In this document: piece after piece, positions 1 through 43,509 of the stretch
Layout: each line of letters starts with the position of its first letter
Position numbering within the stretch: the first letter of the stretch is position 1
Origin: a virus
IMG/VR virus record: IMGVR_UViG_3300029286_001647
DNA: 43,509 nucleotides
Direction: 5' to 3' (one strand)
The notes under the pieces: generated by a model
Seen by the model: only the letters and a program-made list of their open reading frames with translations
Database searches by the model: none
Told to the model about the DNA's origin: nothing
Position numbers and translations under genes: made by a program

Positions 1-365
1 GTGAATACTGCCGAATCAGATCTGTTAAACGTACCGGCAGCGACTAGGTCTTTTACATTACAATATACTGGTATGATAACCCTATTATCGTAGCCTCTAG
101 TGTCTTTCCTGGCATCGTTTCTCGACAGAAAAACATGTATACCATAATCAATACTTTTTGTACTCTTCTCATCGCCTGTCAAACGCTTTCTTTTTCTATC
201 TGATCTAAAAATGCCAGAAGACACCCTTATATGACGATAAGGAGTTTCTAAGATGCCAAAACCAATATACCTCAGTACCTTAAATAGTACGAGATTTCCA
301 TTCTCATCGGTGTTAGACTTAGAGCAAAGACTTCTCGCTATATTACCGTTCATTGTAAGGCACAT
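1..365 (-). CDS. hypothetical protein, 3' end off-window (begins MCLTMNGNIARSL)
   Basis: ATG at ~365 on minus strand, open to the window edge; no recognisable motif. Confidence 0.35.
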   Translation of the reverse strand, partial: MCLTMNGNIARSLCSKSNTDENGNLVLFKVLRYIGFGILETPYRHIRVSSGIFRSDRKRKRLTGDEKSTKSIDYGIHVFLSRNDARKDTRGYDNRVIIPVYCNVKDLVAAGTFNRSDSAVF

Positions 366-378
366 CTTTAGTTCTCCT

Positions 379-825
379 TTACGCTCTTGGAACACATCCC
401 TCTAACAGAATATCTACCATATTTTTGGTATTTTGATCCAGGTTCTCATACCACTTTCTTGCGAGTTTATACATTTCCTTCCTATGCTTTTCTCTCTCGA
501 TCTCTTCCGCTTCTTCCCATGCCACTTCTTCTTCAATATCCTTTATATAACATAAGGCGGAATCACCTATTATGCGAACATCATTTTTAGCCTCATCTGC
601 GTATACCATACGCCTATAGGATACTGTATCTTTACTTTCATTTTTATATACTGTATCAGTATATAACGGTGCATCAGATGGCGACAATGTTATTTTGTTT
701 ACTACATCTAATACCTCAGATAGTTTCATATAAGGGAATATGATTCTCAAAGCTTTCATAAACCTAATCTTGTCGAAAACCTTTGAGATATATACTTGCT
801 TTTTGCCCATATTGTAAATTGTCAT
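379..825 (-). CDS. hypothetical protein (148 aa)
   Basis: ORF track; ATG verified at 825..823, overlapping the upstream stop (TAATG). Confidence 0.5.
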   Translation of the reverse strand: MTIYNMGKKQVYISKVFDKIRFMKALRIIFPYMKLSEVLDVVNKITLSPSDAPLYTDTVYKNESKDTVSYRRMVYADEAKNDVRIIGDSALCYIKDIEEEVAWEEAEEIEREKHRKEMYKLARKWYENLDQNTKNMVDILLEGCVPRA

Positions 826-1178
826 TATTCCTTTACCTCTGTTTTTGGCTCAAACCACTTTCCTACATCTCCGCAAAGCCAGTCCATATCTCTACAAGTA
901 GATGCATATTCATTTTCTACTAATGAATTCTCTTCAATATGCTCTATCGCACCAGTGACATTATTCATCTTATCATGAGCAGGTGTAAAATACCTCATAT
1001 TGTTCGCGTGATGACAAGATACTCTATACTGTAAACTTGAGCTACCTATTCTTATAAAAGACCATCTACAATTTACACATGTTCTAACAACAGGAGCAGG
1101 TTCAGTATCTATCTCTACCTCATCAGATCCTTTCTTGCCCTTCCATGACTTGATCTTGTCCATTACCTTTTTCAGCAT
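825..1178 (-). CDS. hypothetical Cys-rich protein (117 aa)
   Basis: ORF track; CxxC...CHH pattern. Confidence 0.45.
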   Translation of the reverse strand: MLKKVMDKIKSWKGKKGSDEVEIDTEPAPVVRTCVNCRWSFIRIGSSSLQYRVSCHHANNMRYFTPAHDKMNNVTGAIEHIEENSLVENEYASTCRDMDWLCGDVGKWFEPKTEVKE

Positions 1179-1308
1179 CTTCTTCTTTGATCCTCTGAGC
1201 CTCTTCTTTAGTGATTTTACACACTTTATTGCGCATCAAAAAGCGCCTTGGAGTGTGCTTACGACTTCCATCCCAAACCAGATTCGGTATCCTCTTTTTT
1301 CCTAACAT
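1123..1308 (-). CDS. small hypothetical protein (61 aa)
   Basis: ORF track; overlaps the next ORF, weak. Confidence 0.25.
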   Translation of the reverse strand: MLGKKRIPNLVWDGSRKHTPRRFLMRNKVCKITKEEAQRIKEEDAEKGNGQDQVMEGQERI

Positions 1309-1406
1309 AATTCCCTATATTGTACTCTATTTATATACCACTACTATTTTGCAAAGGGTGTAAGGTTCGAAAGGTTTTCACTTTTTACCAGTTTCCCCTA
1401 TAACTT

Positions 1407-1417
1407 ATTATACCACA
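1407..1417 (-). promoter_or_regulatory. extended -10-like 'TGGTATAAT' upstream of 1123-1308
   Basis: reverse complement of 'attataccaca'. Confidence 0.25.
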
Positions 1418-2259
1418 ATAAGTTGTGGCTGAAAACGCTTCACTAATTTCTCGTCTAATTCCGCCAAAAAATCTTTACCATACTTTCCGTTTTCTAGGCA
1501 CAGAATGAGGTTTTCTGGTATGTCTTTTTCGTACTCATCGCAATGTGATGCTGCTGACATTGCGATAGCTGCGACTGTATCGACATCTCCGCCGAAATCA
1601 ATACAATTGTAAAGTAGTTCTTGCAATGATTCAGAAGTGACTACTGCCGTGACCGCAGCGTGTACGATGTCCATACCTTTTGACCCTACTTTGCCTTGCC
1701 ACAAATCAAGCCAAGGTCCAGAGGGACCATCTAGTGCCAGATAAACTTGGAGATCATCTTTTGTTCCAAGCTTATTGATGAAGTAGTGAGCCATCATCAT
1801 TGCAATGATTGCCGAGTTAATTCCGTTTTCTGTATTATGGGTGATAGCAGCCTGTATAGTACATAGTTTCTTGGCGGCATCAAGATCTTTGATAAAGCCA
1901 AGAGGCGCAGAGCGCATAGCTGCTCCACCTTTTTCGCTATCAGGCTTTATCTTTTTGAGGAACTCTTTACCAGATTTGATTTCCTGCAAGAAGGCATAAA
2001 AGCGATGAGCATATCCTGTTCTTTGATCTCTCTTAAAGACCTCAACAAACTTGTTGGCAATGATAAGTGGAGTCCACTCTTTCTCGTACAGCATGAGTTC
2101 AGCTATAGCGATACTCATTTGTGTATCGTCTGTATAACGTCCAGGCGCGCCTTTGTGTCTTGGATGATTTATATACATCTTGACTGTATTGAGGTCGAGA
2201 TTATCAGCGAACTCAAAGGCGCTTCCGTAGGCATCAGCTATTCCCATTTCAACTAACAT
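1408..2259 (-). CDS. ADP-ribosylglycohydrolase (ARH/DraG-like)
   Basis: motifs 'ADAYGSAFEF', 'GRYTDDTQMS', 'GGDVDTVAAIAMS' match ARH family signatures; start set at internal ATG (MLVEMGIAD) just past the upstream stop, with an AAGGAAAA ribosome-binding site. Confidence 0.85.
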   Translation of the reverse strand: MLVEMGIADAYGSAFEFADNLDLNTVKMYINHPRHKGAPGRYTDDTQMSIAIAELMLYEKEWTPLIIANKFVEVFKRDQRTGYAHRFYAFLQEIKSGKEFLKKIKPDSEKGGAAMRSAPLGFIKDLDAAKKLCTIQAAITHNTENGINSAIIAMMMAHYFINKLGTKDDLQVYLALDGPSGPWLDLWQGKVGSKGMDIVHAAVTAVVTSESLQELLYNCIDFGGDVDTVAAIAMSAASHCDEYEKDIPENLILCLENGKYGKDFLAELDEKLVKRFQPQLIVV

Positions 2260-2794
2260 TGTTTTCCTTTTCCCAAAAATCAGCACATTTACCACTACAG
2301 AACTTAGCTTCTGGATTTTTATCAATAGTTATATAAGAATCGTTTGCAGTTATCATTTGATTACAATAAGCACAAAAAGAATTACTCTCTTCCCATCTAT
2401 TCGCATGATCTGGGCAACAGAAAACAGCATCAGGATACTTGTTATCAGACGAAAATTGTATTCCTTTTATTACGCAATGACAATAAGAGCATCTTGTTTC
2501 TTCATAGTCTTTTTCATCTATAGTAAGAGTCAGAAGTTCTTTACGAAGCTTTTCTTCTGTCTTCTCTTTTGACTTTATAGCATTTACGAGTTCTGTCACA
2601 TCATCAAAATTAACTTCTACCTCATCAAACTTAGTGATCTCGTCTGCTCTCTGGCTATCTCCCAGAAAAGAGTAGTTCTTATTGATATACAATCCAGCAT
2701 CAGGGACAAATATTTCCTGAATAAGATAAGAACTTCCGTGGATCGCGTCCATAAAACTTTCAGATACTCTTGTCACATATCTTTTCCCCTTCAT
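2249..2794 (-). CDS. protein with two C-terminal FCS/TRASH-type zinc fingers
   Basis: 'CSYCHC...FCCPDH' and 'CAYC...KFCSGKC' match the C-x2-C...F-C-S-x2-C pattern. Confidence 0.5.
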   Translation of the reverse strand: MKGKRYVTRVSESFMDAIHGSSYLIQEIFVPDAGLYINKNYSFLGDSQRADEITKFDEVEVNFDDVTELVNAIKSKEKTEEKLRKELLTLTIDEKDYEETRCSYCHCVIKGIQFSSDNKYPDAVFCCPDHANRWEESNSFCAYCNQMITANDSYITIDKNPEAKFCSGKCADFWEKENNVS

Positions 2795-2796
2795 TT

Positions 2797-3276
2797 TTAT
2801 TCCCCCCTCTTTAAAGCATTTTTGTAATCTTCTTCTGAAATCTCATATTCGGTACAAACTACGCACCATATATTTTTATAGCAATCGAATTCCCCTATCG
2901 CAACGAAATGCTCTTTCTTAATCTTAATAGGAATAGTAATCATCTTACTTAGCCATGCCACAGTGGTAGGTCTATCGAGTCCAGAGTACAAATACTCTGA
3001 TATCAACATCTCATTGCCATTCTCCTCCAAAAAACAATGGCATACCCCGCCATTTAGAGCCTGCCCGTCTGCAAGACAATCTATATGATTAGCCCTAAAC
3101 AACGTCGATAATGGAGTATTAGTGCCAGGCGTTAAAAGGGTATCCATGTACGGAGAAAGCAGAACATCTTTGTGATAGTCACTTACTCTGACTGCTTTAT
3201 AAAACGTCCGCGGTTGACCATCAGTCCAGGCATCGAGATACTCTTGAGTTTTTTTAGCATCTACGATTGTGCACAT
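2797..3276 (-). CDS. MC-family paralog 1 (159 aa, starts MCTIVD)
   Basis: shares N-term 'MCT(I/V)..(K/R)T..(F/Y)L..W.DG..KTF(Y/W)K.V', 'SPY', 'G..H..L' and 'IPI.IKK..F..IG.F' with 4 other ORFs. Confidence 0.6.
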   Translation of the reverse strand: MCTIVDAKKTQEYLDAWTDGQPRTFYKAVRVSDYHKDVLLSPYMDTLLTPGTNTPLSTLFRANHIDCLADGQALNGGVCHCFLEENGNEMLISEYLYSGLDRPTTVAWLSKMITIPIKIKKEHFVAIGEFDCYKNIWCVVCTEYEISEEDYKNALKRGE

Positions 3277-3743
3277 AGGTATTTTCCCTTTACTGCGTCT
3301 TCATAGACTTGTGGGTCGATTGTATATTTCAGAGAGACAACACAAGCTGTTTTCATGTCATCTCCGAAAATGCCTATTCCTCTGAAAGCATCTTTCTTAA
3401 TCTGAATTGGGATCATAGATAAGTCTTTTCTCTCACTCATAGTACGACAATAAACTTTATGAAACTCTTTTGCCTCTGATTCCAATAATAGGCAATGGAA
3501 GAATCCGCAACGAACATCTTCCATTGCGAAAACATCTTCCATCCCTTTAAATCTACCTACAGCATTATCCCCTTTATCGATAGGTATTTCATAATAAGGA
3601 GACATCATTTTAACTGGAACAGGATAGCTTCTTGACACAACGCAAGGTCCAGCGACAACCAGTTTCCAGAAGGTTTTGACTTCTCCGTCTTTCCACTCAG
3701 CGAGAAAACTTTCTGTTCTCGCTCTGTCTACGATTGTACACAT
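3261..3743 (-). CDS. MC-family paralog 2 (160 aa)
   Basis: paralogous to 2797-3276; 16-nt start/stop overlap 'ATGTGCACAATCGTAG' conserved with the next junction. Confidence 0.6.
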   Translation of the reverse strand: MCTIVDRARTESFLAEWKDGEVKTFWKLVVAGPCVVSRSYPVPVKMMSPYYEIPIDKGDNAVGRFKGMEDVFAMEDVRCGFFHCLLLESEAKEFHKVYCRTMSERKDLSMIPIQIKKDAFRGIGIFGDDMKTACVVSLKYTIDPQVYEDAVKGKYLCAQS

Positions 3744-4207
3744 TTGTATTCACCCTCCAAAGCTTTTTGATAGACTTCTGGATCTACGGAGTAGCAAGTA
3801 GATATAACACAATCAACGCCTTCATGATCCGGGAATTCACCTATGCCCAAGAAATCTTTTTTCTTTATCTTGATTGGTATGATAGATATGCTTTTATCCA
3901 TGCTAGGCAAATAGCTACGAAGTTTTTGCGCACTAGCATTATCTAGCAAAGCGTGATAAACACCACCATATATATCAGTTTTGTCGCGCCAGTCTTGGAA
4001 ACATCTAATATATCTAAAACTTTCCCCTTTAGCTATATATGCACTTTGGTATAAAGAAACTAATCCGCTTGGTGAAACCTTTCCAGTATCTTGATTTAAC
4101 GTCTGATATAGACTGAAACAAACCGCTTTGTAGAAGGTCTTTTCTTCTTCGTCTCCCCATTCAGCCAGAAACTTTTCAGTTTTTTCTTTATTGAATACGG
4201 TACACAT
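3728..4207 (-). CDS. MC-family paralog 3 (159 aa)
   Basis: paralogous; C-terminus 'EGEYKCVQS' resembles 'KGKYLCAQS' of paralog 2. Confidence 0.6.
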   Translation of the reverse strand: MCTVFNKEKTEKFLAEWGDEEEKTFYKAVCFSLYQTLNQDTGKVSPSGLVSLYQSAYIAKGESFRYIRCFQDWRDKTDIYGGVYHALLDNASAQKLRSYLPSMDKSISIIPIKIKKKDFLGIGEFPDHEGVDCVISTCYSVDPEVYQKALEGEYKCVQS

Positions 4208-4212
4208 AAGAT

Positions 4213-4584
4213 CTACTCCGCTTTATATGTATCCTGAAACCTTTGTTGTACCGCAGAAAGCGCCACGATTGCTTTAGAGCATTGGAAACCGCTCAGATGG
4301 TAGCAAAGAGCGTCTATCCCATCTGCATCGCCCTGAAACTCTTTACCGATGTTTGAGACAGAAAACAAATGATCCAGCGCCATACCGATACTCACAGAAT
4401 GCAATTCTTGAATTGCTTTCGTGATAAGGTCGATCAGTTCTTGAGGGGAATTGGCAGTGGCAACTGCTGCCAGAATCTTCGTGACAGCGGCTTTATCTTG
4501 ATCCGCCGAAAATGGATGCTGCACTTTGCAGATAGAAAGCAATTGGTCTGGACTGTAATCTTTGTTCACTTCGTTTCCTTTCAA
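4213..4584 (-). CDS. hypothetical protein (123 aa)
   Basis: ORF track. Confidence 0.5.
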   Translation of the reverse strand: MKGNEVNKDYSPDQLLSICKVQHPFSADQDKAAVTKILAAVATANSPQELIDLITKAIQELHSVSIGMALDHLFSVSNIGKEFQGDADGIDALCYHLSGFQCSKAIVALSAVQQRFQDTYKAE

Positions 4585-4612
4585 TAGAAGTCCATTTTAC
4601 CAGAAAAAGGCT

Positions 4613-4969
4613 TCACCAATCCTTTTCTCTTTGCCCACATCTTTTGCAAATATAGATACTTAAGTCACCGGCTCCCATATGTGAATACTTCCAATCGTGA
4701 CCCCATCTAGCACAATTCTCTTTATTCTGCACTTGTATCCTGTCTTCTCGTAGATCTTCGTTTTCTCTTTTCAACCTATCTACTTCTGCCTTTAGCTTGT
4801 CATTCTCTAGCTTTAAATCGTTCTGAATGTAATCTATCTCCAGTGACGATTCTTGTCTTGCTGCTTTCTTGTCAACGCTAAGACATCTCTTTCTGTGAGG
4901 AGTAGCTTTAGACTTTCTTCTACCAGATATGCCTCTAAGATTTTTGTTTGATTTGCCGTAAGGTTGCAT
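4613..4969 (-). CDS. hypothetical coiled-coil protein with C-terminal zinc ribbon
   Basis: start moved to internal ATG (MQPYGK) abutting the upstream stop; 'CKRCGQ' at C-term. Confidence 0.4.
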   Translation of the reverse strand: MQPYGKSNKNLRGISGRRKSKATPHRKRCLSVDKKAARQESSLEIDYIQNDLKLENDKLKAEVDRLKRENEDLREDRIQVQNKENCARWGHDWKYSHMGAGDLSIYICKRCGQREKDW

Positions 4970-4970
4970 C

Positions 4971-5303
4971 TTAATCTCCGAAGTCAGGCACTTCTTTGCG
5001 CAATGGTCCGTCAACCATCTTCTTTCTTTTCGTAGATTGTACAAAACCACATGTTTTACAAGTACGAGTCCACATATCTTCTGTTGTGGGGGAAACATGG
5101 CATGGGAGTTGCCTATCCACTCCCATCGTCCCTACTGGATCGCCAGCGAAGTAGTATCCAGGGGTGCGTATAGGCTCATATTTCGTTTCTGCCCATTGGT
5201 GATGGCATGAATCTTTTACTTGTGCTGCAAGCCTTCTCATATGGTTAGCTTGTTTTTCGAGATCTATTGCGGCATCTATATATTCTTTAAACATTTTTGC
5301 CAT
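4971..5303 (-). CDS. hypothetical protein (110 aa), Cys/His-rich
   Basis: ORF track. Confidence 0.45.
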   Translation of the reverse strand: MAKMFKEYIDAAIDLEKQANHMRRLAAQVKDSCHHQWAETKYEPIRTPGYYFAGDPVGTMGVDRQLPCHVSPTTEDMWTRTCKTCGFVQSTKRKKMVDGPLRKEVPDFGD

Positions 5304-5315
5304 TGATATATCTCC

Positions 5316-5873
5316 TTATTTTGGTTTAATCCTTGCTTGTATGTCCGCCAAAATCTTGTCTGGTTCAAACTTTATGTCATCCATTGCTCCCATAAAGTTT
5401 TCCTCAATTTCCTCATCTGTCTTATCTCTAGCATATTCAGGGTATCTTTTTCTTATATTTATTGCATCAAACAATCTTTCTTCTTCATTGACGGCTTTAA
5501 TAGCATTAGATTCTGCTGTATTCCCATAAGCCATACCCGTATCTGTATTCCAGGGATTTCCGTCTGTAGGGATATAAGCTCTAAGTTTACCTTTACTGGA
5601 ATAGAGGATCCAAAATACAGGAACCTCCCAATCACCGGCGCACGAAATGCCGAGAAATGTCAAGCCATTAGGCAAAGTATGATAACCGAATATGCTTCTA
5701 TCACCTAGTATATCTTCATTCTCACAATCAAAATGGCATTTACTCAGATCCTTTTCTATTTCCTTAGTAAGCTCTCTCCATGTATATCTAGATGAGTTCT
5801 TGGCATCAGTACGGGCTTGATAAATCTTTTCCTCAAGCTCTTCAATCGTTATCTTGTCAAAATGCCTCGCCAT
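5316..5873 (-). CDS. hypothetical protein (185 aa)
   Basis: ORF track. Confidence 0.5.
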   Translation of the reverse strand: MARHFDKITIEELEEKIYQARTDAKNSSRYTWRELTKEIEKDLSKCHFDCENEDILGDRSIFGYHTLPNGLTFLGISCAGDWEVPVFWILYSSKGKLRAYIPTDGNPWNTDTGMAYGNTAESNAIKAVNEEERLFDAINIRKRYPEYARDKTDEEIEENFMGAMDDIKFEPDKILADIQARIKPK

Positions 5874-5886
5874 TTTTTGTTTCCTT

Positions 5887-6033
5887 TCAATCTCGTTCTT
5901 TAGCTTCTACGATTGTGACAGACACAATAGTTGCACCGATGATAACAACCAATACCGATACTGGATTGAGACAGCAAATTACAGCCGCAGCAGCCCAGAT
6001 ACCAGCAATCGCAACTCCTTTCCCAACACTCAT
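5887..6033 (-). CDS. small hydrophobic protein (48 aa), not in ORF track
   Basis: AGGAGG 7 nt upstream of ATG; 'MSVGKGVAIAGIWAAAAVICCLNPVSVLVVIIGATIV...' is one long TM segment. Confidence 0.35.
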   Translation of the reverse strand: MSVGKGVAIAGIWAAAAVICCLNPVSVLVVIIGATIVSVTIVEAKERD

Positions 6034-6044
6034 CTCATTCCTCC

Positions 6045-6242
6045 TTAACTTATATCCAAACAAGCATTACAGATAAAACCATCAAGCACAGAATGTAAAC
6101 AAGAGAAACATATTGTAGCGCCGCACATAATACATTCTTCTGTATCGCACTCGTCTACTCTCGCGCCGCAGTTATCACATTCTACTTCATCGCCATTTTC
6201 CTCATCCTGATACGTCATCGTTCTCCTCCTTATTCTTCTCAA
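6045..6242 (-). CDS. small zinc-ribbon protein (65 aa)
   Basis: multiple CxxC pairs. Confidence 0.4.
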   Translation of the reverse strand: MRRIRRRTMTYQDEENGDEVECDNCGARVDECDTEECIMCGATICFSCLHSVLDGFICNACLDIS

Positions 6243-6606
6243 GTTCTGCTATTTGTTTCTTAAGATCAGCTATGATACGATTTGCCCTTGCAAGCTCCTC
6301 ATTAGTCTTAGCAAGGCTCTGCATCTCTCCCATAATCTTCTCTTGGAAGTCTTTGCTTCTGGCTTCTTCTGAGAAGTTAAACAAGTGCATCATATTTGCT
6401 TCTCTAAAGATATACTCTGTAAGGACAAACAAATCATCATCATCTCTAAGACCAGTACCGCATTCACTGATTGCAGTTATAATGCTTAGATTCATCGGCT
6501 TCTCTTCTTTTAAAGCGCGAGAATAAGCTTTTGCAGCCGCCTTCATCGGTGTATCTGCGATAATTGCTGTCTCAAAATCACCACTTATAATATAATACTT
6601 TGGCAT
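6202..6606 (-). CDS. hypothetical protein with C-terminal coiled coil (134 aa)
   Basis: ORF track. Confidence 0.5.
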   Translation of the reverse strand: MPKYYIISGDFETAIIADTPMKAAAKAYSRALKEEKPMNLSIITAISECGTGLRDDDDLFVLTEYIFREANMMHLFNFSEEARSKDFQEKIMGEMQSLAKTNEELARANRIIADLKKQIAELEKNKEENDDVSG

Positions 6607-7118
6607 TACTCCTCCTTAACAGACTTTTTTAGCTCATTCAGACGCGCTATAATCTTATCTTGAACCCCTTCGAATGGCACTTTATTGTCAAACGTTGGTA
6701 TTGTATATTTCGTGACAACGGCAGAATTAGGTTCTCCTCCCTTATAATCAAACCTGCCCAAAGCGACGAAATCCTTTTTATCTACCTCGACTTCTACAAT
6801 ATAGCACTCGTATGAACAATGTATTAATTGGGCGCAATTGTTTTGAAGTAGAGCAATAGCCCCGCCTTCTATGATCGAGTCTACGCTTAAAAACAGATGA
6901 GCGCCCCTTGTCACTTCTTTAAGCTCAATCTCTAGATGAGAAAGAGTGTTATCTATTCTACTAGAATAGTTTTCACCGAGATTAATCTCCAATCCCATAT
7001 ATGGAGAAAGATATGCCTCAGGATAGCATCTAACAACCTTAAGAAATGTCTTTTTCTCGCCGTCTTTCCAATCTGCAAGAAACTTGCCAGTTGCCTCTAT
7101 ATCCGGTATTAAGCACAT
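6606..7118 (-). CDS. MC-family paralog 4 (170 aa, MCLIPDIEATGKFLADWKDGEKKTF)
   Basis: same motif set as the 2797-4207 trio. Confidence 0.6.
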   Translation of the reverse strand: MCLIPDIEATGKFLADWKDGEKKTFLKVVRCYPEAYLSPYMGLEINLGENYSSRIDNTLSHLEIELKEVTRGAHLFLSVDSIIEGGAIALLQNNCAQLIHCSYECYIVEVEVDKKDFVALGRFDYKGGEPNSAVVTKYTIPTFDNKVPFEGVQDKIIARLNELKKSVKEE

Positions 7119-7629
7119 TTTTGTTCTCCTTTACTGAGGATTTCATTCGTCTCGTCTACTATTGGTATTACAGATAGACCGGCTTCAAGAGAGGGAATGT
7201 TATATTCCATTACTACGGCACAAGTGACTTCCCCATTAGCAGTTTCAAACCTGCCTACCGCAAATATGTCTTTCTTCTCGACTTCTACAGGGATAATATA
7301 CATATTGTCCATCCCATTAAACGTGTCCTTATCTATATGATCTACTTTATTGTCTCTAGCGTGAATCAAAAGATCTTTCTGTAAAGAATCTTTTTCCAAA
7401 AACAAATGGCATCCATACATTACATATTGACCACGAATCTCGTAATCTTCTAGGTAATTGATAGACCTGGCTGACCTATTAATGCCTTTATGGACCCACA
7501 ACCTATAAATGGTGTTATGAATGTGCCATCCTTTTGTCTATTAACAAGCTTCCAGAAGGTTTTGACTTCCCCATCTTTCCACTCTGCGATGAACTTTTTA
7601 GTCGCTTCTAGATCAAGTGTTAAGCACAT
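7109..7629 (-). pseudogene. MC-family paralog 5, frameshifted
   Basis: N-terminus 'MCLTLDLEATKKFIAEWKDGEVKTFWKLV' (ATG ~7629) runs 59 codons to a stop at ~7452; the family 'GCHLFLEKD...IPVEVEKKDIFAVGRF' continues in another frame (7109-7501). Confidence 0.45.
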
Positions 7630-8303
7630 TTCTTCTCTCCTTCTTCTAAGGCTCTTACTTCGTCCTGTTGCTCTTTACTCATTATGATGAAAAGTTCTTT
7701 TTGCTGTTCTATCATATCATGAATCATCTTATCTTTATCCGCCTGAGAAGTATGCTTAAAGTAATCAGGAGTTTTGCAATGTCTGATACCGACAATGCAC
7801 TTCTTATACCTATCAAAAGCCGCTTCCTGATCATCTTCCCATTTTCTCAGTACTGCTGCGAACAGATTAAGTCCAGTCTGAGTGTCAATATGATAGTTCA
7901 TAACGCCTTTGCAGTATCGCTCTTCGATTTCTGCTTTGATCTCATCCATATTCCTGCCAAGTTTTATAAGCAAATCTTTGTTCTTTTCTATATCTGCATA
8001 AGCTGATTTCTTGGCGGGTTCGCCGTACCACTTAATTGGGTCCATACCTCCAGCATATCCTGCAACCCTTATGACTTCTCCAGCGATTTCATTGAGAGGA
8101 ACAGAATACTTAAAGGGCAATGCAGGTCCATTTGCCACCCAATAATACCAAGCTCTGTGCAATGTCCAACCACATATAGAACCTGTGATTTTGCTAGGAA
8201 CTTCTCCGGTTGATTTAGCACCTTTTATGGCGCTTATACCCGCTGTACGGAGTTCCTCTTTGATATACAAATCACATTCCTCATTTCCCGCCAGATTAAT
8301 CAT
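7620..8303 (-). CDS. hypothetical protein (227 aa)
   Basis: ORF track; stop overlaps the paralog-5 ATG. Confidence 0.5.
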   Translation of the reverse strand: MINLAGNEECDLYIKEELRTAGISAIKGAKSTGEVPSKITGSICGWTLHRAWYYWVANGPALPFKYSVPLNEIAGEVIRVAGYAGGMDPIKWYGEPAKKSAYADIEKNKDLLIKLGRNMDEIKAEIEERYCKGVMNYHIDTQTGLNLFAAVLRKWEDDQEAAFDRYKKCIVGIRHCKTPDYFKHTSQADKDKMIHDMIEQQKELFIIMSKEQQDEVRALEEGEKKCA

Positions 8304-8611
8304 TCGTCTTTTTCCTCATCTTTCGGATCGAAAACTTTGTCTTTCATCCAGCCATTTTTCTTGTCATGAGCGTCTTTGCATTGCTTATAGAACTTCTCAT
8401 TGTTAAGTATCATATACAGTAGTGGCAGGATAAGAGGCCATAGGATAATCCATATAATAATAGCCTCTGGTTCGGAAAGAGTACTCTTATTAGGGTCTTG
8501 CAAAGCAAGAAGCTTCTGCATCGCGTCTGGATGCTCCAACATATATTTCTGGAATAAGTCTATACTGGCAATGCCAATAAGAGCGTAGAAAAGTAGGATA
8601 TAAAAAAACAT
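8300..8611 (-). CDS. small membrane protein (103 aa)
   Basis: two hydrophobic segments; ATGA overlap with neighbours. Confidence 0.45.
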   Translation of the reverse strand: MFFYILLFYALIGIASIDLFQKYMLEHPDAMQKLLALQDPNKSTLSEPEAIIIWIILWPLILPLLYMILNNEKFYKQCKDAHDKKNGWMKDKVFDPKDEEKDE

Positions 8612-9207
8612 TACTTAGATTCTCCAAAATGAAAATTGAGACCTTGCATGAACCCACCGAGTCTCAAGAACATAAACACTTTTGCGTCCATCAGGTCTTT
8701 ATCTTTACCGGCGACAAGACCGTAGATGTCATTGGCTGTAGGAATGAATACCTCTATATCCTCCGAAGACTCATTCAGAGAGGTTGAGATTTCTCCCTCT
8801 ACTTCTGCCGCGATAACTACTGCGCATTCGTCTGTGATGCCGGGAGAATTGAACATAGTAGGAGACTCCCACAAAATCTTTGTGATTTCGAGTCCTGTTT
8901 CTTCTTTGATCTCTCTTCGTGCGGCAGACTCAGGAGTTTCATCACCATCAATCAAACCCGCTGGGAACTCTATGACGTAGTCATTGACAGGGACGCGAAA
9001 TTGGCGGATCAGAACTGGTTTGCCTTTGAGAAAAGGAATAACAACGACAGCATCAGGCTTCGTCCTTTTGGCGGGATCTTCGAGACGTGAGGCGAAAATC
9101 CAATTCCCGCGCTTACCGTTATGTTCGTAAGATGACATAAACAGATTGAGGAATCTGTAGGCAGACAACTTCAACGTTTCAATAACTTTCATTTTGCGTC
9201 CTTTCAA
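8611..9207 (-). CDS. Nudix hydrolase, probable ADP-ribose pyrophosphatase
   Basis: perfect Nudix box 'GLIDGDETPESAARREIKEETGL' (G-x5-E-x7-REUxEExGU). Confidence 0.8.
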   Translation of the reverse strand: MKGRKMKVIETLKLSAYRFLNLFMSSYEHNGKRGNWIFASRLEDPAKRTKPDAVVVIPFLKGKPVLIRQFRVPVNDYVIEFPAGLIDGDETPESAARREIKEETGLEITKILWESPTMFNSPGITDECAVVIAAEVEGEISTSLNESSEDIEVFIPTANDIYGLVAGKDKDLMDAKVFMFLRLGGFMQGLNFHFGESK

Positions 9208-18553: not shown

Positions 18554-19083
18554 TGTACGTCAGCCCTCTTATCGCCCATAGATGCGTCTCTGATCTGCTT
18601 GACAACAGATACAACAGTTTTACCATCAACAGGCAAGTTCTTTGCCTTGAGGATTTTCATTGCTTGTCCAGTCGCTTGCCCATCATTCTTGGCAGCGACT
18701 ATATCACGACAAAGTCTGACATTCTCATCAGAACCATTGTGCAGATATGCTTTGAGTTGGTACTCGTCCCATATCTTAGGGAGGAGACTTTCAAGGATAA
18801 TGATTTCAGTATTCAATCTTGGCGCTCTATTCTTGTCATCAGCATTAGCGCGAAAGATTGCTACAAGCATCTCATTATTACCTTCAATGATCTTGCGTAT
18901 TGCCTTCTCAGCCTTTTCATCTGTAATAGAACCTTCTCTTGATTCAATCGTCTGGATCTCGCCAAGAGCAAGCTTGAGAATGTCTCTTTCTATTTCTTTG
19001 CCATTCTTAACGGCATCAAGAATCTTTGCCTTAATTGTTTCAACTAGTGACATTTGCATCTCCTCCCAAAAGCACAAACTCAT
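18550..19083 (-). CDS. GatB/YqeY-domain protein
   Basis: 'ILDAVKNGKEIERDILKLALGEIQ', 'EIIILESLLPK', 'GQAMKILKAKNLPVDGKTVVSVVKQ' parallel YqeY. Confidence 0.65.
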   Translation of the reverse strand: MSLCFWEEMQMSLVETIKAKILDAVKNGKEIERDILKLALGEIQTIESREGSITDEKAEKAIRKIIEGNNEMLVAIFRANADDKNRAPRLNTEIIILESLLPKIWDEYQLKAYLHNGSDENVRLCRDIVAAKNDGQATGQAMKILKAKNLPVDGKTVVSVVKQIRDASMGDKRADVQ

Positions 19084-19429
19084 TACAAAACTTTATTTCC
19101 CTCAAATCTCTTTTGAATACAGCAAACGAAGCTACTGCACCTATAAAAACATACTTTTTCTGTTTCTTCGCCGCTTTCCCCAAACGTAAGAAGTTTCTGC
19201 CTCTCACCTTATAATATGTTTTGTTTCTGATAAAAGAGCAAAGCGTAGAGAAGCTATCACTGTGAGTGGTGCATATCATAAGACCTAATCTAAGAAGTTC
19301 TCTGCAAACGAATATATCTCTATGATCCTTATTTAGAGAATTGCGCTGTGCATTCTTGATAAGATCTTTCATCTTTCGGCGGAAATTGTTAGGATTGTTA
19401 TTGTGCATCATTCGTACCGGCGAAGCCAA
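19040..19429 (-). CDS. hypothetical basic protein (129 aa)
   Basis: ORF track. Confidence 0.4.
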   Translation of the reverse strand: MASPVRMMHNNNPNNFRRKMKDLIKNAQRNSLNKDHRDIFVCRELLRLGLMICTTHSDSFSTLCSFIRNKTYYKVRGRNFLRLGKAAKKQKKYVFIGAVASFAVFKRDLREIKFCNEFVLLGGDANVTS

Positions 19430-19953
19430 CCTTTCTTATCTATATGCCTCACAGATTCCACTCCACGAAACTCCATTAAGTATCTTACCAGATGTTTCAA
19501 ACACTTATCATTTTGCTGTCCCTCAAAACGAGGCACAAAAATGGCATTTCCATAGTTCCTACGGCAATTACTGATCTTATCTTCAACAATAAGCATCTTC
19601 TCAATGTCATAACCCTTTTTCTTCACTTTATTTAGAGGCTTAATAAAGTCAGGGTCCATTGTCTCAGGGTCAAATACTCTTACACATCTATCGAATGCCC
19701 AAACGAATTCAAGTGATTCTTTACCGCCAGGGAAGATGTTTTTAACGATTTCATCGACGTAATCAGGAGAACCGGCTGACCACACGGCTGTCCTGAATGA
19801 CTCACAAACGGTTTTAAGGAAATCGTCTAGTCCGGGGCGCTTAAAGGTATAATAATTGCCTACAATGAAGTCTGGAACGTGTATAAGGGGTTTTCGAGAC
19901 GTGGAGTGGATGAGTGTTTCATCTAAATCAAAAATAACCAAAATCTCATCCAC
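19408..19953 (-). CDS. NIF/FCP1-like HAD phosphatase
   Basis: 'VIFDLDETLIHS' (DxDxT) matches the NLI-interacting-factor-like layout. Confidence 0.7.
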   Translation of the reverse strand: MDEILVIFDLDETLIHSTSRKPLIHVPDFIVGNYYTFKRPGLDDFLKTVCESFRTAVWSAGSPDYVDEIVKNIFPGGKESLEFVWAFDRCVRVFDPETMDPDFIKPLNKVKKKGYDIEKMLIVEDKISNCRRNYGNAIFVPRFEGQQNDKCLKHLVRYLMEFRGVESVRHIDKKGWLRRYE

Positions 19954-20332
19954 TTTGTTTCTCTCGTTTTCTTTTCTCTATAGCACAAACATTTGCATCA
20001 TACATCTTTTGCGCTTGCCTATCTCTAGCAGATCTAATAAAATCATTTGTAAGACCCATCCTATCTTTCAATCGTGTAGATTTCACAAATCTTCTAAATC
20101 CGTTTATCGGCGCATTTATCCAATCAAAATTACTTGGTTTTAGATCCCTACCAAGTCTTTTCTCTATGCAACCAACACATAAAAACCTTACATGACTGAT
20201 TGAGTTCCATAAAGAAAGTTTATTAGAAATACATAATGAACTCCATATATCATAGCGAAGGACAAAACAGTATTCTCTTATGCTTACTACATCAACGCCA
20301 CAATCTTTACATAAGCAAGGATACTCTCTCAT
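19946..20332 (-). CDS. hypothetical Cys-rich protein (128 aa)
   Basis: 'CLCKDCG...CVGC'. Confidence 0.45.
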   Translation of the reverse strand: MREYPCLCKDCGVDVVSIREYCFVLRYDIWSSLCISNKLSLWNSISHVRFLCVGCIEKRLGRDLKPSNFDWINAPINGFRRFVKSTRLKDRMGLTNDFIRSARDRQAQKMYDANVCAIEKRKREKQSG

Positions 20333-20507
20333 CTCATTACTTTCCTATATCTAAGCATTGCTTCATAGATTGCTAGGTTCTCTCCCCATCCGTCTACCGG
20401 CAAACTGCTATCATGTTCAGGAAACAATCTAAAAATATAATTAAACGCTCTTCCCTCAGAAGTCATCTCCAACAATACATTCAAAGATACATTATTAGGA
20501 TAATACA

Positions 20508-20771
20508 TTACTGATTGAATCTTCCGTCAAAAAGATCGTCTTCGTCTTGTATCCTTATATAATCATTTCTAAAATGCCTTGTTATTATCCATCCTTCAAC
20601 AACTTCTCCGTTAGAATAGAAAAGCTTAATCCTCGTGGCATATTCTTTTACTTCAAGGATGTTGACAAAGATTCTCTCGCGAGAATAAAGAACTTCAAAA
20701 CGATCTTCTTTAGACATCAGATCTGTCTTGTAAAGATACTTCCCTTCTCCTGTCCAATAATACCTAATCAT
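20508..20771 (-). CDS. hypothetical protein (87 aa)
   Basis: ORF track. Confidence 0.4.
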   Translation of the reverse strand: MIRYYWTGEGKYLYKTDLMSKEDRFEVLYSRERIFVNILEVKEYATRIKLFYSNGEVVEGWIITRHFRNDYIRIQDEDDLFDGRFNQ

Positions 20772-20774
20772 GTC

Positions 20775-21977
20775 TTACTCTCCCTTAATGACAGCGACAG
20801 GCATAAGCTTGTACAAAATCTTGACAAGATCAGACTGAGAGGTCATAACTTTTTCTATATCCTTGTAAGCGTCTGGAGACTCATCCAAGGTCGCATGAGT
20901 AGGAGTAAACTCAATTCCTTTCATCGACTTCTTGAAAGCTTCCATACCGATAGAAGACTTCGCTTGAGTCCTAGACATAGCGCGTCCAGCTCCGTGAGAG
21001 CAGGAATGGAATGACTTAGGTTGTCCCAATCCCTGAACAATGTAAGACGCAGTTCCCATAGAGCCAGGAATAATCCCAGTTGTCTGATGGCTTGCGAATG
21101 TAGCGCCCTTACGGTGGACAATACAAGTCTCTTTGAAATGGCTTTCAAGAGCTGCATAATTGTGATGGATGTTGATCATCTTTTTCGCAGGAGGCATAGG
21201 AAATCCAAGAGCCTCAAAAACCTCAATAGAGATTTCCATCATGCAGTACCTGTTCATCTCCGCGAAATCCAGACAGAAGTTCATCGCGTCGAAATACTCT
21301 TTCCCCTCATTAGAAGAGAACGGGAGGAAAGACAAAGCCTTCATCTCGACTGGCAAGTTGGTATGCCAAGCCTGATTTCTCTCCCATGATATATTGGAAT
21401 AGGTATCGCAAACAGTCTTGCCGATGTTGCGAGAACCAGAATGGATCATAATCCAAGTATTGCCTTGTTCATCAGTGAGCAAGTTCCAGAAATGATTTCC
21501 GCCGCCGAGAGTGGCAATCTGTTCTCTAACGCATTGGTCGATGTTTACAGGCGCAGTCTTCCAGAAAGACTTACCATCATATTTTCCATGAAGCTTCTCA
21601 ACGCATTTTTCTGACGAAGTAGTTGTCTTCTTAGGATCTCTATGTGCCATGCCGACAGGCATAAGGAACTTGATACGCTTCATAATGTCAGCGATCTTTT
21701 CCTTAACGCTTGTCCAAGTAAGACCAGTATTGAGAGCAACCATTCCGCAGCCGATGTCAGATCCAACAGCCCACGGAGAAATCGCGTCATCCAATGCCCA
21801 AACGCAACCCACCGGAACGCCGAATCCCTGATGGCAATCTGGCATTAGCGCAACGTGATGATAAACAGCAGGATGATTCGCCGCCATAAGCGCCTGTTCA
21901 AGAGCGCCAGGCTCAAGATTATCGCACCACGAAAAGATAGGTACTTTCTGCTTCTCTTTGTCAAAAATTACGTTCAT
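20775..21977 (-). CDS. rtcB: RNA ligase RtcB
   Basis: 'MPDCHQGFGVPVG', 'GSDIGCGM', 'SCSHGAGRAMSR' match RtcB motifs. Confidence 0.9.
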   Translation of the reverse strand: MNVIFDKEKQKVPIFSWCDNLEPGALEQALMAANHPAVYHHVALMPDCHQGFGVPVGCVWALDDAISPWAVGSDIGCGMVALNTGLTWTSVKEKIADIMKRIKFLMPVGMAHRDPKKTTTSSEKCVEKLHGKYDGKSFWKTAPVNIDQCVREQIATLGGGNHFWNLLTDEQGNTWIMIHSGSRNIGKTVCDTYSNISWERNQAWHTNLPVEMKALSFLPFSSNEGKEYFDAMNFCLDFAEMNRYCMMEISIEVFEALGFPMPPAKKMINIHHNYAALESHFKETCIVHRKGATFASHQTTGIIPGSMGTASYIVQGLGQPKSFHSCSHGAGRAMSRTQAKSSIGMEAFKKSMKGIEFTPTHATLDESPDAYKDIEKVMTSQSDLVKILYKLMPVAVIKGE

Positions 21978-22324
21978 CTCTTTGTCCTTTTCGTAAATGT
22001 CCAGTTAGCCTCATAAGATTCATTATAAGCTGGCTTATCATATTCTACTTTCCATCCAAACTTCTCGAAAATAGGCTCTACATCAAGCCATTGATTCTCG
22101 AAAATCTGCGTTCTAATGAGATCACTGTTAGGACCAGTAATTTCTTCTTTTCTAGCTTCCAAAATGAGTTTGATAGCAAGATCGACAACATCATTCTGCA
22201 TGATAATAGCATTATATCCGTTAAACTTCTTTGTAAGTAGAGTATTGAGCGCCTGAATAATCTCATCAGGCAAAGTATTCTTTCTTGCTTTAACGATGTC
22301 ATCTGGTTTAATAGGTTCAGTCAT
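21974..22324 (-). CDS. hypothetical protein (116 aa)
   Basis: ORF track; ATGA overlap with rtcB. Confidence 0.5.
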   Translation of the reverse strand: MTEPIKPDDIVKARKNTLPDEIIQALNTLLTKKFNGYNAIIMQNDVVDLAIKLILEARKEEITGPNSDLIRTQIFENQWLDVEPIFEKFGWKVEYDKPAYNESYEANWTFTKRTKR

Positions 22325-22682
22325 CTTTCGTTCCTTTCTTCGTGAGATCTACTGCTGTCACTTCTTTCACGGACTCAATGACCGCAGGAGTCTTCAACCA
22401 TTTTACCGCGCCATTTGCCACTTTCTGTGAAAGTTTGGAAATAGCGTCTTTTTCGTCATCTGCTTCCAACACAATTCCCTTCTTCTGACCTTTGAAGCGG
22501 ATCTCAAACTTTTGTGTTTTAGAGCAGCAACCATCACATCCGTGAATCCCATTTGCACCTTTATGAGATTTCAGGTATTCAAGATTGGGATGCCCAACTC
22601 CATGTTCACAAACGTCTTCAACGAGTCCAGTTTCCCTTGTTATTTGGTCCACCGCCCAAAATGGTTTTTTGTATTTTGCCAT
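22317..22682 (-). CDS. hypothetical Cys/His-rich protein (121 aa)
   Basis: 'CEHGVGHP...HGCDGCC'. Confidence 0.5.
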   Translation of the reverse strand: MAKYKKPFWAVDQITRETGLVEDVCEHGVGHPNLEYLKSHKGANGIHGCDGCCSKTQKFEIRFKGQKKGIVLEADDEKDAISKLSQKVANGAVKWLKTPAVIESVKEVTAVDLTKKGTKDD

Positions 22683-22926
22683 TATTCCCTCTCTTTACTT
22701 TAAAATCAAACTTAGGATGATCATTATCCTGTTTCTTATCGGTTTGCAAATACCATATATCGCAATCATTCATAACAGAATGAGGATATGATTCCTCACA
22801 GTAGATTACGATATGATCGACTAGCGCCGTCGGATGATCATCAATCCATTTCTCCCATTGATCGGTATGCGCGACTTGGCAACCGCACAAGAAGATGAGA
22901 GACAGAATTAGAAGATACTTAATCAT
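22618..22926 (-). CDS. putative secreted lipoprotein (102 aa)
   Basis: signal peptide 'MIKYLLILSLIFLCGC' with lipobox-like LCGC. Confidence 0.4.
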   Translation of the reverse strand: MIKYLLILSLIFLCGCQVAHTDQWEKWIDDHPTALVDHIVIYCEESYPHSVMNDCDIWYLQTDKKQDNDHPKFDFKVKRGNNGKIQKTILGGGPNNKGNWTR

Positions 22927-23135
22927 GTCATCTCCGGATCTTCAATAGGAGAAAAGGCGCTGATAGTCCCTGACACAGTAATTGCCCATATCCTGCCATC
23001 TTTAAGAGGGAACTTGGTATCTAGCTCTTTCCAGAATTCGTCCATTTCTGCCTGACGCTTTTGGATTTCCTGAGTAATTCTCTGAAACTCTGGATTTGAA
23101 CGAAACTCTGCCAAAGTATCTGCAAGCTTGCCCAT
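22923..23135 (-). CDS. small hypothetical protein (70 aa)
   Basis: ORF track. Confidence 0.35.
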   Translation of the reverse strand: MGKLADTLAEFRSNPEFQRITQEIQKRQAEMDEFWKELDTKFPLKDGRIWAITVSGTISAFSPIEDPEMT

Positions 23136-23158
23136 TACGAATCCCTCCTAAAAAGTAT

Positions 23159-23419
23159 TTACCACTTTGACGGTTTATGAAACCAGTTTGAAACCTTATC
23201 ATCACTTTTACCACATGCAATTGCTACTATAGCAGCTATTAGCATGATAAAAGTCCAAATAGGACCGAATCCGATAACAGCTATGACAGTAGCGATAGCA
23301 TAGGCATTAGACCACATTCCTCCGCCATAATTCTTAACTCCACATCTATGAATAAAATAGCCAGGAACACCCATAAGAACCCATAAGATATATGTTAGGA
23401 TGGCAGGATCCATATTCAT
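23159..23419 (-). CDS. small 2-TM protein, KPxKW family (…NWFHKPSKW)
   Basis: one of a tandem array sharing the C-terminal W-x2-3-(K/E)P(A/S)(K/S)W. Confidence 0.5.
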   Translation of the reverse strand: MNMDPAILTYILWVLMGVPGYFIHRCGVKNYGGGMWSNAYAIATVIAVIGFGPIWTFIMLIAAIVAIACGKSDDKVSNWFHKPSKW

Positions 23420-23426
23420 TCCTCCT

Positions 23427-23681
23427 TCACCATTTTGACGGTTTATTCAGCCACTTGTCAAGGCTATATCCCTTTTCGTCTAGGGCGATAAGGATAACAG
23501 CGATAGAGCCAAGTATAGAACCTACAGGTCCGCATATAGAGCAACAGACAATAAAGAAAATACTGTCTTTAACAAGCCATCGCTCTTTCTGTCTTTTCGT
23601 TATGCTCCTGATGATGATATAGGCAGGAATGCCAGCAACAATCCATCCCAGAATAAACATTAAAGTCCACAAAGCATCCAT
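23427..23681 (-). CDS. small 2-TM protein, KPxKW family (…KWLNKPSKW)
   Basis: as above. Confidence 0.5.
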   Translation of the reverse strand: MDALWTLMFILGWIVAGIPAYIIIRSITKRQKERWLVKDSIFFIVCCSICGPVGSILGSIAVILIALDEKGYSLDKWLNKPSKW

Positions 23682-23693
23682 TTCGTTTCTCCT

Positions 23694-23969
23694 TTACCAT
23701 TTAGCGGGTTTGTCTAACTTGCCTAGCCAATAAACGCCATATATGATTAAGAACACAAATAGACCTATTGGCAACAGAGATAGAAAAATAACCACTATCC
23801 TATCTCCAATTGTATATCTCCAAAATCTCTCTTGGCACAATATCTGCCTAGAAAATAGGACACGGAAATTGATACCACATACAACATATACAAAAATAAT
23901 TCTGCTTCTGATGATGACATATCTCTTTCCTTTCCAATTACCAACTAGCAGGTTCGTCCCAATCACCAC
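23694..23969 (-). CDS. small membrane protein, KPxKW family (…GKLDKPAKW)
   Basis: as above; start uncertain. Confidence 0.45.
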   Translation of the reverse strand: MVIGTNLLVGNWKGKRYVIIRSRIIFVYVVCGINFRVLFSRQILCQERFWRYTIGDRIVVIFLSLLPIGLFVFLIIYGVYWLGKLDKPAKW

Positions 23970-24153
23970 AAAATCTAATAAGCAACACTATAAATATAGC
24001 GCATAAACCGCATGGACCCAGCAGAGAGATAAACCCACAGATTGCTCTATCTCCTTTAGTCCATTCATCAAAATCTTTCAAAGCGGTCCACTTGCCTATA
24101 CGATAGGTGATTACTACTGACAGCAAATACAATGCAATCCATACTGCTATCAT
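23938..24153 (-). CDS. small 2-TM protein, KPxKW family (…DWDEPASW)
   Basis: start set at internal ATG (MIAVWIALYLL) giving an ATGA overlap with the upstream gene. Confidence 0.45.
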   Translation of the reverse strand: MIAVWIALYLLSVVITYRIGKWTALKDFDEWTKGDRAICGFISLLGPCGLCAIFIVLLIRFCGDWDEPASW

Positions 24154-24380
24154 TGTTCTCTCTCCTTCTTTACGATCTTTTTGTCTGGTGCGCCAAAAAT
24201 GAACATGATAACAAAAGCTACAAGAAACGCTATAGGGACGGCGGCTATCACCATACAAAATCTTCTGTCCTGATATGTTATACTGCCACCTTCAGATAGC
24301 TTAGTAGCTTTTACCATCAGAAAGTAGTTGATGAAGTACAAAGCGATATAACCGGCTACAAGCAACAATGTTTCAAGCAT
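24150..24380 (-). CDS. small 2-TM protein (76 aa) lacking the KPxKW terminus
   Basis: hydrophobic; same array. Confidence 0.45.
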   Translation of the reverse strand: MLETLLLVAGYIALYFINYFLMVKATKLSEGGSITYQDRRFCMVIAAVPIAFLVAFVIMFIFGAPDKKIVKKEREQ

Positions 24381-24404
24381 CTTTCCCTCCGTTTTCCGCG
24401 AAAA

Positions 24405-24668
24405 TTACCATTTCGCAGGTTTATCAGACCACAAGTATCCCCACCACTTACCAATTTTTCTTCCGGGATGTGCTTCCCACCAGTCGCAAAACAGAGCGCC
24501 AAGTAAAACACATACAAAAATCAAACCTATCAAAGACATTATAAGGCAAAGTGTCCTGTCAGAAGAAGACCATTTACCATGCTGATCTCTTTTGACGTAC
24601 CATCTCATAAACAGATAAGATGATACATAACAAGCCAGGTACGCAAGTATCCATAGGAAAGCTGTCAT
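24405..24668 (-). CDS. small 2-TM protein, KPxKW family (…LWSDKPAKW)
   Basis: as above. Confidence 0.5.
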   Translation of the reverse strand: MTAFLWILAYLACYVSSYLFMRWYVKRDQHGKWSSSDRTLCLIMSLIGLIFVCVLLGALFCDWWEAHPGRKIGKWWGYLWSDKPAKW

Positions 24669-24739
24669 CTTTTTATTCCTTTACAGAGGGATGTGAAACC
24701 TAATGAAAGATCTCACATCCCTCTTTGCCTTACAACTGT

Positions 24740-25432
24740 TTAGAATCCGCGGAAGAGTCGATCAGTGATGCCGTTATAGACCCTACGGAGCATACTGATG
24801 ATTGCGCGAGTAGTGCGCTTGATGATGTCATGAGTGCAGAACCAGAAAACGCTGAGAGGCCAGTATATCATCCACATCAAGATAGTGTCAATGTTCTTGA
24901 CAGCGCGTGGCTTAACAGCTTCGACATCATCAGTATGATACAAACTGACTCCTACGTCTACGCCAGCGCCTTCATAGGCATTGCGGATAATGTTGATAAG
25001 GTCTTGCCTTTGCTGCGAGGTAAGGTTTGCAGCGTGGACACTGATGTCCGTATTGATGCGCGAATAATACTGACGTTTGCATTCAAAAGCGATGTCTGAC
25101 GCTTCTTTGCCCTTAATAAACCACTTGATAATTGACCAAACCCCACCGCAACCAAAGAAGTAGATCAAGAAGCCATAAACGGCGTATTGCCAATTGTCCC
25201 TAACCCAGAACAGCAGATTAAAGTCAGACAAGAAGACAACGAAGGCGAGAAGGTAGAAGGTTGAGAGAGTAGACCACCATCCCTTGCCGTGTTCCTCAAA
25301 AGCGAGAATGACGGCGAGAAAACCTGCGCAAATGATCCAGAACAACGGATTTGATACAGCGAATAGTTGCCAAAACATTGTGATTCCATTTCTTGTAGAA
25401 TACACTGGAATAGAACACTGGGAAGTCCACAC
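24740..25432 (-). CDS. polytopic membrane protein (230 aa; GTG start or internal M19)
   Basis: 4-5 hydrophobic segments. Confidence 0.5.
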   Translation of the reverse strand: MWTSQCSIPVYSTRNGITMFWQLFAVSNPLFWIICAGFLAVILAFEEHGKGWWSTLSTFYLLAFVVFLSDFNLLFWVRDNWQYAVYGFLIYFFGCGGVWSIIKWFIKGKEASDIAFECKRQYYSRINTDISVHAANLTSQQRQDLINIIRNAYEGAGVDVGVSLYHTDDVEAVKPRAVKNIDTILMWMIYWPLSVFWFCTHDIIKRTTRAIISMLRRVYNGITDRLFRGF

Positions 25433-25455
25433 TTACCCAGAATTTCAACGCTTTT

Positions 25456-25484
25456 ATTTTACCGCGGAAAAGAAACACTTATAA
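25456..25484 (-). promoter_or_regulatory. conserved motif copy 1: coding strand 'AGTGTTTCTTTTCCGCGGTAAAAT'
   Basis: near-palindromic TTTTCCGCGGTAAAA core with -10-like TAAAAT, ~24 nt upstream of the 24740-25432 start. Confidence 0.4.
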
Positions 25485-25490
25485 TGGTTT

Positions 25491-25643
25491 TTAAGCCCAT
25501 CCATCACTGCCCCAATACTCTCGCGGAGTGGGAGGACCGGGAGGTTTCGGATGCCTTTTAATATACCATGCATCAAATAAATTAATGATTATAGGAACTG
25601 CAACAATCAATGTAACAAAATAGCAGATCAGAAAAATCCACAT
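25491..25643 (-). CDS. small membrane protein (50 aa), not in ORF track
   Basis: AGGAG 6 nt upstream of ATG; 'MWIFLICYFVTLIVAVPIIINLF...'. Confidence 0.35.
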   Translation of the reverse strand: MWIFLICYFVTLIVAVPIIINLFDAWYIKRHPKPPGPPTPREYWGSDGWA

Positions 25644-25667
25644 AAGCATCTCCTAGTATAAAGCATA

Positions 25668-25695
25668 ATTTTACTGCGGAAAAGAAACACTATTA
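25668..25695 (-). promoter_or_regulatory. conserved motif copy 2
   Basis: 'AGTGTTTCTTTTCCGCAGTAAAAT' ~30 nt upstream of small ORF 25491-25643. Confidence 0.4.
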
Positions 25696-25712
25696 TTCCA
25701 TGAGTAATATAA

Positions 25713-27023
25713 TTATCCCACAATCTTTCCCTTTTCAACATTTACTTTTTCTCCCTCCGCCAAGCCAAGAACTTTACTATCTAAAATGGCAAAAGGATAA
25801 CTCCCATCGGCATCTTTCCAACGCTGTACCAATACCGCTCCGATATGCACTATCCATCCAACTTTTTCTGAGCATACAGAGCATACAGATGAATTAGAAA
25901 TCTCTACTATGGAACATTGACCAGTGACAGACGAAGAGCATAATTCTCCCATGTTCTTCAATACGGATTGATCTCCAGTTGATGATTGACTGGATTGATA
26001 TCCAGTTGAGGATTGACTGGATTGATCTCCAGTTGATGATTGACTGGATCGATGTCCAGTTGAGGATTGACTGGATCGATATCCAGTTGAGGATTGACTG
26101 GATTGATCTCCAGTTGATGATTGACTGGATCGATGTCCAGTTGAGGATTGACTGGATCGCTCTCCAGTCGATGATTGACTGGATTGATATCCAGTTGATG
26201 ATTGACTGGATTGATATCCAGTTGAGGATTGACTGGATTGATCTCCAGTTGATGATTGACTGGATCGCTCTCCATTCGATGATTGACTGGATTGATATCC
26301 AGTTGATGATTGACTGGATCGATATCCAGTTGAGGATTGACTGGATTGATGTCCAGTTGAGGATTGACTGGATTGATCTCCATTCGATGATTGACTGGAT
26401 TGATATCCAGTTGATGATTGACTGGATCGATATCCAGTTGAGGATTGACTGGATTGATCTCCAGTTGATGATTGACTGGATCGATGTCCAGTTGAGGATT
26501 GACTGGATCGCTCTCCAGTCGATGATTGACTGGATCGATCTCCAGTTGTATACCCATCGTTATTCTTCTTAGAGTCTTCGACAATCCATGCAATTCTTCC
26601 AGATTGTGTAAAATACATAGCAGACGACAATGACCCATTATGAACAACTTCAACAGACTTAGCTTTCACTTTTCCTCCATCGATAGAGACTACATCAGAT
26701 GGAGTAGCAGCAAGCACCAAGAACGGCAAAGTTGCATCTACATCCTTGCCTTCCCCGAGAAACATCCCCCATGGCCAAGCGTGAATCCCATTTCCGCATT
26801 TTGGTTTAGGATCCCAATCTGGACATTCTACAATACCAGACTCAGGCCAAGTAATTACAGGAGCAGTAGTCCCATCTTCCTTATCCATACCGCCTGTAGT
26901 ACGATTTCTCTCGATTTGCTTAACGAGCAAAACCTTTGTTCCATCGTGCGTCCACTGATGGATTGGGATATCAAACACTTTTTCCACATCTTTTACTGGT
27001 TCTTTAATGTCGTTTTCAGCCAT
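25713..27023 (-). CDS. Ser-rich repeat protein (436 aa): N-terminal domain, ~22 copies of the 9-aa repeat 'SSQSSTG(D/Y/H/E)(Q/R)', C-terminal domain
   Basis: encoded by the 27-bp tandem DNA repeat. Confidence 0.65.
   Translation of the reverse strand: MAENDIKEPVKDVEKVFDIPIHQWTHDGTKVLLVKQIERNRTTGGMDKEDGTTAPVITWPESGIVECPDWDPKPKCGNGIHAWPWGMFLGEGKDVDATLPFLVLAATPSDVVSIDGGKVKAKSVEVVHNGSLSSAMYFTQSGRIAWIVEDSKKNNDGYTTGDRSSQSSTGERSSQSSTGHRSSQSSTGDQSSQSSTGYRSSQSSTGYQSSQSSNGDQSSQSSTGHQSSQSSTGYRSSQSSTGYQSSQSSNGERSSQSSTGDQSSQSSTGYQSSQSSTGYQSSQSSTGERSSQSSTGHRSSQSSTGDQSSQSSTGYRSSQSSTGHRSSQSSTGDQSSQSSTGYQSSQSSTGDQSVLKNMGELCSSSVTGQCSIVEISNSSVCSVCSEKVGWIVHIGAVLVQRWKDADGSYPFAILDSKVLGLAEGEKVNVEKGKIVG
25964..26550. 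repeat. tandem 27-bp repeat, ~21-22 copies (plus-strand unit 'ccagttgatgattgactggattgatat')
   Basis: visible directly; patterned variants at 3-4 positions per unit; all six frames open. Confidence 0.9.
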
Positions 27024-27062
27024 TGGATTTTTCTCCTAATACACTGGTTAGCAATGTTTACC

Positions 27063-27090
27063 ATTTTAAGCGGAAAAAGAAACACTATAA
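27063..27090 (-). promoter_or_regulatory. conserved motif copy 3
   Basis: 'AGTGTTTCTTTTTCCGCTTAAAAT' ~40 nt upstream of 25713-27023; preceded by a hairpin in the 3' end of 27085-27315. Confidence 0.4.
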
Positions 27091-27315
27091 GGAGATTTTA
27101 AGGTTTTTAATCTCCCACGAATAGCGATCTTTTTGATCAGTAATATAATCATATGGTGAATCTTCATGTTCAGGAAATGTCTTTTTGAACCATTCTACAA
27201 ATGCATCATTATCTTTTGCATCGTTTTTGACTTGCATAAGGTAAACGCCGGGGAAGACCCATCCATTGGAGTGGAGGACCATATCGTGACGATTAATAAC
27301 AACAAGCACTTTCAT
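27085..27315 (-). CDS. hypothetical protein (76 aa)
   Basis: ORF track; 3' end forms a hairpin followed by a U-rich tract. Confidence 0.45.
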   Translation of the reverse strand: MKVLVVINRHDMVLHSNGWVFPGVYLMQVKNDAKDNDAFVEWFKKTFPEHEDSPYDYITDQKDRYSWEIKNLKISL

Positions 27316-27428
27316 TTGTTTTCCTTTCCCGGTAAAAAGTAGTGGATTGAGTTTCCGTAGTGCTTAGATCTCTTAGCACTTGCCAGCGACCTGGTCGAAG
27401 GTGTGCAGGCTTGACAATCCATTACTTT

Positions 27429-27457
27429 ATTTTACCGCGAAAAAGAAACACTAATTA
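27429..27457 (-). promoter_or_regulatory. conserved motif copy 4
   Basis: 'AGTGTTTCTTTTTCGCGGTAAAAT' directly after the stop of 27455-27934. Confidence 0.4.
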
Positions 27458-27934
27458 ATCTCCTGTATTTTCTTCTTGAGGGTAGAAATGATATCTAGGC
27501 ACCATATAAAACTTATCTATCAAAAGCTTCCATTTTGCCATTTGTTCTATCCATTTAAAAACAGCATAATTTGTGTCATATATTTCTGGCAGAAATTTAC
27601 AGCAAGTCAATGGGCTGCTTGCTCTCCAGTGAAGACAGCAAACGTGACAAACTCCCCTATATCCATATTCTGCCGCAAGTATATATTCTGCTTCTCTACC
27701 ACAGCATGGGCAAAAACCAGCCCAGGGATATTGTTCTCTCCGTATAATATGATTTTCATTAGGCTCATTTTTAATCTGCCTGTCTCTATTTTCATTATAA
27801 AAAGCATTTGCATTCCAGCAATCAGATATAAAACCAGCAGCATGGGATGCACGTTCCATTTCTTTTGAAAGTTGTATAGCAGCTTCTTCAATCTCATTAA
27901 GGTTCATCTCGTTCATTTTCTCTCTTTTAAACAT
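27455..27934 (-). CDS. hypothetical Cys-rich protein (159 aa)
   Basis: 'FCPCCGREAEY...CHVCCLHW'. Confidence 0.5.
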   Translation of the reverse strand: MFKREKMNEMNLNEIEEAAIQLSKEMERASHAAGFISDCWNANAFYNENRDRQIKNEPNENHIIRREQYPWAGFCPCCGREAEYILAAEYGYRGVCHVCCLHWRASSPLTCCKFLPEIYDTNYAVFKWIEQMAKWKLLIDKFYMVPRYHFYPQEENTGD

Positions 27935-28016
27935 ACTTATTCTCCTATATATCTATTTTACGGAATTTATTATTTTCTATTGGTTTGCAAGGATAGCCAT
28001 GATTGTGATTATATGA

Positions 28017-28120
28017 GATGTAGTGTCTATCCCCAAGGCAAGCCCTCACTAACGTTCGTCCTTCATACAATTTCTGTAATACAGAAATTGTATTACGGAT
28101 TGGGGTTTGCGACACTACAT
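28017..28120. promoter_or_regulatory. structured element: outer 10-bp inverted repeat enclosing a 29-nt perfect palindrome (28065-28093)
   Basis: 'atgtagtgtc'/'gacactacat', 'ccccaa'/'ttgggg', central 'atacaatttctgtaatacagaaattgtat'. Confidence 0.45.
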
Positions 28121-28129
28121 TTCATATAA

Positions 28130-28873
28130 TCACTCAAATAAATCGATATGGTTCTGTCTGTGGTTCTCTATCCGCTGCTTCGCCATTTCGTAGTACTTAG
28201 GCTCTTTCTCCACAAGCAAATAATCCAATCCCTTAATCTCACAAGCAATACCAGTGGTTGCAGATCCGCACATCGGGTCTAATACAAATCCTTTATCGGG
28301 ACAACCTATATCCAACATACGAGTGATTAGCCATAAAGGTTTCTGATGTGGATGACCGACTCTCTCACTTCCATGAGTAATAGAACTTTTCCAGCAGTTC
28401 CTTAATTGAGTTCCACCATTATGCAACTTAGACTTTTCATAATCAAAGAAGTAGTCTTTAGTCTTTGCTGCCCAAATGATATGTTCACAGCTTTCTATTA
28501 GTCCCTGTCTCGTCACGCTAAAGAAAGCATTATCCTTAAACCATACAATAGAATTGACGATCCAGAAGCCAAAATGCCTTTTAAGCAAGTCGCCAAGGAA
28601 ATAGATGTTATGGAGCGATCCAAAGGCGAAAATGCTTCCTGTGTCCTTCAACAAAGGCACAAGGGTTTCTATATTGGTCTTGTAGGAATCATATTGCTCT
28701 TGAACGGAATTGAATGTATCCCAATCCTCAGCAGACTTCTTCCACTTCTTTTCCTTATGTTCTATTTTGGAATTGCCTATTCCGTATGGAGGATCCCAAA
28801 GAACAAAATCTACTGTATTAGGCTGAACGTGATTGCTCAGGTTCGCCATATCATCATTTATAATTCCGCCCAT
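28130..28873 (-). CDS. DNA methyltransferase, beta-class N6-adenine/N4-cytosine (N6_N4_Mtase family)
   Basis: motif IV 'DPPYG' before motif I 'LDPMCGSATTGIA'; 'HPHQKP'. Confidence 0.85.
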   Translation of the reverse strand: MGGIINDDMANLSNHVQPNTVDFVLWDPPYGIGNSKIEHKEKKWKKSAEDWDTFNSVQEQYDSYKTNIETLVPLLKDTGSIFAFGSLHNIYFLGDLLKRHFGFWIVNSIVWFKDNAFFSVTRQGLIESCEHIIWAAKTKDYFFDYEKSKLHNGGTQLRNCWKSSITHGSERVGHPHQKPLWLITRMLDIGCPDKGFVLDPMCGSATTGIACEIKGLDYLLVEKEPKYYEMAKQRIENHRQNHIDLFE

Positions 28874-28883
28874 ATAACTCCTA

Positions 28884-29624
28884 TTAGCTTATTTCTACAT
28901 CATCAATATAATGATCGAAGCTTTCTTTGTTTATCTCAAACCCACAAGGTCTTCTATTGAGACGCTGAGACACAATCGCTGTCGTAAAGTTCCCTAAGAA
29001 GAAATCACAAACAACATCTTCTTCTTGAGAAGAATAGCTTATGATCTTCTCAATCAATGCTTCTGGAAGTTTGTTCACGTTCTTTACTGCGCCAGGGCAA
29101 TACTCTTTGTTGATCGTCCAAACATCTTCCATATCCTTATAAACCATAGAACGACCTTTATTAGTTCTCGCATCGTCTTGGAACCTACAATTCCTATTGA
29201 AATACGGTTTGGCTTTCTTGCTCTTTTTGCAATACAGAATATGGTAATGTGAGCTGACAAACTTCTTTTTCGTGTAAACTCCAAAGTTGTATTTCCATAT
29301 AATGTGATTGATTACAACAAATCCTGCTTCATTCAGAGCGTTTAGGACATGGTTAAGGTTTGTCCATCCTGAGAAGACATAGAAGCTTCCATTAGGCTTT
29401 AGAACGCGATATGCTTCTTTCATCCATTCTGTAGTGAACCTGTAATAATCTGGAGGCGCTTCTACATATCCAGATATGATGTTATTCGCCTTACGATTAT
29501 AATGTTGCTTATCGAAAGATGTTTCTGATAGACCGAAAGGAGGATCGCAGATCATAAGGTCTACAGATCCATCAGCAATATATTTTTTCGCGCCAGAAAT
29601 GCAATCTTCATTGTATATATTCAT
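28884..29624 (-). CDS. DNA methyltransferase, beta-class N6A/N4C, with degenerate motif I
   Basis: 'MICDPPFG' then 'VVCDFFLGNFTTAIV'. Confidence 0.75.
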   Translation of the reverse strand: MNIYNEDCISGAKKYIADGSVDLMICDPPFGLSETSFDKQHYNRKANNIISGYVEAPPDYYRFTTEWMKEAYRVLKPNGSFYVFSGWTNLNHVLNALNEAGFVVINHIIWKYNFGVYTKKKFVSSHYHILYCKKSKKAKPYFNRNCRFQDDARTNKGRSMVYKDMEDVWTINKEYCPGAVKNVNKLPEALIEKIISYSSQEEDVVCDFFLGNFTTAIVSQRLNRRPCGFEINKESFDHYIDDVEIS

Positions 29625-30118
29625 TTCTTATTGGCGCGCTCCTTAAGGTCTTCTCTGACTTTCGTAATTGCTTCGCCCAGCCAGTTAGTCCCTTGCCAAT
29701 TCTTCCTGTCGTAAATGCGAGGATCATCCTTTGCCATATGTATTCCCCATATAGCATCCGTAGGAGATGCTTCCACTAACAAAGTCCCATCCGTCTCGAC
29801 AAGGCTTTTCATCATATGATCATTTTGAGTGAACTTCGCCATATTGCCTTGATATACAATGTCTTTGGCTACTGCTTGCCATCTCTCTACATCAAAATCT
29901 TTTACCTGCTTACCCAAAGCTTTCTGCTCTCTGGGGTCAGATGTTGACATAATTCGCTCAAGGATTTCATAATCTGCAAACATGACAGCTTTATTTGCCA
30001 TCATCCACTGTTCCGCTGAATTATACTTAACCCCATCAATTACGAAATCGCATCTTGCCCATTGGGAAAAAGGACCACCATAGAAAAACGTAAACTTATC
30101 ATACTTCTCGAAATCCAT
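29621..30118 (-). CDS. NADAR (YbiA/DUF1768) domain protein
   Basis: 'FFYGGPFSQWARCDFVIDGVKYNSAEQWMMANKAVMF' and 'EASPTDAIWGIH' parallel E. coli YbiA (recalled). Confidence 0.75.
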   Translation of the reverse strand: MDFEKYDKFTFFYGGPFSQWARCDFVIDGVKYNSAEQWMMANKAVMFADYEILERIMSTSDPREQKALGKQVKDFDVERWQAVAKDIVYQGNMAKFTQNDHMMKSLVETDGTLLVEASPTDAIWGIHMAKDDPRIYDRKNWQGTNWLGEAITKVREDLKERANKK

Positions 30119-30126
30119 ACTACCTC

Positions 30127-30519
30127 CTATTTCATTGACTTATAAGACTTGAGCATTAGCGCAACTCCCGCCGCAAGCATAATGATCATCAAAATAAAAT
30201 GCGTTGTCTTAATGTTCATGAAGAATTGAATTCTGCTGATAATCTCAATCCCGATAATCCCAAGACCACACCACATCAAGACCCACGCCCAAGTCCAACG
30301 TGCATTATAGAACAAAGCCACTACACCTGCGAAGAAGGGAACAAAAATAATGCCCATAGAAGTGGTATGTCCAGACCCACGAAAACAACCGCTGACCCAT
30401 CCATATCCTCCCGTAGTCACTCGAACAGAATCGAAGAAGAAATAGACTGCCAGCGCAGCCAGAAGGAAACCGATCAGATAAGTTCCAACTCCACCACTTG
30501 TTCCACCGCTACCACGCAT
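30127..30519 (-). CDS. membrane protein (130 aa, 4 TM)
   Basis: hydrophobic throughout. Confidence 0.5.
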   Translation of the reverse strand: MRGSGGTSGGVGTYLIGFLLAALAVYFFFDSVRVTTGGYGWVSGCFRGSGHTTSMGIIFVPFFAGVVALFYNARWTWAWVLMWCGLGIIGIEIISRIQFFMNIKTTHFILMIIMLAAGVALMLKSYKSMK

Positions 30520-30947
30520 TTCTTGTTTTCCTTTTCTTTTGATGGCCAGAAGTATTCAAGATTAGGACCGATGTCCCAATGAAATTGTCCGTAATGGACA
30601 GGATCTTTTCTCAACAGATTACTTTGATGACTTCGATGATAACGATTATCACCTAACCACCAAGGAATAGATACCTTGCCTAAATTAGTTCTCATTTCTT
30701 CAAACTTCGGCAGCAAGCTATCATTGTATCCCCTGCTAATCCATTCACGGCACATATAGATACCATAAACGCAAAGCAGAGGTTCAAAGCCTTTCCATTG
30801 TTTGACAGCAGGATGATTGCGCCAACCTCCGTCATTCAGCAACGTATTGAGTATCTGCCAAGCTTCGACTCGCTGTTTGCCGCATCGCCGATAATCGAGG
30901 CACTTAGCAGTTTCTCTGAACGACATATATGGTAAAAAGGTTTGCAT
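30474..30947 (-). CDS. hypothetical protein (157 aa)
   Basis: ORF track. Confidence 0.5.
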   Translation of the reverse strand: MQTFLPYMSFRETAKCLDYRRCGKQRVEAWQILNTLLNDGGWRNHPAVKQWKGFEPLLCVYGIYMCREWISRGYNDSLLPKFEEMRTNLGKVSIPWWLGDNRYHRSHQSNLLRKDPVHYGQFHWDIGPNLEYFWPSKEKENKKCVVAVEQVVELELI

Positions 30948-30995
30948 TGCTATACCTAAATCATTTTCCTTTCGACAGCCATTTTAACCGATAAA

Positions 30996-31976
30996 TCATT
31001 CACCTTTCCGTTTTTCGCGGAAATCGCAAACCCAACATTTATGTGCATAAGAGAATCGTATATTCCCATTCACTCCATCTTCTGTACGATAATCACCGGC
31101 AGATGCGTGATACTTGCACTCTTGCCATAAATGACAAGATTCACTTTTGCAGATTGGAACGCAGCCAGGAACAAATCCATTTGTCACTGCCTTTTGATTC
31201 AAAGAGATATAAGCGTCAACAGGTTCGTAATAAGGCTCTCCGCGGGAGACAAATGAATCTACTCTCGAAAATATGTCTTCTACAATCTGAACTTTGTTAT
31301 TCGATTTATGCCATTCACTCTCCCCAAAATTAGATGGAGGAACAGTATCCAACAGGATAGCACAATGAGTTTTGGCTTCCCTCATCATCTTCTTGTCATT
31401 GACAACTACGAGATTTGCCTGATTTCTCTCCAAAGACTTAAATCCAATCTCAAGAAGCTCATCAAAAGTTCTATTGATTTCGAACTTGAAAGCGACAATA
31501 AAGAAATTAGGGTCTTTATTCCATTCACGGAAATGAGTGATGATCTTTGGATTGAGAACAATCTTTTGCCTCATATACTCAATCAAAGCTTCTGGATCAT
31601 CAGATTTCAGCTTGATACCTTCACCTTCGTCTTTTTTGAAACCGAAGTCAGCAACTGCCATAGCGTGAACAATGGCATCAGCTTTCGGAACAAGAAGCTC
31701 TAGCATTTCAAAAGCGTCTTGTGCAGAATAGACTGTATAGGTCTTAACCTCTCCTCTATAGTAGTTTCTATTCGCAATAGATTCTACAATTGTCCTGCCA
31801 TATTCTATATCCTTAGACCCTGTCGTTTGTACGAAATCAACATCCCATCCCTTTTCGGAGAAGTATGCGGCTGCAATTGCTCCAAGAGCGCCAGACGATA
31901 CGTTTGTGATCAAACGAAAATCGTCTACCTTCTCTTTTGTCCCGCCTGAAGTCACGATTACTTTTTTGTTAGGCAT
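30996..31976 (-). CDS. coaB: phosphopantothenate-cysteine ligase (CoaB domain) with Cys-rich C-terminal extension
   Basis: 'KKVIVTSGGTKEKVDDFRLITNVSSGALGAIAA' matches CoaB/DFP; start set at ATG 31976 with a GGAGAG ribosome-binding site. Confidence 0.8.
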   Translation of the reverse strand: MPNKKVIVTSGGTKEKVDDFRLITNVSSGALGAIAAAYFSEKGWDVDFVQTTGSKDIEYGRTIVESIANRNYYRGEVKTYTVYSAQDAFEMLELLVPKADAIVHAMAVADFGFKKDEGEGIKLKSDDPEALIEYMRQKIVLNPKIITHFREWNKDPNFFIVAFKFEINRTFDELLEIGFKSLERNQANLVVVNDKKMMREAKTHCAILLDTVPPSNFGESEWHKSNNKVQIVEDIFSRVDSFVSRGEPYYEPVDAYISLNQKAVTNGFVPGCVPICKSESCHLWQECKYHASAGDYRTEDGVNGNIRFSYAHKCWVCDFREKRKGE

Positions 31977-31977
31977 T

Positions 31978-32235
31978 TTATCTCTCCGATTCTGGAATCT
32001 TAGGTCTTTCAACCACTTTGCAACCTAGCGCCGTAGCAATTGCAGAAACTATTTCTGAACATTTCTCCAGATGTATTTCTTTGTCGAATTGAGTCTCAAG
32101 GAAATACGGTGTAATCGCATTGATTACATTTCCGTTTAGGTATAGATTAACATGGACGAGTTGCATACGTCCACCTACAACAAGCTTTCTATATTCTTTT
32201 TCGACTATCAAAACATTCTCATCGCTCATAGTCAT
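31978..32235 (-). CDS. hypothetical protein (85 aa)
   Basis: ORF track. Confidence 0.4.
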   Translation of the reverse strand: MTMSDENVLIVEKEYRKLVVGGRMQLVHVNLYLNGNVINAITPYFLETQFDKEIHLEKCSEIVSAIATALGCKVVERPKIPESER

Positions 32236-32794
32236 CTCCTTGCCATTTTAAGGCATTGTTAAGGCGTATAGTAGGATCTAAAAGGTTTTCTGGCTGAGGT
32301 TGATCCAATTCCCATCCTCCCGCCGAGATCTTACCATGTCTGTACAAATGCAAATGCAACATTGATCGTGGTCTACCTTTGTCTTTCTTCAACACTCTCT
32401 TAACATATCCAACCAGATCGCCAGCTAAAACAGGTTCGCCTATTTTAATTGTACGAGATACGTCAATCTCTCCATAAGCGACAACTCCGCTTTCGCCAGC
32501 TATAAGAACAGCTTCCGTATCTTCCCACCAATCGCAACCGGCTTTCTTTCCAGTCCAAGCTTCGATAAGAACAGGAATCCCATCCTCAACTGCGTAAACA
32601 GGAGTTCCTTCAGGGCAATATAAGTCTACTCCTCCGTGAACATCATGTTTTCTCTTCGCACCAAAAGCGCCACAATGTTCTCCAAAAGGGATTTCTACTT
32701 GTTTAGTGATATCGATCTTACGAAATGATTCAGAATCATCCGTTAAATCAAGCACTTCCATTCTAAGAGGGAATTTCCAAAGCGGCATCTTCAT
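32219..32794 (-). CDS. M23/LytM peptidoglycan endopeptidase
   Basis: 'HGGVDLYCPEGTPVYAVEDG' (HxxxD) and 'MLHLHLY' (HxH). Confidence 0.75.
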   Translation of the reverse strand: MKMPLWKFPLRMEVLDLTDDSESFRKIDITKQVEIPFGEHCGAFGAKRKHDVHGGVDLYCPEGTPVYAVEDGIPVLIEAWTGKKAGCDWWEDTEAVLIAGESGVVAYGEIDVSRTIKIGEPVLAGDLVGYVKRVLKKDKGRPRSMLHLHLYRHGKISAGGWELDQPQPENLLDPTIRLNNALKWQGDDYER

Positions 32795-33362
32795 CCTCCA
32801 ATAACTTATTTACAAACTCAACTACTTTTCTTGGTTCTTCTGCTTTACCCTTACCCACATCTCCACAAGCCAGTCTCCCCACTACTGGCTCTATAAAATG
32901 GATAACAGGTCGATGTATATGATTGAGTATATCGGTAAAAGCGAATAACAAAGTCCTCATATTTTTGACATTGATGGGATGCTCATACATCCTCGTGTTG
33001 CAAGCAGGGCAAATAACAATCCTGCACTTATCTAATGGCAAAGCCATAAAAGTAGTAGAAAGCAAATCATCTGCAATCCCATTGGCAAACTTAGCCATAA
33101 TGTTTACAGTCGCAGGATAAACGAGAAATACATCCGCCCAAGTCGCAAGTTCAATATGTTTGATCGAAGTACGTCTTTCCCACATACTTGTATGTACTTC
33201 TCCTCCAGAGACGCTTTCGATTGTCAATGGAGTAATAAACTTTGTGGCATTCTCTGTCATAATAGTCTTAACTTTATGACCAGTCGCCAGTAAGCCAGAG
33301 ATAACGTCACAAGCCTTATAGGCTGCAATCCCGCCAGTAATACCAAGTAGTATGTTTGCCAT
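32763..33362 (-). CDS. coaC: phosphopantothenoylcysteine decarboxylase (CoaC flavoprotein)
   Basis: 'MANILLGITGGIAAYK', 'FITPLTIESVSG', 'ICPACN', 'LACGDVGKGK' parallel E. coli Dfp N-domain; AGGAG ribosome-binding site. Confidence 0.85.
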   Translation of the reverse strand: MANILLGITGGIAAYKACDVISGLLATGHKVKTIMTENATKFITPLTIESVSGGEVHTSMWERRTSIKHIELATWADVFLVYPATVNIMAKFANGIADDLLSTTFMALPLDKCRIVICPACNTRMYEHPINVKNMRTLLFAFTDILNHIHRPVIHFIEPVVGRLACGDVGKGKAEEPRKVVEFVNKLLEDEDAALEIPS

Positions 33363-33366
33363 GTTC

Positions 33367-34422
33367 TTACTCCTGTGATGGAGCGACTGCCCATCCGATT
33401 TCAGGCTCAACAGATACGCTATCTCTTGAGGAGACTCCAAGTAGCCCAGCATAGAAATCATACTTGTATTCTGTCCCAAGGTATTCCCATATAAACGGGA
33501 CTTTGCTGACAGATGATGGAAGCCTATCTGAAGTCAATCCTCCAAATAAATCTGCTGTAATAACATCAATATAAGGATTTCTTGTGAAAGGATCTCCATC
33601 ATTATATTGATTCTCAAGATACGGGAAGAGATTTACCATCCACCCTTTAATATATGGACCTCCGCTCTGGTTCTCTTTATTATAGGCTCTGCTCCAGAAA
33701 GCAGAATTAGCATTCCCTTTCTTAGCCTCGATAAACTCGTCCAAAATCTCCAGCACGGACTTAGTCCACCACCCAAGACCGTATTGTTCCCATTGAGCGA
33801 CTTTCTCTTTCATCTTCTCCCAATCGCCCAATGTCCCGCAGATATAGATGTTTGGAATACCGCACATTGTACACACTCTATATTCAAAATATGCTTTCAT
33901 TGCATCCATCAATACGATCTCACTTGCTGCTTTCTCTACGTTGCCAGTTGTAGAGAAGTCAGCTACGATAAGGCTGTGAGTTTGTTCACCGATATGTTTC
34001 TTAATTTCGGCGGAAAAAAGAGCAAAGTCTTTCTCCCAATCATTATCAGGACTTCCTTTAACAAGGCTATCGTCGCGTACTCTGATTAAAAGCTTACCTT
34101 CGTGAGAAACAAACTTGCTTCTTAGATCTTCTGCATTCATATTGATATGATTAGCAAGACCCTGAGTTAGAGTAATCCACATAACATCAGGCGTGATCCA
34201 CAGGTTATGATGATGATCGAAAGCATATTCAACAGCAGACATAAGGCAATGAAAAGGAGCAGCATTGATGACTTCTACGTTCTTAGAGCAAGCCTCTGGA
34301 CTCACTCCAGAAAGCTTCTTGAAGAAGCTTCCCAGAGCCATACTGCCCTGAGTAGATACTTTCATCTCTGCAACGTTATTCCCCTGGACTTTAGTTGTTT
34401 CCATCATCCCATTGAATCTCAT
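33367..34422 (-). CDS. hypothetical protein (351 aa)
   Basis: ORF track; no family recognised. Confidence 0.55.
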   Translation of the reverse strand: MRFNGMMETTKVQGNNVAEMKVSTQGSMALGSFFKKLSGVSPEACSKNVEVINAAPFHCLMSAVEYAFDHHHNLWITPDVMWITLTQGLANHINMNAEDLRSKFVSHEGKLLIRVRDDSLVKGSPDNDWEKDFALFSAEIKKHIGEQTHSLIVADFSTTGNVEKAASEIVLMDAMKAYFEYRVCTMCGIPNIYICGTLGDWEKMKEKVAQWEQYGLGWWTKSVLEILDEFIEAKKGNANSAFWSRAYNKENQSGGPYIKGWMVNLFPYLENQYNDGDPFTRNPYIDVITADLFGGLTSDRLPSSVSKVPFIWEYLGTEYKYDFYAGLLGVSSRDSVSVEPEIGWAVAPSQE

Positions 34423-34433
34423 ATCTTATCTCC

Positions 34434-34643
34434 TTAATCTTTTTTTCTCGCAAAAATAGCTACGAGCATCGCTACTATGAAAATCAAAACAAAAGCGATT
34501 ATCACCATAGATACCGCTGAAATAACCATAGACATAAACGCAGCTATAATCGAGGGAAATACTTTAGTAAAGAAAGGGTAATAGATAAATGCCAGAGGCA
34601 TTACTATCGCCAGCAAAAACGCTTTCCTTATTAAGTCAAACAT
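34434..34643 (-). CDS. small 2-TM membrane protein (69 aa)
   Basis: hydrophobic. Confidence 0.4.
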   Translation of the reverse strand: MFDLIRKAFLLAIVMPLAFIYYPFFTKVFPSIIAAFMSMVISAVSMVIIAFVLIFIVAMLVAIFARKKD

Positions 34644-35738
34644 TTACTTTCTCCCAAACCACCTATTATATATGACATCGTAAACACCATTTCCCCTAAG
34701 TTTCAAAAGTGCGATGTCCACTTTTTTGCGCAAATCACTATCATGGATAGCAAACCCGTAGTATTGAAGGTCAAACATCCAATCCAAAGCCATCACTTTG
34801 CCAGACCCATCTCCATTGGCAAAATACATCACATTGGGAGAATCATAGACAACAATTTCGATGTCGCCATTTACAAGCTTCTTATACGCTTCCTCAATGG
34901 TTTTTACAGTCTTAACCTTTGCGCCAATCTTCTTCAATGCACTAACACTTGTAGTGTTCTCAACAGTATACACTTCTTTCCCGTTCAAATCTGACTGGCA
35001 AGTGATAGCGCCATTCAAACGATCAGAAGTAAAGTCTGCTGCTAATCTCGCAATCAAGTTCGCAAAGAAACCATATCCTAACAAGATAAGCATAATGACA
35101 ATAGCTCTGCCTACCTTCTTTTTAGCTACAACATCTCCAAATCCGACAGTCGAGCTTGTCACTACGGAGAAGTAGATAGCCTTTCCCAGTCCGGGAATAT
35201 ACTTCTTATCGAAATGCTCTGACCCTCTTTCTGCCACCCAAATGAGATGGGCAAAGAATATGATAAAGATGGTATAAGCCATCAGTAATTCGACTACTTC
35301 TGGCTTCACAAACGAGTCTACGAAAAACTTAATAAAACGAAACTTTGCAAGAGATTTCCATTGCATAGCTTCTTTCGATTTGCCTTGAGGGATAAGCACT
35401 CTCAATCCCGAATCGAGATAATGCTGAGAAAAGTTCACTTGCTTTTCGCGATCTTCGTCAATTGTGATGCCGGATATGCCGATGTCTGCTTTGCCAGATG
35501 AGACATTCGGAATAATTTCACCGAAATCTACTACCTGATACTTGTAGGAAAGGTTTAATTCTTTTGCAATAGCCTCCCAAAGGTCTATATCAAACCCGGT
35601 GACCTTATCGCCGTCTACATTGACGCAAGGGGCGAATTCAGACAGATTGACGATTAAAGGCTTTTGTGACCCTTGTGTAGAAGGTTCTGCCGCTAGGCAG
35701 AAAGACGAAATGAATAGAATAGATAAGAGCGATTTCAT
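34644..35738 (-). CDS. GluR0-type ligand-gated K+ channel (substrate-binding-protein lobes S1/S2 split by a 2-TM K+ pore)
   Basis: signal peptide 'MKSLLSILFISSFCLAAEP'; S1 'GFDIDLWEAIAKELNL...GISGITIDEDR'; M1; pore 'YFSVVTSSTVGFGDV'; M2; S2 lobe to C-term. Confidence 0.8.
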   Translation of the reverse strand: MKSLLSILFISSFCLAAEPSTQGSQKPLIVNLSEFAPCVNVDGDKVTGFDIDLWEAIAKELNLSYKYQVVDFGEIIPNVSSGKADIGISGITIDEDREKQVNFSQHYLDSGLRVLIPQGKSKEAMQWKSLAKFRFIKFFVDSFVKPEVVELLMAYTIFIIFFAHLIWVAERGSEHFDKKYIPGLGKAIYFSVVTSSTVGFGDVVAKKKVGRAIVIMLILLGYGFFANLIARLAADFTSDRLNGAITCQSDLNGKEVYTVENTTSVSALKKIGAKVKTVKTIEEAYKKLVNGDIEIVVYDSPNVMYFANGDGSGKVMALDWMFDLQYYGFAIHDSDLRKKVDIALLKLRGNGVYDVIYNRWFGRK

Positions 35739-35837
35739 TGCAGTGAACCTTTCTGTATCATCCAGTAGAGAGTAAAGGGACAATCCGTTATCCCTTTACC
35801 CTCTCTGAATGAAACCCTAACAACGAAACGATTGTGC

Positions 35838-43509: not shown

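Follow-up and report, generated by a model that had tools for sequence, protein, structure and literature searches.

The minus strand of a 43,509-nt viral DNA fragment (the window, meaning the whole stretch that was analysed) carries between positions 23159 and 24668 six consecutive open reading frames (ORFs) encoding paralogous proteins of 71-87 aa (Table 1, g1 to g6). Each protein contains two hydrophobic segments, bearing out the initial annotation, which had described a tandem array of small proteins with two transmembrane (TM) segments and a conserved C-terminal tag. The paralogues share 17-31% pairwise identity and all six match the family HMM at E <= 4e-11. A Shine-Dalgarno-like sequence precedes every gene start (aaagga in the case of g6). 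Several ATGA overlaps had been reported, but only one lies inside the array, where the stop codon of g5 overlaps the start codon of g4. For g1 an alternative ATG is present at 23413, and gene callers picked the 84-aa form. A loop motif W-[TS]-x-x-D-R combined with a G-P in TM2 is complete in g3, g4 and g6, is reduced to D-R and P in g5 and is degenerate in g1 and g2. The g4 protein is 41% identical over 68 aa (E = 2e-9) to P0034, encoded on an unrelated contig. The array region is 100% identical in five other assembly records of the same sequence.

Table 1. Coordinates of the array genes and of surrounding features in the 43,509-nt window.
Feature	Position	Strand	Description
Trypsin_2 protease	14034-14897		In the window, 9 kb from the array; no PDZ domain detected
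Predicted lipoprotein	22618-22926	minus	102 aa (MIKYLLILSLIFLCGC...); signal peptide, L-C-G-C lipobox read from the sequence; two genes downstream of the array
g1	23159-23419	minus	84-86 aa; loop most divergent; C-terminus ...WFHKPSKW; HMM E = 2e-14
g2	23427-23681	minus	84 aa; divergent loop RWLVKDS; C-terminus ...WLNKPSKW; HMM E = 8e-20
g3	23694-23920	minus	C-terminus ...LDKPAKW; split by a -1 frameshift
g4	23938-24153	minus	71 aa counted from the ATG; loop EWTKGDR; LLGP; C-terminus ...WDEPASW; HMM E = 1e-23
g5	24150-24380	minus	76 aa; C-terminus ...KKEREQ, without the tag; retains Y, D-R and P; HMM E = 4e-15
g6	24405-24668	minus	87 aa; two TM helices and a long tail rich in Trp; loop KWSSSDR; C-terminus ...SDKPAKW; HMM E = 3e-20
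Inverted repeat	24685-24724	minus	17-bp stem, 6-nt loop, 88% complementary, no U-tract; between the 212-aa membrane gene and g6
212-aa membrane protein	24740-25378	minus	N-terminal part with three TM segments, C-domain soluble; directly upstream of the array
Single-TM protein	25491-25649	minus	50-52 aa; Pro-rich tail; upstream of the 212-aa gene

The tag, [DNH][KE]P[AS][KS]W, forms the C-terminus of five of the six array proteins, as originally stated; a [KE]P[AS][KS]W ending is found in only those five among the 357 ORFs of the window (six-frame, at least 35 aa). The exception, g5, is a true paralogue by its HMM match. A Trp just upstream of every tag had also been noted. Among the five tagged proteins it occupies position -11 in g3 and -8 or -7 in the other four, and in the wider family a second Trp at -8/-7 is frequent, not universal (37%). 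Similarity at the DNA level does exist at the 3′ ends, as had been observed, but is limited to about 31 nt with 62-81% identity, in the form of a direct-repeat family that marks four 3′ ends. These repeats, together with the frameshift in the g3 copy, are what could be said for regarding the tag as a repeated DNA segment and the ORFs as untranslated, the artefact that the initial annotation had named as its possible refutation. The tag is not such an artefact, since the repeat is so short and imperfect and identical tags are written in different codons: DKPAKW is gat-aaa-cct-gcg-aaa-tgg in g6 and gac-aaa-ccc-gct-aaa-tgg in g3. The repeat covers only the tag-coding stretch and includes synonymous differences, a Shine-Dalgarno-like site is present for each gene, and hundreds of homologues on unrelated contigs keep the protein features and not the DNA. 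This conservation of protein across phages refutes the artefact reading, which retains practically no credence.

The g3 gene had been taken for a single ORF and in fact consists of two frames joined at a TTTT run (23822-23825). One frame holds residues 1-33 (MSSSEAEL...AKRDF) and the -1 frame holds the C-terminal half of 42 residues (WRYTIGDR...DKPAKW), with coordinates worked out from the position ruler along the sequence. The -1 frameshift is repeated, with identical sequence, in the five other assembly records. The gene is either a pseudogene or is read through by a -1 slip on U-UUU-G.

Judged by sequence comparison, the six array genes encode diverged members of a protein family not described before, and phage-like DNA was its only source here. 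When 1.84 billion representatives were searched with a profile, 444 clusters matched at E <= 1e-3, and all 150 matches listed are 64-114 aa long. Word-indexed protein searches recovered few members (7, 12 and 34 matches); an exhaustive HMMER search and DNA pattern scans succeeded. The listed matches are enriched for tagged members because the search profile contained the tag, and it is in this enriched set that a C-terminal Trp occurs in 147 of 154 sequences (the six query sequences counted). In the same 154 sequences Pro is found at -4 in 71%, Ala at -3 in 79% and Lys or Arg at -2 in 78%, and 148 have exactly two hydrophobic segments within 64-114 aa. Members are typically 65-90 aa long and share a common build. 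An often acidic N-terminal end of 0-5 aa leads into TM1, whose closing Tyr is nearly invariant; the basic loop, about 17 aa in length, closes with W-[TS]-x-x-D-R; TM2 contains a G-P kink and is followed by a variable tail of 3-26 aa and the strictly C-terminal [DNE][KR][PE][AS][KR]W. In an alignment of 144 sequences the Y, W, R, P and terminal W each reach 90% conservation or more, and the TM helices are the least conserved parts of the proteins. The tag follows TM2 directly in some members, among them P0047, and is still terminal in the L098 member despite the insertion of about 90 residues after TM2. Close pairs have dN/dS values of 0.45-0.7, pointing to a fast-evolving family, with the reservation that the genes are very short and the values noisy.

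The proteins are probably inner-membrane hairpins with the basic loop in the cytoplasm and the N-terminal end, C-terminal end and tag facing outward (the periplasm if the host is Gram-negative), a topology whose one basis is the positive-inside rule. The loop carries on average 4.8 Lys and Arg residues (net charge +2.7), compared with 2.8 (net charge about 0) in both tails together. Lys and Arg are more numerous in the loop than in the tails in 116 of 148 members, and the reverse is seen in 20; the signal is blurred because some members have Lys-rich tails. An AlphaFold2 model of g6 has helices at residues 2-28, 35-46 and 48-66, with pLDDT values of 82-91 for residues 1-60, about 75 for residues 61-70 and 51-55 for the tail. 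In this model the tag is part of a flexible, exposed and disordered tail.

The array is embedded in a block of membrane-protein genes, as the initial annotation had suggested and as TM and signal-peptide predictions for the lipoprotein, the 212-aa protein and the single-TM protein now confirm. No relatives of the 212-aa protein were found, and it is not a member of the family; neither it nor an MVP-like protein has close relatives in IMG/VR. Two phages of 735 kb and 462 kb also carry the MVP-like gene, and in neither does a family member lie within 20 kb of it. The inverted repeat upstream of g6 was not called by terminator prediction and may function in RNA processing or attenuation where the array begins. 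Other neighbours in the window include RtcB, methylases, NADAR and similar genes. The Trypsin_2 protease was considered as a PDZ-bearing HtrA that reads the tag and was dropped, a PDZ domain not being detected. In other loci the neighbours include portal and capsid proteins, SSB, DnaB, methylases, Tad4 and Acb2/Tad1, so that replication, methylase and anti-defence types are represented. One subfamily has conserved synteny in the order AAA_24, DUF669, family member, RusA, helicase and PrimPol. No neighbour gene is conserved across loci for the family as a whole; an HD-domain gene resembling (p)ppGpp hydrolases and the 'MC[LT]' family each recur in three loci.

A search for the C-terminal motif, a check that had been proposed at the outset, did retrieve true members. 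Matches to the DNA pattern encoding DKPAKW followed by a stop codon numbered 15 in IMG/VR, four of them true members, and 84 in metagenomes, where about 17 loci were true; none of the 62 matches in 185,579 bacterial and archaeal genomes was a true member. All true members recovered are on viral and metagenome contigs of up to 435 kb, and the family appears to be confined to phages. Tandem arrays are found in other phages too. L005/L101, a contig of 434,625 bp, has four genes, L082 has three, L142 has two and L149 has two plus one. Singletons also occur. Untagged paralogues are likewise present within the arrays of L005/L101 and L082. Among 50,697 GenBank phage records the array block had no match by megablast, and tblastn with P0046 (E up to 1) and with P0001 and P0121 (E up to 10) gave noise only, a weak negative because the low-complexity filter may hide TM proteins.

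The statement that the family belongs to no known group of holins, spanins or superinfection-exclusion proteins withstands database comparison. No significant match was obtained in Pfam, PHROGs, NCBIfam, PADLOC, PDB sequences or BFVD by Foldseek, and the literature contained nothing relevant on the motif or on similar phage proteins. Holin families of Pfam, PHROG and NCBIfam gave no match at E <= 0.01-0.1, nor did Imm_superinfect of Pfam or the Sie families of PHROG. Spanins combine a long periplasmic coiled coil with a lipoprotein gene, whereas the tails of this family span only 3-26 aa, the lipoprotein candidate of the window is a separate gene and no lipoprotein partner is found among the neighbour clusters common to several loci. 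The T4 Imm protein is closer in kind, since both are small phage proteins with about two TM segments, Imm in the inner membrane and the family members probably so; with Imm the family would also share early production, action on the envelope and a place among accessory early genes. It nevertheless has no sequence match to the family, lacks a C-terminal Trp tag and is not arrayed.

The tag is best viewed as a candidate interaction motif rather than a sorting or cleavage signal, because the AlphaFold model has a disordered tail and the position of the Trp is strictly terminal. A tentative explanation for the array is that it encodes early accessory hairpins of the inner membrane that display a disordered C-terminal docking peptide. 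The hairpins would insert into the host inner membrane with the loop inside and both ends outside. By analogy with known C-terminal signals, the tag could possibly serve as a short linear docking motif, a suggestion put forward with less than even confidence. A conserved partner in the envelope would recognise the terminal Trp and free carboxylate of the tag much as PDZ or TPR modules read C-terminal peptides, and the cytoplasm-side core (Y...R...WTxxDR...GP) would hold the hairpin together or provide a second contact. Docking of the PDZ or TPR type agrees with the near-constant final Trp and the fixed positions -2, -3 and -4; no PDZ or TPR gene is found among the Pfam hits for the 43.5-kb fragment. 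The outer-membrane protein ending YxF-COOH read by DegS offers a likeness in that a last aromatic residue with a free carboxylate is recognised on the periplasmic side. The analogy would be one of mechanism only, given that the motif is P-A-K-W and not Y-x-F and is carried by an inner-membrane hairpin and not an unfolded porin. The TPR-read PTS1 signal ([SAC][KRH][LM]-COOH) resembles the tag in its small, basic and hydrophobic final three residues and in its obligatory free C-terminus; being eukaryotic it is irrelevant as a pathway and is a precedent only for a tripeptide acting as a specific docking signal.

Small two-TM hairpins often form oligomeric pores, as holins and viroporins do. The array proteins, perhaps as mixed paralogues, might oligomerise into an ion-conducting or membrane-perturbing assembly, with W...K..W acting solely as an interfacial anchor or topology determinant. 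Trp and Lys are typical of the membrane interface, a simple interface anchor has such ends, and the second Trp of many members and the immediate junction of tag and TM2 in some members, such as P0047, would fit this function. Mixed oligomers would suit the joint occurrence of tagged and untagged paralogues in arrays, and the fragment also encodes a GluR0-like K+ channel and PspA/IM30. However, an anchor requires neither a strictly final Trp nor fixed residues at -4 (Pro), -3 (Ala or Ser) and -2 (Lys or Arg), the TM helices, which on this model form the pore wall, show the lowest conservation in the proteins, and in L098 the tag is kept though about 90 residues part it from TM2. A pore is accordingly held to be unlikely. 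Lower still stands a lysis-timing function as a class II holin, pinholin or antiholin-like protein. The generic holin is described by its size, two TM helices and a charged C-terminal end, and some phages have paired holin and antiholin genes. Family members of 65-90 aa answer to this description and resemble phage 21 S68, which is also encoded by a phage, is about 70 aa long and combines two TM helices with a short charged C-terminus. They differ from holins in having a conserved loop motif and a terminal Trp tag, show no sequence relationship to class II holins or pinholins, match none of the holin families of Pfam, PHROGs and NCBIfam, and reach up to six copies in arrays, unlike holins. Their predicted N-out/C-out topology, with the loop inside, is opposite to the N-in/C-in topology of class II holins. 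One subfamily is fixed within a replication module, and the genes are not found beside lysis genes: endolysin and spanin families are absent near the array and among the matches listed for 127 neighbouring proteins in 15 loci. The M23-domain gene of the window lies 7.5 kb from the array and has no TM neighbour. Control of lysis is thus very unlikely.

The combination of variable helices with invariant ends, in a family multiplied into diverged paralogues, would also be expected of adaptors whose TM helices bind membrane proteins of the host or of an invader. The tag would then recruit a protease of the Prc/Ctp or HtrA type that reads C-termini, either destroying the target or timing turnover of the hairpin itself. 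PDZ-proteases classically recognise a free aromatic residue at the C-terminus, DegS reading the YxF-COOH of outer-membrane proteins and Prc reading non-polar C-termini, and the terminal Trp would suit such enzymes. The window encodes the Trypsin_2 protease, and the L015 member lies two genes from a ClpP-like protease. Yet in the former, which lies 9 kb from the array, no PDZ domain could be detected, the latter is one case and ClpP is cytoplasmic, and no protease gene accompanies the family from locus to locus. Lys at -2 together with a terminal Trp is not a known preference of Prc or DegS, which also counts against a degradation signal. Recruitment of a protease is decidedly improbable, ranking above lysis timing and below a pore.

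On the docking explanation, the proteins might remodel the envelope early in infection, by superinfection exclusion or by neutralising membrane-acting host defences, a role that is itself doubtful. The expansion of paralogues and the quick divergence of TM helices and tails would in that case reflect an arms race. A bolder and quite unlikely version would make P-A-K-W-COOH an 'address label' that docks each hairpin on one conserved component of the bacterial envelope, leaving the diverging helices free to capture different membrane targets, such as the channels through which rival phages enter or defence effectors that act on membranes. On this view the array would form a modular, membrane-embedded battery for exclusion or counter-defence, without a described phage equivalent.

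A large part of phage genomes that lacks annotation encodes small membrane proteins, and several exclusion, lysis-control and counter-defence functions have been traced to them. The family described here is large, with hundreds of clusters, and recurs in accessory regions of large uncultivated phages. Its C-terminal peptide of six residues, in which the final Trp is hardly ever replaced or followed by another residue, provides a sharp experimental handle. Should the tag merely anchor the protein in the membrane, what is gained is little beyond a well-defined new family for annotation databases. If docking is true, phages would have a C-terminal signal dedicated to docking at the bacterial envelope.

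The minus-strand array g1-g6 consists of six small consecutive ORFs, each with two hydrophobic segments and preceded by a purine-rich Shine-Dalgarno-like site, in a region where every gene lies on that strand. Five of the six carry the C-terminal tag, as the initial annotation had described. Of the window's six-frame ORFs (357 with a length of 35 aa or more), only g1-g4 and g6 have the ending [KE]P[AS][KS]W. Genes g5 and g4 overlap by ATGA. The array genes are real. The same annotation had raised the prospect that the tag is an artefact of a repeated DNA segment, and this is refuted. The sole DNA repeat common to the array genes is the 31-nt tag-coding stretch, with 62-81% identity and synonymous codon differences: DKPAKW is encoded as gat-aaa-cct-gcg-aaa-tgg in g6 and as gac-aaa-ccc-gct-aaa-tgg in g3, while g1 and g2 differ in both the penultimate Lys codon (aag versus aaa) and the stop codon. 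Protein identity among the paralogues is 17-31%. The constraint acts on the peptide.

Coordinates of the array genes and of other features (window positions unless another contig is named)
Feature	Position	Strand	Size	Remarks
g1	23159-23419	-	84-86 aa	ends ...WFHKPSKW
g2	23427-23681	-	84 aa	ends ...WLNKPSKW
g3	23694-23920	-		ends ...LDKPAKW; frame-disrupted
g3 frame junction	23822-23825	-		TTTT run
g4	23938-24153	-	71 aa	ends ...WDEPASW
g5	24150-24380	-	76 aa	ends ...KKEREQ (untagged)
g6	24405-24668	-	87 aa	ends ...WSDKPAKW
M-C-[LT] family	2797-3276, 3261-3743, 3728-4207, 6606-7118	-	~150-170 aa	possibly also 2249-2794, 4613-5098
Trypsin_2 protease	14034-14897	-		
Vault-like protein	14965-17241	-	758 aa	
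23-nt motif	25456-25478, 25668-25690, 27429-27451	-	23 nt	intergenic
Repeat protein	25713-27023	-	436 aa	repeat at 25965-26548
GluR0-like channel	34644-35783	-		
PspA/IM30	35838-36518	-		
Protein-kinase-like	39061-40751	-	563 aa as called	
PP2C phosphatase	41063-41968	-		
VWA-domain protein	42231-43112	-		
146-aa protein, contig L001	2676-3116	+	146 aa	family member overlaps its end (ATGA)
Disrupted member, contig L098	about 400-1045			

Frame disruption is seen in two family members. In g3, residues 1-33 (MSSSEAELFLYMLYVVSISVSYFLGRYCAKRDF) lie in one frame and the other 42 (WRYTIGDRIVV...DKPAKW) in the -1 frame; once joined, the halves match the paralogues well in alignment. The frameshift and its surrounding sequence are 100% identical in five further assembly records (ENA, JGI, Logan), some of which may come from the same reads, so that an isolated assembly error is an unlikely cause. 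Gene g3 is either a pseudogene or carries a -1 slip site on U-UUU-G. The L098 member has ~90 additional residues beyond TM2 and still encodes DKPAKW at its extreme end in another frame than the body, a single and imperfect case of tag retention after insertion. Both disruptions could be due to chance pseudogenisation or recoding.

The family exists beyond this contig. A word-indexed protein search returned almost only the window's own proteins and one homologue, P0007 (67 aa, ending in DKPAKW). When 1.84 billion cluster representatives were searched exhaustively with a profile, 444 proteins matched at E <= 1e-3, and the 150 matches listed are all 64-114 aa long. Their common architecture comprises a very short, often acidic N-terminal end, TM1 with a final Tyr, a basic loop with a terminal W-[TS]-x-x-D-R, TM2 carrying G-P, a variable tail and [DNE][KR][PE][AS][KR]W at the C-terminus. 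In a 144-sequence alignment, conservation of at least 90% is reached by Tyr in TM1, Trp and Arg in the loop, Pro in TM2 and the final Trp. The terminal Trp is present in 147 of 154 sequences, a list enriched for tagged members because the query profile included the tag. It is preceded in this set by K/R at -2 (78%), Ala (79%) or Ser (16%) at -3, Pro (71%) or Glu (15%) at -4, K/R at -5 (71%) and D/E at -6 (69%), with a further Trp at -8 or -7 in 37% (background 6%). Untagged paralogues are g5, two genes in locus L005 and one in L082, and a separate subfamily ends in ...S-x-W-G-N-x-[ED]-A-[KR]-W.

The loop contains a mean of 4.8 Lys and Arg residues (net charge +2.7), against 2.8 (net about 0) in the N- and C-tails together. 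It is the richer of the two in 116 of 148 members and the poorer in 20; basic residues are nearly absent from the N-tails and acidic ones frequent. According to the well-established positive-inside rule, the loop is therefore probably cytoplasmic, with both ends outside. AlphaFold2, run on the 144-sequence alignment, predicts two helices, one at residues 2-28 and the other (35-46, 48-66) with a kink at G-P. Block-mean pLDDT is 82-91 for residues 1-60 and ~75 for 61-70, but drops to 51-55 over the tail and its tag. The modelled tail is disordered, as would be expected of a short linear motif that is ordered only when bound.

The DNA pattern GAYAARCCNGCNAARTGGTRA, which encodes DKPAKW and a stop codon, was scanned in three collections. 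It matches 15 times in IMG/VR viral contigs (four true members), 84 times in metagenome contigs (members in about 17 loci) and 62 times in 185,579 bacterial and archaeal species-representative genomes, with no member among the latter. Two variant patterns yielded more viral members. Contigs bearing members include 434,625, 362,532, 172,542, 113,897 and 60,249 bp as well as many short ones, and the family appears confined to phage-like DNA. Pfam, PHROGs, NCBIfam, PADLOC and PDB sequences hold no match and BFVD structures no significant one, which bears out the earlier impression that the proteins match no recognised family. A tblastn search of 50,697 GenBank phage records with three members found nothing, and every named source annotates members as 'hypothetical protein' or not at all. 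The family therefore looks undescribed, and all members found here come from uncultivated phages; within the databases covered and the literature that could be searched, the C-terminal signature has no prior description.

Tandem arrays recur in other loci. L005/L101 has four genes (two untagged, one ending in DKPAKW and one in SPSKW), L082 three, L142 two and L149 two plus one distant gene. Proteins starting M-C-[LT], of a second multi-copy family, flank the array in L005/L101 (five copies) and occur twice in L149; they have a conserved His (G-x-H-V/L motif) and no PDB match. A Pfam/PHROG census of 127 proteins flanking members in 15 non-redundant loci identified DNA methylases, SSB, DnaB, HD-type phosphohydrolases, radical SAM and NADAR proteins, the Thoeris inhibitor Tad4, and portal and capsid proteins. 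Endolysin, holin and spanin families are absent from the matches listed for these neighbours, and the family lies outside lysis cassettes. No neighbour gene is conserved across the whole family. The WGNQEA[KR]W subfamily has a fixed position, AAA_24 - DUF669 - member - RusA - DEAD helicase - PrimPol, in four contigs, two of which share the same protein. One other member is two genes away from an Acb2/Tad1-type gene. On the 3.8-kb contig carrying P0007, a member overlaps the end of a 146-aa membrane-anchored protein, a candidate SPFH/band-7-like protein by eye only.

In the window, RtcB and a NIF phosphatase lie downstream of the array and two DNA methylases and NADAR upstream, a context of the early or accessory kind rather than that of lysis genes. 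All window genes are on one strand, no structural gene is found within the 43.5 kb, and accessory functions are abundant, including kinase, PP2C, VWA, CoaBC parts, NUDIX and CYTH. The protein-kinase-like, PP2C and VWA genes are clustered near the high-coordinate contig end, and an HNH endonuclease gene sits between the first two. The PspA/IM30 membrane-stress gene adjoins that of a GluR0-like ligand-gated K+ channel (solute-binding domain and ion-channel pore), which has no full-length homologue in GenBank phage records. The vault-like protein, whose gene is followed by that of the Trypsin_2 protease, shows the shoulder and repeat domains of major vault proteins (Pfam E = 7e-28) and a full-length identity of 44% to gene products of uncultured huge phages of 735 kb and 462 kb (LR756501/LR756503, LR756500). 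Most likely the window represents part of a large phage genome, its link to huge phages resting on only two shared genes. Upstream of the membrane-gene block, the 23-nt motif GTGTTTCTTTTCCGCRGTAAAAT occurs three times (chance expectation 0) and may be a regulator site or promoter element, since it includes a near-palindrome around CCGCGG. The repeat protein is largely made up of 27-nt units (9 aa, SSQSSTGxx), 21.6 copies in all, and has weak tail-fibre-like PHROG matches; another record, contig k141_668752, has its gene called at only 292 aa, so that the number of repeats either varies or collapses on assembly.

Two modules are conserved, a cytoplasm-side core (Tyr, Arg, W-T-x-x-D-R, G-P) and the terminal peptide. 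Fast evolution marks the membrane-spanning residues and the tail between these modules (dN/dS 0.45-0.7 in close pairs, a noisy estimate from very short genes). Because the Trp is almost never extended and the preceding 3-4 residues are fixed, the pattern suggests that a PDZ/TPR-like binding pocket reads the free C-terminus; such a strict end position and fixed residues would be unnecessary for an interfacial Trp/Lys anchor alone. This also tells against a pore of oligomerised hairpins that uses the tag as its interface anchor. Plausible in itself, such a pore leaves the strict terminal position unexplained, and the helices are the least conserved part. An adaptor or degron recruiting a C-terminus-reading protease is attractive given the modular pattern, but no protease co-occurs with the family and no PDZ domain was detected in the Trypsin_2 protein of the window. 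A holin or antiholin disagrees with gene context, copy number and predicted topology, and no holin family matches. Class II holins and T4 Imm resemble the family in size and helix count only; membership fails for the former on sequence and gene context and for the latter on sequence. The tag resembles the DegS-read YxF-COOH of outer membrane proteins and PTS1 (small-basic-hydrophobic-COOH) in logic only.

The apparent C-terminal recognition, the early or accessory context and paralogue expansion make docking the best reading: the hairpin would be inserted in the inner membrane and offer its docking peptide to some conserved component of the envelope. We regard this function of the tag as a tentative proposal, somewhat short of even chances. 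In the same reading, the proteins would serve to exclude superinfecting phages or to counter defences that act at the membrane, a more doubtful suggestion that is less likely than not. The family is rated as small phage-encoded membrane accessory proteins, sizeable and cleanly defined, with an easily testable motif.

Follow-up and report, generated by a model that had tools for sequence, protein, structure and literature searches.

What are the short, near-identical sequences that recur between genes of this genome fragment, and what reads them? We examined both questions across the window, by which we mean the whole 43,509-nt stretch of DNA analysed. The repeated 25-base motif is real. Four near-identical copies lie at 25456-25479, 25668-25691, 27063-27086 and 27429-27452, as in the original prediction, and the diverged versions that it had placed near 9579-9610 and about 9941-9975 were recovered at 9581-9604 and 9940-9963, both on the minus strand. 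The motif reads on the minus strand, a feature missing from the prediction; this is the coding strand for almost the whole window, and four consecutive genes each have one of the four near-identical copies shortly upstream. The block shared by these four copies spans about 25 bp; conservation ends sharply at its edges and the flanking sequences are unrelated, so plain segmental duplication does not account for the copies.

A motif family on the coding strand

No gaps are needed to align the copies, in all of which exactly 14 bp separate an AGTG from the hexamer, and the optional C that had been written into the motif can be dropped. The element that defines the family, RGTG at this fixed 14-bp spacing, had been overlooked. 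The four copies are the best-conserved members (the strong class) of a larger ungapped family, RGTG-N14-TAWAAT, whose sites in the window are as follows.

27429-27452, minus strand: strong-class copy, AGTGTTTCTTTTTCGCGGTAAAAT; AGTG at 27449-27452, spacer TTTCTTTTTCGCGG, -10 TAAAAT at 27429-27434; begins two bases past the TAA stop of the gene at 27455-27934; the ATG of a 76-aa gene (27085-27315) is 113 nt downstream.
27063-27086, minus strand: strong-class copy, AGTGTTTCTTTTTCCGCTTAAAAT; AGTG-TTTCTTTTTCCGCT-TAAAAT; the 76-aa gene ends in the TAG that immediately precedes and overlaps the box; the gene for a 436-aa repeat protein (25713-27023) has its ATG 39 nt downstream.
25668-25691, minus strand: strong-class copy, AGTGTTTCTTTTCCGCAGTAAAAT; AGTG-TTTCTTTTCCGCAG-TAAAAT; 24 nt upstream of the ATG (AGGAG before it) of a 50-aa gene (25491-25643).
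25456-25479, minus strand: strong-class copy, AGTGTTTCTTTTCCGCGGTAAAAT; AGTG-TTTCTTTTCCGCGG-TAAAAT; a 212-aa ORFan gene (24740-25378) has its called ATG 77 nt downstream.
24740-27315, minus strand: the four consecutive genes (76, 436, 50 and 212 aa), each with its own strong-class copy.
9940-9963, minus strand: diverged member, AGTGTAATTTTTCGGCGGTATAAT; AGTG-TAATTTTTCGGCGG-TATAAT; 19 nt upstream of the ATG at 9920 of a 107-aa gene, which is disrupted in the window but whole in a variant contig.
9581-9604, minus strand: diverged member, AGTGAAGTATTTTCGCGGTATAAT; AGTG-AAGTATTTTCGCGG-TATAAT; overlaps the TAA stop of the upstream 107-aa gene as found intact in the variant contig L010 (disrupted in the window); 26 nt upstream of the ATG of a 116-aa gene (9204-9554), after which comes a NUDIX gene.
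17540-17563, minus strand: member absent from the original prediction; AGTG-TTTTTGTCATCTCT-TATAAT; 75 nt upstream of a 70-aa gene (17252-17464), itself before a major-vault-protein-like gene.
4594-4617, minus strand: GGTG-box member, intergenic; GGTG-AAGCCTTTTTCTGG-TAAAAT; 24 nt upstream of the start of the gene at 4213-4569.
30981-31004, minus strand: GGTG-box member; GGTG-AATGATTTATCGGT-TAAAAT; 33 nt upstream of a Pyr_excise (endonuclease V-like) gene (30474-30947).
34665-34688, minus strand: member within the 3' end of a channel gene; GGTG-N14-TATAAT; 21 nt upstream of an uncalled 69-aa ORF (34434-34643), followed by a DUF4419 gene.
14149-14172, minus strand: candidate internal promoter; TGTG-GCATATAGATGCGG-TATAAT; inside the gene at 14034-14897, 77 nt upstream of an overlapping gene start at 14071.
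30304-30327, minus strand: candidate internal promoter, the weaker case; GGTG-N14-TATAAT; inside the gene at 30127-30519, with the next start 185 nt downstream.
12686-12709, minus strand: pattern match, AGTG-N14-TAAAAT, inside an RNase_T gene, with the next start 230 nt away; either a possible internal promoter or the single match that chance would produce.

The family is far more frequent in the window than chance predicts. Exact GTG-N14-TAWAAT sites number 13 against 0.92 expected, a count reached in none of 100 shuffles, and the AGTG form accounts for eight against 0.23 expected; a 20-mer search that tolerated up to three mismatches returned three matches against 0.01 expected. All 13 sites of the strict pattern lie on the coding (minus) strand. 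When the hexamer was relaxed, 21 sites fell on the minus strand and one on the plus strand, with the peak again at spacing 14 alone. Called intergenic DNA makes up 7.2% of the window and holds nine of the 13 sites (P = 3e-8). This distribution was compared with the outcome that had been named as refuting the prediction, equal frequency in coding DNA and random orientation, and it differs from that outcome on both counts.

The hexamer had been proposed to be a -10 element, and this assignment is supported. It reads TAAAAT in seven and TATAAT in six of the 13 sites, although TAWAAT was built into the strict search pattern and its invariance there holds by construction. Independent support comes from the pairing with GTG and from gene-relative position: among 42 coding-strand TAWAAT hexamers, 13 have a GTG at exactly 14 bp, other spacings from 8 to 23 give none or one, and 17 of the 42 are intergenic, an enrichment. 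On the opposite strand, none of 46 TAWAAT hexamers has a GTG at spacing 14. Most sites stand 19-113 nt upstream of a start codon that is preceded by an AGGAG-, GGAG- or AAGGA-type sequence. For the four near-identical and two diverged copies, the called start codon lies 113, 39, 24, 77, 19 and 26 nt beyond the hexamer end (in the order listed above), in agreement with the earlier estimate of about 15 to 115 nt.

Across the family, the invariant parts are asymmetric and consist of the GTG at -29 to -27 and the -10. The box consensus is wwRGTG(T/A)(T/A); the T-rich spacer has G or C at -16 and often G at -14 and -13, and the CGCGG block is common to just six of the 13 sites. Three or four of the pattern matches lie well inside genes and may be non-functional. 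Taken as a family, the sites are probably promoters. The strand and intergenic placement thus uphold the earlier reading of a phage-specific promoter class, and the dimeric operator that had been attached to it fared worse, as described below.

The missing -35 element and a proposed reader of the box

If these are promoters, they are not of the canonical type. No hexamer resembling TTGACA lies 16-18 bp upstream of the -10 in the motif copies; the four strong-class copies carry TAATTA, CTTATA, ATAATA and TTATAA at the -35 position, and neither tri- nor tetranucleotides were enriched at the -35-type offsets of 17-23. The extended -10 TG at -15/-14 is likewise lacking, with T at -15 in four and G at -14 in eight of the 13 sites. 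Canonical -35/-10 promoters were not enriched in the window as a whole (49 vs 40, 42 vs 46 and 17 vs 19). What the family shares with canonical and extended -10 sigma70 promoters is a TATAAT or TAAAAT at the expected distance from a Shine-Dalgarno sequence and start codon.

A scan for the canonical consensus did not report the four copies on the minus strand. It did return TTTACC-16-TATAAT at 25458-25485, a 10/12 match on the plus strand, which could be taken to mean that the copies function as antisense promoters of the form TTTACC-N16-TATAAT. This holds for one copy only. Elsewhere the plus-strand '-10' degrades to TATTAT, TATAAG, TAATTA, TTTAAT or TTTAGG, whereas the minus-strand hexamer is invariant, and the window is essentially without plus-strand genes. 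We rejected the plus-strand promoter reading, which is barely credible, on the degraded '-10' of the other copies.

Another possibility is that unmodified host RNA polymerase uses the sites as ordinary early promoters, in which the -10 dominates and the GTG and the G or C at -16 reflect a preference of the host's housekeeping or alternative sigma, with no phage factor involved. The hexamer is a perfect sigma70-type -10, and no phage transcription factor was found in the window: the domain records of the contig's called genes include no sigma, MotA, AsiA or HTH domain, and the called genes of the 43.5-kb fragment, whose genes run off both ends, gave no Pfam match to MotA_activ, MotCF or AsiA. 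However, the geometry of the sigma70 family, with its 16-18 bp spacer, is broadly conserved, and a GTG at -29 to -27 falls inside that spacer. There is also no TTG-like signal at the -35 offset, and the TG of an extended -10 is missing, as noted for position -15. We know of no described bacterial housekeeping promoter consensus of the form GTG-N14-TATAAT. On this evidence, we consider use by the host polymerase alone unlikely, yet the most serious of the alternatives to be set against a dedicated factor.

A closer parallel is offered by the middle promoters of phage T4, which combine an excellent -10 with a box centred near -30 that lies 12 +/- 1 bp from the -10 and replaces the -35 (PMC2988021). 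The family described here likewise has an excellent -10, no -35 hexamer and a short box about 12-14 bp upstream, centred near -30. The RGTG occupies -30 to -27, and the box with its W flanks ends about 12-13 bp from the -10. The two sets are also alike in density (tens of sites, about one per 2-3 kb) and in their placement before non-structural genes (PMC2988021). The sequences read are different. The T4 box is (a/t)(a/t)(a/t)TGCTTtA and the box here is RGTG(T/A), with TGCTT present in none of the 13 sites. The spacing in T4 is 12 +/- 1 bp from the box end, compared with a rigid 14 bp from the GTG in this family, and the G or C at -16 and the CGCGG block of the strong class set the motif further apart. 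T4 uses MotA and AsiA, and no homolog of either was detected in the available 43.5 kb; at the sequence level, the genome is not T4-like.

We propose that a bacterial-type, sigma-dependent RNA polymerase would transcribe small ORFan cassettes on the minus strand of this uncultured giant-phage-like genome fragment from promoters that are bipartite and rigid, in which a -10 TAWAAT (-12 to -7) is preceded, at a distance of exactly 14 bp, by an RGTG box (-30 to -27). Region 2 of a sigma70-family factor would recognise the -10, with a predicted transcription start about 7 nt downstream of it. The box is placed beyond the normal reach of sigma region 4, so its recognition would fall to a dedicated specificity factor: an activator encoded by the phage and acting in the fashion of T4 MotA/AsiA, or a phage-encoded or alternative sigma. 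The four near-identical copies would represent the consensus, as the strongest or a co-regulated sub-class, and their extra spacer conservation (TTTCTTTT...CGCGG) may have been kept by selection or by gene conversion between cassettes.

The statistics, strand, gene-relative position, fixed spacing and missing -35 were all read directly from the sequence, from which the start sites are predicted. Taken whole, the proposal of sigma-dependent, bipartite promoters that drive minus-strand ORFan cassettes through a box read by a dedicated factor seems to us somewhat better than an even bet. For one of its parts, the reading of the box by a non-host or non-canonical factor, we judge the chances to be about equal either way. 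More tentatively, the lineage may redirect host RNA polymerase through a new specificity factor (by a MotA/AsiA-like appropriation or as a new sigma) that recognises a rigid RGTG-14 bp arrangement; such a geometry is undescribed for any sigma or activator, and the redirection would proceed without detectable homologs of the T4 proteins.

The signal is solid and of an ordinary kind, with an unusual geometry. Almost nothing is known of how huge uncultured phages programme their transcription, and the motif provides a clean and statistically strong consensus with a non-canonical upstream element, one that allows transcription units to be annotated in this lineage. It also provides a handle on the protein that reads the box, which could represent a second, independent appropriation of sigma or a new sigma specificity, and its 25 bp make it a small construct that could be synthesised and tested in vitro. 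Should the host polymerase suffice to read the motif, the motif becomes a clue to host range instead. Under both readings the finding stays within known kinds of phage gene control.

Spacer conservation and the operator question

The extra conservation of the strong class had been read as a near-palindromic core, and hence as an operator for a dimeric protein. The core TTTTCCGCGGTAAAA matches its own reverse complement at 10 of 15 positions, which is the level expected by chance, and the best 7+7 inverted arms of each copy pair at four to six of seven positions, a score attained by 16-100% of shuffles with the same bases. We rejected the palindromic operator for a dimeric protein because self-complementarity did not exceed that of the shuffles.

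In its fuller form, this idea casts the conserved strong-class spacer (TTTT-CCGCGG-TAAAA) as a promoter-overlapping palindromic operator of a dimeric phage regulator, like the Lpa repeat of phage P1. Lpa-dependent late promoters of P1 do resemble the family in having a -10 and, in place of the -35, a phage-specific element bound by a phage activator, and that element is a conserved inverted repeat (PMC10695390). In line with such an operator, one copy has a perfect CCGCGG between a T run and an A run, and TTTT-(C)SGCGG just upstream of the -10 is common to six sites, beyond what the bipartite core needs. The P1 element is a 9-bp inverted repeat, whereas the element here is not significantly palindromic: even the best copy reaches 10/15, with arms at 4-6/7 and not above shuffles. 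The A run is nothing other than the -10 hexamer, just one of the four strong copies keeps CCGCGG (the others have CCGCAG, TCCGCT and TCGCGG), and the invariant positions across the family are asymmetric. An operator of this kind is therefore quite improbable.

The contiguous conservation of about 25 bp in the strong copies is also reminiscent of T7-type promoters, and some giant phages encode their own polymerases. The sites could accordingly serve a phage-encoded RNA polymerase, single-subunit and T7-like or multisubunit and phiKZ/AR9-like, and not a sigma70-type holoenzyme. A promoter of the single-subunit T7 type is a contiguous block of about 20 bp that spans the start site. The members of this family instead keep two short blocks at a fixed distance around a free 14-bp spacer, which is the signature of a sigma-type promoter, and of the two blocks the downstream one is a textbook -10. 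Genes for an RNA polymerase were not found in the window. We regard a phage polymerase as very unlikely to be the reader of these sites.

ORFan cassettes and the relatives of the contig

The genes behind the strong-class copies gave few clues to function. The 76-, 50- and 212-aa products had no significant Pfam or PHROG match, and homolog searches found no counterpart of the 212-aa protein outside the contig. The 436-aa protein contains about 27 tandem 9-aa repeats; it had no Pfam match, and its PHROG matches, to tail-fiber-like and unknown-function families, were driven by the repeats alone. The genes downstream of the sites are ORFans and non-structural genes, which argues against a late promoter class and fits an early or middle one.

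This arrangement recalls the promoter-early stem-loop elements (PeSLs) of the T4-type phages RB49 and phi1. These repeated, near-identical early promoters occupy the gap from a stop codon to the following Shine-Dalgarno sequence and flank successive ORFans in plastic genome regions, as the copies here do for the four ORFan genes, and they mediate excision and insertion (PMC2839356). By analogy, the copies may have been kept alike mainly as recombination junctions for the shuffling of ORFan cassettes, with a promoter activity that is real but not the cause of their similarity. In favour of this, copies flank each of four ORFan genes in a row, and two promoter-flanked genes vary between samples (the repeat protein, at 436 vs 292 aa, and a diverged allele between 9940 and 9581). 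PeSLs differ in having a canonical sigma70 -35/-10, an upstream A/T-rich region and a G/C stem-loop, all within about 100 conserved bp. The block shared here is about 25 bp, without a -35, and no associated stem-loop was found beside the copies; the fold of the one long leader is no more stable than expected (z = -1.7), and the window has no Rfam match to a known RNA family. Moreover, the divergence boundaries of the variant allele fall inside the gene and not at the promoters, and presence/absence polymorphism of whole cassettes was not seen among the contigs. Maintenance as recombination junctions is thus improbable, and we retain selection or gene conversion acting on promoters as the candidate explanations for the conserved spacer.

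Comparison with other genomes bears on the specificity of the signal. Uncultured phages of 460-735 kb have gene modules in common with the contig, at about 40% amino-acid identity, and lack the motif. When four distant huge-phage regions (LR756501, LR756500, LR756511 and LR745208) were put through the same analysis, none had a GTG at spacing 14, which indicates that the signal is not a generic artefact. All available copies of the contig, which come from other samples, are at least 99.8% identical and offer no informative variation in the motif, and no collection searched held relatives closer than about 40-53% amino-acid identity.

Searches for the motif itself gave chance matches: two in a scan of IMG/VR; one, inside a bacterial gene, in GTDB genomes; and 12 single matches in a scan for CGCGG variants, the most promoter-like of which lies inside an opposite-strand ORF. 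The loose pattern AGTGTTTCTTTT-N6-TAWAAT gave at least 120 single chance matches in metagenomes, with a CGCGG-type spacer in none among the matches listed. Megablast and blastn against 50,697 phage records returned nothing, or just a 122-nt patch of RtcB, and searches for related loci with the vault-like protein and RtcB found none. A seven-member paralog family in the window had no homolog outside the contig. The best non-self match of the vault-like protein is 53% identical, and the next matches are to bacterial chromosomal loci.

Motif copies and the spacing that defines the family

All six motif sites of the original prediction, four near-identical copies and two diverged ones, were confirmed at their coordinates. 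The motif as first written is the minus-strand reading, and nearly all genes of the 43.5-kb window lie on that strand. The six minus-strand copies form an ungapped alignment, so the optional C of the first consensus is not an indel. They share a block of ~25 bp, at whose edges similarity drops sharply, and the flanks of the four strong copies are unrelated. A search with the 20-mer, allowing ≤3 mismatches, gave 3 occurrences against 0.01 expected.

Members of the motif family (position, strand, class, sequence or pattern)
25456, minus, strong copy, AGTG TTTCTTTTCCGCGG TAAAAT
25668, minus, strong copy, AGTG TTTCTTTTCCGCAG TAAAAT
27063, minus, strong copy, AGTG TTTCTTTTTCCGCT TAAAAT
27429, minus, strong copy, AGTG TTTCTTTTTCGCGG TAAAAT
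9581, minus, diverged copy, AGTG AAGTATTTTCGCGG TATAAT
9940, minus, diverged copy, AGTG TAATTTTTCGGCGG TATAAT
17540, 4594, 30981, 34665 and 14149, minus, additional members, GTG-N14-TAWAAT
30304 and 12686, minus, weaker members, GTG-N14-TAWAAT

The element that defines the family, an upstream RGTG box at a fixed 14 bp from the hexamer, had been overlooked. AGTG-N14-TAWAAT occurs 8 times in the window (0.23 expected) and GTG-N14-TAWAAT 13 times (0.92 expected), a count reached by 0/100 shuffles. All 13 strict GTG-N14-TAWAAT sites are on the coding strand, where 13 of 42 TAWAAT hexamers have a GTG at exactly 14 bp and no other spacing between 8 and 23 gives more than 1; among opposite-strand hexamers the figure is 0/46. 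Allowing one hexamer mismatch yields 21 minus-strand sites versus 1 on the plus strand, and 14 is still the sole peak. Identical analysis of four distant huge-phage regions found no GTG at spacing 14, showing that the statistic does not reflect a general artefact. Called intergenic DNA makes up 7.2% of the window and holds 9 of the 13 strict sites (P = 3e-8); several of the non-intergenic ones occupy the final bases of a gene, 21-77 nt ahead of the next start.

With the hexamer at -12 to -7, the 13 strict sites carry R at -30 (12/13), GTG at -29 to -27, W at -26, a T-rich stretch from -25 to -18, G or C at -16 (13/13), and G at -14 and at -13 (8/13 each). CGCGG is common to six sites, and the four strong copies are conserved further across the spacer.

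The near-palindrome proposed as a dimeric operator is not supported. TTTTCCGCGGTAAAA matches its own reverse complement at 10/15 positions, and inverted 7+7 arms reach at best 4-6/7 pairs, which 16% to nearly 100% of base shuffles equal. CCGCGG is intact in one copy only, and the A run is the -10 hexamer itself. A plus-strand reading, TTTACC-N16-TATAAT, was also discarded; it is present in one copy and degraded in the rest.

Predicted promoters and their proposed reader

The family is real and statistically strong, and the original promoter reading is supported. Judged from sequence, the sites are very probably promoters. A sigma-dependent promoter is indicated by the rigid two-block architecture with an invariant sigma70-type -10, by strict co-orientation with genes, by a position that follows one gene's stop codon and precedes the next ribosome-binding site, and by conservation that breaks off sharply at about -32 and -7. 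The start sites, and an early or middle timing, are predictions.

The -35 positions of the strong copies read TAATTA, CTTATA, ATAATA and TTATAA, and a consensus -35/-10 scan of the window did not report these four copies on the minus strand. Canonical promoters were not in excess in the window (49 vs 40 +/- 5, 42 vs 46 +/- 7, 17 vs 19 +/- 5), no k-mer was enriched at -35-type offsets, and TG at -15/-14 is not conserved among family sites. The upstream block, at -30 to -27, falls where a canonical promoter would have its spacer, a place that sigma region 4, in its usual geometry, cannot read.

The closest described arrangement is the T4 middle promoter, which pairs a stringent -10 with a MotA box. 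That box, centred at -30 and 12 +/- 1 bp away from the -10, takes the place of the -35 and is read by MotA once AsiA has remodelled sigma region 4 (PMC2988021). The geometry is alike, but the box differs (RGTG here, TGCTT in T4). We give about even odds to a dedicated, probably phage-encoded, specificity factor as reader of the box. The chief alternative is that the host's own sigma recognizes it. None of the genes of the contig, which is a fragment, has a recorded MotA, AsiA, sigma or HTH domain.

Spacer conservation in the strong copies, and CGCGG in the six sites, might reflect selection for strength, a regulator specific to the sub-class, or gene conversion between cassettes, which has been proposed for the PeSL elements of T4-type phages (PMC2839356). 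PeSLs, however, are homologous over ~100 bp and include a -35 and a stem-loop; the window copies show none of these.

Genes downstream of the copies

A near-identical contig (≥99.8% identity) in an ENA assembly supplied gene calls, which were mapped onto the window. The strong copies occupy four consecutive gaps between genes, ahead of genes of 76, 436, 50 and 212 aa, with hexamer-to-start-codon distances of 113, 39, 24 and 77 nt, respectively; two of them start at, or ≤2 bases from, the preceding stop codon. For the diverged copies the distances are 19 and 26 nt. AGGAG-, GGAG- or AAGGA-type sequences precede the start codons.

The 76-, 50- and 212-aa proteins had no significant match in Pfam or PHROG, and the 212-aa protein no homolog beyond this contig among 5.8 billion proteins. 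The 436-aa protein (25713-27023, minus) has ~27 tandem 9-aa repeats (SSQSSTG plus two variable residues) flanked by two non-repetitive domains; it had no Pfam match, and its PHROG matches were repeat-driven, to repeat-rich tail-fiber-like families only. Its allele in the ENA contig has 292 aa, so repeat number differs between samples.

Between sites 9940 and 9581 (9605-9920, minus), one sample's variant contig, L010, carries an intact 107-aa ORF (32-355). The window's version has identical ends but a strongly diverged middle third and a broken frame; this is a local hypervariable cassette. In the related contig no gene is called in the 549-nt stretch 17465-18013 (minus), which contains small ORFs with many cysteine pairs (CxxC-like) and terminates with the promoter-like site 17540.

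The predicted promoter family is lineage-specific. The motif turned up neither in IMG/VR and GTDB genomes nor, among the matches listed, in JGI metagenomes, and no informative relatives were found. Shorter fragments of the same element come from a second ENA assembly, two Logan runs and one JGI sample, and the contig's copies scarcely differ from one another.

The surrounding element

Recognizable genes of the window, all on one strand
Major-vault-protein-like protein; RtcB
GluR0-like ligand-gated channel; PspA-like protein
Split CoaB/CoaC; DUF4419 protein
Two DNA methyltransferases; endonuclease V-like protein; HNH nuclease
NUDIX, NADAR and ADP-ribosylglycohydrolase proteins
VWA/PP2C/kinase module

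Many small ORFans are interspersed among these genes. In two uncultured huge phages, LR756511 (595 kb) and LR745208 (485 kb), the VWA/PP2C/kinase module has a syntenic counterpart of ~39% amino-acid identity, and genes of LR756501, LR756503 (735 kb) and LR756500 (462 kb) match the vault-like protein at 43-44% identity. Both contig ends cut through genes and there are no terminal repeats, so the contig is a fragment. We infer, for a window without structural genes, that it is part of a huge phage or similar large mobile element.

The vault-like gene (14965-17241, minus) encodes a 758-aa major-vault-protein homolog with MVP shoulder and Vault_3 domains, its nearest homologs being bacterial (Riflebacteria, Planctomycetota, Myxococcota; 46-53% identity). 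Together with a GluR0-like ligand-gated potassium channel (34644-35738, minus; SBP_bac_3 and Ion_trans_2) and a PspA/IM30 protein (35838-36518, minus), it is cell-biology-like and unusual in a phage-like element. A seven-member paralog family (12-365, 2797-4207, 6606-7629; minus), whose proteins begin MCT(I/V), includes three tandem genes of ~160 aa and has no homolog beyond this contig in the 5.8-billion-protein collection.

Rfam gave no family match anywhere in the window, including for a very stable nested stem-loop of ~121 nt (28009-28129, minus; outer stem ~18 bp, inner hairpin 13 bp) between the second methyltransferase gene and a 159-aa gene. The whole 195-nt gap containing it (27935-28129) folds at -53.2 kcal/mol (z = -5.3, equalled by 0/200 shuffles). 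The stem-loop might act as a structured RNA, as a terminator-like barrier or at the DNA level. At 42139-42230, 35739-35837, ~24670-24739 and 14898-14964 (minus), genes are immediately followed by strong G/C-rich hairpins. These have no U tail of the kind that classical intrinsic terminators carry, and the promoter motif does not follow them; a consensus scan of the window found no excess of classical terminators.

In the related contig the kinase gene (39061-40751, minus) reads as a single ORF of 563 aa; the window's version lacks 1 nt and falls into two ORFs, the result of either a frameshift or an assembly error. Three independent assemblies break ≤~30 nt from the same two positions (1-10 and 43495-43509), which suggests repeats or strain-variable sequence just beyond the contig.

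What the first reader, a model, noticed from the sequence alone, without database searches (positions are those of the whole stretch)
25713..27023. Ser-rich protein built from ~22 copies of a 27-bp repeat with patterned variation
The repeat encodes 'SSQSSTG' followed by D, Y, H or E and then Q or R. Nucleotide variation is confined to three or four positions per unit, so only those two residues change from copy to copy. The repeat block is open in all six frames. Flanking N- and C-terminal globular domains have no recognisable family. Possible roles include a glycosylated or serine-rich adhesin-like fibre, a length-variable spacer, or a contingency locus that expands and contracts.
Basis: seen in the sequence. 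Interest (0 to 1): 0.55.

Follow-up and report, generated by a model that had tools for sequence, protein, structure and literature searches.

The report
Phage repeat protein forming variable beta-solenoid
This gene belongs to a large, uncharacterised family of non-structural phage proteins in which a tandem 27-bp repeat probably encodes a stiff beta-solenoid rod that differs between copies at only two residues; it is not a sugar-coated virion fibre.

Summary
The repeat is real. ORF 25713-27023 (minus strand, 436 aa) holds 21 full and 2 partial 27-bp units encoding SSQSSTG[DYHE][QR]. Two details of the finding are wrong: 7 of 27 nucleotide positions vary, not 3-4, and the block is open in 4 of 6 frames, not all six.

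The protein is not an orphan. More than 2,000 database representatives match it at E<=0.001. Of the best 150, 121 share its head domain, followed by 0-22 nonapeptide repeats and a tail domain. The head links transitively to Pfam DUF7666.

In 83 relatives, variation within each protein falls on the two residues after an invariant Gly (1.3 and 1.2 bits, against 0.15 bits or less at most other positions).

Homologues lie in early or lysogeny modules, for example ES18 gp53 just after the antiterminator gene. Copy number differs by whole units among near-identical Pseudomonas and Acinetobacter phages.

Length variability is supported. An adhesin or virion fibre is not. Biochemical function remains unknown.

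The parts
25713..27023 (-). Complete coding sequence, 436 aa plus stop. Three parts: head domain, nonapeptide repeat array, tail domain.
   Evidence: ORF list. The exact protein is in the collection as a singleton from a 43,509-bp JGI contig.
26556..27023 (-). N-terminal head domain (aa 1 to about 156). It is a divergent relative of DUF7666 with a weak ADP-ribosyltransferase-like fold.
25965..26555 (-). Tandem array of 27-bp units: 21 full units (25971-26537) plus 2 partial ones. It encodes [QR]SSQSS[TN]G[DYHE] and is modelled as a two-sheet beta-solenoid with about two units per coil.
25716..25964 (-). C-terminal tail domain (aa 354-436), called type 1 here. It is all-beta and probably caps the solenoid.
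   Evidence: pLDDT is 89-97. It is shared by 46 of 121 head-containing relatives. The rest carry a different type-2 tail with the motif VGE.GI.PDTWY.
27033..27037 (-). Shine-Dalgarno-like AGGAG, 9 nt upstream of the ATG.
   Evidence: Read directly from the sequence.
27063..27088 (-). Promoter-like motif TAGTGTTTCTTTTTCCGCTTAAAAT, about 40 nt upstream of the start codon. It is one of four copies placed before four consecutive genes.
   Evidence: Pattern searches give 3-5 matches against 0.00-0.18 expected by chance. Alignment of the four copies. Repeat family D3. Promoter function is inferred, not shown.

Best explanation
The gene encodes a cytoplasmic, non-structural phage accessory protein. 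It belongs to a large uncharacterised superfamily that includes the DUF7666 proteins such as Salmonella phage ES18 gp53.

Structure (modelled). The 27-bp array is translated into a rigid two-sheet beta-solenoid. Each 9-residue unit forms one 7-residue strand plus a Thr-Gly turn, and two units make one coil of about 4.8 A. About 22 units would therefore give a rod of roughly 5 nm. The head and tail domains cap its two ends.

Variable positions. Seven of the nine residues are kept nearly identical within each protein. The two residues just after the invariant Gly are kept different from unit to unit: D/Y/H/E then Q/R here, and D/Y/N then R/Q/S/Y across the family. They begin each strand and should therefore line the two narrow edges of the rod.

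Evolution. Arrays gain, lose and reorder whole units by in-frame recombination or slippage between the near-identical repeats. A small alphabet of unit types is reshuffled in this way.

What is shown: the repeat anatomy, the family-wide two-residue variability, copy-number change among near-identical phages, and the early or lysogeny-module position of homologues.

What is modelled: the solenoid.

What is inferred: the protein acts inside the infected or lysogenic cell in phage-host conflict (host takeover, counter-defence or exclusion); the variable edges or the rod length tune an interaction; and the head binds a ligand, possibly NAD-related.
For: Anatomy of the array.

Family and architecture:
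- 2,493 representatives match at E<=0.001. Of the best 150, 121 have the head domain, with 0-22 units.
- The same three-part architecture appears in P0002-P0004, Salmonella P0202, Haemophilus P0230 and ES18 gp53.

Two-residue variability:
- In 83 proteins the within-protein entropy is 1.33 and 1.22 bits at the two residues after the invariant Gly. It is 0.15 bits or less at six other columns and 0.39 at one.
- In Pseudomonas phages only 3-5 distinct 27-mers occur. In phi2 and BR313a every difference lies inside the 6-nt block for those two residues.
- The di-residues of this window (DQ, YQ, YR, DR and others) include the four commonest in the family.

Solenoid model:
- AlphaFold2 strand-turn periodicity.
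- The degenerate relative E. coli YdhT has Ile/Val at repeat position 3, as expected for an inward-facing core residue.

Length change:
- Gene lengths of 864, 945, 1026 and at least 1323 nt occur among phages 86-100% identical in nucleotide sequence. The differences are multiples of 27.
- Sibling Acinetobacter phages have 345 and 291 aa (PMC7354433).
- A 54-bp in-frame deletion arose in a gene annotated ydhT_1 during Serratia laboratory evolution (PMC12505973). That this gene carries the repeat was not checked.

Non-structural context: ES18 early-left operon, phi2, D14O, metagenome loci L004 and L008 beside recombination and replication genes. The window gene has its own Shine-Dalgarno sequence and promoter-like motif. 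It has no signal peptide.
Against: - The solenoid is only a model. pLDDT in the repeats is 64-78, pTM is 0.42, and the other four models scored lower.
- This member's repeat has no hydrophobic residues (Ser 43%, Gln 17%), so it could be disordered in isolation.
- No lag-2 periodicity of the variable residues was seen.
- No experiment on any family member was found in the literature.
- No PADLOC defence model matches.
- No conserved partner gene was seen. The conflict role rests on gene position alone.
- No close relative of this gene exists, so variability in this lineage is untested.
Confidence: 0.55

Rival explanations
1. The head is an active ADP-ribosyltransferase (a toxin or host-modifying effector). 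The solenoid and tail position it, target it or regulate it. The protein would modify a host or defence component, as AcrIF11 and the T4 Alt and Mod enzymes do, or act as the toxin of a toxin-antitoxin pair.
For: - The authors of phage fEg-Aba01 independently annotated the homologue as an ADP-ribosyltransferase from similarity to Arr, and proposed a toxin-antitoxin pair (PMC7354433).
- In canonical DUF7666 proteins His42 (98%), Tyr53/54 (94% and 100%), Asp77 (95%) and Glu90 (97%) are conserved, in the order of an H-Y-E/D triad.
- The window protein keeps His81 and Glu125.
Against: - In the window's own subfamily the His is replaced by Phe in 44% of members and the Glu is present in only 50%. 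The two residues are anti-correlated (Fisher p=3e-9), so no catalytic pair is conserved.
- A DUF7666 sequence profile finds no PDB chain.
- No Pfam ART family is hit.
- The strictly conserved residues are Cys76, Gly79, Lys118, Lys120 and Gly130, which are not a known ART signature.
Confidence: 0.15
2. The repeat is an intrinsically disordered, low-complexity Ser/Gln/Thr/Gly linker whose only role is to separate the two globular domains by a variable distance.
For: The composition is wholly polar with GRAVY -1.6. pLDDT is moderate. Copy number is highly variable across the family, from 0 to 22 units, and head-only proteins such as P0001 exist.
Against: - Linkers do not normally hold seven positions fixed while keeping exactly two variable across hundreds of proteins.
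- The family consensus shows an alternating small-residue pattern with an invariant Gly. YdhT shows Ile/Val at the predicted core position.
Confidence: 0.15
3. The protein is a virion fibre or adhesin, possibly glycosylated on serine.
For: The repeat region gives PHROG hits to families labelled tail fiber (E=1e-8 to 1e-3). NCBIfam gives below-cutoff hits to collagen-like adhesins. Beta-solenoids are common in tailspikes.
Against: - Those hits are restricted to the low-complexity region and fall far below curated cutoffs (49 bits against a cutoff of 500).
- The collagen and 8zxl matches arise from Gly periodicity alone.
- There is no signal peptide.
- No structural genes were identified among the window ORFs scanned or read by eye.
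- Homologues lie in early or lysogeny operons.
- One family member is fused to a domain that NCBI names "phage non-structural protein".
Confidence: 0.03
4. The copy number, and possibly the order of units, in this contig is partly an assembly artefact of a short-read metagenome. The gene itself would still be real.
For: Exact internal duplicates of 120 bp and 82 bp occur at unit-multiple offsets. The protein is a singleton from one contig. Several relatives are truncated or frameshifted inside their arrays: P0194 and fEg-Aba01 gp28c. Some records were linearised inside the gene.
Against: The reading frame is intact across 584 bp. The array is flanked by unique sequence. Relatives with 18-22 units exist (P0021, P0005, P0009).
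Confidence: 0.2

Closest known systems
DUF7666 (Pfam PF24703) proteins of phages and prophages, e.g. Salmonella phage ES18 gp53, Pseudomonas phage phi2 ALY08205, Haemophilus and Salmonella prophage proteins
   Same: The three-part architecture is the same: a head of about 100-150 aa, perfect nonapeptide repeats with an invariant Gly followed by two variable residues (SAATNTG[DYN][QRW]), and a small beta tail. Copy number is variable. The genes lie in early or lysogeny modules.
   Different: The window head falls below the Pfam threshold (15.3 bits against 27) and links only through an intermediate, the D14O protein. It has WPWG where DUF7666 has YYPP. Its tail is the alternative type 1. Its repeat is all-polar (SSQSSTG), with Gln where the family usually has Ala.
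E. coli K-12 YdhT (b1669, NCBIfam PRK09946), the last gene of the ydhYVWXUT operon
   Same: It has nonapeptide repeats of the form x-x-[IV]-x-S-x-G-[DYEN]-x and the type-2 tail. NCBIfam hits: window E=2e-12, P0202 E=2e-17.
   Different: Both scores are far below the equivalog cutoff (47 and 64 bits against 300). YdhT repeats are degenerate and partly hydrophobic. Its head is unrelated. The gene is chromosomal and sits in a redox-enzyme operon.
RTX nonapeptide beta-roll and the Marinomonas primoryensis antifreeze protein region IV (PDB 3p4g)
   Different: There is no GGxGxDxUx consensus: no Gly-Gly, no conserved Asp and no hydrophobic position 8. There is no HemolysinCabind hit. No secretion signal is evident from the sequence, and the protein looks cytoplasmic.
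Curli subunit CsgA (PDB 8c50, 8enq)
   Different: Curli units are 19-23 residues long and the protein is secreted to form extracellular amyloid fibres. Here there is no signal peptide, no csg genes were seen among the window ORFs scanned or read by eye, and globular caps at both ends argue against open-ended polymerisation.
TAL-effector repeat-variable di-residues (an analogy in logic only)
   Same: Near-perfect tandem repeats in which two adjacent residues per unit are the only variable positions. They are drawn from a small alphabet and reordered between alleles.
   Different: TALE repeats are 34-residue alpha-helical hairpins with a demonstrated base-recognition code. Here the units are 9-residue beta strands, no ligand is known, and there is no homology.
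Small ADP-ribosyltransferases (Rhs toxin TreTu 7zhl, anti-CRISPR AcrIF11 6kyf, Arr)

Membership tests
DUF7666 (PF24703) superfamily | The Pfam HMM matches above the gathering score (27 bits). | tested here: not met
   The isolated head domain scores 15.3 bits, E=0.028, matching only residues 57-86. Only 2 of 50 subfamily members give even a weak hit.
DUF7666 (PF24703) superfamily | Homology of the head domain, shown through an intermediate sequence. | tested here: met
   The window head matches the phage D14O protein at 34% identity over 93 aa: BLASTP E=9e-13, and tblastn E=1e-4 against 2.3 Gb. The D14O protein scores 38.8 bits, E=1.4e-9, on PF24703 over 91 of 95 profile positions.
DUF7666 (PF24703) superfamily | Direct profile-to-profile similarity of the two head-domain alignments. 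| tested here: inconclusive
   hhalign gives E=0.08 over 115 columns. The motif order looks sensible (K / F-Q-[WY] / C-x-x-G-[LF]-H / K), but the match is not significant.
DUF7666 (PF24703) superfamily | Architecture: head, then nonapeptide repeats with an invariant Gly and a variable di-residue, then a small beta tail. | tested here: met
   Both tail types occur with the window-type head.
PHROG families 18079 (head) and 4433 (repeats) | A significant HMM match. | tested here: met
   phrog_18079 E=4e-8 on residues 50-138. phrog_4433 E=3e-28. Both families are annotated as unknown function.
ADP-ribosyltransferase fold superfamily | The split beta-sheet ART fold. | tested here: inconclusive
ADP-ribosyltransferase fold superfamily | A conserved catalytic triad (H-Y-E/D or R-S-E). 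| tested here: not met
   In the window subfamily the His is present in 54% of members (Phe in 44%) and the Glu in 50%. The two are anti-correlated. The triad is conserved in canonical DUF7666 (H 98%, Y 100%, E 97%), and the window protein itself has H81 and E125.
ADP-ribosyltransferase fold superfamily | NAD+ binding and transfer activity. | not testable with these tools
   Needs biochemistry.
RTX calcium-binding nonapeptide repeats | The GGxGxDxUx consensus and a HemolysinCabind HMM hit. | tested here: not met
   The unit is SSQSSTG[DYHE][QR], with one Gly, a non-conserved acidic residue and no hydrophobic residue. There is no Pfam hit at E<=1.
RTX calcium-binding nonapeptide repeats | A two-sheet beta-roll with about 18 residues per coil. 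| tested here: met
Collagen-like and Scl/Lcl adhesins | Gly-X-Y triplets, with Gly at every third residue. | tested here: not met
   Gly occurs every ninth residue. The hits to Pfam Collagen, NCBIfam adhesins and PDB 8zxl align only the Gly periodicity and fall far below cutoffs.
Serine-rich repeat or glycosylated surface adhesins and virion fibres | A signal peptide or anchor, or a position in a structural gene module. | tested here: not met
   There is no hydrophobic N-terminus (maximum KD19 is 1.4, at residue 380). The neighbouring genes are non-structural. Homologues lie in early operons.
Diversity-generating retroelement target | A template repeat elsewhere, adenine-specific mismatches and a reverse transcriptase. 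| tested here: not met
   The array has no second copy in the 43.5-kb window. The variable bases are not adenine-specific.
Phase-variable contingency locus | A change in repeat number shifts the reading frame or alters promoter spacing to switch expression. | tested here: not met
   The unit is 27 bp, a multiple of 3. All observed length differences between relatives are in-frame multiples of 27.
Length-polymorphic (VNTR-like) coding repeat | Copy number differs between closely related genomes. | tested here: met
   Met for the family: Pseudomonas phages and Acinetobacter phages. It could not be tested for this lineage, which has no close relative.

The most novel reading that the evidence does not exclude
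The family is a natural programmable beta-solenoid. The string of repeat-variable di-residues, drawn from a small alphabet such as DQ, YQ, YR, HR and ER, would form two ladders with 4.8-A spacing that read out or match a periodic ligand. The ligand could be an extended nucleic acid, a glycan, a peptide strand or a filament lattice. Phages would then re-write specificity by shuffling 27-bp cassettes. This is a TALE-like recognition logic in an all-beta scaffold, used in phage-host conflict.
Probability: 0.08. Interest if true: 0.85.

Novelty: new variant of a known kind. Interest (0 to 1): 0.5.

Why it matters
This gene is one more member of a family that databases already catalogue (DUF7666, PHROGs 18079 and 4433), although it is a divergent one. 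It has the longest array class, an all-polar repeat, and a head and tail that Pfam does not recognise.

The family is the more interesting result. It is widespread in phages and prophages of Salmonella, Pseudomonas, Haemophilus, Acinetobacter and many uncultured phages. It sits at the early-operon hot-spot where anti-restriction and exclusion genes usually lie. It has a distant cellular cousin in E. coli K-12, YdhT. No paper on it was found.

Its repeats show an unusual evolutionary signature. About 21 of 27 nucleotides are homogenised, while a 6-nt block is kept polymorphic within every array and is reshuffled between near-identical phages. That signature argues for selection on the two variable residues.

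If the family has a binding or enzymatic role, it would be a new class of phage-host conflict protein and a possible engineerable beta-solenoid scaffold. If the variation serves only to stabilise the fold, it is still a useful natural case for repeat-protein design.

Tried and rejected
- Nucleotide search of the region against 50,697 phage records: no match.
- Collagen-like, Scl, Lcl and PDB 8zxl "fibril" hits: rejected as artefacts of Gly periodicity and composition.
- PHROG "tail fiber" hits: restricted to the low-complexity region and contradicted by gene context.
- PADLOC defence models: no hit for four family members.
- Foldseek against PDB with the full model: nothing at E<1.
- The afdb50 library was unavailable.
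- hhalign of the window-type head against the DUF7666 head: not significant in either global or local mode. The link was made through an intermediate sequence instead.
- DUF7666 profile against PDB sequences: no hit.
- DNA-mimic idea (Ocr, ArdA or pentapeptide-repeat style, prompted by the "pentapeptide" annotation in Rheinheimera phages): rejected because the repeat region has net charge about 0 and pI 7.1.
- Diversity-generating retroelement mutagenesis: rejected because there is no template copy and no adenine bias.
- Period-2 or period-3 ordering of the variable residues that might reflect coil stacking: none found.
- Co-variation of the candidate catalytic His and Glu: they are anti-correlated.
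- Close relatives for a direct copy-number comparison: none in IMG/VR, JGI metagenomes or the 90% clusters. The best hits are 66% identity to a repeat-less protein, and 40-48% in the contig scans.
- ES18 gp53 DNA against complete E. coli genomes: no match.
- Literature searches (DUF7666; ES18 gp53; nonapeptide repeat with prophage; 27-bp tandem repeat; Rheinheimera pentapeptide): nothing on the family.
- The 78-aa "antitoxin" upstream of the Acinetobacter homologue shows no resemblance by eye to the 76-aa gene upstream here.
Full report
**1. The observation**

ORF 25713..27023 on the minus strand encodes 436 aa. Tandem Repeats Finder reports one strong array at 25965-26548: period 27, 21.6 copies, 89% matches, no indels, score 888.

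Cutting the coding sequence in register gives 21 complete units (aa 163-351, window 25971-26537). A partial unit flanks each end (...GYTTGD and QS...). Each unit encodes [QR]SSQSS[TN]G[DYHE]. Three details are not.

- Seven of the 27 nucleotide columns vary, not three or four. Two are synonymous Ser positions, and one gives Thr to Asn in two units.
- The block is open in four frames, not six. Two plus-strand frames carry 29 and 33 stops.
- The flanking domains are recognisable (section 2).

The units fall into about six haplotypes arranged in higher-order blocks. Units 1-4 resemble units 14-17, and units 4-6 resemble units 8-10. The longest exact internal duplicate is 120 bp at an offset of 13 units. 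This is the signature of block duplication. It also means the exact copy number in a short-read assembly needs independent confirmation. The protein is a singleton from one 43.5-kb JGI contig.

**2. The protein belongs to a big family**

The head (aa 1-162) matches phrog_18079 at E=4e-8, and the repeat matches phrog_4433 at E=3e-28. An exhaustive HMMER search of 1.8 billion representatives found 2,493 proteins at E<=0.001 and 44 at E<=1e-30. Among the best 150:

- 121 contain the head domain, followed by 0-22 nonapeptide units. The median is about 8. The window protein and P0021, each with about 22 units, are the longest.
- 46 also share the window's tail domain.
- The others carry a second tail type with the motif VGE.GI.PDTWY...G.FVE.

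A profile search also reached bona fide DUF7666 (PF24703) proteins from Salmonella, Haemophilus, Cupriavidus and Massilia. These have the same three-part architecture.

The window head itself misses the Pfam threshold (15.3 bits against 27). Direct profile-profile comparison is not significant (E=0.08). The link can still be made through an intermediate. The head matches a Pseudomonas phage D14O protein (34% identity, BLASTP E=9e-13), and that protein passes PF24703 at 38.8 bits. I therefore treat the window protein as a divergent variant of the DUF7666 nonapeptide-repeat superfamily.

NCBIfam adds E. coli K-12 YdhT as a distant cellular relative of the repeat-plus-type-2-tail module. Its units are degenerate, x-x-[IV]-x-S-x-G-[DYEN]-x.

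**3. The patterned variation is a family trait**

I put the repeats of 83 relatives with at least about 6 units into register on the invariant Gly. The mean within-protein entropy is 1.33 and 1.22 bits at the next two residues. It is 0.15 bits or less at six of the remaining columns and 0.39 at the seventh.

- The family consensus is [SG][SA]A[SA][AS][ST]G.
- The first variable residue is mostly D, Y or N. The second is mostly S, R, Y, Q or G.
- Across 159 proteins the commonest di-residues are YQ, DR, YR and DQ, which is the alphabet used in this window.

The DNA of four Pseudomonas phages shows how sharp this pattern is. Each array uses only 3-5 distinct 27-mers. In phi2 and BR313a these are identical over 21 nt and differ by several substitutions packed into the 6-nt block encoding NR, DY or YQ.

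Neutral concerted evolution would not concentrate multi-nucleotide differences in two codons while erasing everything else. Something maintains diversity at exactly these two residues. Targeted mutagenesis of the retroelement type is excluded. The array has no template copy in the window, and the variable bases are not adenine-specific.

**4. Arrays change length and order between close relatives**

Pseudomonas phages phi2, 5371, BR313a and Flu_PA14_4 have nearly identical heads and tails. They carry about 16, 13, 10 and at least 26-29 units, with different di-residue strings. Over 27 records the gene measures 864, 945, 1026 or at least 1323 nt at 86-100% nucleotide identity, and the differences are multiples of 27.

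In three sibling Acinetobacter phages the homologue is 345 aa, 291 aa (6 units fewer), or frameshifted inside the array (PMC7354433). A laboratory-evolved Serratia symbiotica line acquired a 54-bp deletion in a gene annotated ydhT_1 (PMC12505973). That is two units if the gene is of this type, which I did not verify.

The "expands and contracts" idea is therefore supported for the family. Because the unit is 27 bp, the changes are in frame and cannot act as an on/off switch. For the window's own lineage the test is impossible. No sequence closer than 66% identity exists, and that one is a repeat-less protein from high-GC contigs.

**5. Structure**

AlphaFold2 was run with a 50-sequence family alignment.

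| Region | pLDDT |
|---|---|
| Head | 88-98 |
| Tail | 89-97 |
| Repeat array | 64-78 |

- three-sided beta-helices, at lower scores.

3p4g has 19 residues per coil, so the model must have about 18, which is two units per coil. About 22 units then give roughly 11 coils, or about 5 nm.

The alternation implied by the exposed, semi-variable column 2 and by the Ile/Val at column 3 of YdhT places columns 3 and 5 in the core. It also places the variable pair at the start of each strand, along the two narrow edges. This placement is inference, because I had no coordinates.

Caveats: the confidence in the repeats is moderate. This member's repeat is entirely polar (Ser 43%, Gln 17%, net charge about 0), so a disordered state cannot be excluded.

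The sequence does not fit RTX (no GGxGxDxUx, no HemolysinCabind hit), collagen (Gly every ninth residue) or curli (no signal peptide).

**6. The head domain**

Independently, the authors of phage fEg-Aba01 annotated the homologue as an ADP-ribosyltransferase from similarity to Arr.

Canonical DUF7666 conserves His (98%), Tyr-Tyr (94% and 100%), Asp (95%) and Glu (97%), in the order of an H-Y-E/D triad. In the window's subfamily, however, the His is Phe in 44% of members, the Glu is present in 50%, and the two are anti-correlated. The invariant residues are Cys76, Gly79, Lys118, Lys120 and Gly130.

I conclude that the fold is ART-like but catalysis is unproven, and doubtful for this subfamily. 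The window protein itself retains His81 and Glu125.

**7. Context**

All ORFs in the window that look like genes are on the minus strand. Those I could name are accessory functions.

- By tool: a major-vault-protein-like gene, DUF4419 and an RtcB ligase.
- By eye from the translations: two DNA methyltransferases, NADAR, CoaB/C-like, NUDIX, a kinase, PP2C, vWA and HNH.

No structural genes, few PHROG hits and no tRNAs were found. The best RtcB matches are in jumbo phages. The contig is most likely an accessory region of a large uncultured phage, but that is not proven.

The gene has an AGGAG 9 nt before the ATG. It also has a 25-nt motif, TAGTGTTTCTTTT(T)CCGC(G)GTAAAAT, about 40 nt upstream. 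The same motif precedes the three neighbouring genes, giving four copies against about 0 expected by chance.

Annotated homologues are never in virion modules.

- ES18 gp53 lies in the early-left operon between the gene-24 antiterminator and cIII/kil. From general knowledge of lambdoid phages, lambda and P22 carry ral, sieB or gene 17 at that position.
- The D14O and phi2 homologues lie beside repressor genes.
- The Acinetobacter homologues lie between excisionase and Xre/CI.
- Metagenomic relatives sit next to RusA, a PD-(D/E)XK nuclease, AAA_24 and an SNF2 helicase.
- One relative is fused to a domain that NCBI names "A1S_2505 family phage non-structural protein".

**8. Verdict**

The interpretation as a Ser-rich glycosylated fibre is not supported.

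The best reading is a cytoplasmic early or accessory protein built as head, beta-solenoid rod and tail cap. Its array is remodelled in whole 27-bp units, and its two variable residues per unit are under some form of diversity-maintaining selection. What the protein binds or does is unknown. A role in phage-host conflict is inferred from gene position only.

The protein is a divergent variant of a catalogued but unstudied family. No literature on the family was found.

Noticed in passing
window 25456-25495, 25668-25707, 27063-27102, 27429-27468 (minus strand); weaker copy at 9937-9966: A 25-nt motif, TAGTGTTTCTTTTCCGCGGTAAAAT, sits upstream of four consecutive minus-strand genes: 27085-27315, the target gene, 25491-25649 and 24740-25432. 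It ends in a TAAAAT that resembles a -10 element, but it has no good -35 element. It may be a phage-specific promoter or operator that marks a co-regulated four-gene cassette.
   Followed up: partly
window 14965-17241 (minus strand): A 758-aa protein has significant Pfam hits to the Major Vault Protein shoulder domain (E=7e-28) and to a vault repeat (E=1e-11). This is unusual for a phage-like contig.
   Followed up: no
window 2797-4207 and 6606-7118 (minus strand): At least four paralogous genes of about 160 aa all start MCT(I/V).. / MCLIPD... They share internal DNA repeats (repeat families D2 and D5). They have no Pfam hit, so this is a locally expanded gene family of unknown function.
   Followed up: no
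window 36594-37421 (minus strand); tandem repeat at 36632-36687: A second, short coding repeat of 18 or 21 bp gives ...SYDGGSSYDGGSSYDGGG... at the C-terminus of a 275-aa acidic protein.
   Followed up: no
window 28130-29624, 29621-30118, 30474-30947, 30996-33479, 35838-36518, 39732-43112: By eye from the translations the window holds a dense set of accessory genes. They include two adjacent DNA methyltransferases, a NADAR-like protein, a pyrimidine-dimer-glycosylase-like protein and CoaB/CoaC-like genes split by an M23 peptidase. They also include a PspA/IM30-like protein, a Ser/Thr kinase, HNH, PP2C and a vWA protein. These assignments were not verified with profile searches.
   Followed up: no
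P0194 and L020:2453-3040, Acinetobacter phage fEg-Aba01 gp28c: Some family members are read in a shifted frame inside the array, giving ...VALPRPRVG... and ...QQALLLATT... Frameshifts or sequencing errors inside these arrays therefore occur and produce spurious truncated annotations.
   Followed up: partly
P0200 and P0209: Two relatives carry an extra N-terminal domain, NCBIfam NF049995 "A1S_2505 family phage non-structural protein" (E=2.5e-38), fused in front of DUF7666.
   Followed up: partly
L014:4748-5560, E. coli K-12 ydhT (b1669): The uncharacterised YdhT protein is the last gene of the ydhYVWXUT oxidoreductase operon. It contains about 13 degenerate copies of the same nonapeptide repeat and the type-2 tail of the phage family. 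This suggests a cellular origin or a domesticated copy of the module.
   Followed up: partly
L004:6001-6462 (protein P0001): The closest relative of the window head (66% identity) comes from high-GC contigs. It is a natural head-only protein with no repeat array or tail, so the head domain can exist on its own.
   Followed up: partly

Follow-up and report, generated by a model that had tools for sequence, protein, structure and literature searches.

The window, by which we mean the whole 43.5-kb stretch of DNA analysed, contains a block of five genes that follow one another on the minus strand with gaps of at most 10 nt or with overlaps. In the direction of transcription, the block begins with a gene for a pyrimidine-dimer DNA glycosylase-like protein of the DenV/MSMEG_6728 family (30474..30947, minus strand, 157 aa; PF03013, E 1.1e-18; NF038085, 150 bits against a cutoff of 100). 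It continues with genes for a small hydrophobic, probably membrane-bound protein (30127..30519, minus strand, 130 aa), a stand-alone NADAR-family ADP-ribosyl N-glycohydrolase (29621..30118, minus strand, 165 aa; PF08719) and two orphan beta-class DNA methyltransferases, MT1 (28884..29624, minus strand, 246 aa) and MT2 (28130..28873, minus strand, 247 aa). The hydrophobic protein, defined by its open reading frame and translation, has no match in Pfam, PHROG, NCBIfam or PADLOC; its gene, located between those of the glycosylase and NADAR and 8 nt from the latter, is retained in each of the five copies of the locus from metagenomes. The NADAR reading frame starts with ATG, with AGGAGG 5 nt upstream. 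At its other end, the plus strand carries TCAT at 29621-29624 (ATGA in coding orientation) and the NADAR stop codon TGA overlaps the ATG of MT1, as the initial annotation had stated; MT2 starts 10 nt past the MT1 stop. The same annotation let NADAR abut the end of the methyltransferase pair. The abutment holds, but in the direction of transcription NADAR lies upstream of the start of the pair. A scan for promoter and terminator motifs between 25 and 36 kb gave nothing above shuffled expectation and no enrichment inside the block. Given this result, the ATGA overlap and the small gaps, NADAR, MT1 and MT2 are probably co-expressed.

The window carries 81 genes, all on one strand, with 93% of the sequence coding, and Shine-Dalgarno-like motifs precede 49 of the 81 genes compared to a background of 15%. 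An origin from a giant eukaryotic virus was considered on account of a vault protein, an iGluR channel, a kinase/PP2C pair and the chlorovirus-like glycosylase and methyltransferases, with MT1 homologues also occurring in GVMAG contigs. We rejected it on the basis of the gene density (81 genes in 43.5 kb), the single-strand orientation and the Shine-Dalgarno enrichment. The stretch has the appearance of a fragment of a large phage that carries further ADP-ribose genes. These encode an ADP-ribosylglycohydrolase of the ARH/DraG family (1408..2325, minus strand; PF03747, E 1.8e-29), which is the second ADP-ribose-removing enzyme of the phage and lies 27 kb from the NADAR gene, a NUDIX hydrolase (8611..9207, minus strand; PF00293, E 3.7e-15) as part of this dispersed NAD/ADP-ribose gene set, and a YAcAr SLOG-family protein (13664..14071, minus strand; PF10686, E 7e-10), whose domain class is predicted to bind or process ADP-ribose derivatives (PMC9503650). 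No cultured relative was found: a blastn search with the 6.5-kb block as query against 50,697 phage records returned a single weak 285-bp match inside a NADAR gene, and a search through the CoaB-like neighbour revealed no relatives in IMG/VR. Uncultured phages of 462-735 kb that also have the vault-like protein of the window have only 2-4 genes in common with it when their first 50 kb are compared, and those first 50 kb contain neither NADAR nor the methyltransferase block. Rfam detected no RNA family and ARAGORN no tRNA.

The NADAR domain named in the initial annotation was confirmed by Pfam, where PF08719 matches with an E-value of 7.9e-50 and 169.7 bits (cutoff 35.1) over profile positions 11-163 of 163, and the 165-aa protein shows the NADAR alpha+beta fold, in agreement with the proposed NADAR/YbiA assignment. 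The predicted catalytic and ADP-ribose-contacting residues are E36, K43, K66, G69, K70, W80, E116, D121 and W124. Seven of them (E36, K43, K66, W80, E116, D121 and W124) correspond to E43, K50, K75, W89, E125, D130 and W133 of the Phytophthora nicotianae enzyme (Pn) and show little or no variation among 28 homologues. E36 and K43 do not vary at all, neither in these 28 nor across T4 gp30.3, YbiA, 8BAU, W70 and PaMx28. This pair is the conserved catalytic Glu and phosphate-binding Lys of the family (Pn E43/K50, EcC7 E88/K95, T4 E36/K43), and it aligns with the T4 AdfN residues whose mutation abolishes AdfN function (PMC11257639). By these alignments the protein is a bona fide family member with an intact active site, and its sequence places it in the generic NADAR/YbiA-like group. 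The enzyme is presumably catalytically competent, and we infer hydrolysis of base-linked ADP-ribose from the behaviour of every tested family member (PMC11125620, PMC12945103). Identical copies occur in five metagenome contigs; the closest non-identical homologue has at most 64% identity.

The protein also matches TIGR02464 with 147.7 bits (cutoff 73.7), a model that NCBI names a riboflavin-intermediate N-glycosidase. This name, the YbiA-type Glu (E116) at the third catalytic position and the 'GTP cyclohydrolase II' annotation carried by several phage homologues would suit a housekeeping YbiA-type enzyme that destroys reactive intermediates of the riboflavin pathway. We regard such a role as highly improbable: the annotated recurrent neighbours at 86 viral and 80 bacterial loci include no riboflavin gene, none was detected in the window, and both G-ADPr and C-ADPr are substrates of E. 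coli YbiA, too (PMC11125620, PMC12945103). RibA-fusion homologues are the probable source of the 'GTP cyclohydrolase' labels, and this stand-alone 165-aa protein shows neither a fusion nor an operon link to RibA or RibD.

Both methyltransferases of the initial annotation were likewise recovered as beta-class enzymes. MT1 and MT2 match PF01555 (N6_N4_Mtase) with E-values of 4.5e-40 and 1.6e-36, respectively, and have the beta-class order of an N-terminal DPPF/DPPY motif and a C-terminal AdoMet motif. In MT1, motif IV (DPPF) spans residues 27-30 and motif I lies near residue 205; in MT2, motif IV is DPPY and motif I lies near residue 199. The two proteins have 20% identity to each other (BLASTP). 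MT1 matches the PADLOC model MTase_II PDLC03296 (286.7 bits), and its best PDB matches are CcrM 6PBD (E 4e-22) and M.BceJIV 8URK (PMC11380664); MT2 matches CcrM 6PBD with an E-value of 1.9e-31 and has no close relative in IMG/VR. Compared to the canonical FxGxG of motif I, MT2 reads DPMCGSATT and MT1 reads DFFLGNFTT, with Phe replacing the second Gly. We considered whether MT1 might be a decayed pseudo-enzyme and rejected this: DFF[LM]GNFTT is kept in most of ~20 close viral homologues, with conservation across identities of 48-63%, and the GNF motif is thus read from these alignments as a trait of a virus-borne MT1 subfamily. No cognate restriction endonuclease lies beside MT1 and MT2, where the flanking reading frames are NADAR, a 56-aa frame and a 159-aa frame with only a sub-threshold zinc-ribbon match; we therefore treat both enzymes as orphans. 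This would fit anti-restriction self-methylation, the role initially assigned to them. Since all strong solved relatives are m6A enzymes, the predicted specificity leans toward N6A over N4C. GATC and GANTC are not avoided in the phage sequence, and the adenine-free GGCC is tenfold depleted. MT1 and MT2 resemble CcrM, M.BceJIV and phage-borne relatives in the PF01555 core, the DPP[YF] motif, the circularly permuted beta order and the lack of a detected restriction partner. Unlike CcrM (366 aa), both proteins (~247 aa) lack the CcrM C-terminal domain, and MT1 differs from the CcrM/M.BceJIV group as a member of a virus-borne subfamily with GNF instead of GxG in motif I.

The juxtaposition had been interpreted as a DNA-protection cassette of NADAR, MT1 and MT2. 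The ATGA overlap and the tight packing do suggest co-expression, and with the glycosylase the block comprises four consecutive DNA-acting enzymes. In a stronger form of this proposal, NADAR would be adapted to DNA methylated by its neighbours, for which there is precedent in a phage NADAR that favours its own modified DNA: T4 AdfN appears to be tuned to hydroxymethylated T-even DNA (PMC11257639). The comparative data did not bear the proposal out. A PF01555-type methyltransferase lies within 6 kb of NADAR in none of 81 other viral loci, and only one of 80 bacterial loci has a match, a weak one; the contigs of the three closest NADAR homologues contain none. Conversely, none of 22 loci with MT1 homologues has NADAR within 5 kb, and the annotated recurrent neighbour families of the NADAR clade include no methyltransferase. 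In one further viral contig (L111), an MT1 homologue is preceded upstream by a homologue of the glycosylase. Overlapping stop and start codons are, moreover, the norm in this 93%-coding genome, and with 2 methyltransferase genes among ~81 we estimate the chance of a given gene flanking the pair at ~2-3%. The NADAR and PF01555 domain assignments lie far beyond chance, whereas the NADAR-methyltransferase adjacency does not. Because this adjacency was seen in no relative, we do not describe a new cassette and judge a true one to be improbable; the juxtaposition is probably a lineage-specific grouping, within an accessory region, of counter-defence genes that are independent of one another. We give still less credence to the idea that NADAR, through translational coupling to the two methyltransferases, might be tuned to the m6A-methylated DNA of its own phage, with glycosylase, NADAR and methyltransferases forming a co-adapted 'modify and de-ADP-ribosylate' module, and that NADAR might also remove cytidine-ADP-ribose. 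The latter activity might follow from membership in the generic NADAR/YbiA-like group, as cytidine-ADPr is removed by proteins from the NADAR family and the YbiA family and not by T4 AdfN (PMC12945103). If true, it would point to a so far undescribed defence in which the host attaches ADP-ribose to cytosines of the phage DNA.

The recurrent neighbours of the NADAR clade are NAMPT, Macro, Nudix, Sir2, PARG and MuF-ART fusions. NAMPT, Macro, a 330-aa Nudix protein or Sir2 occur within 4 kb in 25 of 67 dereplicated viral groups, with NAMPT directly adjacent to NADAR in 11 groups and Macro in 11. PRPP synthetase recurs in 13 loci, and microbial PARG lies immediately downstream of NADAR in 15 of 80 bacterial loci. 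The conserved partners of the clade are NAD+/ADP-ribose enzymes, and they fit a role on NAD+/ADP-ribose small molecules at least as well as DNA repair. Together with the ARH, Nudix and YAcAr SLOG genes of the window, these counts speak for an activity mainly on soluble NAD+/ADP-ribose derivatives (immune signals, toxins or by-products on the way to NAD+ rebuilding) instead of one on ADP-ribosylated DNA; on grounds of genomic context, Iyer et al. have argued that ADP-ribose derivatives of low molecular weight are, for the most part, the targets of the NADAR, Macro, SLOG and Nudix proteins of phages (PMC9503650). The biochemistry speaks against it, however. For every NADAR assayed, base-linked ADP-ribose on a nucleic acid is a substrate (PMC11125620, PMC11833690, PMC12945103), the phage NADARs tested all counter DarTG1 (PMC11257639), and the cited NADAR literature reports no soluble ADP-ribose-derived substrate, the only small molecules being riboflavin intermediates cleaved by YbiA. 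Within the window, no NAD-salvage gene adjoins NADAR. We therefore consider a mainly soluble substrate rather unlikely. The recurrence of the clade in islands of NAD+ salvage and ADP-ribose processing (NAMPT-NADAR-Macro, Sir2, Nudix, PARG, MuF-ART) is the more informative by-product of this analysis, and, given this context, the physiological substrates may be either soluble ADP-ribose derivatives or modified nucleic acids, or belong to both classes.

The MuF-ART fusions bear on another alternative, in which NADAR serves as antidote or regulator for an ADP-ribosyltransferase of the phage itself, such as a virion-packaged toxin, and shields phage nucleic acid from it. NADAR lies near a fusion of a MuF-like head protein with an ART domain (PF03496/PF01129) in 13 related loci of PaMx28/Xp12-like siphophages, Iyer et al. 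have described that ARTs are often packaged into virions along with NADAR and Macro proteins (PMC9503650), and the ART YarT has a YbiA-type NADAR as its antitoxin (PMC11125620). We nevertheless hold this to be very unlikely, as no ART domain was detected in the scanned reading frames of the 43.5 kb, a result to be read in view of a genome that is probably much larger and of ARTs that are hard to detect by sequence.

We favour, as somewhat more probable than its negation, a catalytically competent stand-alone NADAR of a large tailed phage that reverses modification by host ADP-ribosyltransferases, with the methyltransferases acting independently and not as part of a cassette. During infection, NADAR would act on DNA or RNA of the phage and cleave the N-glycosidic bond that links ADP-ribose to a base, namely guanine and possibly also cytosine. 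This would undo the modification introduced by a host ADP-ribosyltransferase toxin such as DarT1 and allow replication to proceed. MT1 and MT2, most likely N6-adenine enzymes with different targets, would independently pre-methylate phage DNA against restriction.

The de-ADP-ribosylation against DarT-type defence put forward initially is therefore plausible, in view of the intact active site and of family members that reverse DarT1 modification, but it is not new. Phage NADARs of several clades, including AdfN, NADAR-Bas32 and NADAR-Bas60, have been shown in published experiments to undo the guanine ADP-ribosylation by DarT1 and to protect phages against DarTG1 (PMC11257639; PMC11543638; PMC11125620), the anti-DarT1 role having been demonstrated in 2024 (PMC11257639). 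Guanine-ADP-ribose is hydrolysed by every NADAR tested, in all four families (PMC11125620; PMC12945103), and the share of medium and jumbo phages with NADARs is reported as about 48% (PMC9503650). Despite their activity in vitro, E. coli YbiA and T4 gp30.3 do not rescue DarT1 toxicity in uninfected cells (PMC11125620; PMC11257639), so an intact active site does not guarantee anti-DarT function in vivo. If the favoured reading is correct, the phage is one more uncultured large freshwater-type phage with an orphan NADAR counter-defence gene and ordinary anti-restriction methyltransferases, which makes the result a useful annotation without conceptual advance.

Among known systems, DarG1 (E. coli C7; G. 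lovleyi, 8BAT) and the protein described here fall into one superfamily with the same predicted guanine de-ADP-ribosylation, EcC7 K115 being equivalent to K66. At the Pn E125 position, however, our protein lacks the catalytic Asp of DarG1 (EcC7 D171), it shows no close similarity to DarG1 structures, and no DarT1 toxin gene lies beside it: its neighbours encode the membrane protein and a methyltransferase, and no DarT/ART domain was found in the window reading frames scanned. E. coli YbiA (PDB 2B3W; TIGR02464) is 28% identical and differs in context, as our NADAR has no riboflavin or LexA/dinG operon surroundings and the neighbours of its clade are ADP-ribose enzymes. T4 AdfN (gp30.3) shares the fold, the E36/K43 catalytic pair and the status of an orphan antitoxin-like counter-defence gene (PMC11257639). 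It has only 24% identity, carries the T4-type His (LKHS) where our protein has Glu116 (PMC11543638) and, unlike our protein, does not match the PADLOC NADAR model; our protein has no His at the Pn E125 position and does not cluster with gp30.3. The P. nicotianae NADAR (PDB 8BAU; Schuller et al. 2023, PMC11543638) is eukaryotic and has no phage context. All of its ADP-ribose-binding and -cleaving residues are present in our protein, with differences at R79 (K70), R93 (A84, with K85 adjacent) and D86 (V77). The closest functional parallel is with the non-T4-type NADAR-Bas60 (Vequintavirinae) and NADAR-Bas32, which rescue phages from DarTG1 and neutralise DarT1 (Johannesman, Carlson & LeRoux, PMC11257639). 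Identity to these is only about one third and the genomic neighbours differ. Gp174 of the Vequintavirinae phage W70, which we infer to be the orthologue of the tested NADAR-Bas60, is 32-35% identical to our protein and has E36, K43, the VEASPxDxIWG motif and the PADLOC model PDC-M42C in common with it. Like NADAR-Bas60 and NADAR-Bas32, the protein described here is an orphan, stand-alone NADAR of a large lytic phage with no adjacent toxin.

The gene at 29621..30118 (-) encodes a protein of 165 aa, with an ATG five bases after AGGAGG, and lies in a window where 81 non-overlapping ORFs, on the minus strand only, cover 93% of the sequence. Its proposed NADAR domain was borne out: PF08719 (Pfam NADAR) matches over essentially the full profile length (E = 7.9e-50), the TIGR02464 score exceeds the curated cutoff, and PHROG 1017 is also matched. 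The two neighbouring methyltransferases reported in the initial annotation were likewise recovered as PF01555 (N6_N4_Mtase) proteins, MT1 (28884..29624, -; E = 4.5e-40) and MT2 (28130..28873, -; E = 1.6e-36), the latter starting 10 nt past MT1. The claimed ATGA overlap is present: plus-strand bases 29621-29624 are TCAT, which places the NADAR stop codon TGA over the MT1 ATG when read on the coding strand. In the direction of transcription, the NADAR gene precedes the first methyltransferase and does not, as had been described, adjoin the end of the pair. Two further genes are packed just as tightly upstream of the NADAR gene, one for a pyrimidine-dimer glycosylase-like protein (PF03013; MSMEG_6728 family) and one for a hydrophobic protein of 130 aa that has no family. 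The GC content of this block is unremarkable, and the NADAR locus recurs in identical form on five contigs of metagenomes drawn from three data sources.

MT1 and MT2 share only 20% identity and therefore do not stem from a recent duplication; judged from their sequences, their targets presumably differ. The closest solved relatives of both are all N6-adenine enzymes, namely CcrM, M.BceJIV (8URK; GTWWAC), M.MboIIA, the 'DpnA' adenine methyltransferase (5HEK/5HFJ) and M.RsrI, while N4-cytosine enzymes match MT1 at an E-value of about 1e-4 only; DPP[FY] is present in both proteins. Motif I of MT1 is unusual (DFFLGNFTT) and is kept in most of about 20 close viral homologues, which makes it a subfamily trait: members of this subfamily (loci L091-L111), found on diverse viral contigs, two giant-virus MAG contigs among them, carry DFF[LM]GNFTT in contrast to the canonical FxGxG AdoMet motif. 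At one of these loci (L111), a pyrimidine-dimer glycosylase homologue precedes the MT1 homologue, the same as in the window. No nuclease partner of MT1 or MT2 was detected with Pfam or PADLOC. Over the window as a whole, a Markov model predicts 74.5 GGCC sites where only 7 occur, a roughly tenfold deficit; CATG, CTAG and GTAC fall about twofold short, GGCGCC, CGATCG and GTCGAC do not occur, and GATC and GANTC show no strong depletion. These crude statistics are suggestive only and fit adenine methylation guarding some sites while others are avoided; the scarcity of GGCC suggests that a host restriction enzyme resembling HaeIII exerts selection. In the favoured reading, the two proteins are independent orphan methyltransferases of m6A type and are probably expressed together with the NADAR.

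The three genes had been taken together as a DNA-protection cassette acting against restriction and DarT. Using phmmer with MT1 and MT2 as queries, we searched 6 kb to either side of the NADAR gene at 85 IMG/VR loci (NADARs 42-61% identical to that of the window) and detected a methyltransferase only in copies of the window itself; the contigs that carry the NADAR's three closest database homologues had none, and 80 bacterial genome loci gave one marginal match. Nor did a NADAR lie near MT1 homologues at 22 IMG/VR loci (29-63% identity, mostly 47-63%). Since the search cross-detects unrelated PF01555 genes, such as three tandem methyltransferases at one of the fetched loci (L096), it is reasonably sensitive. 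Being nearly absent from the fetched viral, bacterial and MT1 loci, the adjacency is peculiar to the window phage, and it is compatible with chance placement of two methyltransferase genes among 81 within an accessory region. A functional cassette is therefore not upheld, and we consider true co-adaptation of the NADAR and the adjacent methyltransferases improbable; their adjacency is more probably lineage-specific.

Shine-Dalgarno-like motifs before 49 of the 81 genes (against a 15% background), together with gene density and single-strand orientation, mark the window as bacteriophage, and its many unusual accessory genes suggest that it is part of a large or jumbo phage genome. Genes for capsid or terminase are absent from the window, and the phage records, IMG/VR and large uncultured phages compared yielded no close relative. 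A 758-aa vault-like protein (14965-17241, -; major-vault-protein shoulder PF11978, E = 7e-28, plus a Vault_3 repeat) has relatives in the phage collection only in the uncultured 462-735 kb phages LR756500/501/503 (43-44% identity). Synteny with these is limited to the vault-like gene and a 70-aa neighbour, LR756500 adding CoaB-like and ARH homologues; there, the CoaB homologue adjoins the vault-like gene. In the window, the CoaB-like phosphopantothenate-cysteine ligase (30996-32012, -), which has an extra Cys-rich C-terminal extension of ~115 aa, is separated from a CoaC-like flavoprotein decarboxylase (32763-33479, -) by an M23 peptidase (32219-32794, -) and an unannotated 85-aa ORF; such a split coenzyme A-type pair is unusual for a phage. 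Further genes encode a GluR0/iGluR-type ligand-gated potassium channel (34644-35783, -; PF00497, PF10613, PF07885) whose Ion_trans_2 pore splits the solute-binding domain, PspA/IM30 (35838-36518), DUF4419 (33367-34422), a eukaryote-like signalling trio of Ser/Thr protein kinase-like protein, PP2C phosphatase and VWA-domain protein (39732-43112, -), and three tandem paralogues of ~160 aa (2797-4207, -; mutual identity 29-34%; no family). A 27-bp tandem repeat (25965-26548; 21.6 copies, 89% match) codes for the nonapeptide STGxxSSQS in a 436-aa protein (25713-27023, -) with weak tail-fibre PHROG matches. The genes for RtcB RNA ligase (E = 2e-102) and a NIF/CTD-like phosphatase are close together (19408-21977, -); Iyer et al. 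tied this kind of RNA-repair function to NADAR and Macro domains (PMC9503650). CYTH and RNase T genes are also present.

The NAD/ADP-ribose genes of the window, encoding an ARH-family ADP-ribosylglycohydrolase (1408-2325, -), a NUDIX hydrolase (8611-9207, -) and a YAcAr SLOG protein (13664-14071, -), are dispersed and not clustered with the NADAR gene. Across the clade, we clustered all ORFs within 4 kb of NADAR and counted the families over 67 groups, obtained by dereplicating the loci at 90% NADAR identity. NAMPT recurs in 21 groups (directly adjacent in 11), a Macro domain in 16 (11), a 330-aa Nudix protein in 11 (2), Sir2 in 11 (0) and an AAA ATPase in 9 (2), with PRPP synthetase at 13 loci. 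About 20 IMG/VR groups resemble the island AAA - Nudix (330 aa) - NAMPT - NADAR - Macro ... Sir2 (L037, 1647-10457), whose NAMPT and Nudix genes, in our reading, resemble an NAD+-salvage gene set with NADAR and Macro inserted between. Among the bacterial loci, a microbial PARG is the most frequent companion: it directly follows NADAR in 15 of 80 (e.g., L135, 5464-6411), in Paenibacillus and other bacteria. These conserved neighbours favour the main rival explanation, that the NADAR processes soluble NAD+/ADP-ribose derivatives, which Iyer et al., arguing from context, saw as the target of most phage NADAR, Macro, SLOG and Nudix proteins (PMC9503650); for the window protein we regard this as possible, if doubtful. 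At 13 loci of PaMx28/Xp12-like phages (e.g., L015, 7693-11301), a fusion of a MuF head protein with an ADP-ribosyltransferase domain also recurs near NADAR; that the NADAR is an antidote to a phage-encoded ART seems very unlikely. The annotated recurrent families include no riboflavin gene, DarT gene or methyltransferase.

In phmmer searches of PDB sequences, the window NADAR matches only E. coli YbiA (2B3W; E = 1e-6) and, more strongly, the P. nicotianae NADAR in complex with ADP-ribose (8BAU; E = 4e-13). Its AlphaFold2 model, built from 28 homologues (mean pLDDT 97.4), matches both in Foldseek at TM 0.79, with no other significant match. By phmmer alignment to 8BAU, with residue roles according to Schuller et al. 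(PMC11543638), P. nicotianae E43, K50, K75, G78, R79, W89, E125, D130 and W133 correspond to E36, K43, K66, G69, K70, W80, E116, D121 and W124, respectively, all invariant or nearly so in the 28 homologues (52-64% identity). E36, K43, G69 and W80 remain invariant when T4 gp30.3, E. coli YbiA, the W70 NADAR and the PaMx28 YbiA-like protein are included. We give hardly any credence to a riboflavin-type YbiA function.

All four recognised NADAR families are able to hydrolyse guanine-ADP-ribose, on DNA as well as RNA (PMC11125620; PMC12945103). Johannesman et al. reported that T4 AdfN (gp30.3), whose counter-defence requires E36 and K43, and the NADARs of Bas32 (T5-like) and Bas60 (Vequintavirinae), unrelated to T4 AdfN, restore phage growth in DarTG1 hosts, the latter two also neutralising DarT1 in uninfected cells (PMC11257639). 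NADAR homologues moreover occur in 726 of 50,697 phage-collection records, mostly from large myoviruses and from jumbo or mega phages. Both the presence of a NADAR in a large phage and its anti-DarT reading are thus established ideas. On balance, we think it probable that the window encodes a stand-alone, active NADAR that strips base-linked ADP-ribose from phage nucleic acid; this removal would counter DarT1-like toxins. The third catalytic residue of the window protein is Glu, which the generic NADAR and YbiA families share, in contrast to Asp in the DarG1 type and His in the T4 'phage NADAR' type (PMC11543638). It matches none of the PADLOC DarG models; it matches the generic NADAR model PDC-M42C (143.7 bits), as does the protein of the Vequintavirinae phage W70, whereas T4 gp30.3 does not.

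Follow-up and report, generated by a model that had tools for sequence, protein, structure and literature searches.

We describe a cluster of four tightly packed genes on the minus strand of a 43,509-nt stretch of DNA (hereafter the window), which encode a CoaC-like protein, an M23-like protein, an 83-residue open reading frame (ORF) and a CoaB-like protein with a Cys-rich tail. Comparison of related loci indicates that CoaB and CoaC have a conserved third partner in the M23-like gene, usually fused to CoaC, and we think it somewhat probable that the four co-translated genes constitute a viral 4'-phosphopantetheine-forming module with a zinc-hydrolase partner, carried on a piece of the genome of a huge phage.

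Read along the minus strand, on which all of its features lie, the cluster begins with the gene for a 199-residue CoaC-like phosphopantothenoylcysteine (PPC) decarboxylase, an FMN flavoprotein of the HFCD family assigned through the Pfam Flavoprotein model (positions 32763–33362). It is followed by the gene for the 189-residue M23-like protein of zinc-hydrolase fold, placed as third partner of the module by its Pfam M23 match, fold and neighbourhood (32219–32788), by an orphan small ORF of 83 residues that has no family match and corresponds to a gene call in public assemblies (31978–32229), and by the CoaB gene, whose 326-residue product starts from the ATG at 31976 (30996–31976). This last gene encodes a CoaB-like phosphopantothenate–cysteine ligase domain recognized by the Pfam DFP model and by its motifs (residues 1 to ~236; 31269–31976), followed by a linker and a Cys-rich C-terminal tail (30996–31268) with a conserved core at ~31026–31151. 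The strand and positions given for these features in the initial annotation were borne out throughout, as was the placing of the small ORF and the M23 gene between CoaC and CoaB. A reading of the M23 gene as an unrelated endopeptidase was not, given the recurrent adjacency and fusion and the loss of the canonical catalytic His described below.

Neighbouring genes in the cluster overlap or lie 1–4 nt apart, so the four are probably co-translated; the start of the M23-like gene overlaps the 3' end of the CoaC gene by 26 nt. The CoaC ATG at 33362 is preceded by AGGAG. For the M23-like gene the ATG at 32788, positioned 6 nt downstream of GGAGG and in keeping with the 189-residue public gene call, is likelier than the ATG at 32794, and for the small ORF a start at 32229 is more likely than the alternative ATG at 32235, which would give 85 residues (31978–32235). 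Because an identical 326-residue CoaB-plus-tail protein is encoded on four contigs from at least two samples, this fusion is not an assembly artefact, and E-values of 1e-27 to 1e-35, together with the occurrence of the CoaB, CoaC and M23-like trio in dozens of independent contigs, argue against chance as the source of the family assignments.

Searches with the DFP and flavoprotein profiles, the check that had been proposed initially, matched both enzymes. CoaB aligned to DFP (PF04127) over residues 3–197 with an E-value of 4.4e-27 and 95.5 bits against a cut-off of 22, and the profile of its family matched solved CoaB/PPCS structures from S. pneumoniae, mycobacteria, human, yeast and E. coli with E-values of 5.7e-55 to 2e-17, the best being a full-length match to S. 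pneumoniae CoaB (2gk4). The N-terminal motif SGGTxExVDxFRxITNxSSG, present in the window as VTSGGTKEKVDDFRLITNVSSGALG, is close to the expected pattern SGGTxExIDxVRxI[ST]NxSSG and aligns with 2gk4, 5int and 6tgv, and the further motifs AVADF and NPKII, answering to the expected AAVADY and NPxI, as well as KLKS, FKFE and VNDK, are present. The initial annotation had made its assignment hang on the catalytic Asn and Lys, and both are conserved across the phage CoaB family: N25 is kept in at least 90% of 25 family members, and K122, within IKLKS, is invariant among them and aligns to AKIKK of mycobacterial CoaB. We take N25 to occupy the position of E. coli Asn210, a residue whose role in the E. 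coli enzyme was reportedly addressed by Kupke in 2004, and K122 that of Lys289 in KxKK. As CoaB keeps these residues yet scores below the NCBIfam equivalog cut-offs (NF005231, 103.3 versus 265; TIGR02114, 90.6 versus 217.2), we class it as a divergent, CoaB-like protein with an intact active site. It carries all signature residues of phosphopantothenate–cysteine ligase, and this activity is predicted for it.

CoaC matched the Pfam Flavoprotein model (PF02441) at 1.6e-35 and 122.5 bits against a cut-off of 22.7. Against TIGR00521, a model of twice its length, it scored 175.2 bits over the CoaC half (cut-off 219.7), and against coaC_strep (TIGR02113) 150.1 bits, under the equivalog cut-off of 261.4; many CoaC proteins encoded on their own are 45–54% identical to it. 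Residues that align to human PPCDC (1qzu) and M. smegmatis CoaBC (6tgv) are the active-site His (IKHIEL), the Asn of the PxxNxxM motif (PACNTRM) and the clamp Cys (RLACGDVGKG), and all three are kept in each of the 35 viral CoaC domains examined, whether fused or separate. The substrate-clamp Cys (ACGD) separates PPC decarboxylases from EpiD and MrsD. With all signature residues of its family in place, CoaC is likewise predicted to be an active PPC decarboxylase. The two enzymes thus proved to be real and separate, with intact-looking catalytic residues, as had been proposed from the letters alone; the oddness attached to their being split did not hold up, as CoaB is of the monofunctional streptococcal type. 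Like the monofunctional CoaB and CoaC of Streptococcus and Enterococcus (TIGR02114 and TIGR02113), the window pair is encoded by separate genes, and CoaB, whose family profile aligns end to end with 2gk4, shares all of its motifs. Unlike that pair, the window proteins score far under the equivalog cut-offs, lie on a phage-like contig, and are accompanied by an M23-like partner and a Cys-rich tail. They resemble bifunctional CoaBC (Dfp; TIGR00521; 6tgv and E. coli 1u7u) in the two reactions predicted for them and in keeping the His/Asn/Cys and Asn/Lys sets.

The M23-like protein scored 31.1 bits against the Pfam M23 model (PF01551; cut-off 28.7). Its AF2 model has a pLDDT of 94.9 and finds its best folds in LytM, LECT2 and DipM; Foldseek gave a probability of 1.00 for LytM, lysostaphin and DipM with TM-scores of ~0.7 on the target, and a search of a viral fold library returned one close relative and otherwise generic M23 matches only. 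Invariant in the subfamily are H53, D57, E109, M145 and H147. The HxxxD zinc-binding motif, H53-G-G-V-D57, is invariant in 29 members. The HxH region reads MLHLHL in the window, and of its His residues H147 alone is kept: position 149 may be H, S, Q, A or E, and Met is invariant at position 145. In an alignment to 6yj1, H147 falls on the second His of HxH, and the other His of this motif is not conserved in the subfamily, its place being taken by Met145 if the conserved H147 is a zinc ligand. The third catalytic His (LytM His260, of the YxH motif) is absent, the window having YGE; in its place, opposite the His of YAHL in zoocin A, stands the invariant Glu109. For this reason we call the protein M23-like and not an M23 peptidase. 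It shares with the M23/LytM proteins, whether LytM, lysostaphin and zoocin A or EnvC, DipM and LECT2, the fold, the HxxxD motif and one HxH His. It differs from them in having Glu109 in place of the catalytic His and in subfamily motifs of its own (a KDKGRP loop and WW); inspection by eye showed no signal peptide, no cell-wall-binding or targeting domain was found, and the gene is tied to CoaB and CoaC, not to lysis or tail genes. On these alignments the proteins form a distinct, small and strongly conserved M23 subfamily.

In cultured jumbo phages the M23-like gene sits among accessory genes, and its homologue in PA5oct, gp441, was annotated as a murein hydrolase and was not detected in virions (PMC7318152). 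An endolysin or virion-lysin role for the M23-like gene was judged unlikely in view of the lost catalytic His, this accessory-gene setting and the absence of the PA5oct protein from the virion.

The neighbourhoods of related genes tie the M23-like gene to the two CoA enzymes. In locus scans that were pattern-limited, with counts that are non-exhaustive, an M23-like gene lay within 8 kb of CoaB in 23 of the 29 viral CoaB loci recovered, and it was fused to the C-terminus of CoaC in 22 of 28 non-redundant viral trios. The trio occurs in all gene orders across viral loci, and a 735-kb phage (LR756501) encodes a CoaC–M23 fusion together with CoaB. In such huge-phage fusion proteins the CoaC domain is N-terminal, as in bifunctional CoaBC; unlike in the latter, CoaC carries the M23-like domain at its C-terminus and CoaB is separate, and in the window all three are separate. 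Pairwise identity matrices of CoaB, CoaC and the M23-like protein correlate with r of 0.65–0.80, a level reached in none of 2000 permutations, and of these proteins the M23-like part shows the highest conservation (~44% mean identity). Bdellovibrionota chromosomal contigs encode a CoaBC-like protein followed by an M23-like protein of the same subfamily, and one locus (L127) a 674-residue triple fusion. These CoaBC-like partners lack the Cys clamp and may therefore carry out different chemistry. In Alphaproteobacteria a gene for a CoaB-like/aldolase fusion is followed by an M23-like gene, and in two such loci (L139 and L148) a separate housekeeping CoaBC gene lies next door.

The partners also occur apart, and M23-like genes stand away from a phage CoaB or CoaC more often than near one. 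No phage CoaB or CoaC was found within 6 kb of the M23-like gene in ~55 of 76 viral loci, nor in PA5oct and XacN1; members of the subfamily are lone genes in some bacteria, and some phages, such as LR756500 and that of locus L002, have CoaB without an M23-like gene. No further conserved neighbour of the module was found in related loci, and DUF4419, DenV and the other neighbours in the window had no link to it in other loci. Matches to phage CoaB/CoaC were found in 13 of 50,697 deposited phage genome records, in line with the claim that phage-borne CoA biosynthesis genes are uncommon, and only three of the 13 are uncultured huge phages. Neither phage CoaB/CoaC nor a link between CoaC and M23 was described in the literature that we searched.

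The window itself probably represents part of a huge phage genome, a viral origin that we infer. No capsid or terminase gene was found in it, megablast of positions 28000–36000 against deposited phages gave no match, and neither did tblastn with its tail-fibre-like protein or a search of IMG/VR for an exact 40-mer taken from the CoaB gene. PADLOC found no match among ten proteins of the region, which gives no tie to a known defence system. The search for acyl-carrier and phosphopantetheinyl transferase (PPTase) genes that the initial annotation had called for found none in the window: among its coding-strand ORFs of at least 45 residues there is no acyl-carrier protein (ACP), PPTase, CoaA, CoaD or CoaE, and the suggested link to a 4'-phosphopantetheine-dependent process has no support there.

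We propose that phage CoaB would activate 4'-phosphopantothenate with CTP or ATP and ligate L-cysteine to it, and that phage CoaC would decarboxylate the product to 4'-phosphopantetheine. With PanK, the kinase, and the two final steps, CoaD and CoaE, presumably provided by the host, the phage could secure or raise the flux to CoA and holo-ACP. To our knowledge CoaBC is not the flux-controlling step of CoA synthesis, which makes such a benefit less certain. The M23-like protein would work with CoaB and CoaC, probably bound to CoaC. Our tentative suggestion for its activity is that of a zinc amidohydrolase acting on a pantothenoyl-amide bond, most likely in (phospho)pantetheine or its thiol-damaged forms, to yield 4'-phosphopantothenate, to which CoaB and CoaC would then attach a new thiol derived from cysteine. 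It is possible, though we would not put the chance high, that the M23-like protein is a previously unrecognized (phospho)pantetheine enzyme which, with CoaB and CoaC, performs a new thiol-renewal or cysteamine-releasing cycle in huge phages, Bdellovibrionota and some Alphaproteobacteria.

A hydrolase joined to a CoA-pathway enzyme has a precedent in PANK4, a fusion of a pantothenate kinase and a damage-control phosphatase whose DUF89 domain hydrolyses oxidised 4'-phosphopantetheine (PMC8669784). The likeness would be functional only, as the fold, the bond cleaved (a phosphoester in PANK4) and the pathway step all differ. As phage-borne biosynthesis steps, the genes also resemble viral auxiliary metabolic genes for cofactors, such as coaD and coaE in snow viromes (PMC11097641) and the NAD+ synthesis genes reported for jumbo phages (PMC11662467), although those concern other steps.

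Several other accounts of the trio were weighed against a 4'-phosphopantetheine-forming module. The genes might drive a cycle that yields cysteamine or another product and no increase in CoA: CoaB would load Cys, CoaC would decarboxylate it and the M23-like protein would free cysteamine and regenerate the carrier, a ligate–modify–release scheme for which phages with the M23-like gene alone would use host CoaBC. Such a cycle would fit the recurrence of a ligase, a decarboxylase- or lyase-like middle enzyme and a hydrolase, the part of the middle enzyme being played by CoaC in phages and, in Alphaproteobacteria, by an aldolase-like domain of class II, as well as the fusion of the hydrolase to the enzyme making its would-be substrate and the many phages and bacteria in which the M23-like gene stands alone. 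However, neither the window nor related loci show an evident use for cysteamine, there is no further conserved neighbour, and the cycle would burn CTP and cysteine; we hold it to be unlikely. We regard as similarly improbable a non-catalytic role in which the M23-like protein would serve the phage PPC decarboxylase as a subunit for structure or regulation, by analogy with the degenerate LytM domains of EnvC and NlpD, which activate other enzymes, and with LECT2, which keeps zinc but is inactive as a peptidase. The Glu at the catalytic His position and the unconserved HxH His speak for such a role, as do the LECT2 and DipM/EnvC LytM domains among the best fold and sequence matches and the C-terminal place of the M23-like domain in fusions, where CoaB sits in bacterial CoaBC; yet the conservation of HxxxD, one HxH His, Glu109 and the KDKGRP loop has the look of an active site, and the lone M23-like genes of phages and bacteria have no nearby CoaC to regulate.

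It is very unlikely that CoaB and CoaC are auxiliary metabolic genes of the ordinary kind, with an unrelated peptidoglycan endopeptidase, or lysin, encoded between them by chance. Pfam and PHROGs do group the M23-like gene with M23 peptidases and endolysins, as the murein-hydrolase label of PA5oct gp441 does, but adjacency in all orders, 22 independent-looking fusions to CoaC and a bacterial triple fusion are incompatible with chance, and the features noted above (the missing signal peptide and cell-wall-binding domain, the lost catalytic His and the homologue undetected in virions) do not suit a lysin. Least probable is a RiPP-like system in which the small ORF, with its VVGG motif, would encode the precursor, CoaC would decarboxylate peptidyl-cysteine in the manner of EpiD, and the M23-like protein would remove the leader peptide. 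HFCD flavoproteins include RiPP decarboxylases, CoaC has a weak match to CypD (33 bits), and M23 enzymes cleave Gly-Gly bonds; however, CoaC reaches 150–175 bits on CoaC models and has the clamp Cys that marks PPC decarboxylases, and neither a C-terminal Cys nor a relative in other loci was found for the small ORF. We rejected this reading on the strength of the model scores, the clamp Cys and the missing C-terminal Cys.

CoA biosynthesis is regarded as a closed pathway of five steps, and a conserved extra domain, joined to CoaC in most huge-phage copies and to CoaBC-like proteins of some bacteria, would suggest that a reaction or a control point around 4'-phosphopantetheine has yet to be described. 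If the proposed 4'-phosphopantetheine-forming module with its amidohydrolase partner is real, CoA would join the cofactors that large phages take over (NAD+, folate and queuosine precursors), and jumbo phages carrying the M23-like gene alone, such as PA5oct and XacN1, would manipulate the CoA pathway of the host. The presence of the gene in cultured Pseudomonas, Xanthomonas and Stenotrophomonas jumbo phages makes a direct test by genetics and metabolomics possible. Were the M23-like protein only a scaffold or a lysin, the locus would amount to two auxiliary metabolic genes, rare but otherwise ordinary.

Two elements of the cluster remain, the small ORF and the tail of CoaB. Nothing in Pfam, NCBIfam, PHROGs or PADLOC matched the small ORF, and none of the related loci encodes a relative; the 92-residue ORFs that take its position in loci L010–L013 are not similar to it (hhalign probability 0.6%). 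We therefore exclude it from the conserved module. The Cys-rich C-terminal extension of CoaB reported initially does exist, the quoted string lying at residues ~272–319, but as a zinc ribbon it is at most a candidate: the pattern conserved is C/C/C/H/C and not two CxxC pairs, and the tail had no Pfam match at an E-value of 0.01. C276, C281, C287, H290 and C317 (CX4CX5CX2H...C) are invariant among eight relatives, and the conserved core includes an SAGDYRTEDG motif; the AF2 model of the tail, with a pLDDT of 53.8, is unusable. Matches to the tail were limited to seven other clusters among 1.84 billion representatives (E-values 1e-7 to 8e-4), and all 24 aligned CoaB relatives lack it. In seven viral contigs the domain is encoded as a stand-alone protein of ~90–125 residues, with no CoaB, CoaC or M23 gene near it. 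By these comparisons the tail is a rare, independent phage domain of metal-binding appearance, and its fusion to CoaB is specific to the lineage of the window.

The CoaC-like gene (32763-33362), the M23-like gene (32219-32788), an orphan ORF of 83 aa (31978-32229) and the CoaB-like gene (30996-31976; 326 aa) lie on the minus strand, and ORF and Pfam calls (Flavoprotein at 1.6e-35 for CoaC; PF01551 at 31.1 bits, cut-off 28.7, for the M23-like protein; DFP at 4.4e-27 over residues 3-197 for CoaB) confirmed the coordinates that the initial annotation had assigned to CoaB, CoaC and the M23 region. The M23-like gene most likely starts at the ATG at 32788, 6 nt past a GGAGG sequence, in agreement with a public 189-aa gene call. 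As adjacent genes overlap or are separated by only 1-4 nt, the four can be read as one co-translated block.

A family profile of 25 phage CoaB sequences matches solved CoaB/PPCS structures along their entire length (S. pneumoniae 2gk4, 5.7e-55; 5int, 2.2e-32; E. coli CoaB, 2.1e-17), mycobacterial CoaBC, human PPCS and yeast Cab2 among them. Since separate genes are the norm for the streptococcal type, and the best profile match is the S. pneumoniae structure, the split arrangement that had been singled out earlier is no anomaly. The window CoaB has the complete set of motifs (SGGTxExVDxFRxITNxSSG, AVADF, KLKS, NPKII, FKFE and VNDK). The catalytic Asn and Lys, whose loss would have spoken against the CoaB assignment, are conserved in the alignment as N25, at the position of E. 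coli Asn210, and K122, which corresponds to E. coli Lys289 and opens the KxKK motif; we take their functional roles to be those of the E. coli residues (Kupke 2004; Stanitzek 2004). The window CoaC can be aligned both to M. smegmatis CoaBC and to the human PPCDC, and it shares 45-54% identity with many CoaC proteins that stand alone. It retains the His of the active site, the PxMNxxM Asn and, in the ACGD substrate clamp, the Cys that sets PPC decarboxylases apart from peptide decarboxylases such as EpiD. As both proteins score under the NCBIfam equivalog cut-offs, we regard them as divergent members of their families; judged by sequence, the PPCS and PPCDC look intact. The search for ACP and PPTase genes that the initial annotation had recommended found neither these nor other CoA genes among coding-strand ORFs down to 45 aa in the 43.5 kb of the window.

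The M23-like protein falls in a separate subfamily (members of ~180 aa; more than 480 clusters), in which H53 and D57 of the HxxxD motif, Met145 and H147 are invariant. Glu109 is likewise invariant where the canonical third catalytic His is expected (YGE aligned to YAHL of zoocin A), of the HxH pair only a single His is kept throughout, and WW and KDKGRP motifs are peculiar to the subfamily. The AF2 model (pLDDT 94.9) has its best fold matches in LytM, LECT2, DipM and lysostaphin. Among cultured jumbo phages, members occur in PA5oct and its relatives, XacN1 and CM1/RAS14, sited among small accessory genes. Two other loci encode extended forms: a viral protein with a C-terminal methyltransferase-like extension bearing an LLDLCGGTG motif (L064, 5989-7089), and one with a long N-terminal extension of unassigned type (L073).

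The initial annotation had treated the M23 gene as an endopeptidase merely flanked by CoA-biosynthesis genes. This description does not hold: an M23-like gene lies within 8 kb in 23 of 29 viral CoaB loci, with one more having it elsewhere on the contig, and CoaC and M23 form a single ORF, CoaC N-terminal, in 22 of 28 viral trios after removal of duplicates, fractions that describe loci recovered by pattern-limited scans rather than a census. The remaining six trios, the window included, are unfused. Every gene order was found. The 735-kb phage genome LR756501 has a CoaC-M23 fusion followed by CoaB. From the side of the M23-like gene, both CoaB and CoaC lie within 6 kb in 16 of the 76 viral loci recovered by such scans, and no other conserved neighbour was seen among the 76. 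Pairwise identities of the three proteins correlate across loci (r 0.65-0.80, reached in 0 of 2000 permutations), with mean identity highest for the M23-like part (44% versus 37-38% for CoaB and CoaC). The M23-like gene is thus part of the CoaB/CoaC module.

These loci show a conserved M23-like partner with a predicted zinc site, joined genomically and often physically to PPCS/PPCDC. In the mechanism we propose, the phage would turn 4'-phosphopantothenate and cysteine into 4'-phosphopantetheine, the host would supply the remaining CoA-pathway steps, and the M23-like protein would cooperate with CoaB and CoaC. For its activity we tentatively suggest hydrolysis of a pantothenoyl amide, with (phospho)pantetheine, either intact or damaged at its thiol, as the substrate. 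This would fit CoaC as the fusion partner, a basic loop (KDKGRP) that might bind phosphate, and stand-alone M23-like genes, whose products would act with host CoaBC. The DUF89 domain of PANK4, which hydrolyses oxidised 4'-phosphopantetheine (PMC8669784), may serve as a precedent. A cycle that releases cysteamine is a doubtful alternative, as is a non-catalytic scaffolding role for the M23-like protein. That it is an unrelated lysin appears improbable; no signal peptide was seen by eye, and the PA5oct member, gp441, was undetected in virions (PMC7318152). A RiPP-like system is very improbable. Literature searches found no description of phage CoaB/CoaC or of the CoaC-M23 association; viral coaD and coaE have already been reported (PMC11097641). 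The two enzymes themselves are of a known kind; what is new is the conserved third member of the module and the way in which it is fused.

A scan of species-representative bacterial genomes recovered 26 M23-like loci, 19 of which have an adjoining DFP-like (18) or CoaC-like (Flavoprotein) gene. In Bdellovibrionota, a CoaBC-like gene (TIGR00521 184-200 bits, cut-off 219.7) is followed by an overlapping M23-like gene in surroundings of an ordinary chromosomal kind (glnA and an SDR, for instance), and in one locus, L127, Flavoprotein, DFP and M23 are joined in a single 674-aa protein. The clamp Cys of ACGD, present in all viral copies, is missing from the CoaC-like parts of these proteins, so the bacterial systems may perform related but different chemistry. 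Six of the CoaBC-like proteins (L125, L127, L128, L131, L147 and L151) have NIFRG in place of NxSSG; together with the Cys loss, this suggests altered chemistry. In Alphaproteobacteria (L126, L132, L135-L140 and L148; e.g. L137, 4526-6525), a ~490-aa protein with HTH, divergent DFP-like and class II aldolase-like domains is encoded upstream of the M23-like gene, which is followed by a conserved 139-aa ORF. In L139 and L148, a canonical CoaBC gene lies divergently beside, and upstream of, the HTH/DFP-like/aldolase-like gene.

The Cys-rich C-terminal tail of the window CoaB is absent from all 24 aligned relatives. It is not an assembly artefact, as four contigs, which come from two or more samples, encode the identical 326-aa protein. 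The tail had no Pfam match and its AF2 model was unusable. Exhaustive HMMER searching of 1.84 billion representatives found just seven other clusters (E 1e-7 to 8e-4), which have in common the motif SAGD[YF]R[ST]E[DG]G and five invariant residues, namely C, C, C, H and C. As the domain occurs elsewhere as a stand-alone protein of ~90-125 aa, in seven viral contigs where no CoaB, CoaC or M23 gene lies nearby, it is a small and rare domain of phages, plausibly metal-binding, whose fusion to CoaB is confined to this lineage. The stand-alone forms (L085-L091; e.g. L085, 5956-6255) follow the pattern CxxExCx[FHY][RK][RK]xC[AS]NHx[ST]AGDFR[ST]EDG.

At 43.5 kb, the window is a complete contig from a metagenome, with ~40% GC and short, tightly packed ORFs, nearly all on the minus strand and mostly lacking a family match; it has no tRNA. 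As no capsid or terminase gene is among its gene families and nucleotide searches of phage collections, run with 28000-36000 and with a 40-mer of the CoaB gene, gave no match, we infer its viral origin, which is very probable, from gene style and the huge-phage relatives of the module. Besides the genes that follow, its families include RtcB, a tail-fibre-like protein, NUDIX, CYTH and RNase T. A DUF4419 protein (33367-34422, minus; 1.7e-71) ends 4 nt ahead of the CoaC start, a link absent from all other loci recovered. Two genes upstream of CoaC lies a GluR0-like ligand-gated potassium channel (34644-35783, minus), in which a K+ channel pore is combined with a periplasmic binding domain and with motifs of ligand-gated channels. 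A GC-rich block (~35000-39000; 0.48-0.50 versus ~0.40 elsewhere) holds a PspA/IM30-like gene (35838-36518) and three ORFs with no family match. Of a set of genes related to DNA or ADP-ribose, a tandem pair of N6/N4 DNA methyltransferases, a NADAR gene and a DenV-type pyrimidine-dimer glycosylase lie directly downstream of CoaB (28130-30947, minus), and an ADP-ribosylglycohydrolase (1408-2325, minus) lies ~26 kb further downstream. A eukaryote-like signalling set (19408-19953 and 39732-43112, minus) comprises NIF/CTD-type phosphatase, protein-kinase-like, PP2C-like and vWA proteins, accompanied by an HNH endonuclease. A 758-aa protein (14965-17241, minus) with no PHROG match carries major vault protein domains (MVP_shoulder, 6.9e-28; Vault_3, 1.4e-11) on this phage-like contig.

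Follow-up and report, generated by a model that had tools for sequence, protein, structure and literature searches.

Introduction

GluR0 of Synechocystis (Slr1257) was reportedly described by Chen and colleagues in 1999. It is a K+ channel of the plasma membrane with both termini outside; K+ enters through it passively, and it serves in volume control (Zhang et al., 2026; PMC13099474). Proteins of the GluR0 type that carry a K+ filter were found in bacteria only, and the P-loop is missing from most prokaryotic S1-2TM-S2 proteins (Ger et al., 2010; PMC2950845). The viral K+ channels comprise chlorovirus Kcv and the channels of Myrna and Vibrio phages, and GluR-like genes were found in chloroviruses only (Greiner et al., 2018; PMC6163359). 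The chlorovirus GluR-like proteins are weakly similar to other glutamate receptors; one of them, A162L of PBCV-1, is an iGluR-like protein of 411 aa with three transmembrane (TM) segments that is activated by glycine (PMC6163359). GluATCV, as outlined by Schönrock et al. (2019; PMC6385376), is an engineered fusion of the ligand-binding domain (LBD) of GluA1 with the viral K+ channel KcvATCV-1. A different line of work concerns PspA: bacterial CesT/Tir-PspA (YjfJ-type) operons contain DUF350 (YjfL), a lipoprotein and a beta-rich protein, and one class of PspA operons includes a K+ channel whose ligand sensing is intracellular (Ravi et al., 2024; PMC11237479).

Here we analyze a GluR0-type gene in a stretch of 43,509 nucleotides from an IMG/VR virus record (the whole stretch is called the window). 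Like Synechocystis GluR0 and other Group 1 proteins, its product has the order signal peptide-S1-M1-P-loop-M2-S2 without an amino-terminal domain or M4 helix, a filter with the K+-channel signature, Arg and Asp anchors for an alpha-amino acid and, by prediction, the inverted pore topology with both termini outside. Unlike in Slr1257, the clamshell is nearer to enterobacterial GlnBP (E 1e-36), the match to the Slr1257 LBD being distant (E 6e-13); the filter reads TVGFGD instead of TVGYGD, and the residues for ligand specificity also differ. The gene lies on a huge-phage-like contig and forms the fixed end of a PspA cassette; GluR0 has not been described in either setting. The protein family is not new; the combination of a GluR0-type channel with a PspA cassette on phage-like genomes is so far unreported for phages.

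Results

The gene product is a GluR0-type channel

The gene and the parts of its product are as follows.

34644..35738 (-): GluR0-type channel gene, 364 aa, ATG at 35738 and stop TAA at 34644-34646
34644..35738 (-): layout of signal peptide, S1 lobe, M1, pore helix, TVGFGD filter, M2 and S2 lobe, without an M4 helix
35691..35738 (-): signal peptide, aa 1-16 (MKSLLSILFISSFCLA), likely cleaved before AEP, from sequence features
35385..35660 (-): ligand-binding lobe S1, aa 27-118, from PDB sequence alignments
35229..35303 (-): TM helix M1, aa 146-170, from the AlphaFold2 model and hydropathy
35133..35201 (-): pore helix, aa 180-196, and K+ selectivity filter T197-V-G-F-G-D202, the latter encoded at 35133-35150 (-)
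35016..35117 (-): TM helix M2 and linker, aa 208-241, from the AlphaFold2 model and hydropathy
34650..35009 (-): ligand-binding lobe S2, aa 244-363, from PDB sequence alignments

The SD-like sequence GAAAGG precedes the gene start. An alternative start, the in-frame TTG at 35783 (15 additional aa), is less likely than the ATG at 35738. A search of the window with Rfam gave no match, and thus no riboswitch or other RNA element near the gene.

A preliminary description of this DNA had proposed a GluR0-type architecture for the protein. Every peptide string that it quoted is present in the translation, and Pfam, PDB sequence matches, AlphaFold2, Foldseek and hydropathy agree on that architecture. 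Pfam detected SBP_bac_3 as a split domain over residues 34-362 (E 3.9e-30), with Ion_trans_2 inside this span at residues 157-234 (E 4.6e-14), Lig_chan-Glu_bd at residues 44-118 (E 4.6e-10) and a weak match to Lig_chan (0.003). Among PDB sequences, E. coli GlnBP aligned as two pieces, 27-118 and 244-363 (E about 1e-36), and matches were found to the GluR0 LBDs of Nostoc (2pyy, E 4e-28) and Synechocystis (E 6e-13). These E-values are far beyond chance, and the split substrate-binding-protein fold claimed to flank the pore is indeed present. It is interrupted at the S1/S2 hinge by an insert of 125 residues that holds two TM helices and the K+-channel signature, so that the pore, about 95 of the 364 residues, is set inside a binding-protein fold.

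The hydropathy profile contains exactly two strong TM segments, 147-170 and 208-234, besides the N-terminal signal-type helix. The AlphaFold2 model (mean pLDDT 87.4) places M1, the pore helix, the filter and M2 between S1 and S2, which confirms the earlier reading of TVGFGD as lying between two TM helices. No TM helix follows the S2 lobe in the model, in which the chain ends 3 residues past the last S2 helix; by model and hydropathy, the 364-aa protein thus has neither an amino-terminal domain nor a third TM helix (M4). Foldseek searches with the model returned GlnBP (TM-score 0.87) and LBD-TMD chains of GluA2/3/4, GluN and GluK (about 380 columns, E about 1e-20). The Sec signal peptide named in the preliminary description corresponds to the signal-type helix MKSLLSILFISSFCLA before AEP; residues 2-15 are helical in the model, and the alignment to the NCBIfam GlnH model begins at residue 1, i.e., covers the leader. 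Because the N-terminus resembles a signal peptide and the number of TM helices is even, both lobes are predicted to be periplasmic.

We considered that the protein might be a misread substrate-binding protein of an ABC transporter (GlnH-like) without channel function. GlnH gives the best sequence matches, and databases label the homologues 'ABC-type amino acid transport substrate-binding protein'. However, the two-TM insert of 125 residues with its K+-channel signature sits exactly at the S1/S2 hinge, permease or ATPase genes were not found nearby, and the fold of the whole chain fits iGluR LBD-TMD structures. The split Pfam domain, the AlphaFold2 model and the Foldseek matches already refute the GlnH-like reading, which we regard as scarcely credible. 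The analysis confirmed that the gene product is a GluR0-type channel, a 'Group 1' prokaryotic relative of ionotropic glutamate receptors.

As read from the sequence, the M2 region includes FFANLIARLAA, which resembles the iGluR M3 gate motif SYTANLAAF.

The channel gene is the last gene of a PspA cassette

Upstream of the channel gene, the following features lie on the same strand.

35838..36518 (-): PspA/IM30-family protein, 226 aa (PspA_IM30 E 1.4e-9, residues 7-221)
36594..37421 (-): cassette partner of the p150 family, in the slot of the CesT/Tir-like partner of published PspA dyads
37436..38149 (-): cassette partner p237, 237 aa, beta-rich and cytoplasmic, an orphan family with 11 database clusters
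38180..38935 (-): cassette partner p251, 251 aa, with a signal/anchor, a Ser/Pro/Gly-rich linker, a conserved GGYGY domain and a C-terminal TM helix
38993..39022 (-): promoter-like TTTATA-18-TATTAT and terminator-like (39014-38999) motifs, consensus matches only

The cassette thus runs in the order membrane protein p251, p237, p150, PspA and, as its final gene, the channel. The preliminary description had placed the channel directly downstream of a PspA-like gene, which agrees with the PspA_IM30 match of the gene at 35838-36518; at every cassette locus, the PspA gene is immediately upstream of the channel. Two observations go beyond that description: the channel ends a conserved five-gene PspA cassette, and this cassette occurs also on two MAG contigs.

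In the window, p150 consists of a conserved N-terminal part of ~150 aa followed by an acidic, Gly/Cys-rich tail. Its hhalign comparisons gave E 0.32 against YjfI and E 0.14 against E. coli YbjN, and it had no match among PDB sequences; p251 and p237 had no Pfam match at E up to 1. The partner proteins p251, p237 and p150 have neither a recognisable family nor a solved fold, and these three orphan families now have a PspA-linked functional context.

The cassette resembles the CesT/Tir-PspA operons in several respects: a partner of ~150 aa precedes the PspA homologue, a K+ channel is part of the same operon, and the remaining members include a beta-rich protein of the cytoplasm and a protein that is secreted or anchored in the membrane. 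In contrast to these operons, its partners have no detectable sequence relationship to YjfI, YjfK, YjfM or YbjN, the DUF1190, DUF2491 and DUF4178 partners were not matched in the cassette, no polyamine genes were seen, and the cassette is mostly on viral contigs. Unlike the published K+ channel class of PspA operons, the window channel is predicted to sense a periplasmic ligand through a binding-protein clamshell. We rejected the partners as homologues of YjfM, YjfK and YjfI (E. coli yjfIJKLMC): their sizes fit, but hhalign gave E 0.11-0.32 and Pfam nothing. The likeness to yjfIJKLMC may be retained solely as an analogy of organisation.

The promoter- and terminator-like motifs at 38993..39022 sit just upstream of p251, the first cassette gene, and this site is a possible start of the cassette transcription unit. 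Scans for promoters and terminators showed terminator-like sites to be, at most, mildly enriched relative to shuffled sequence. The GC content of the genes on the PspA side is far above that of the channel gene.

Downstream of the channel lies a very hydrophobic ORF.

34434..34643 (-): 69-aa ORF, its own ATG overlapping the channel stop (TAAATG)

As a candidate for an auxiliary channel subunit this TM ORF was dropped, as it is not conserved at other loci, and for the same reason it is probably outside the cassette.

A set of kinase, PP2C and vWA genes adjoins the cassette in the window and in locus L003, and in L018 the gene after the channel is of the vWA type. The use of ion channels as effectors is known from phage exclusion. 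The channel might be an effector of superinfection exclusion or abortive infection that collapses or clamps the membrane potential against incoming phages in a RexB-like manner, perhaps together with the vWA-PP2C-kinase genes. We consider this very unlikely. The defence models of PADLOC matched none of the channel, PspA, p150, p237, p251, PP2C and vWA proteins, and the kinase gene gave marginal matches only (about 1e-4). Moreover, the sensing domain is predicted to face the periplasm and is of the amino-acid type, not one for a cytoplasmic infection signal, and the tight linkage is to PspA, which is membrane-protective.

Distribution of the cassette and of channel relatives

The cassette was found in the same gene order in at least 10 further loci (L003, L006, L008-L012, L018, L022 and L032/L034), one of which, L022, was reached independently via p237; in L007, a PspA fragment lies at the edge of the locus. 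All 7 IMG/VR contigs that encode a channel relative carry the cassette, and these contigs measure 100-548 kb. Among about 67 cellular GluR0 loci only 2 have it, and it is missing from the other ~65, complete chromosomes among them. The 2 cellular cassette loci are MAG contigs, where the neighbouring genes look bacterial and code for an epimerase, a CHAT-TPR protein and an Eco57I-type methylase. As in CesT/Tir-PspA operons, a DUF350 protein, here a tandem protein with 8 TM segments, immediately precedes the cassette in L006, L032 and L034 (DUF350 E 1e-46 to 1e-54); the window cassette lacks this gene.

GTDB genomes contain 205 channel relatives, the nearest in Desulfobacterales (39-43% identity), and locus L005 has PspA and the channel beside RRF, iPGM, holB and RseP. 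A phage-specific channel clade was not supported, as cassette- or phage-linked and stand-alone bacterial sequences interleave, on long branches, in a neighbor-joining tree.

Deposited phages yielded no counterpart: there was no full-length channel relative in 50,697 deposited phage records, no match to 13.5 kb of the window by megablast, and none to PspA or p237 by tblastn. In IMG/VR, an exact 38-mer likewise had no match. Additional viral scans with p237 and the MVP-like protein gave nothing new. These searches, together with the phage models in BFVD, which likewise contain no full-length relative, agree with the earlier claim that such a channel is undescribed in a phage; that claim also presupposes a phage origin of the window, which is unproven.

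Probable phage origin of the window

The window comprises about 70 mostly small ORFs on a single strand, with few family matches and with paralogue families. Its cargo includes RtcB, endonuclease V, NADAR, methyltransferases, HNH and a tail-fibre-like gene. Of 50 window genes, 37 have an SD motif in front of them (9.7 expected), and the window is without rRNA, tRNA and housekeeping genes. Its MVP-like (vault-like) gene matches huge phages only, with genomes of 462-735 kb (LR756500/LR756501/LR756503). Wider synteny with LR756500 and LR756501 was rejected, the shared part being limited to the MVP-like gene, its small upstream ORF and CoaB. The 7 related IMG/VR contigs have dense one-strand genes, mostly without Pfam matches, and carry genes for T4-type RNA ligase, LysRS, NAMPT, TROVE, HNH and radical SAM proteins.

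Searches with PHROGs and Pfam did not find genes for a capsid, portal or terminase in the window, and no virion hallmark genes were present in the ±10-kb flanks examined at related loci. A search with the gene at the left end of the window, aimed at a longer contig that might reach structural genes, yielded shorter contigs alone. As the window is only a 43.5-kb fragment, this absence is not decisive; a phage origin is therefore probable but not proven. The claim that the channel is 'in a phage' is thus backed by the gene content, by the relatives on 100-548 kb IMG/VR contigs and by the shared MVP-like gene, and is weakened by the lack of capsid, portal and terminase genes. We conclude from these three lines that the window probably derives from a huge-phage-like genome.

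Alternatively, the window could come from a bacterial chromosome, from a plasmid or from some other large mobile element, and the gene could be an ordinary GluR0 in a bacterial PspA operon for envelope stress. Beyond the missing virion genes, this is favoured by the wide occurrence of GluR0-type genes in bacteria (205 in GTDB genomes; Desulfobacterales 39-43%), by the cassette with DUF350 on two MAG contigs with bacterial-type neighbours, by the company of PspA and the channel in L005 (RRF, iPGM, holB and RseP), and by PspA operons with DUF350 and K+ channels being a known bacterial theme. Yet 7 of 7 relatives from the viral collection are encoded on 100-548 kb contigs of IMG/VR, the cassette is lacking in about 65 other cellular loci, complete chromosomes among them, and the MVP-like gene is common only to curated huge phages; the small same-strand ORFs with few family matches, the phage-typical cargo and the lack of rRNA, tRNA and housekeeping genes also argue against it. 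We rate a non-phage origin as unlikely, though it keeps some weight.

Ligand pocket, pore and proposed role

Aligned with GlnBP, the S1 residues F35, F72, G90, T92 and R97 of the channel correspond to F13, F50, G68, T70 and R75, and S2 carries T262-T263-S264 plus D299, the equivalent of GlnBP D157. R97 and D299 are invariant across 29 homologues at 29-43% identity, and T-V-G-[FY]-G-D is nearly invariant in the same alignment. The channel has thus kept the residues for an alpha-amino acid, namely Arg for the carboxylate, Asp for the amine and the Thr backbone cradle, whereas the positions that read the side chain depart from GlnBP (D10 to L32, K115 to V259 and H156 to Y298).

The filter T-[VI]-G-[FY]-G-D, the pore helix and E170/W167 are intact in the window and in 11 of 13 other cassette loci at 30-45% identity. 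In L011 and L012, the whole cassette is kept but the S1-2TM-S2 protein is without the pore helix and filter; its S1 and S2 lobes are intact and the equivalents of R97, T92 and D299 are present. The cassette can therefore do without K+ conduction. These two loci favour a reading in which the protein is mainly a membrane-tethered periplasmic amino-acid sensor that recruits or regulates the PspA module, conduction being secondary or dispensable. This reading would also fit the general need of PspA systems for a membrane partner and the absence of the P-loop from most prokaryotic S1-2TM-S2 proteins (Ger et al., 2010; PMC2950845). We nevertheless think it improbable, because the filter and pore helix, intact in the window and the 11 other loci despite 30-45% identity, argue for selection on the pore, and because Synechocystis GluR0 conducts K+ (PMC13099474).

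On balance we favour the explanation that a GluR0-type channel, ending a PspA cassette on a huge-phage-like fragment, acts with PspA on the host membrane. Its most likely function would be that of a K+ conductance gated by periplasmic amino acids which, with PspA, keeps up host membrane potential and turgor while the phage infects the cell. Sec would export the N-terminus of the channel, so that both halves of the clamshell would lie in the periplasm, M1 and M2 would span the inner membrane, and the pore helix and TVGFGD filter would enter from the cytoplasmic face. From homology we infer a tetramer. Closure of the clamshell on an alpha-amino acid would pull M2 open, and K+, for which the pore is presumably selective, would follow its electrochemical gradient. 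The cassette may be expressed in infection, when PspA and its partners would stabilise the host inner membrane and the ligand-gated K+ conductance would reset membrane potential, K+ content and turgor according to periplasmic amino acids. The physiological role suggested in the preliminary description, a coupling of host membrane potential or K+ flux to an amino-acid signal, is likewise a plausible proposal.

A more speculative extension, to which we attach little confidence, is that huge phages carry a 'sense-and-stabilise' module: amino acids released by damaged or lysing neighbours, or by the infected cell itself, would change host potential and turgor while PspA repairs the membrane, giving the phage electrical control over the length and outcome of the infection cycle. 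If true, a natural ligand-gated ion channel would have a defined bacteriophage role for the first time, and engineered LBD-Kcv chimeras would have a natural counterpart.

The channel is conserved across many very large viral genomes, where it is always tied to a PspA membrane-repair cassette. It would make phage control over host bioenergetics accessible to study and would reveal how huge phages, whose infection cycles are long, handle the membrane potential, K+ content and envelope integrity of the host. With 364 aa and of bacterial type, it is a compact protein suited to expression and to structural and biophysical work on gating, and its coupling of a clamshell to a K+ pore is the ancestral step in glutamate-receptor evolution.

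Comparison with other viral channels

Like Kcv and the phage K+ channels, the window channel has a two-TM pore module and a filter of the (T/S)T(I/V)GFGD type, and its TVGFGD fits the consensus of the Vibrio-phage filter (PMC6163359). Unlike it, they are pore-only proteins of 82-228 aa in the conventional orientation, without a ligand-binding domain. Known phage ion channels are bare pores; if the phage origin holds, a phage would here carry a channel coupled to a sensor.

Among the viral structure models of BFVD, the phage matches are pore-only channels, which align to the pore of the window channel alone (about 80-180 columns), or binding proteins without a pore. The sole match to the whole architecture is E3T502 (514 aa) of CroV, a giant eukaryotic virus, which covers the entire channel model (E 4e-21, 394 columns). 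The earlier remark that virus K+ channels are pore-only thus holds for the phage channels in BFVD but is not quite right for viruses at large, because chloroviruses and CroV have iGluR-like proteins. PBCV-1 A162L and CroV E3T502 share with the window channel a virus-encoded ligand-binding clamshell around a pore module; they differ in being larger, eukaryote-like proteins of the three-TM type from eukaryotic viruses, with no link to PspA. GluATCV follows the same modular logic of a binding clamshell joined to a minimal viral K+ pore, but is synthetic, whereas the window protein is natural and evolutionarily conserved.

Architecture and conserved residues of the channel

The channel is encoded by a 364-aa ORF on the minus strand (34644-35738; ATG at 35738, TAA at 34644-34646) with an SD-like GAAAGG upstream of its start codon. 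The preliminary description had read this gene as a GluR0-like ionotropic glutamate receptor (iGluR), and every peptide string quoted there is present in the translation. Residues 34-362 match the Pfam family-3 bacterial solute-binding domain (SBP_bac_3, E 3.9e-30), in which an Ion_trans_2 pore domain is nested (residues 157-234, E 4.6e-14), and residues 44-118 match Lig_chan-Glu_bd, the iGluR ligand-site family (E 4.6e-10). Among PDB sequences, the E. coli glutamine-binding protein (GlnBP) aligns as two pieces, 27-118 and 244-363 (E ~1e-36), as do the ligand-binding domain (LBD) cores of GluR0 proteins of known crystal structure (Nostoc 2pyy, 4e-28; Synechocystis 1ii5, 6e-13). Hydropathy analysis bore out the proposed signal peptide and two TM helices, giving a signal-type helix at the N-terminus and exactly two membrane-grade segments, 147-170 and 208-234. 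An AlphaFold2 model built from 29 homologues was confident (mean pLDDT 87.4) and has the following elements.

Elements of the AlphaFold2 model (channel residues)
28-117, binding lobe S1, followed by a disordered linker and a pre-M1 helix
146-170, TM helix M1
180-196, pore helix
197-202, filter T197-V-G-F-G-D202
208-241, TM helix M2
244-361, binding lobe S2, with no further element C-terminal of it

The split substrate-binding fold said to flank the pore is seen in the SBP_bac_3 match, in the two GlnBP pieces and in S1 and S2 of the model, and TVGFGD lies between the two TM helices. Foldseek against the PDB matched the clamshell to GlnBP (TM 0.87) and the whole model to LBD-TMD chains of AMPA, NMDA, and kainate receptors (~375-400 columns, E ~1e-20). 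The GluR0 layout is thereby confirmed: the protein has an N-terminal leader of Sec type, a clamshell, predicted to be periplasmic, in which the amino-acid anchors are intact, and a canonical K+ filter between two TM helices. It agrees with the GluR0 or 'Group 1' prokaryotic iGluR family in every feature testable from sequence, and is another member of this already known family.

In an alignment of 29 full-length homologues (29-43% identity to the channel), no sequence departs from Arg97 or Asp299, and T-V-G-[FY]-G-D is nearly invariant. GlnBP residues F13, F50, G68, T70, R75, and D157 correspond to channel F35, F72, G90, T92, R97, and D299; by alignment, these positions grip the alpha-carboxylate and alpha-amine of the ligand and sandwich it. 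Their retention makes an alpha-amino acid the very probable ligand. GlnBP recognizes the side chain of glutamine through D10, K115, and H156, and all three are replaced in the channel (by L32, V259, and Y298). In M2, FFANLIARLAA resembles the iGluR gate motif on direct reading, a resemblance only.

The channel closes a conserved PspA cassette

Comparison of the window proteins with loci reached through channel homologues showed that a block of four genes preceding the channel is found across loci, directly adjacent and in unchanged order.

Genes upstream of the channel, in cassette order (35838-38935)
First, p251: 251-aa membrane protein made up of a signal/anchor, a linker rich in Ser/Pro/Gly, a GGYGY domain, and a TM at the C-terminus
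Second, p237: 237-aa protein
Third, p150: protein conserved over its first ~150 aa
Fourth, PspA: PspA_IM30 match, before the channel

The cassette is present in comparison loci L003, L006, L008-L012, L018, and L022, the last reached independently by a search with the p237 family alone. HMMs of the four partners, run on 102 loci, confirmed the cassette loci, added L032 and L034, and found a PspA C-terminus at the extreme edge of L007. Two small ORFs replace the ~150-aa gene in L009, L014, and L022. At cassette loci, the linkage of the channel to PspA is obligatory. Cassette proteins share only 22-50% identity from locus to locus, and the arrangement is therefore old and maintained. An extremely hydrophobic 69-aa ORF (34434-34643, minus strand), whose start codon overlaps the channel stop (TAAATG), is not conserved at other cassette loci, which makes the channel the 3'-terminal gene of the block. 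A terminator-like and promoter-like pair, both consensus matches only, lies just 5' of the first cassette gene.

Base composition is mosaic within the cassette: PspA and its three partners have a GC content of 49-54% (GC3 54-63%), whereas the channel gene (GC 41%, GC3 43%) resembles the rest of the window (GC3 38±9%). The vWA gene at 42231-43112 and the ORF at 43075-43425 are GC-rich too.

Neither Pfam, even at E up to 1, nor PDB sequences gave a match for p251, p237, or p150, and profile matches to E. coli YjfI, YjfK, YjfM, or YbjN were not significant. The closest published organization is that of CesT/Tir-PspA operons, in which PspA and a small chaperone-like partner occur with a YjfL/DUF350 membrane protein, a lipoprotein, and a beta-rich or enzymatic protein; one class has a K+ channel with intracellular ligand sensing (Ravi et al. 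2024, PMC11237479). Unlike these operons, the window is without DUF350, and its channel is predicted to sense on the periplasmic rather than the cytoplasmic side. A tandem DUF350 gene (YjfL family, ~8 TM; E 1e-46 to 1e-54) does lie directly upstream of the cassette in three loci only (L006 6305-7189, L032 1847-2722, and L034 1665-2597), which favors real kinship with the published PspA operon classes.

Possible function of the cassette

Synechocystis GluR0 was recently shown to be a K+ channel of the plasma membrane whose two termini face outside; it allows K+ to enter the cell passively and buffers its volume (PMC13099474). By homology with it, the channel would form a tetramer and conduct K+ when gated by ligand. 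Its gene context suggests that phage-expressed PspA and partners might keep the host inner membrane tight, and that the channel, responding to amino acids in the periplasm, would readjust membrane potential, K+ content, or turgor. The most serious caveat to this mechanism comes from L011 (10001-11047) and L012 (10001-10978), where the last cassette gene encodes an S1-2TM-S2 variant from which the pore helix and filter have been lost, with the two binding lobes and two hydrophobic segments still present. A non-conducting tethered binding protein can thus serve in the cassette, and a membrane-tethered sensor or regulator is a live alternative to ligand-gated conduction. PADLOC gave no support to a role of the cassette in defense or exclusion.

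Probable phage origin and novelty

The window has no capsid, portal, terminase, or tRNA gene, and megablast (13.5 kb) found no DNA-level similarity to any of 50,697 deposited phages. Its ~70 ORFs are mostly small and nearly all on the same strand, and the cargo they encode is of a kind usual in phages: RtcB, T4 endonuclease V, NADAR, two N6/N4 methyltransferases, HNH, an M23 peptidase, a tail-fiber-like protein, and internal paralogue families. SD-like motifs precede 37 of 50 genes (9.7±2.9 expected), and these prokaryotic translation signals exclude a eukaryotic giant virus. Two further genes link the window to huge phages.

14965-17241, minus: major-vault-protein (MVP)-like gene, 758 aa (MVP_shoulder E 7e-28, Vault_3 E 1e-11)
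17252-17464, minus: 70-aa ORF upstream of the MVP-like gene and conserved alongside it

The MVP-like gene has no match in the 50,697 phage records outside the uncultured huge phages LR756501/LR756503 (735 kb) and LR756500 (462 kb), whose proteins cover 95-99% of its length and are 43-44% identical. It is in itself unusual for phages to have a vault-like protein.

The viral collection contains seven channel relatives, each on an IMG/VR contig (100, 123, 186, 298, 395, 461, and 548 kb); their flanks have the same one-strand, low-annotation pattern as the window and carry T4-type RNA ligase, LysRS, NAMPT, a TROVE protein, HNH, and radical SAM genes. Species-representative bacterial genomes yielded ~67 GluR0-type loci, the nearest relatives being Desulfobacterales (39-43% identity), including a complete Desulfosarcina alkanivorans chromosome. 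Only two of these loci have the cassette, both on MAG contigs of 35-36 kb (L032 and L034), and the channel stands alone in the clearly bacterial contexts L019, L020, and L002. Against a strictly viral origin, the neighbors in L032 and L034 look bacterial, L005 has PspA and the channel alongside RRF, iPGM, holB, and RseP, and cassette-linked and stand-alone sequences interleave in the channel tree. On balance we consider a phage origin of the window likely, and read the cassette as a variant of a bacterial-type Psp operon that a group of huge phages has acquired and retained.

Several phage-like loci have genes of NAD salvage (NadE, PRPP synthetase, NAPRTase, NAMPT) near the cassette (L018 2449-5335 and 13947-15116; L011 5238-6788; L012 5272-6855).

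The K+-filter class of prokaryotic iGluRs was described as confined to bacteria (Ger et al. 2010, PMC2950845), and a survey of virus transport proteins found GluR-like genes in chloroviruses only (Greiner et al. 2018, PMC6163359). Against the 50,697 phage records, tblastn with the channel returned S1-lobe matches only. Phage entries among the BFVD viral structures matched the pore only or the binding-protein fold only, never the whole channel; the sole whole-architecture match was a 514-aa protein of CroV, a giant eukaryotic virus (E 4e-21). Full-text literature searches pairing GluR0 or iGluR with phage gave nothing relevant, and the paper noting pspA-like genes in huge gut phages (Jug phages) mentions no channel. 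The suggestion that such a channel is undescribed in phages thus holds for its setting: what appears new is that a channel of known type is the constant last gene of a PspA cassette carried by huge-phage genomes. This finding, which rests on a known protein family, would surprise specialists in viral channels or huge phages and is directly testable.

Other genes of the window

Further genes and families
2797-4207 and 6606-7501: five paralogous ORFs of ~130-170 aa, four beginning MCTIVD, MCTVFN, or MCLIPD
23159-24668: five paralogous two-TM ORFs of ~85-105 aa, all ending in KP[SA]KW
25713-27023, minus: tail-fiber-like gene (phrog_4433, E 3e-28, and weaker tail-fiber PHROGs)
30996-32012, minus: CoaB (DFP domain), one half of a split CoaB/CoaC
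32763-33479, minus: CoaC (Flavoprotein), the other half
33367-34422, minus: DUF4419 protein (E 2e-71), directly downstream of the channel region
39061-43112, minus: Ser/Thr kinase, HNH endonuclease, PP2C phosphatase, and vWA protein, adjoining the cassette

An M23-peptidase-like gene lies between CoaB and CoaC; in LR756500, CoaB adjoins the MVP-like gene. Kinase, PP2C, and vWA beside the cassette form a TerY-P-like vWA-PP2C-kinase triad. The kinase/HNH/PP2C/vWA set recurs in L003, 3' of the channel; L018 has a vWA gene following the channel, and the bacterial locus L002 a PP2C gene near it. In an ENA contig that is otherwise 99.98% identical to the window, the kinase is a single gene of 563 aa; in the window, a one-base deletion breaks it into two ORFs (39061-39780 and 39732-40751, overlapping at 39732-39780), probably an indel of assembly or sequencing. 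The tail-fiber-like gene also differs between the window and that contig, by a ~281-nt repeat block.
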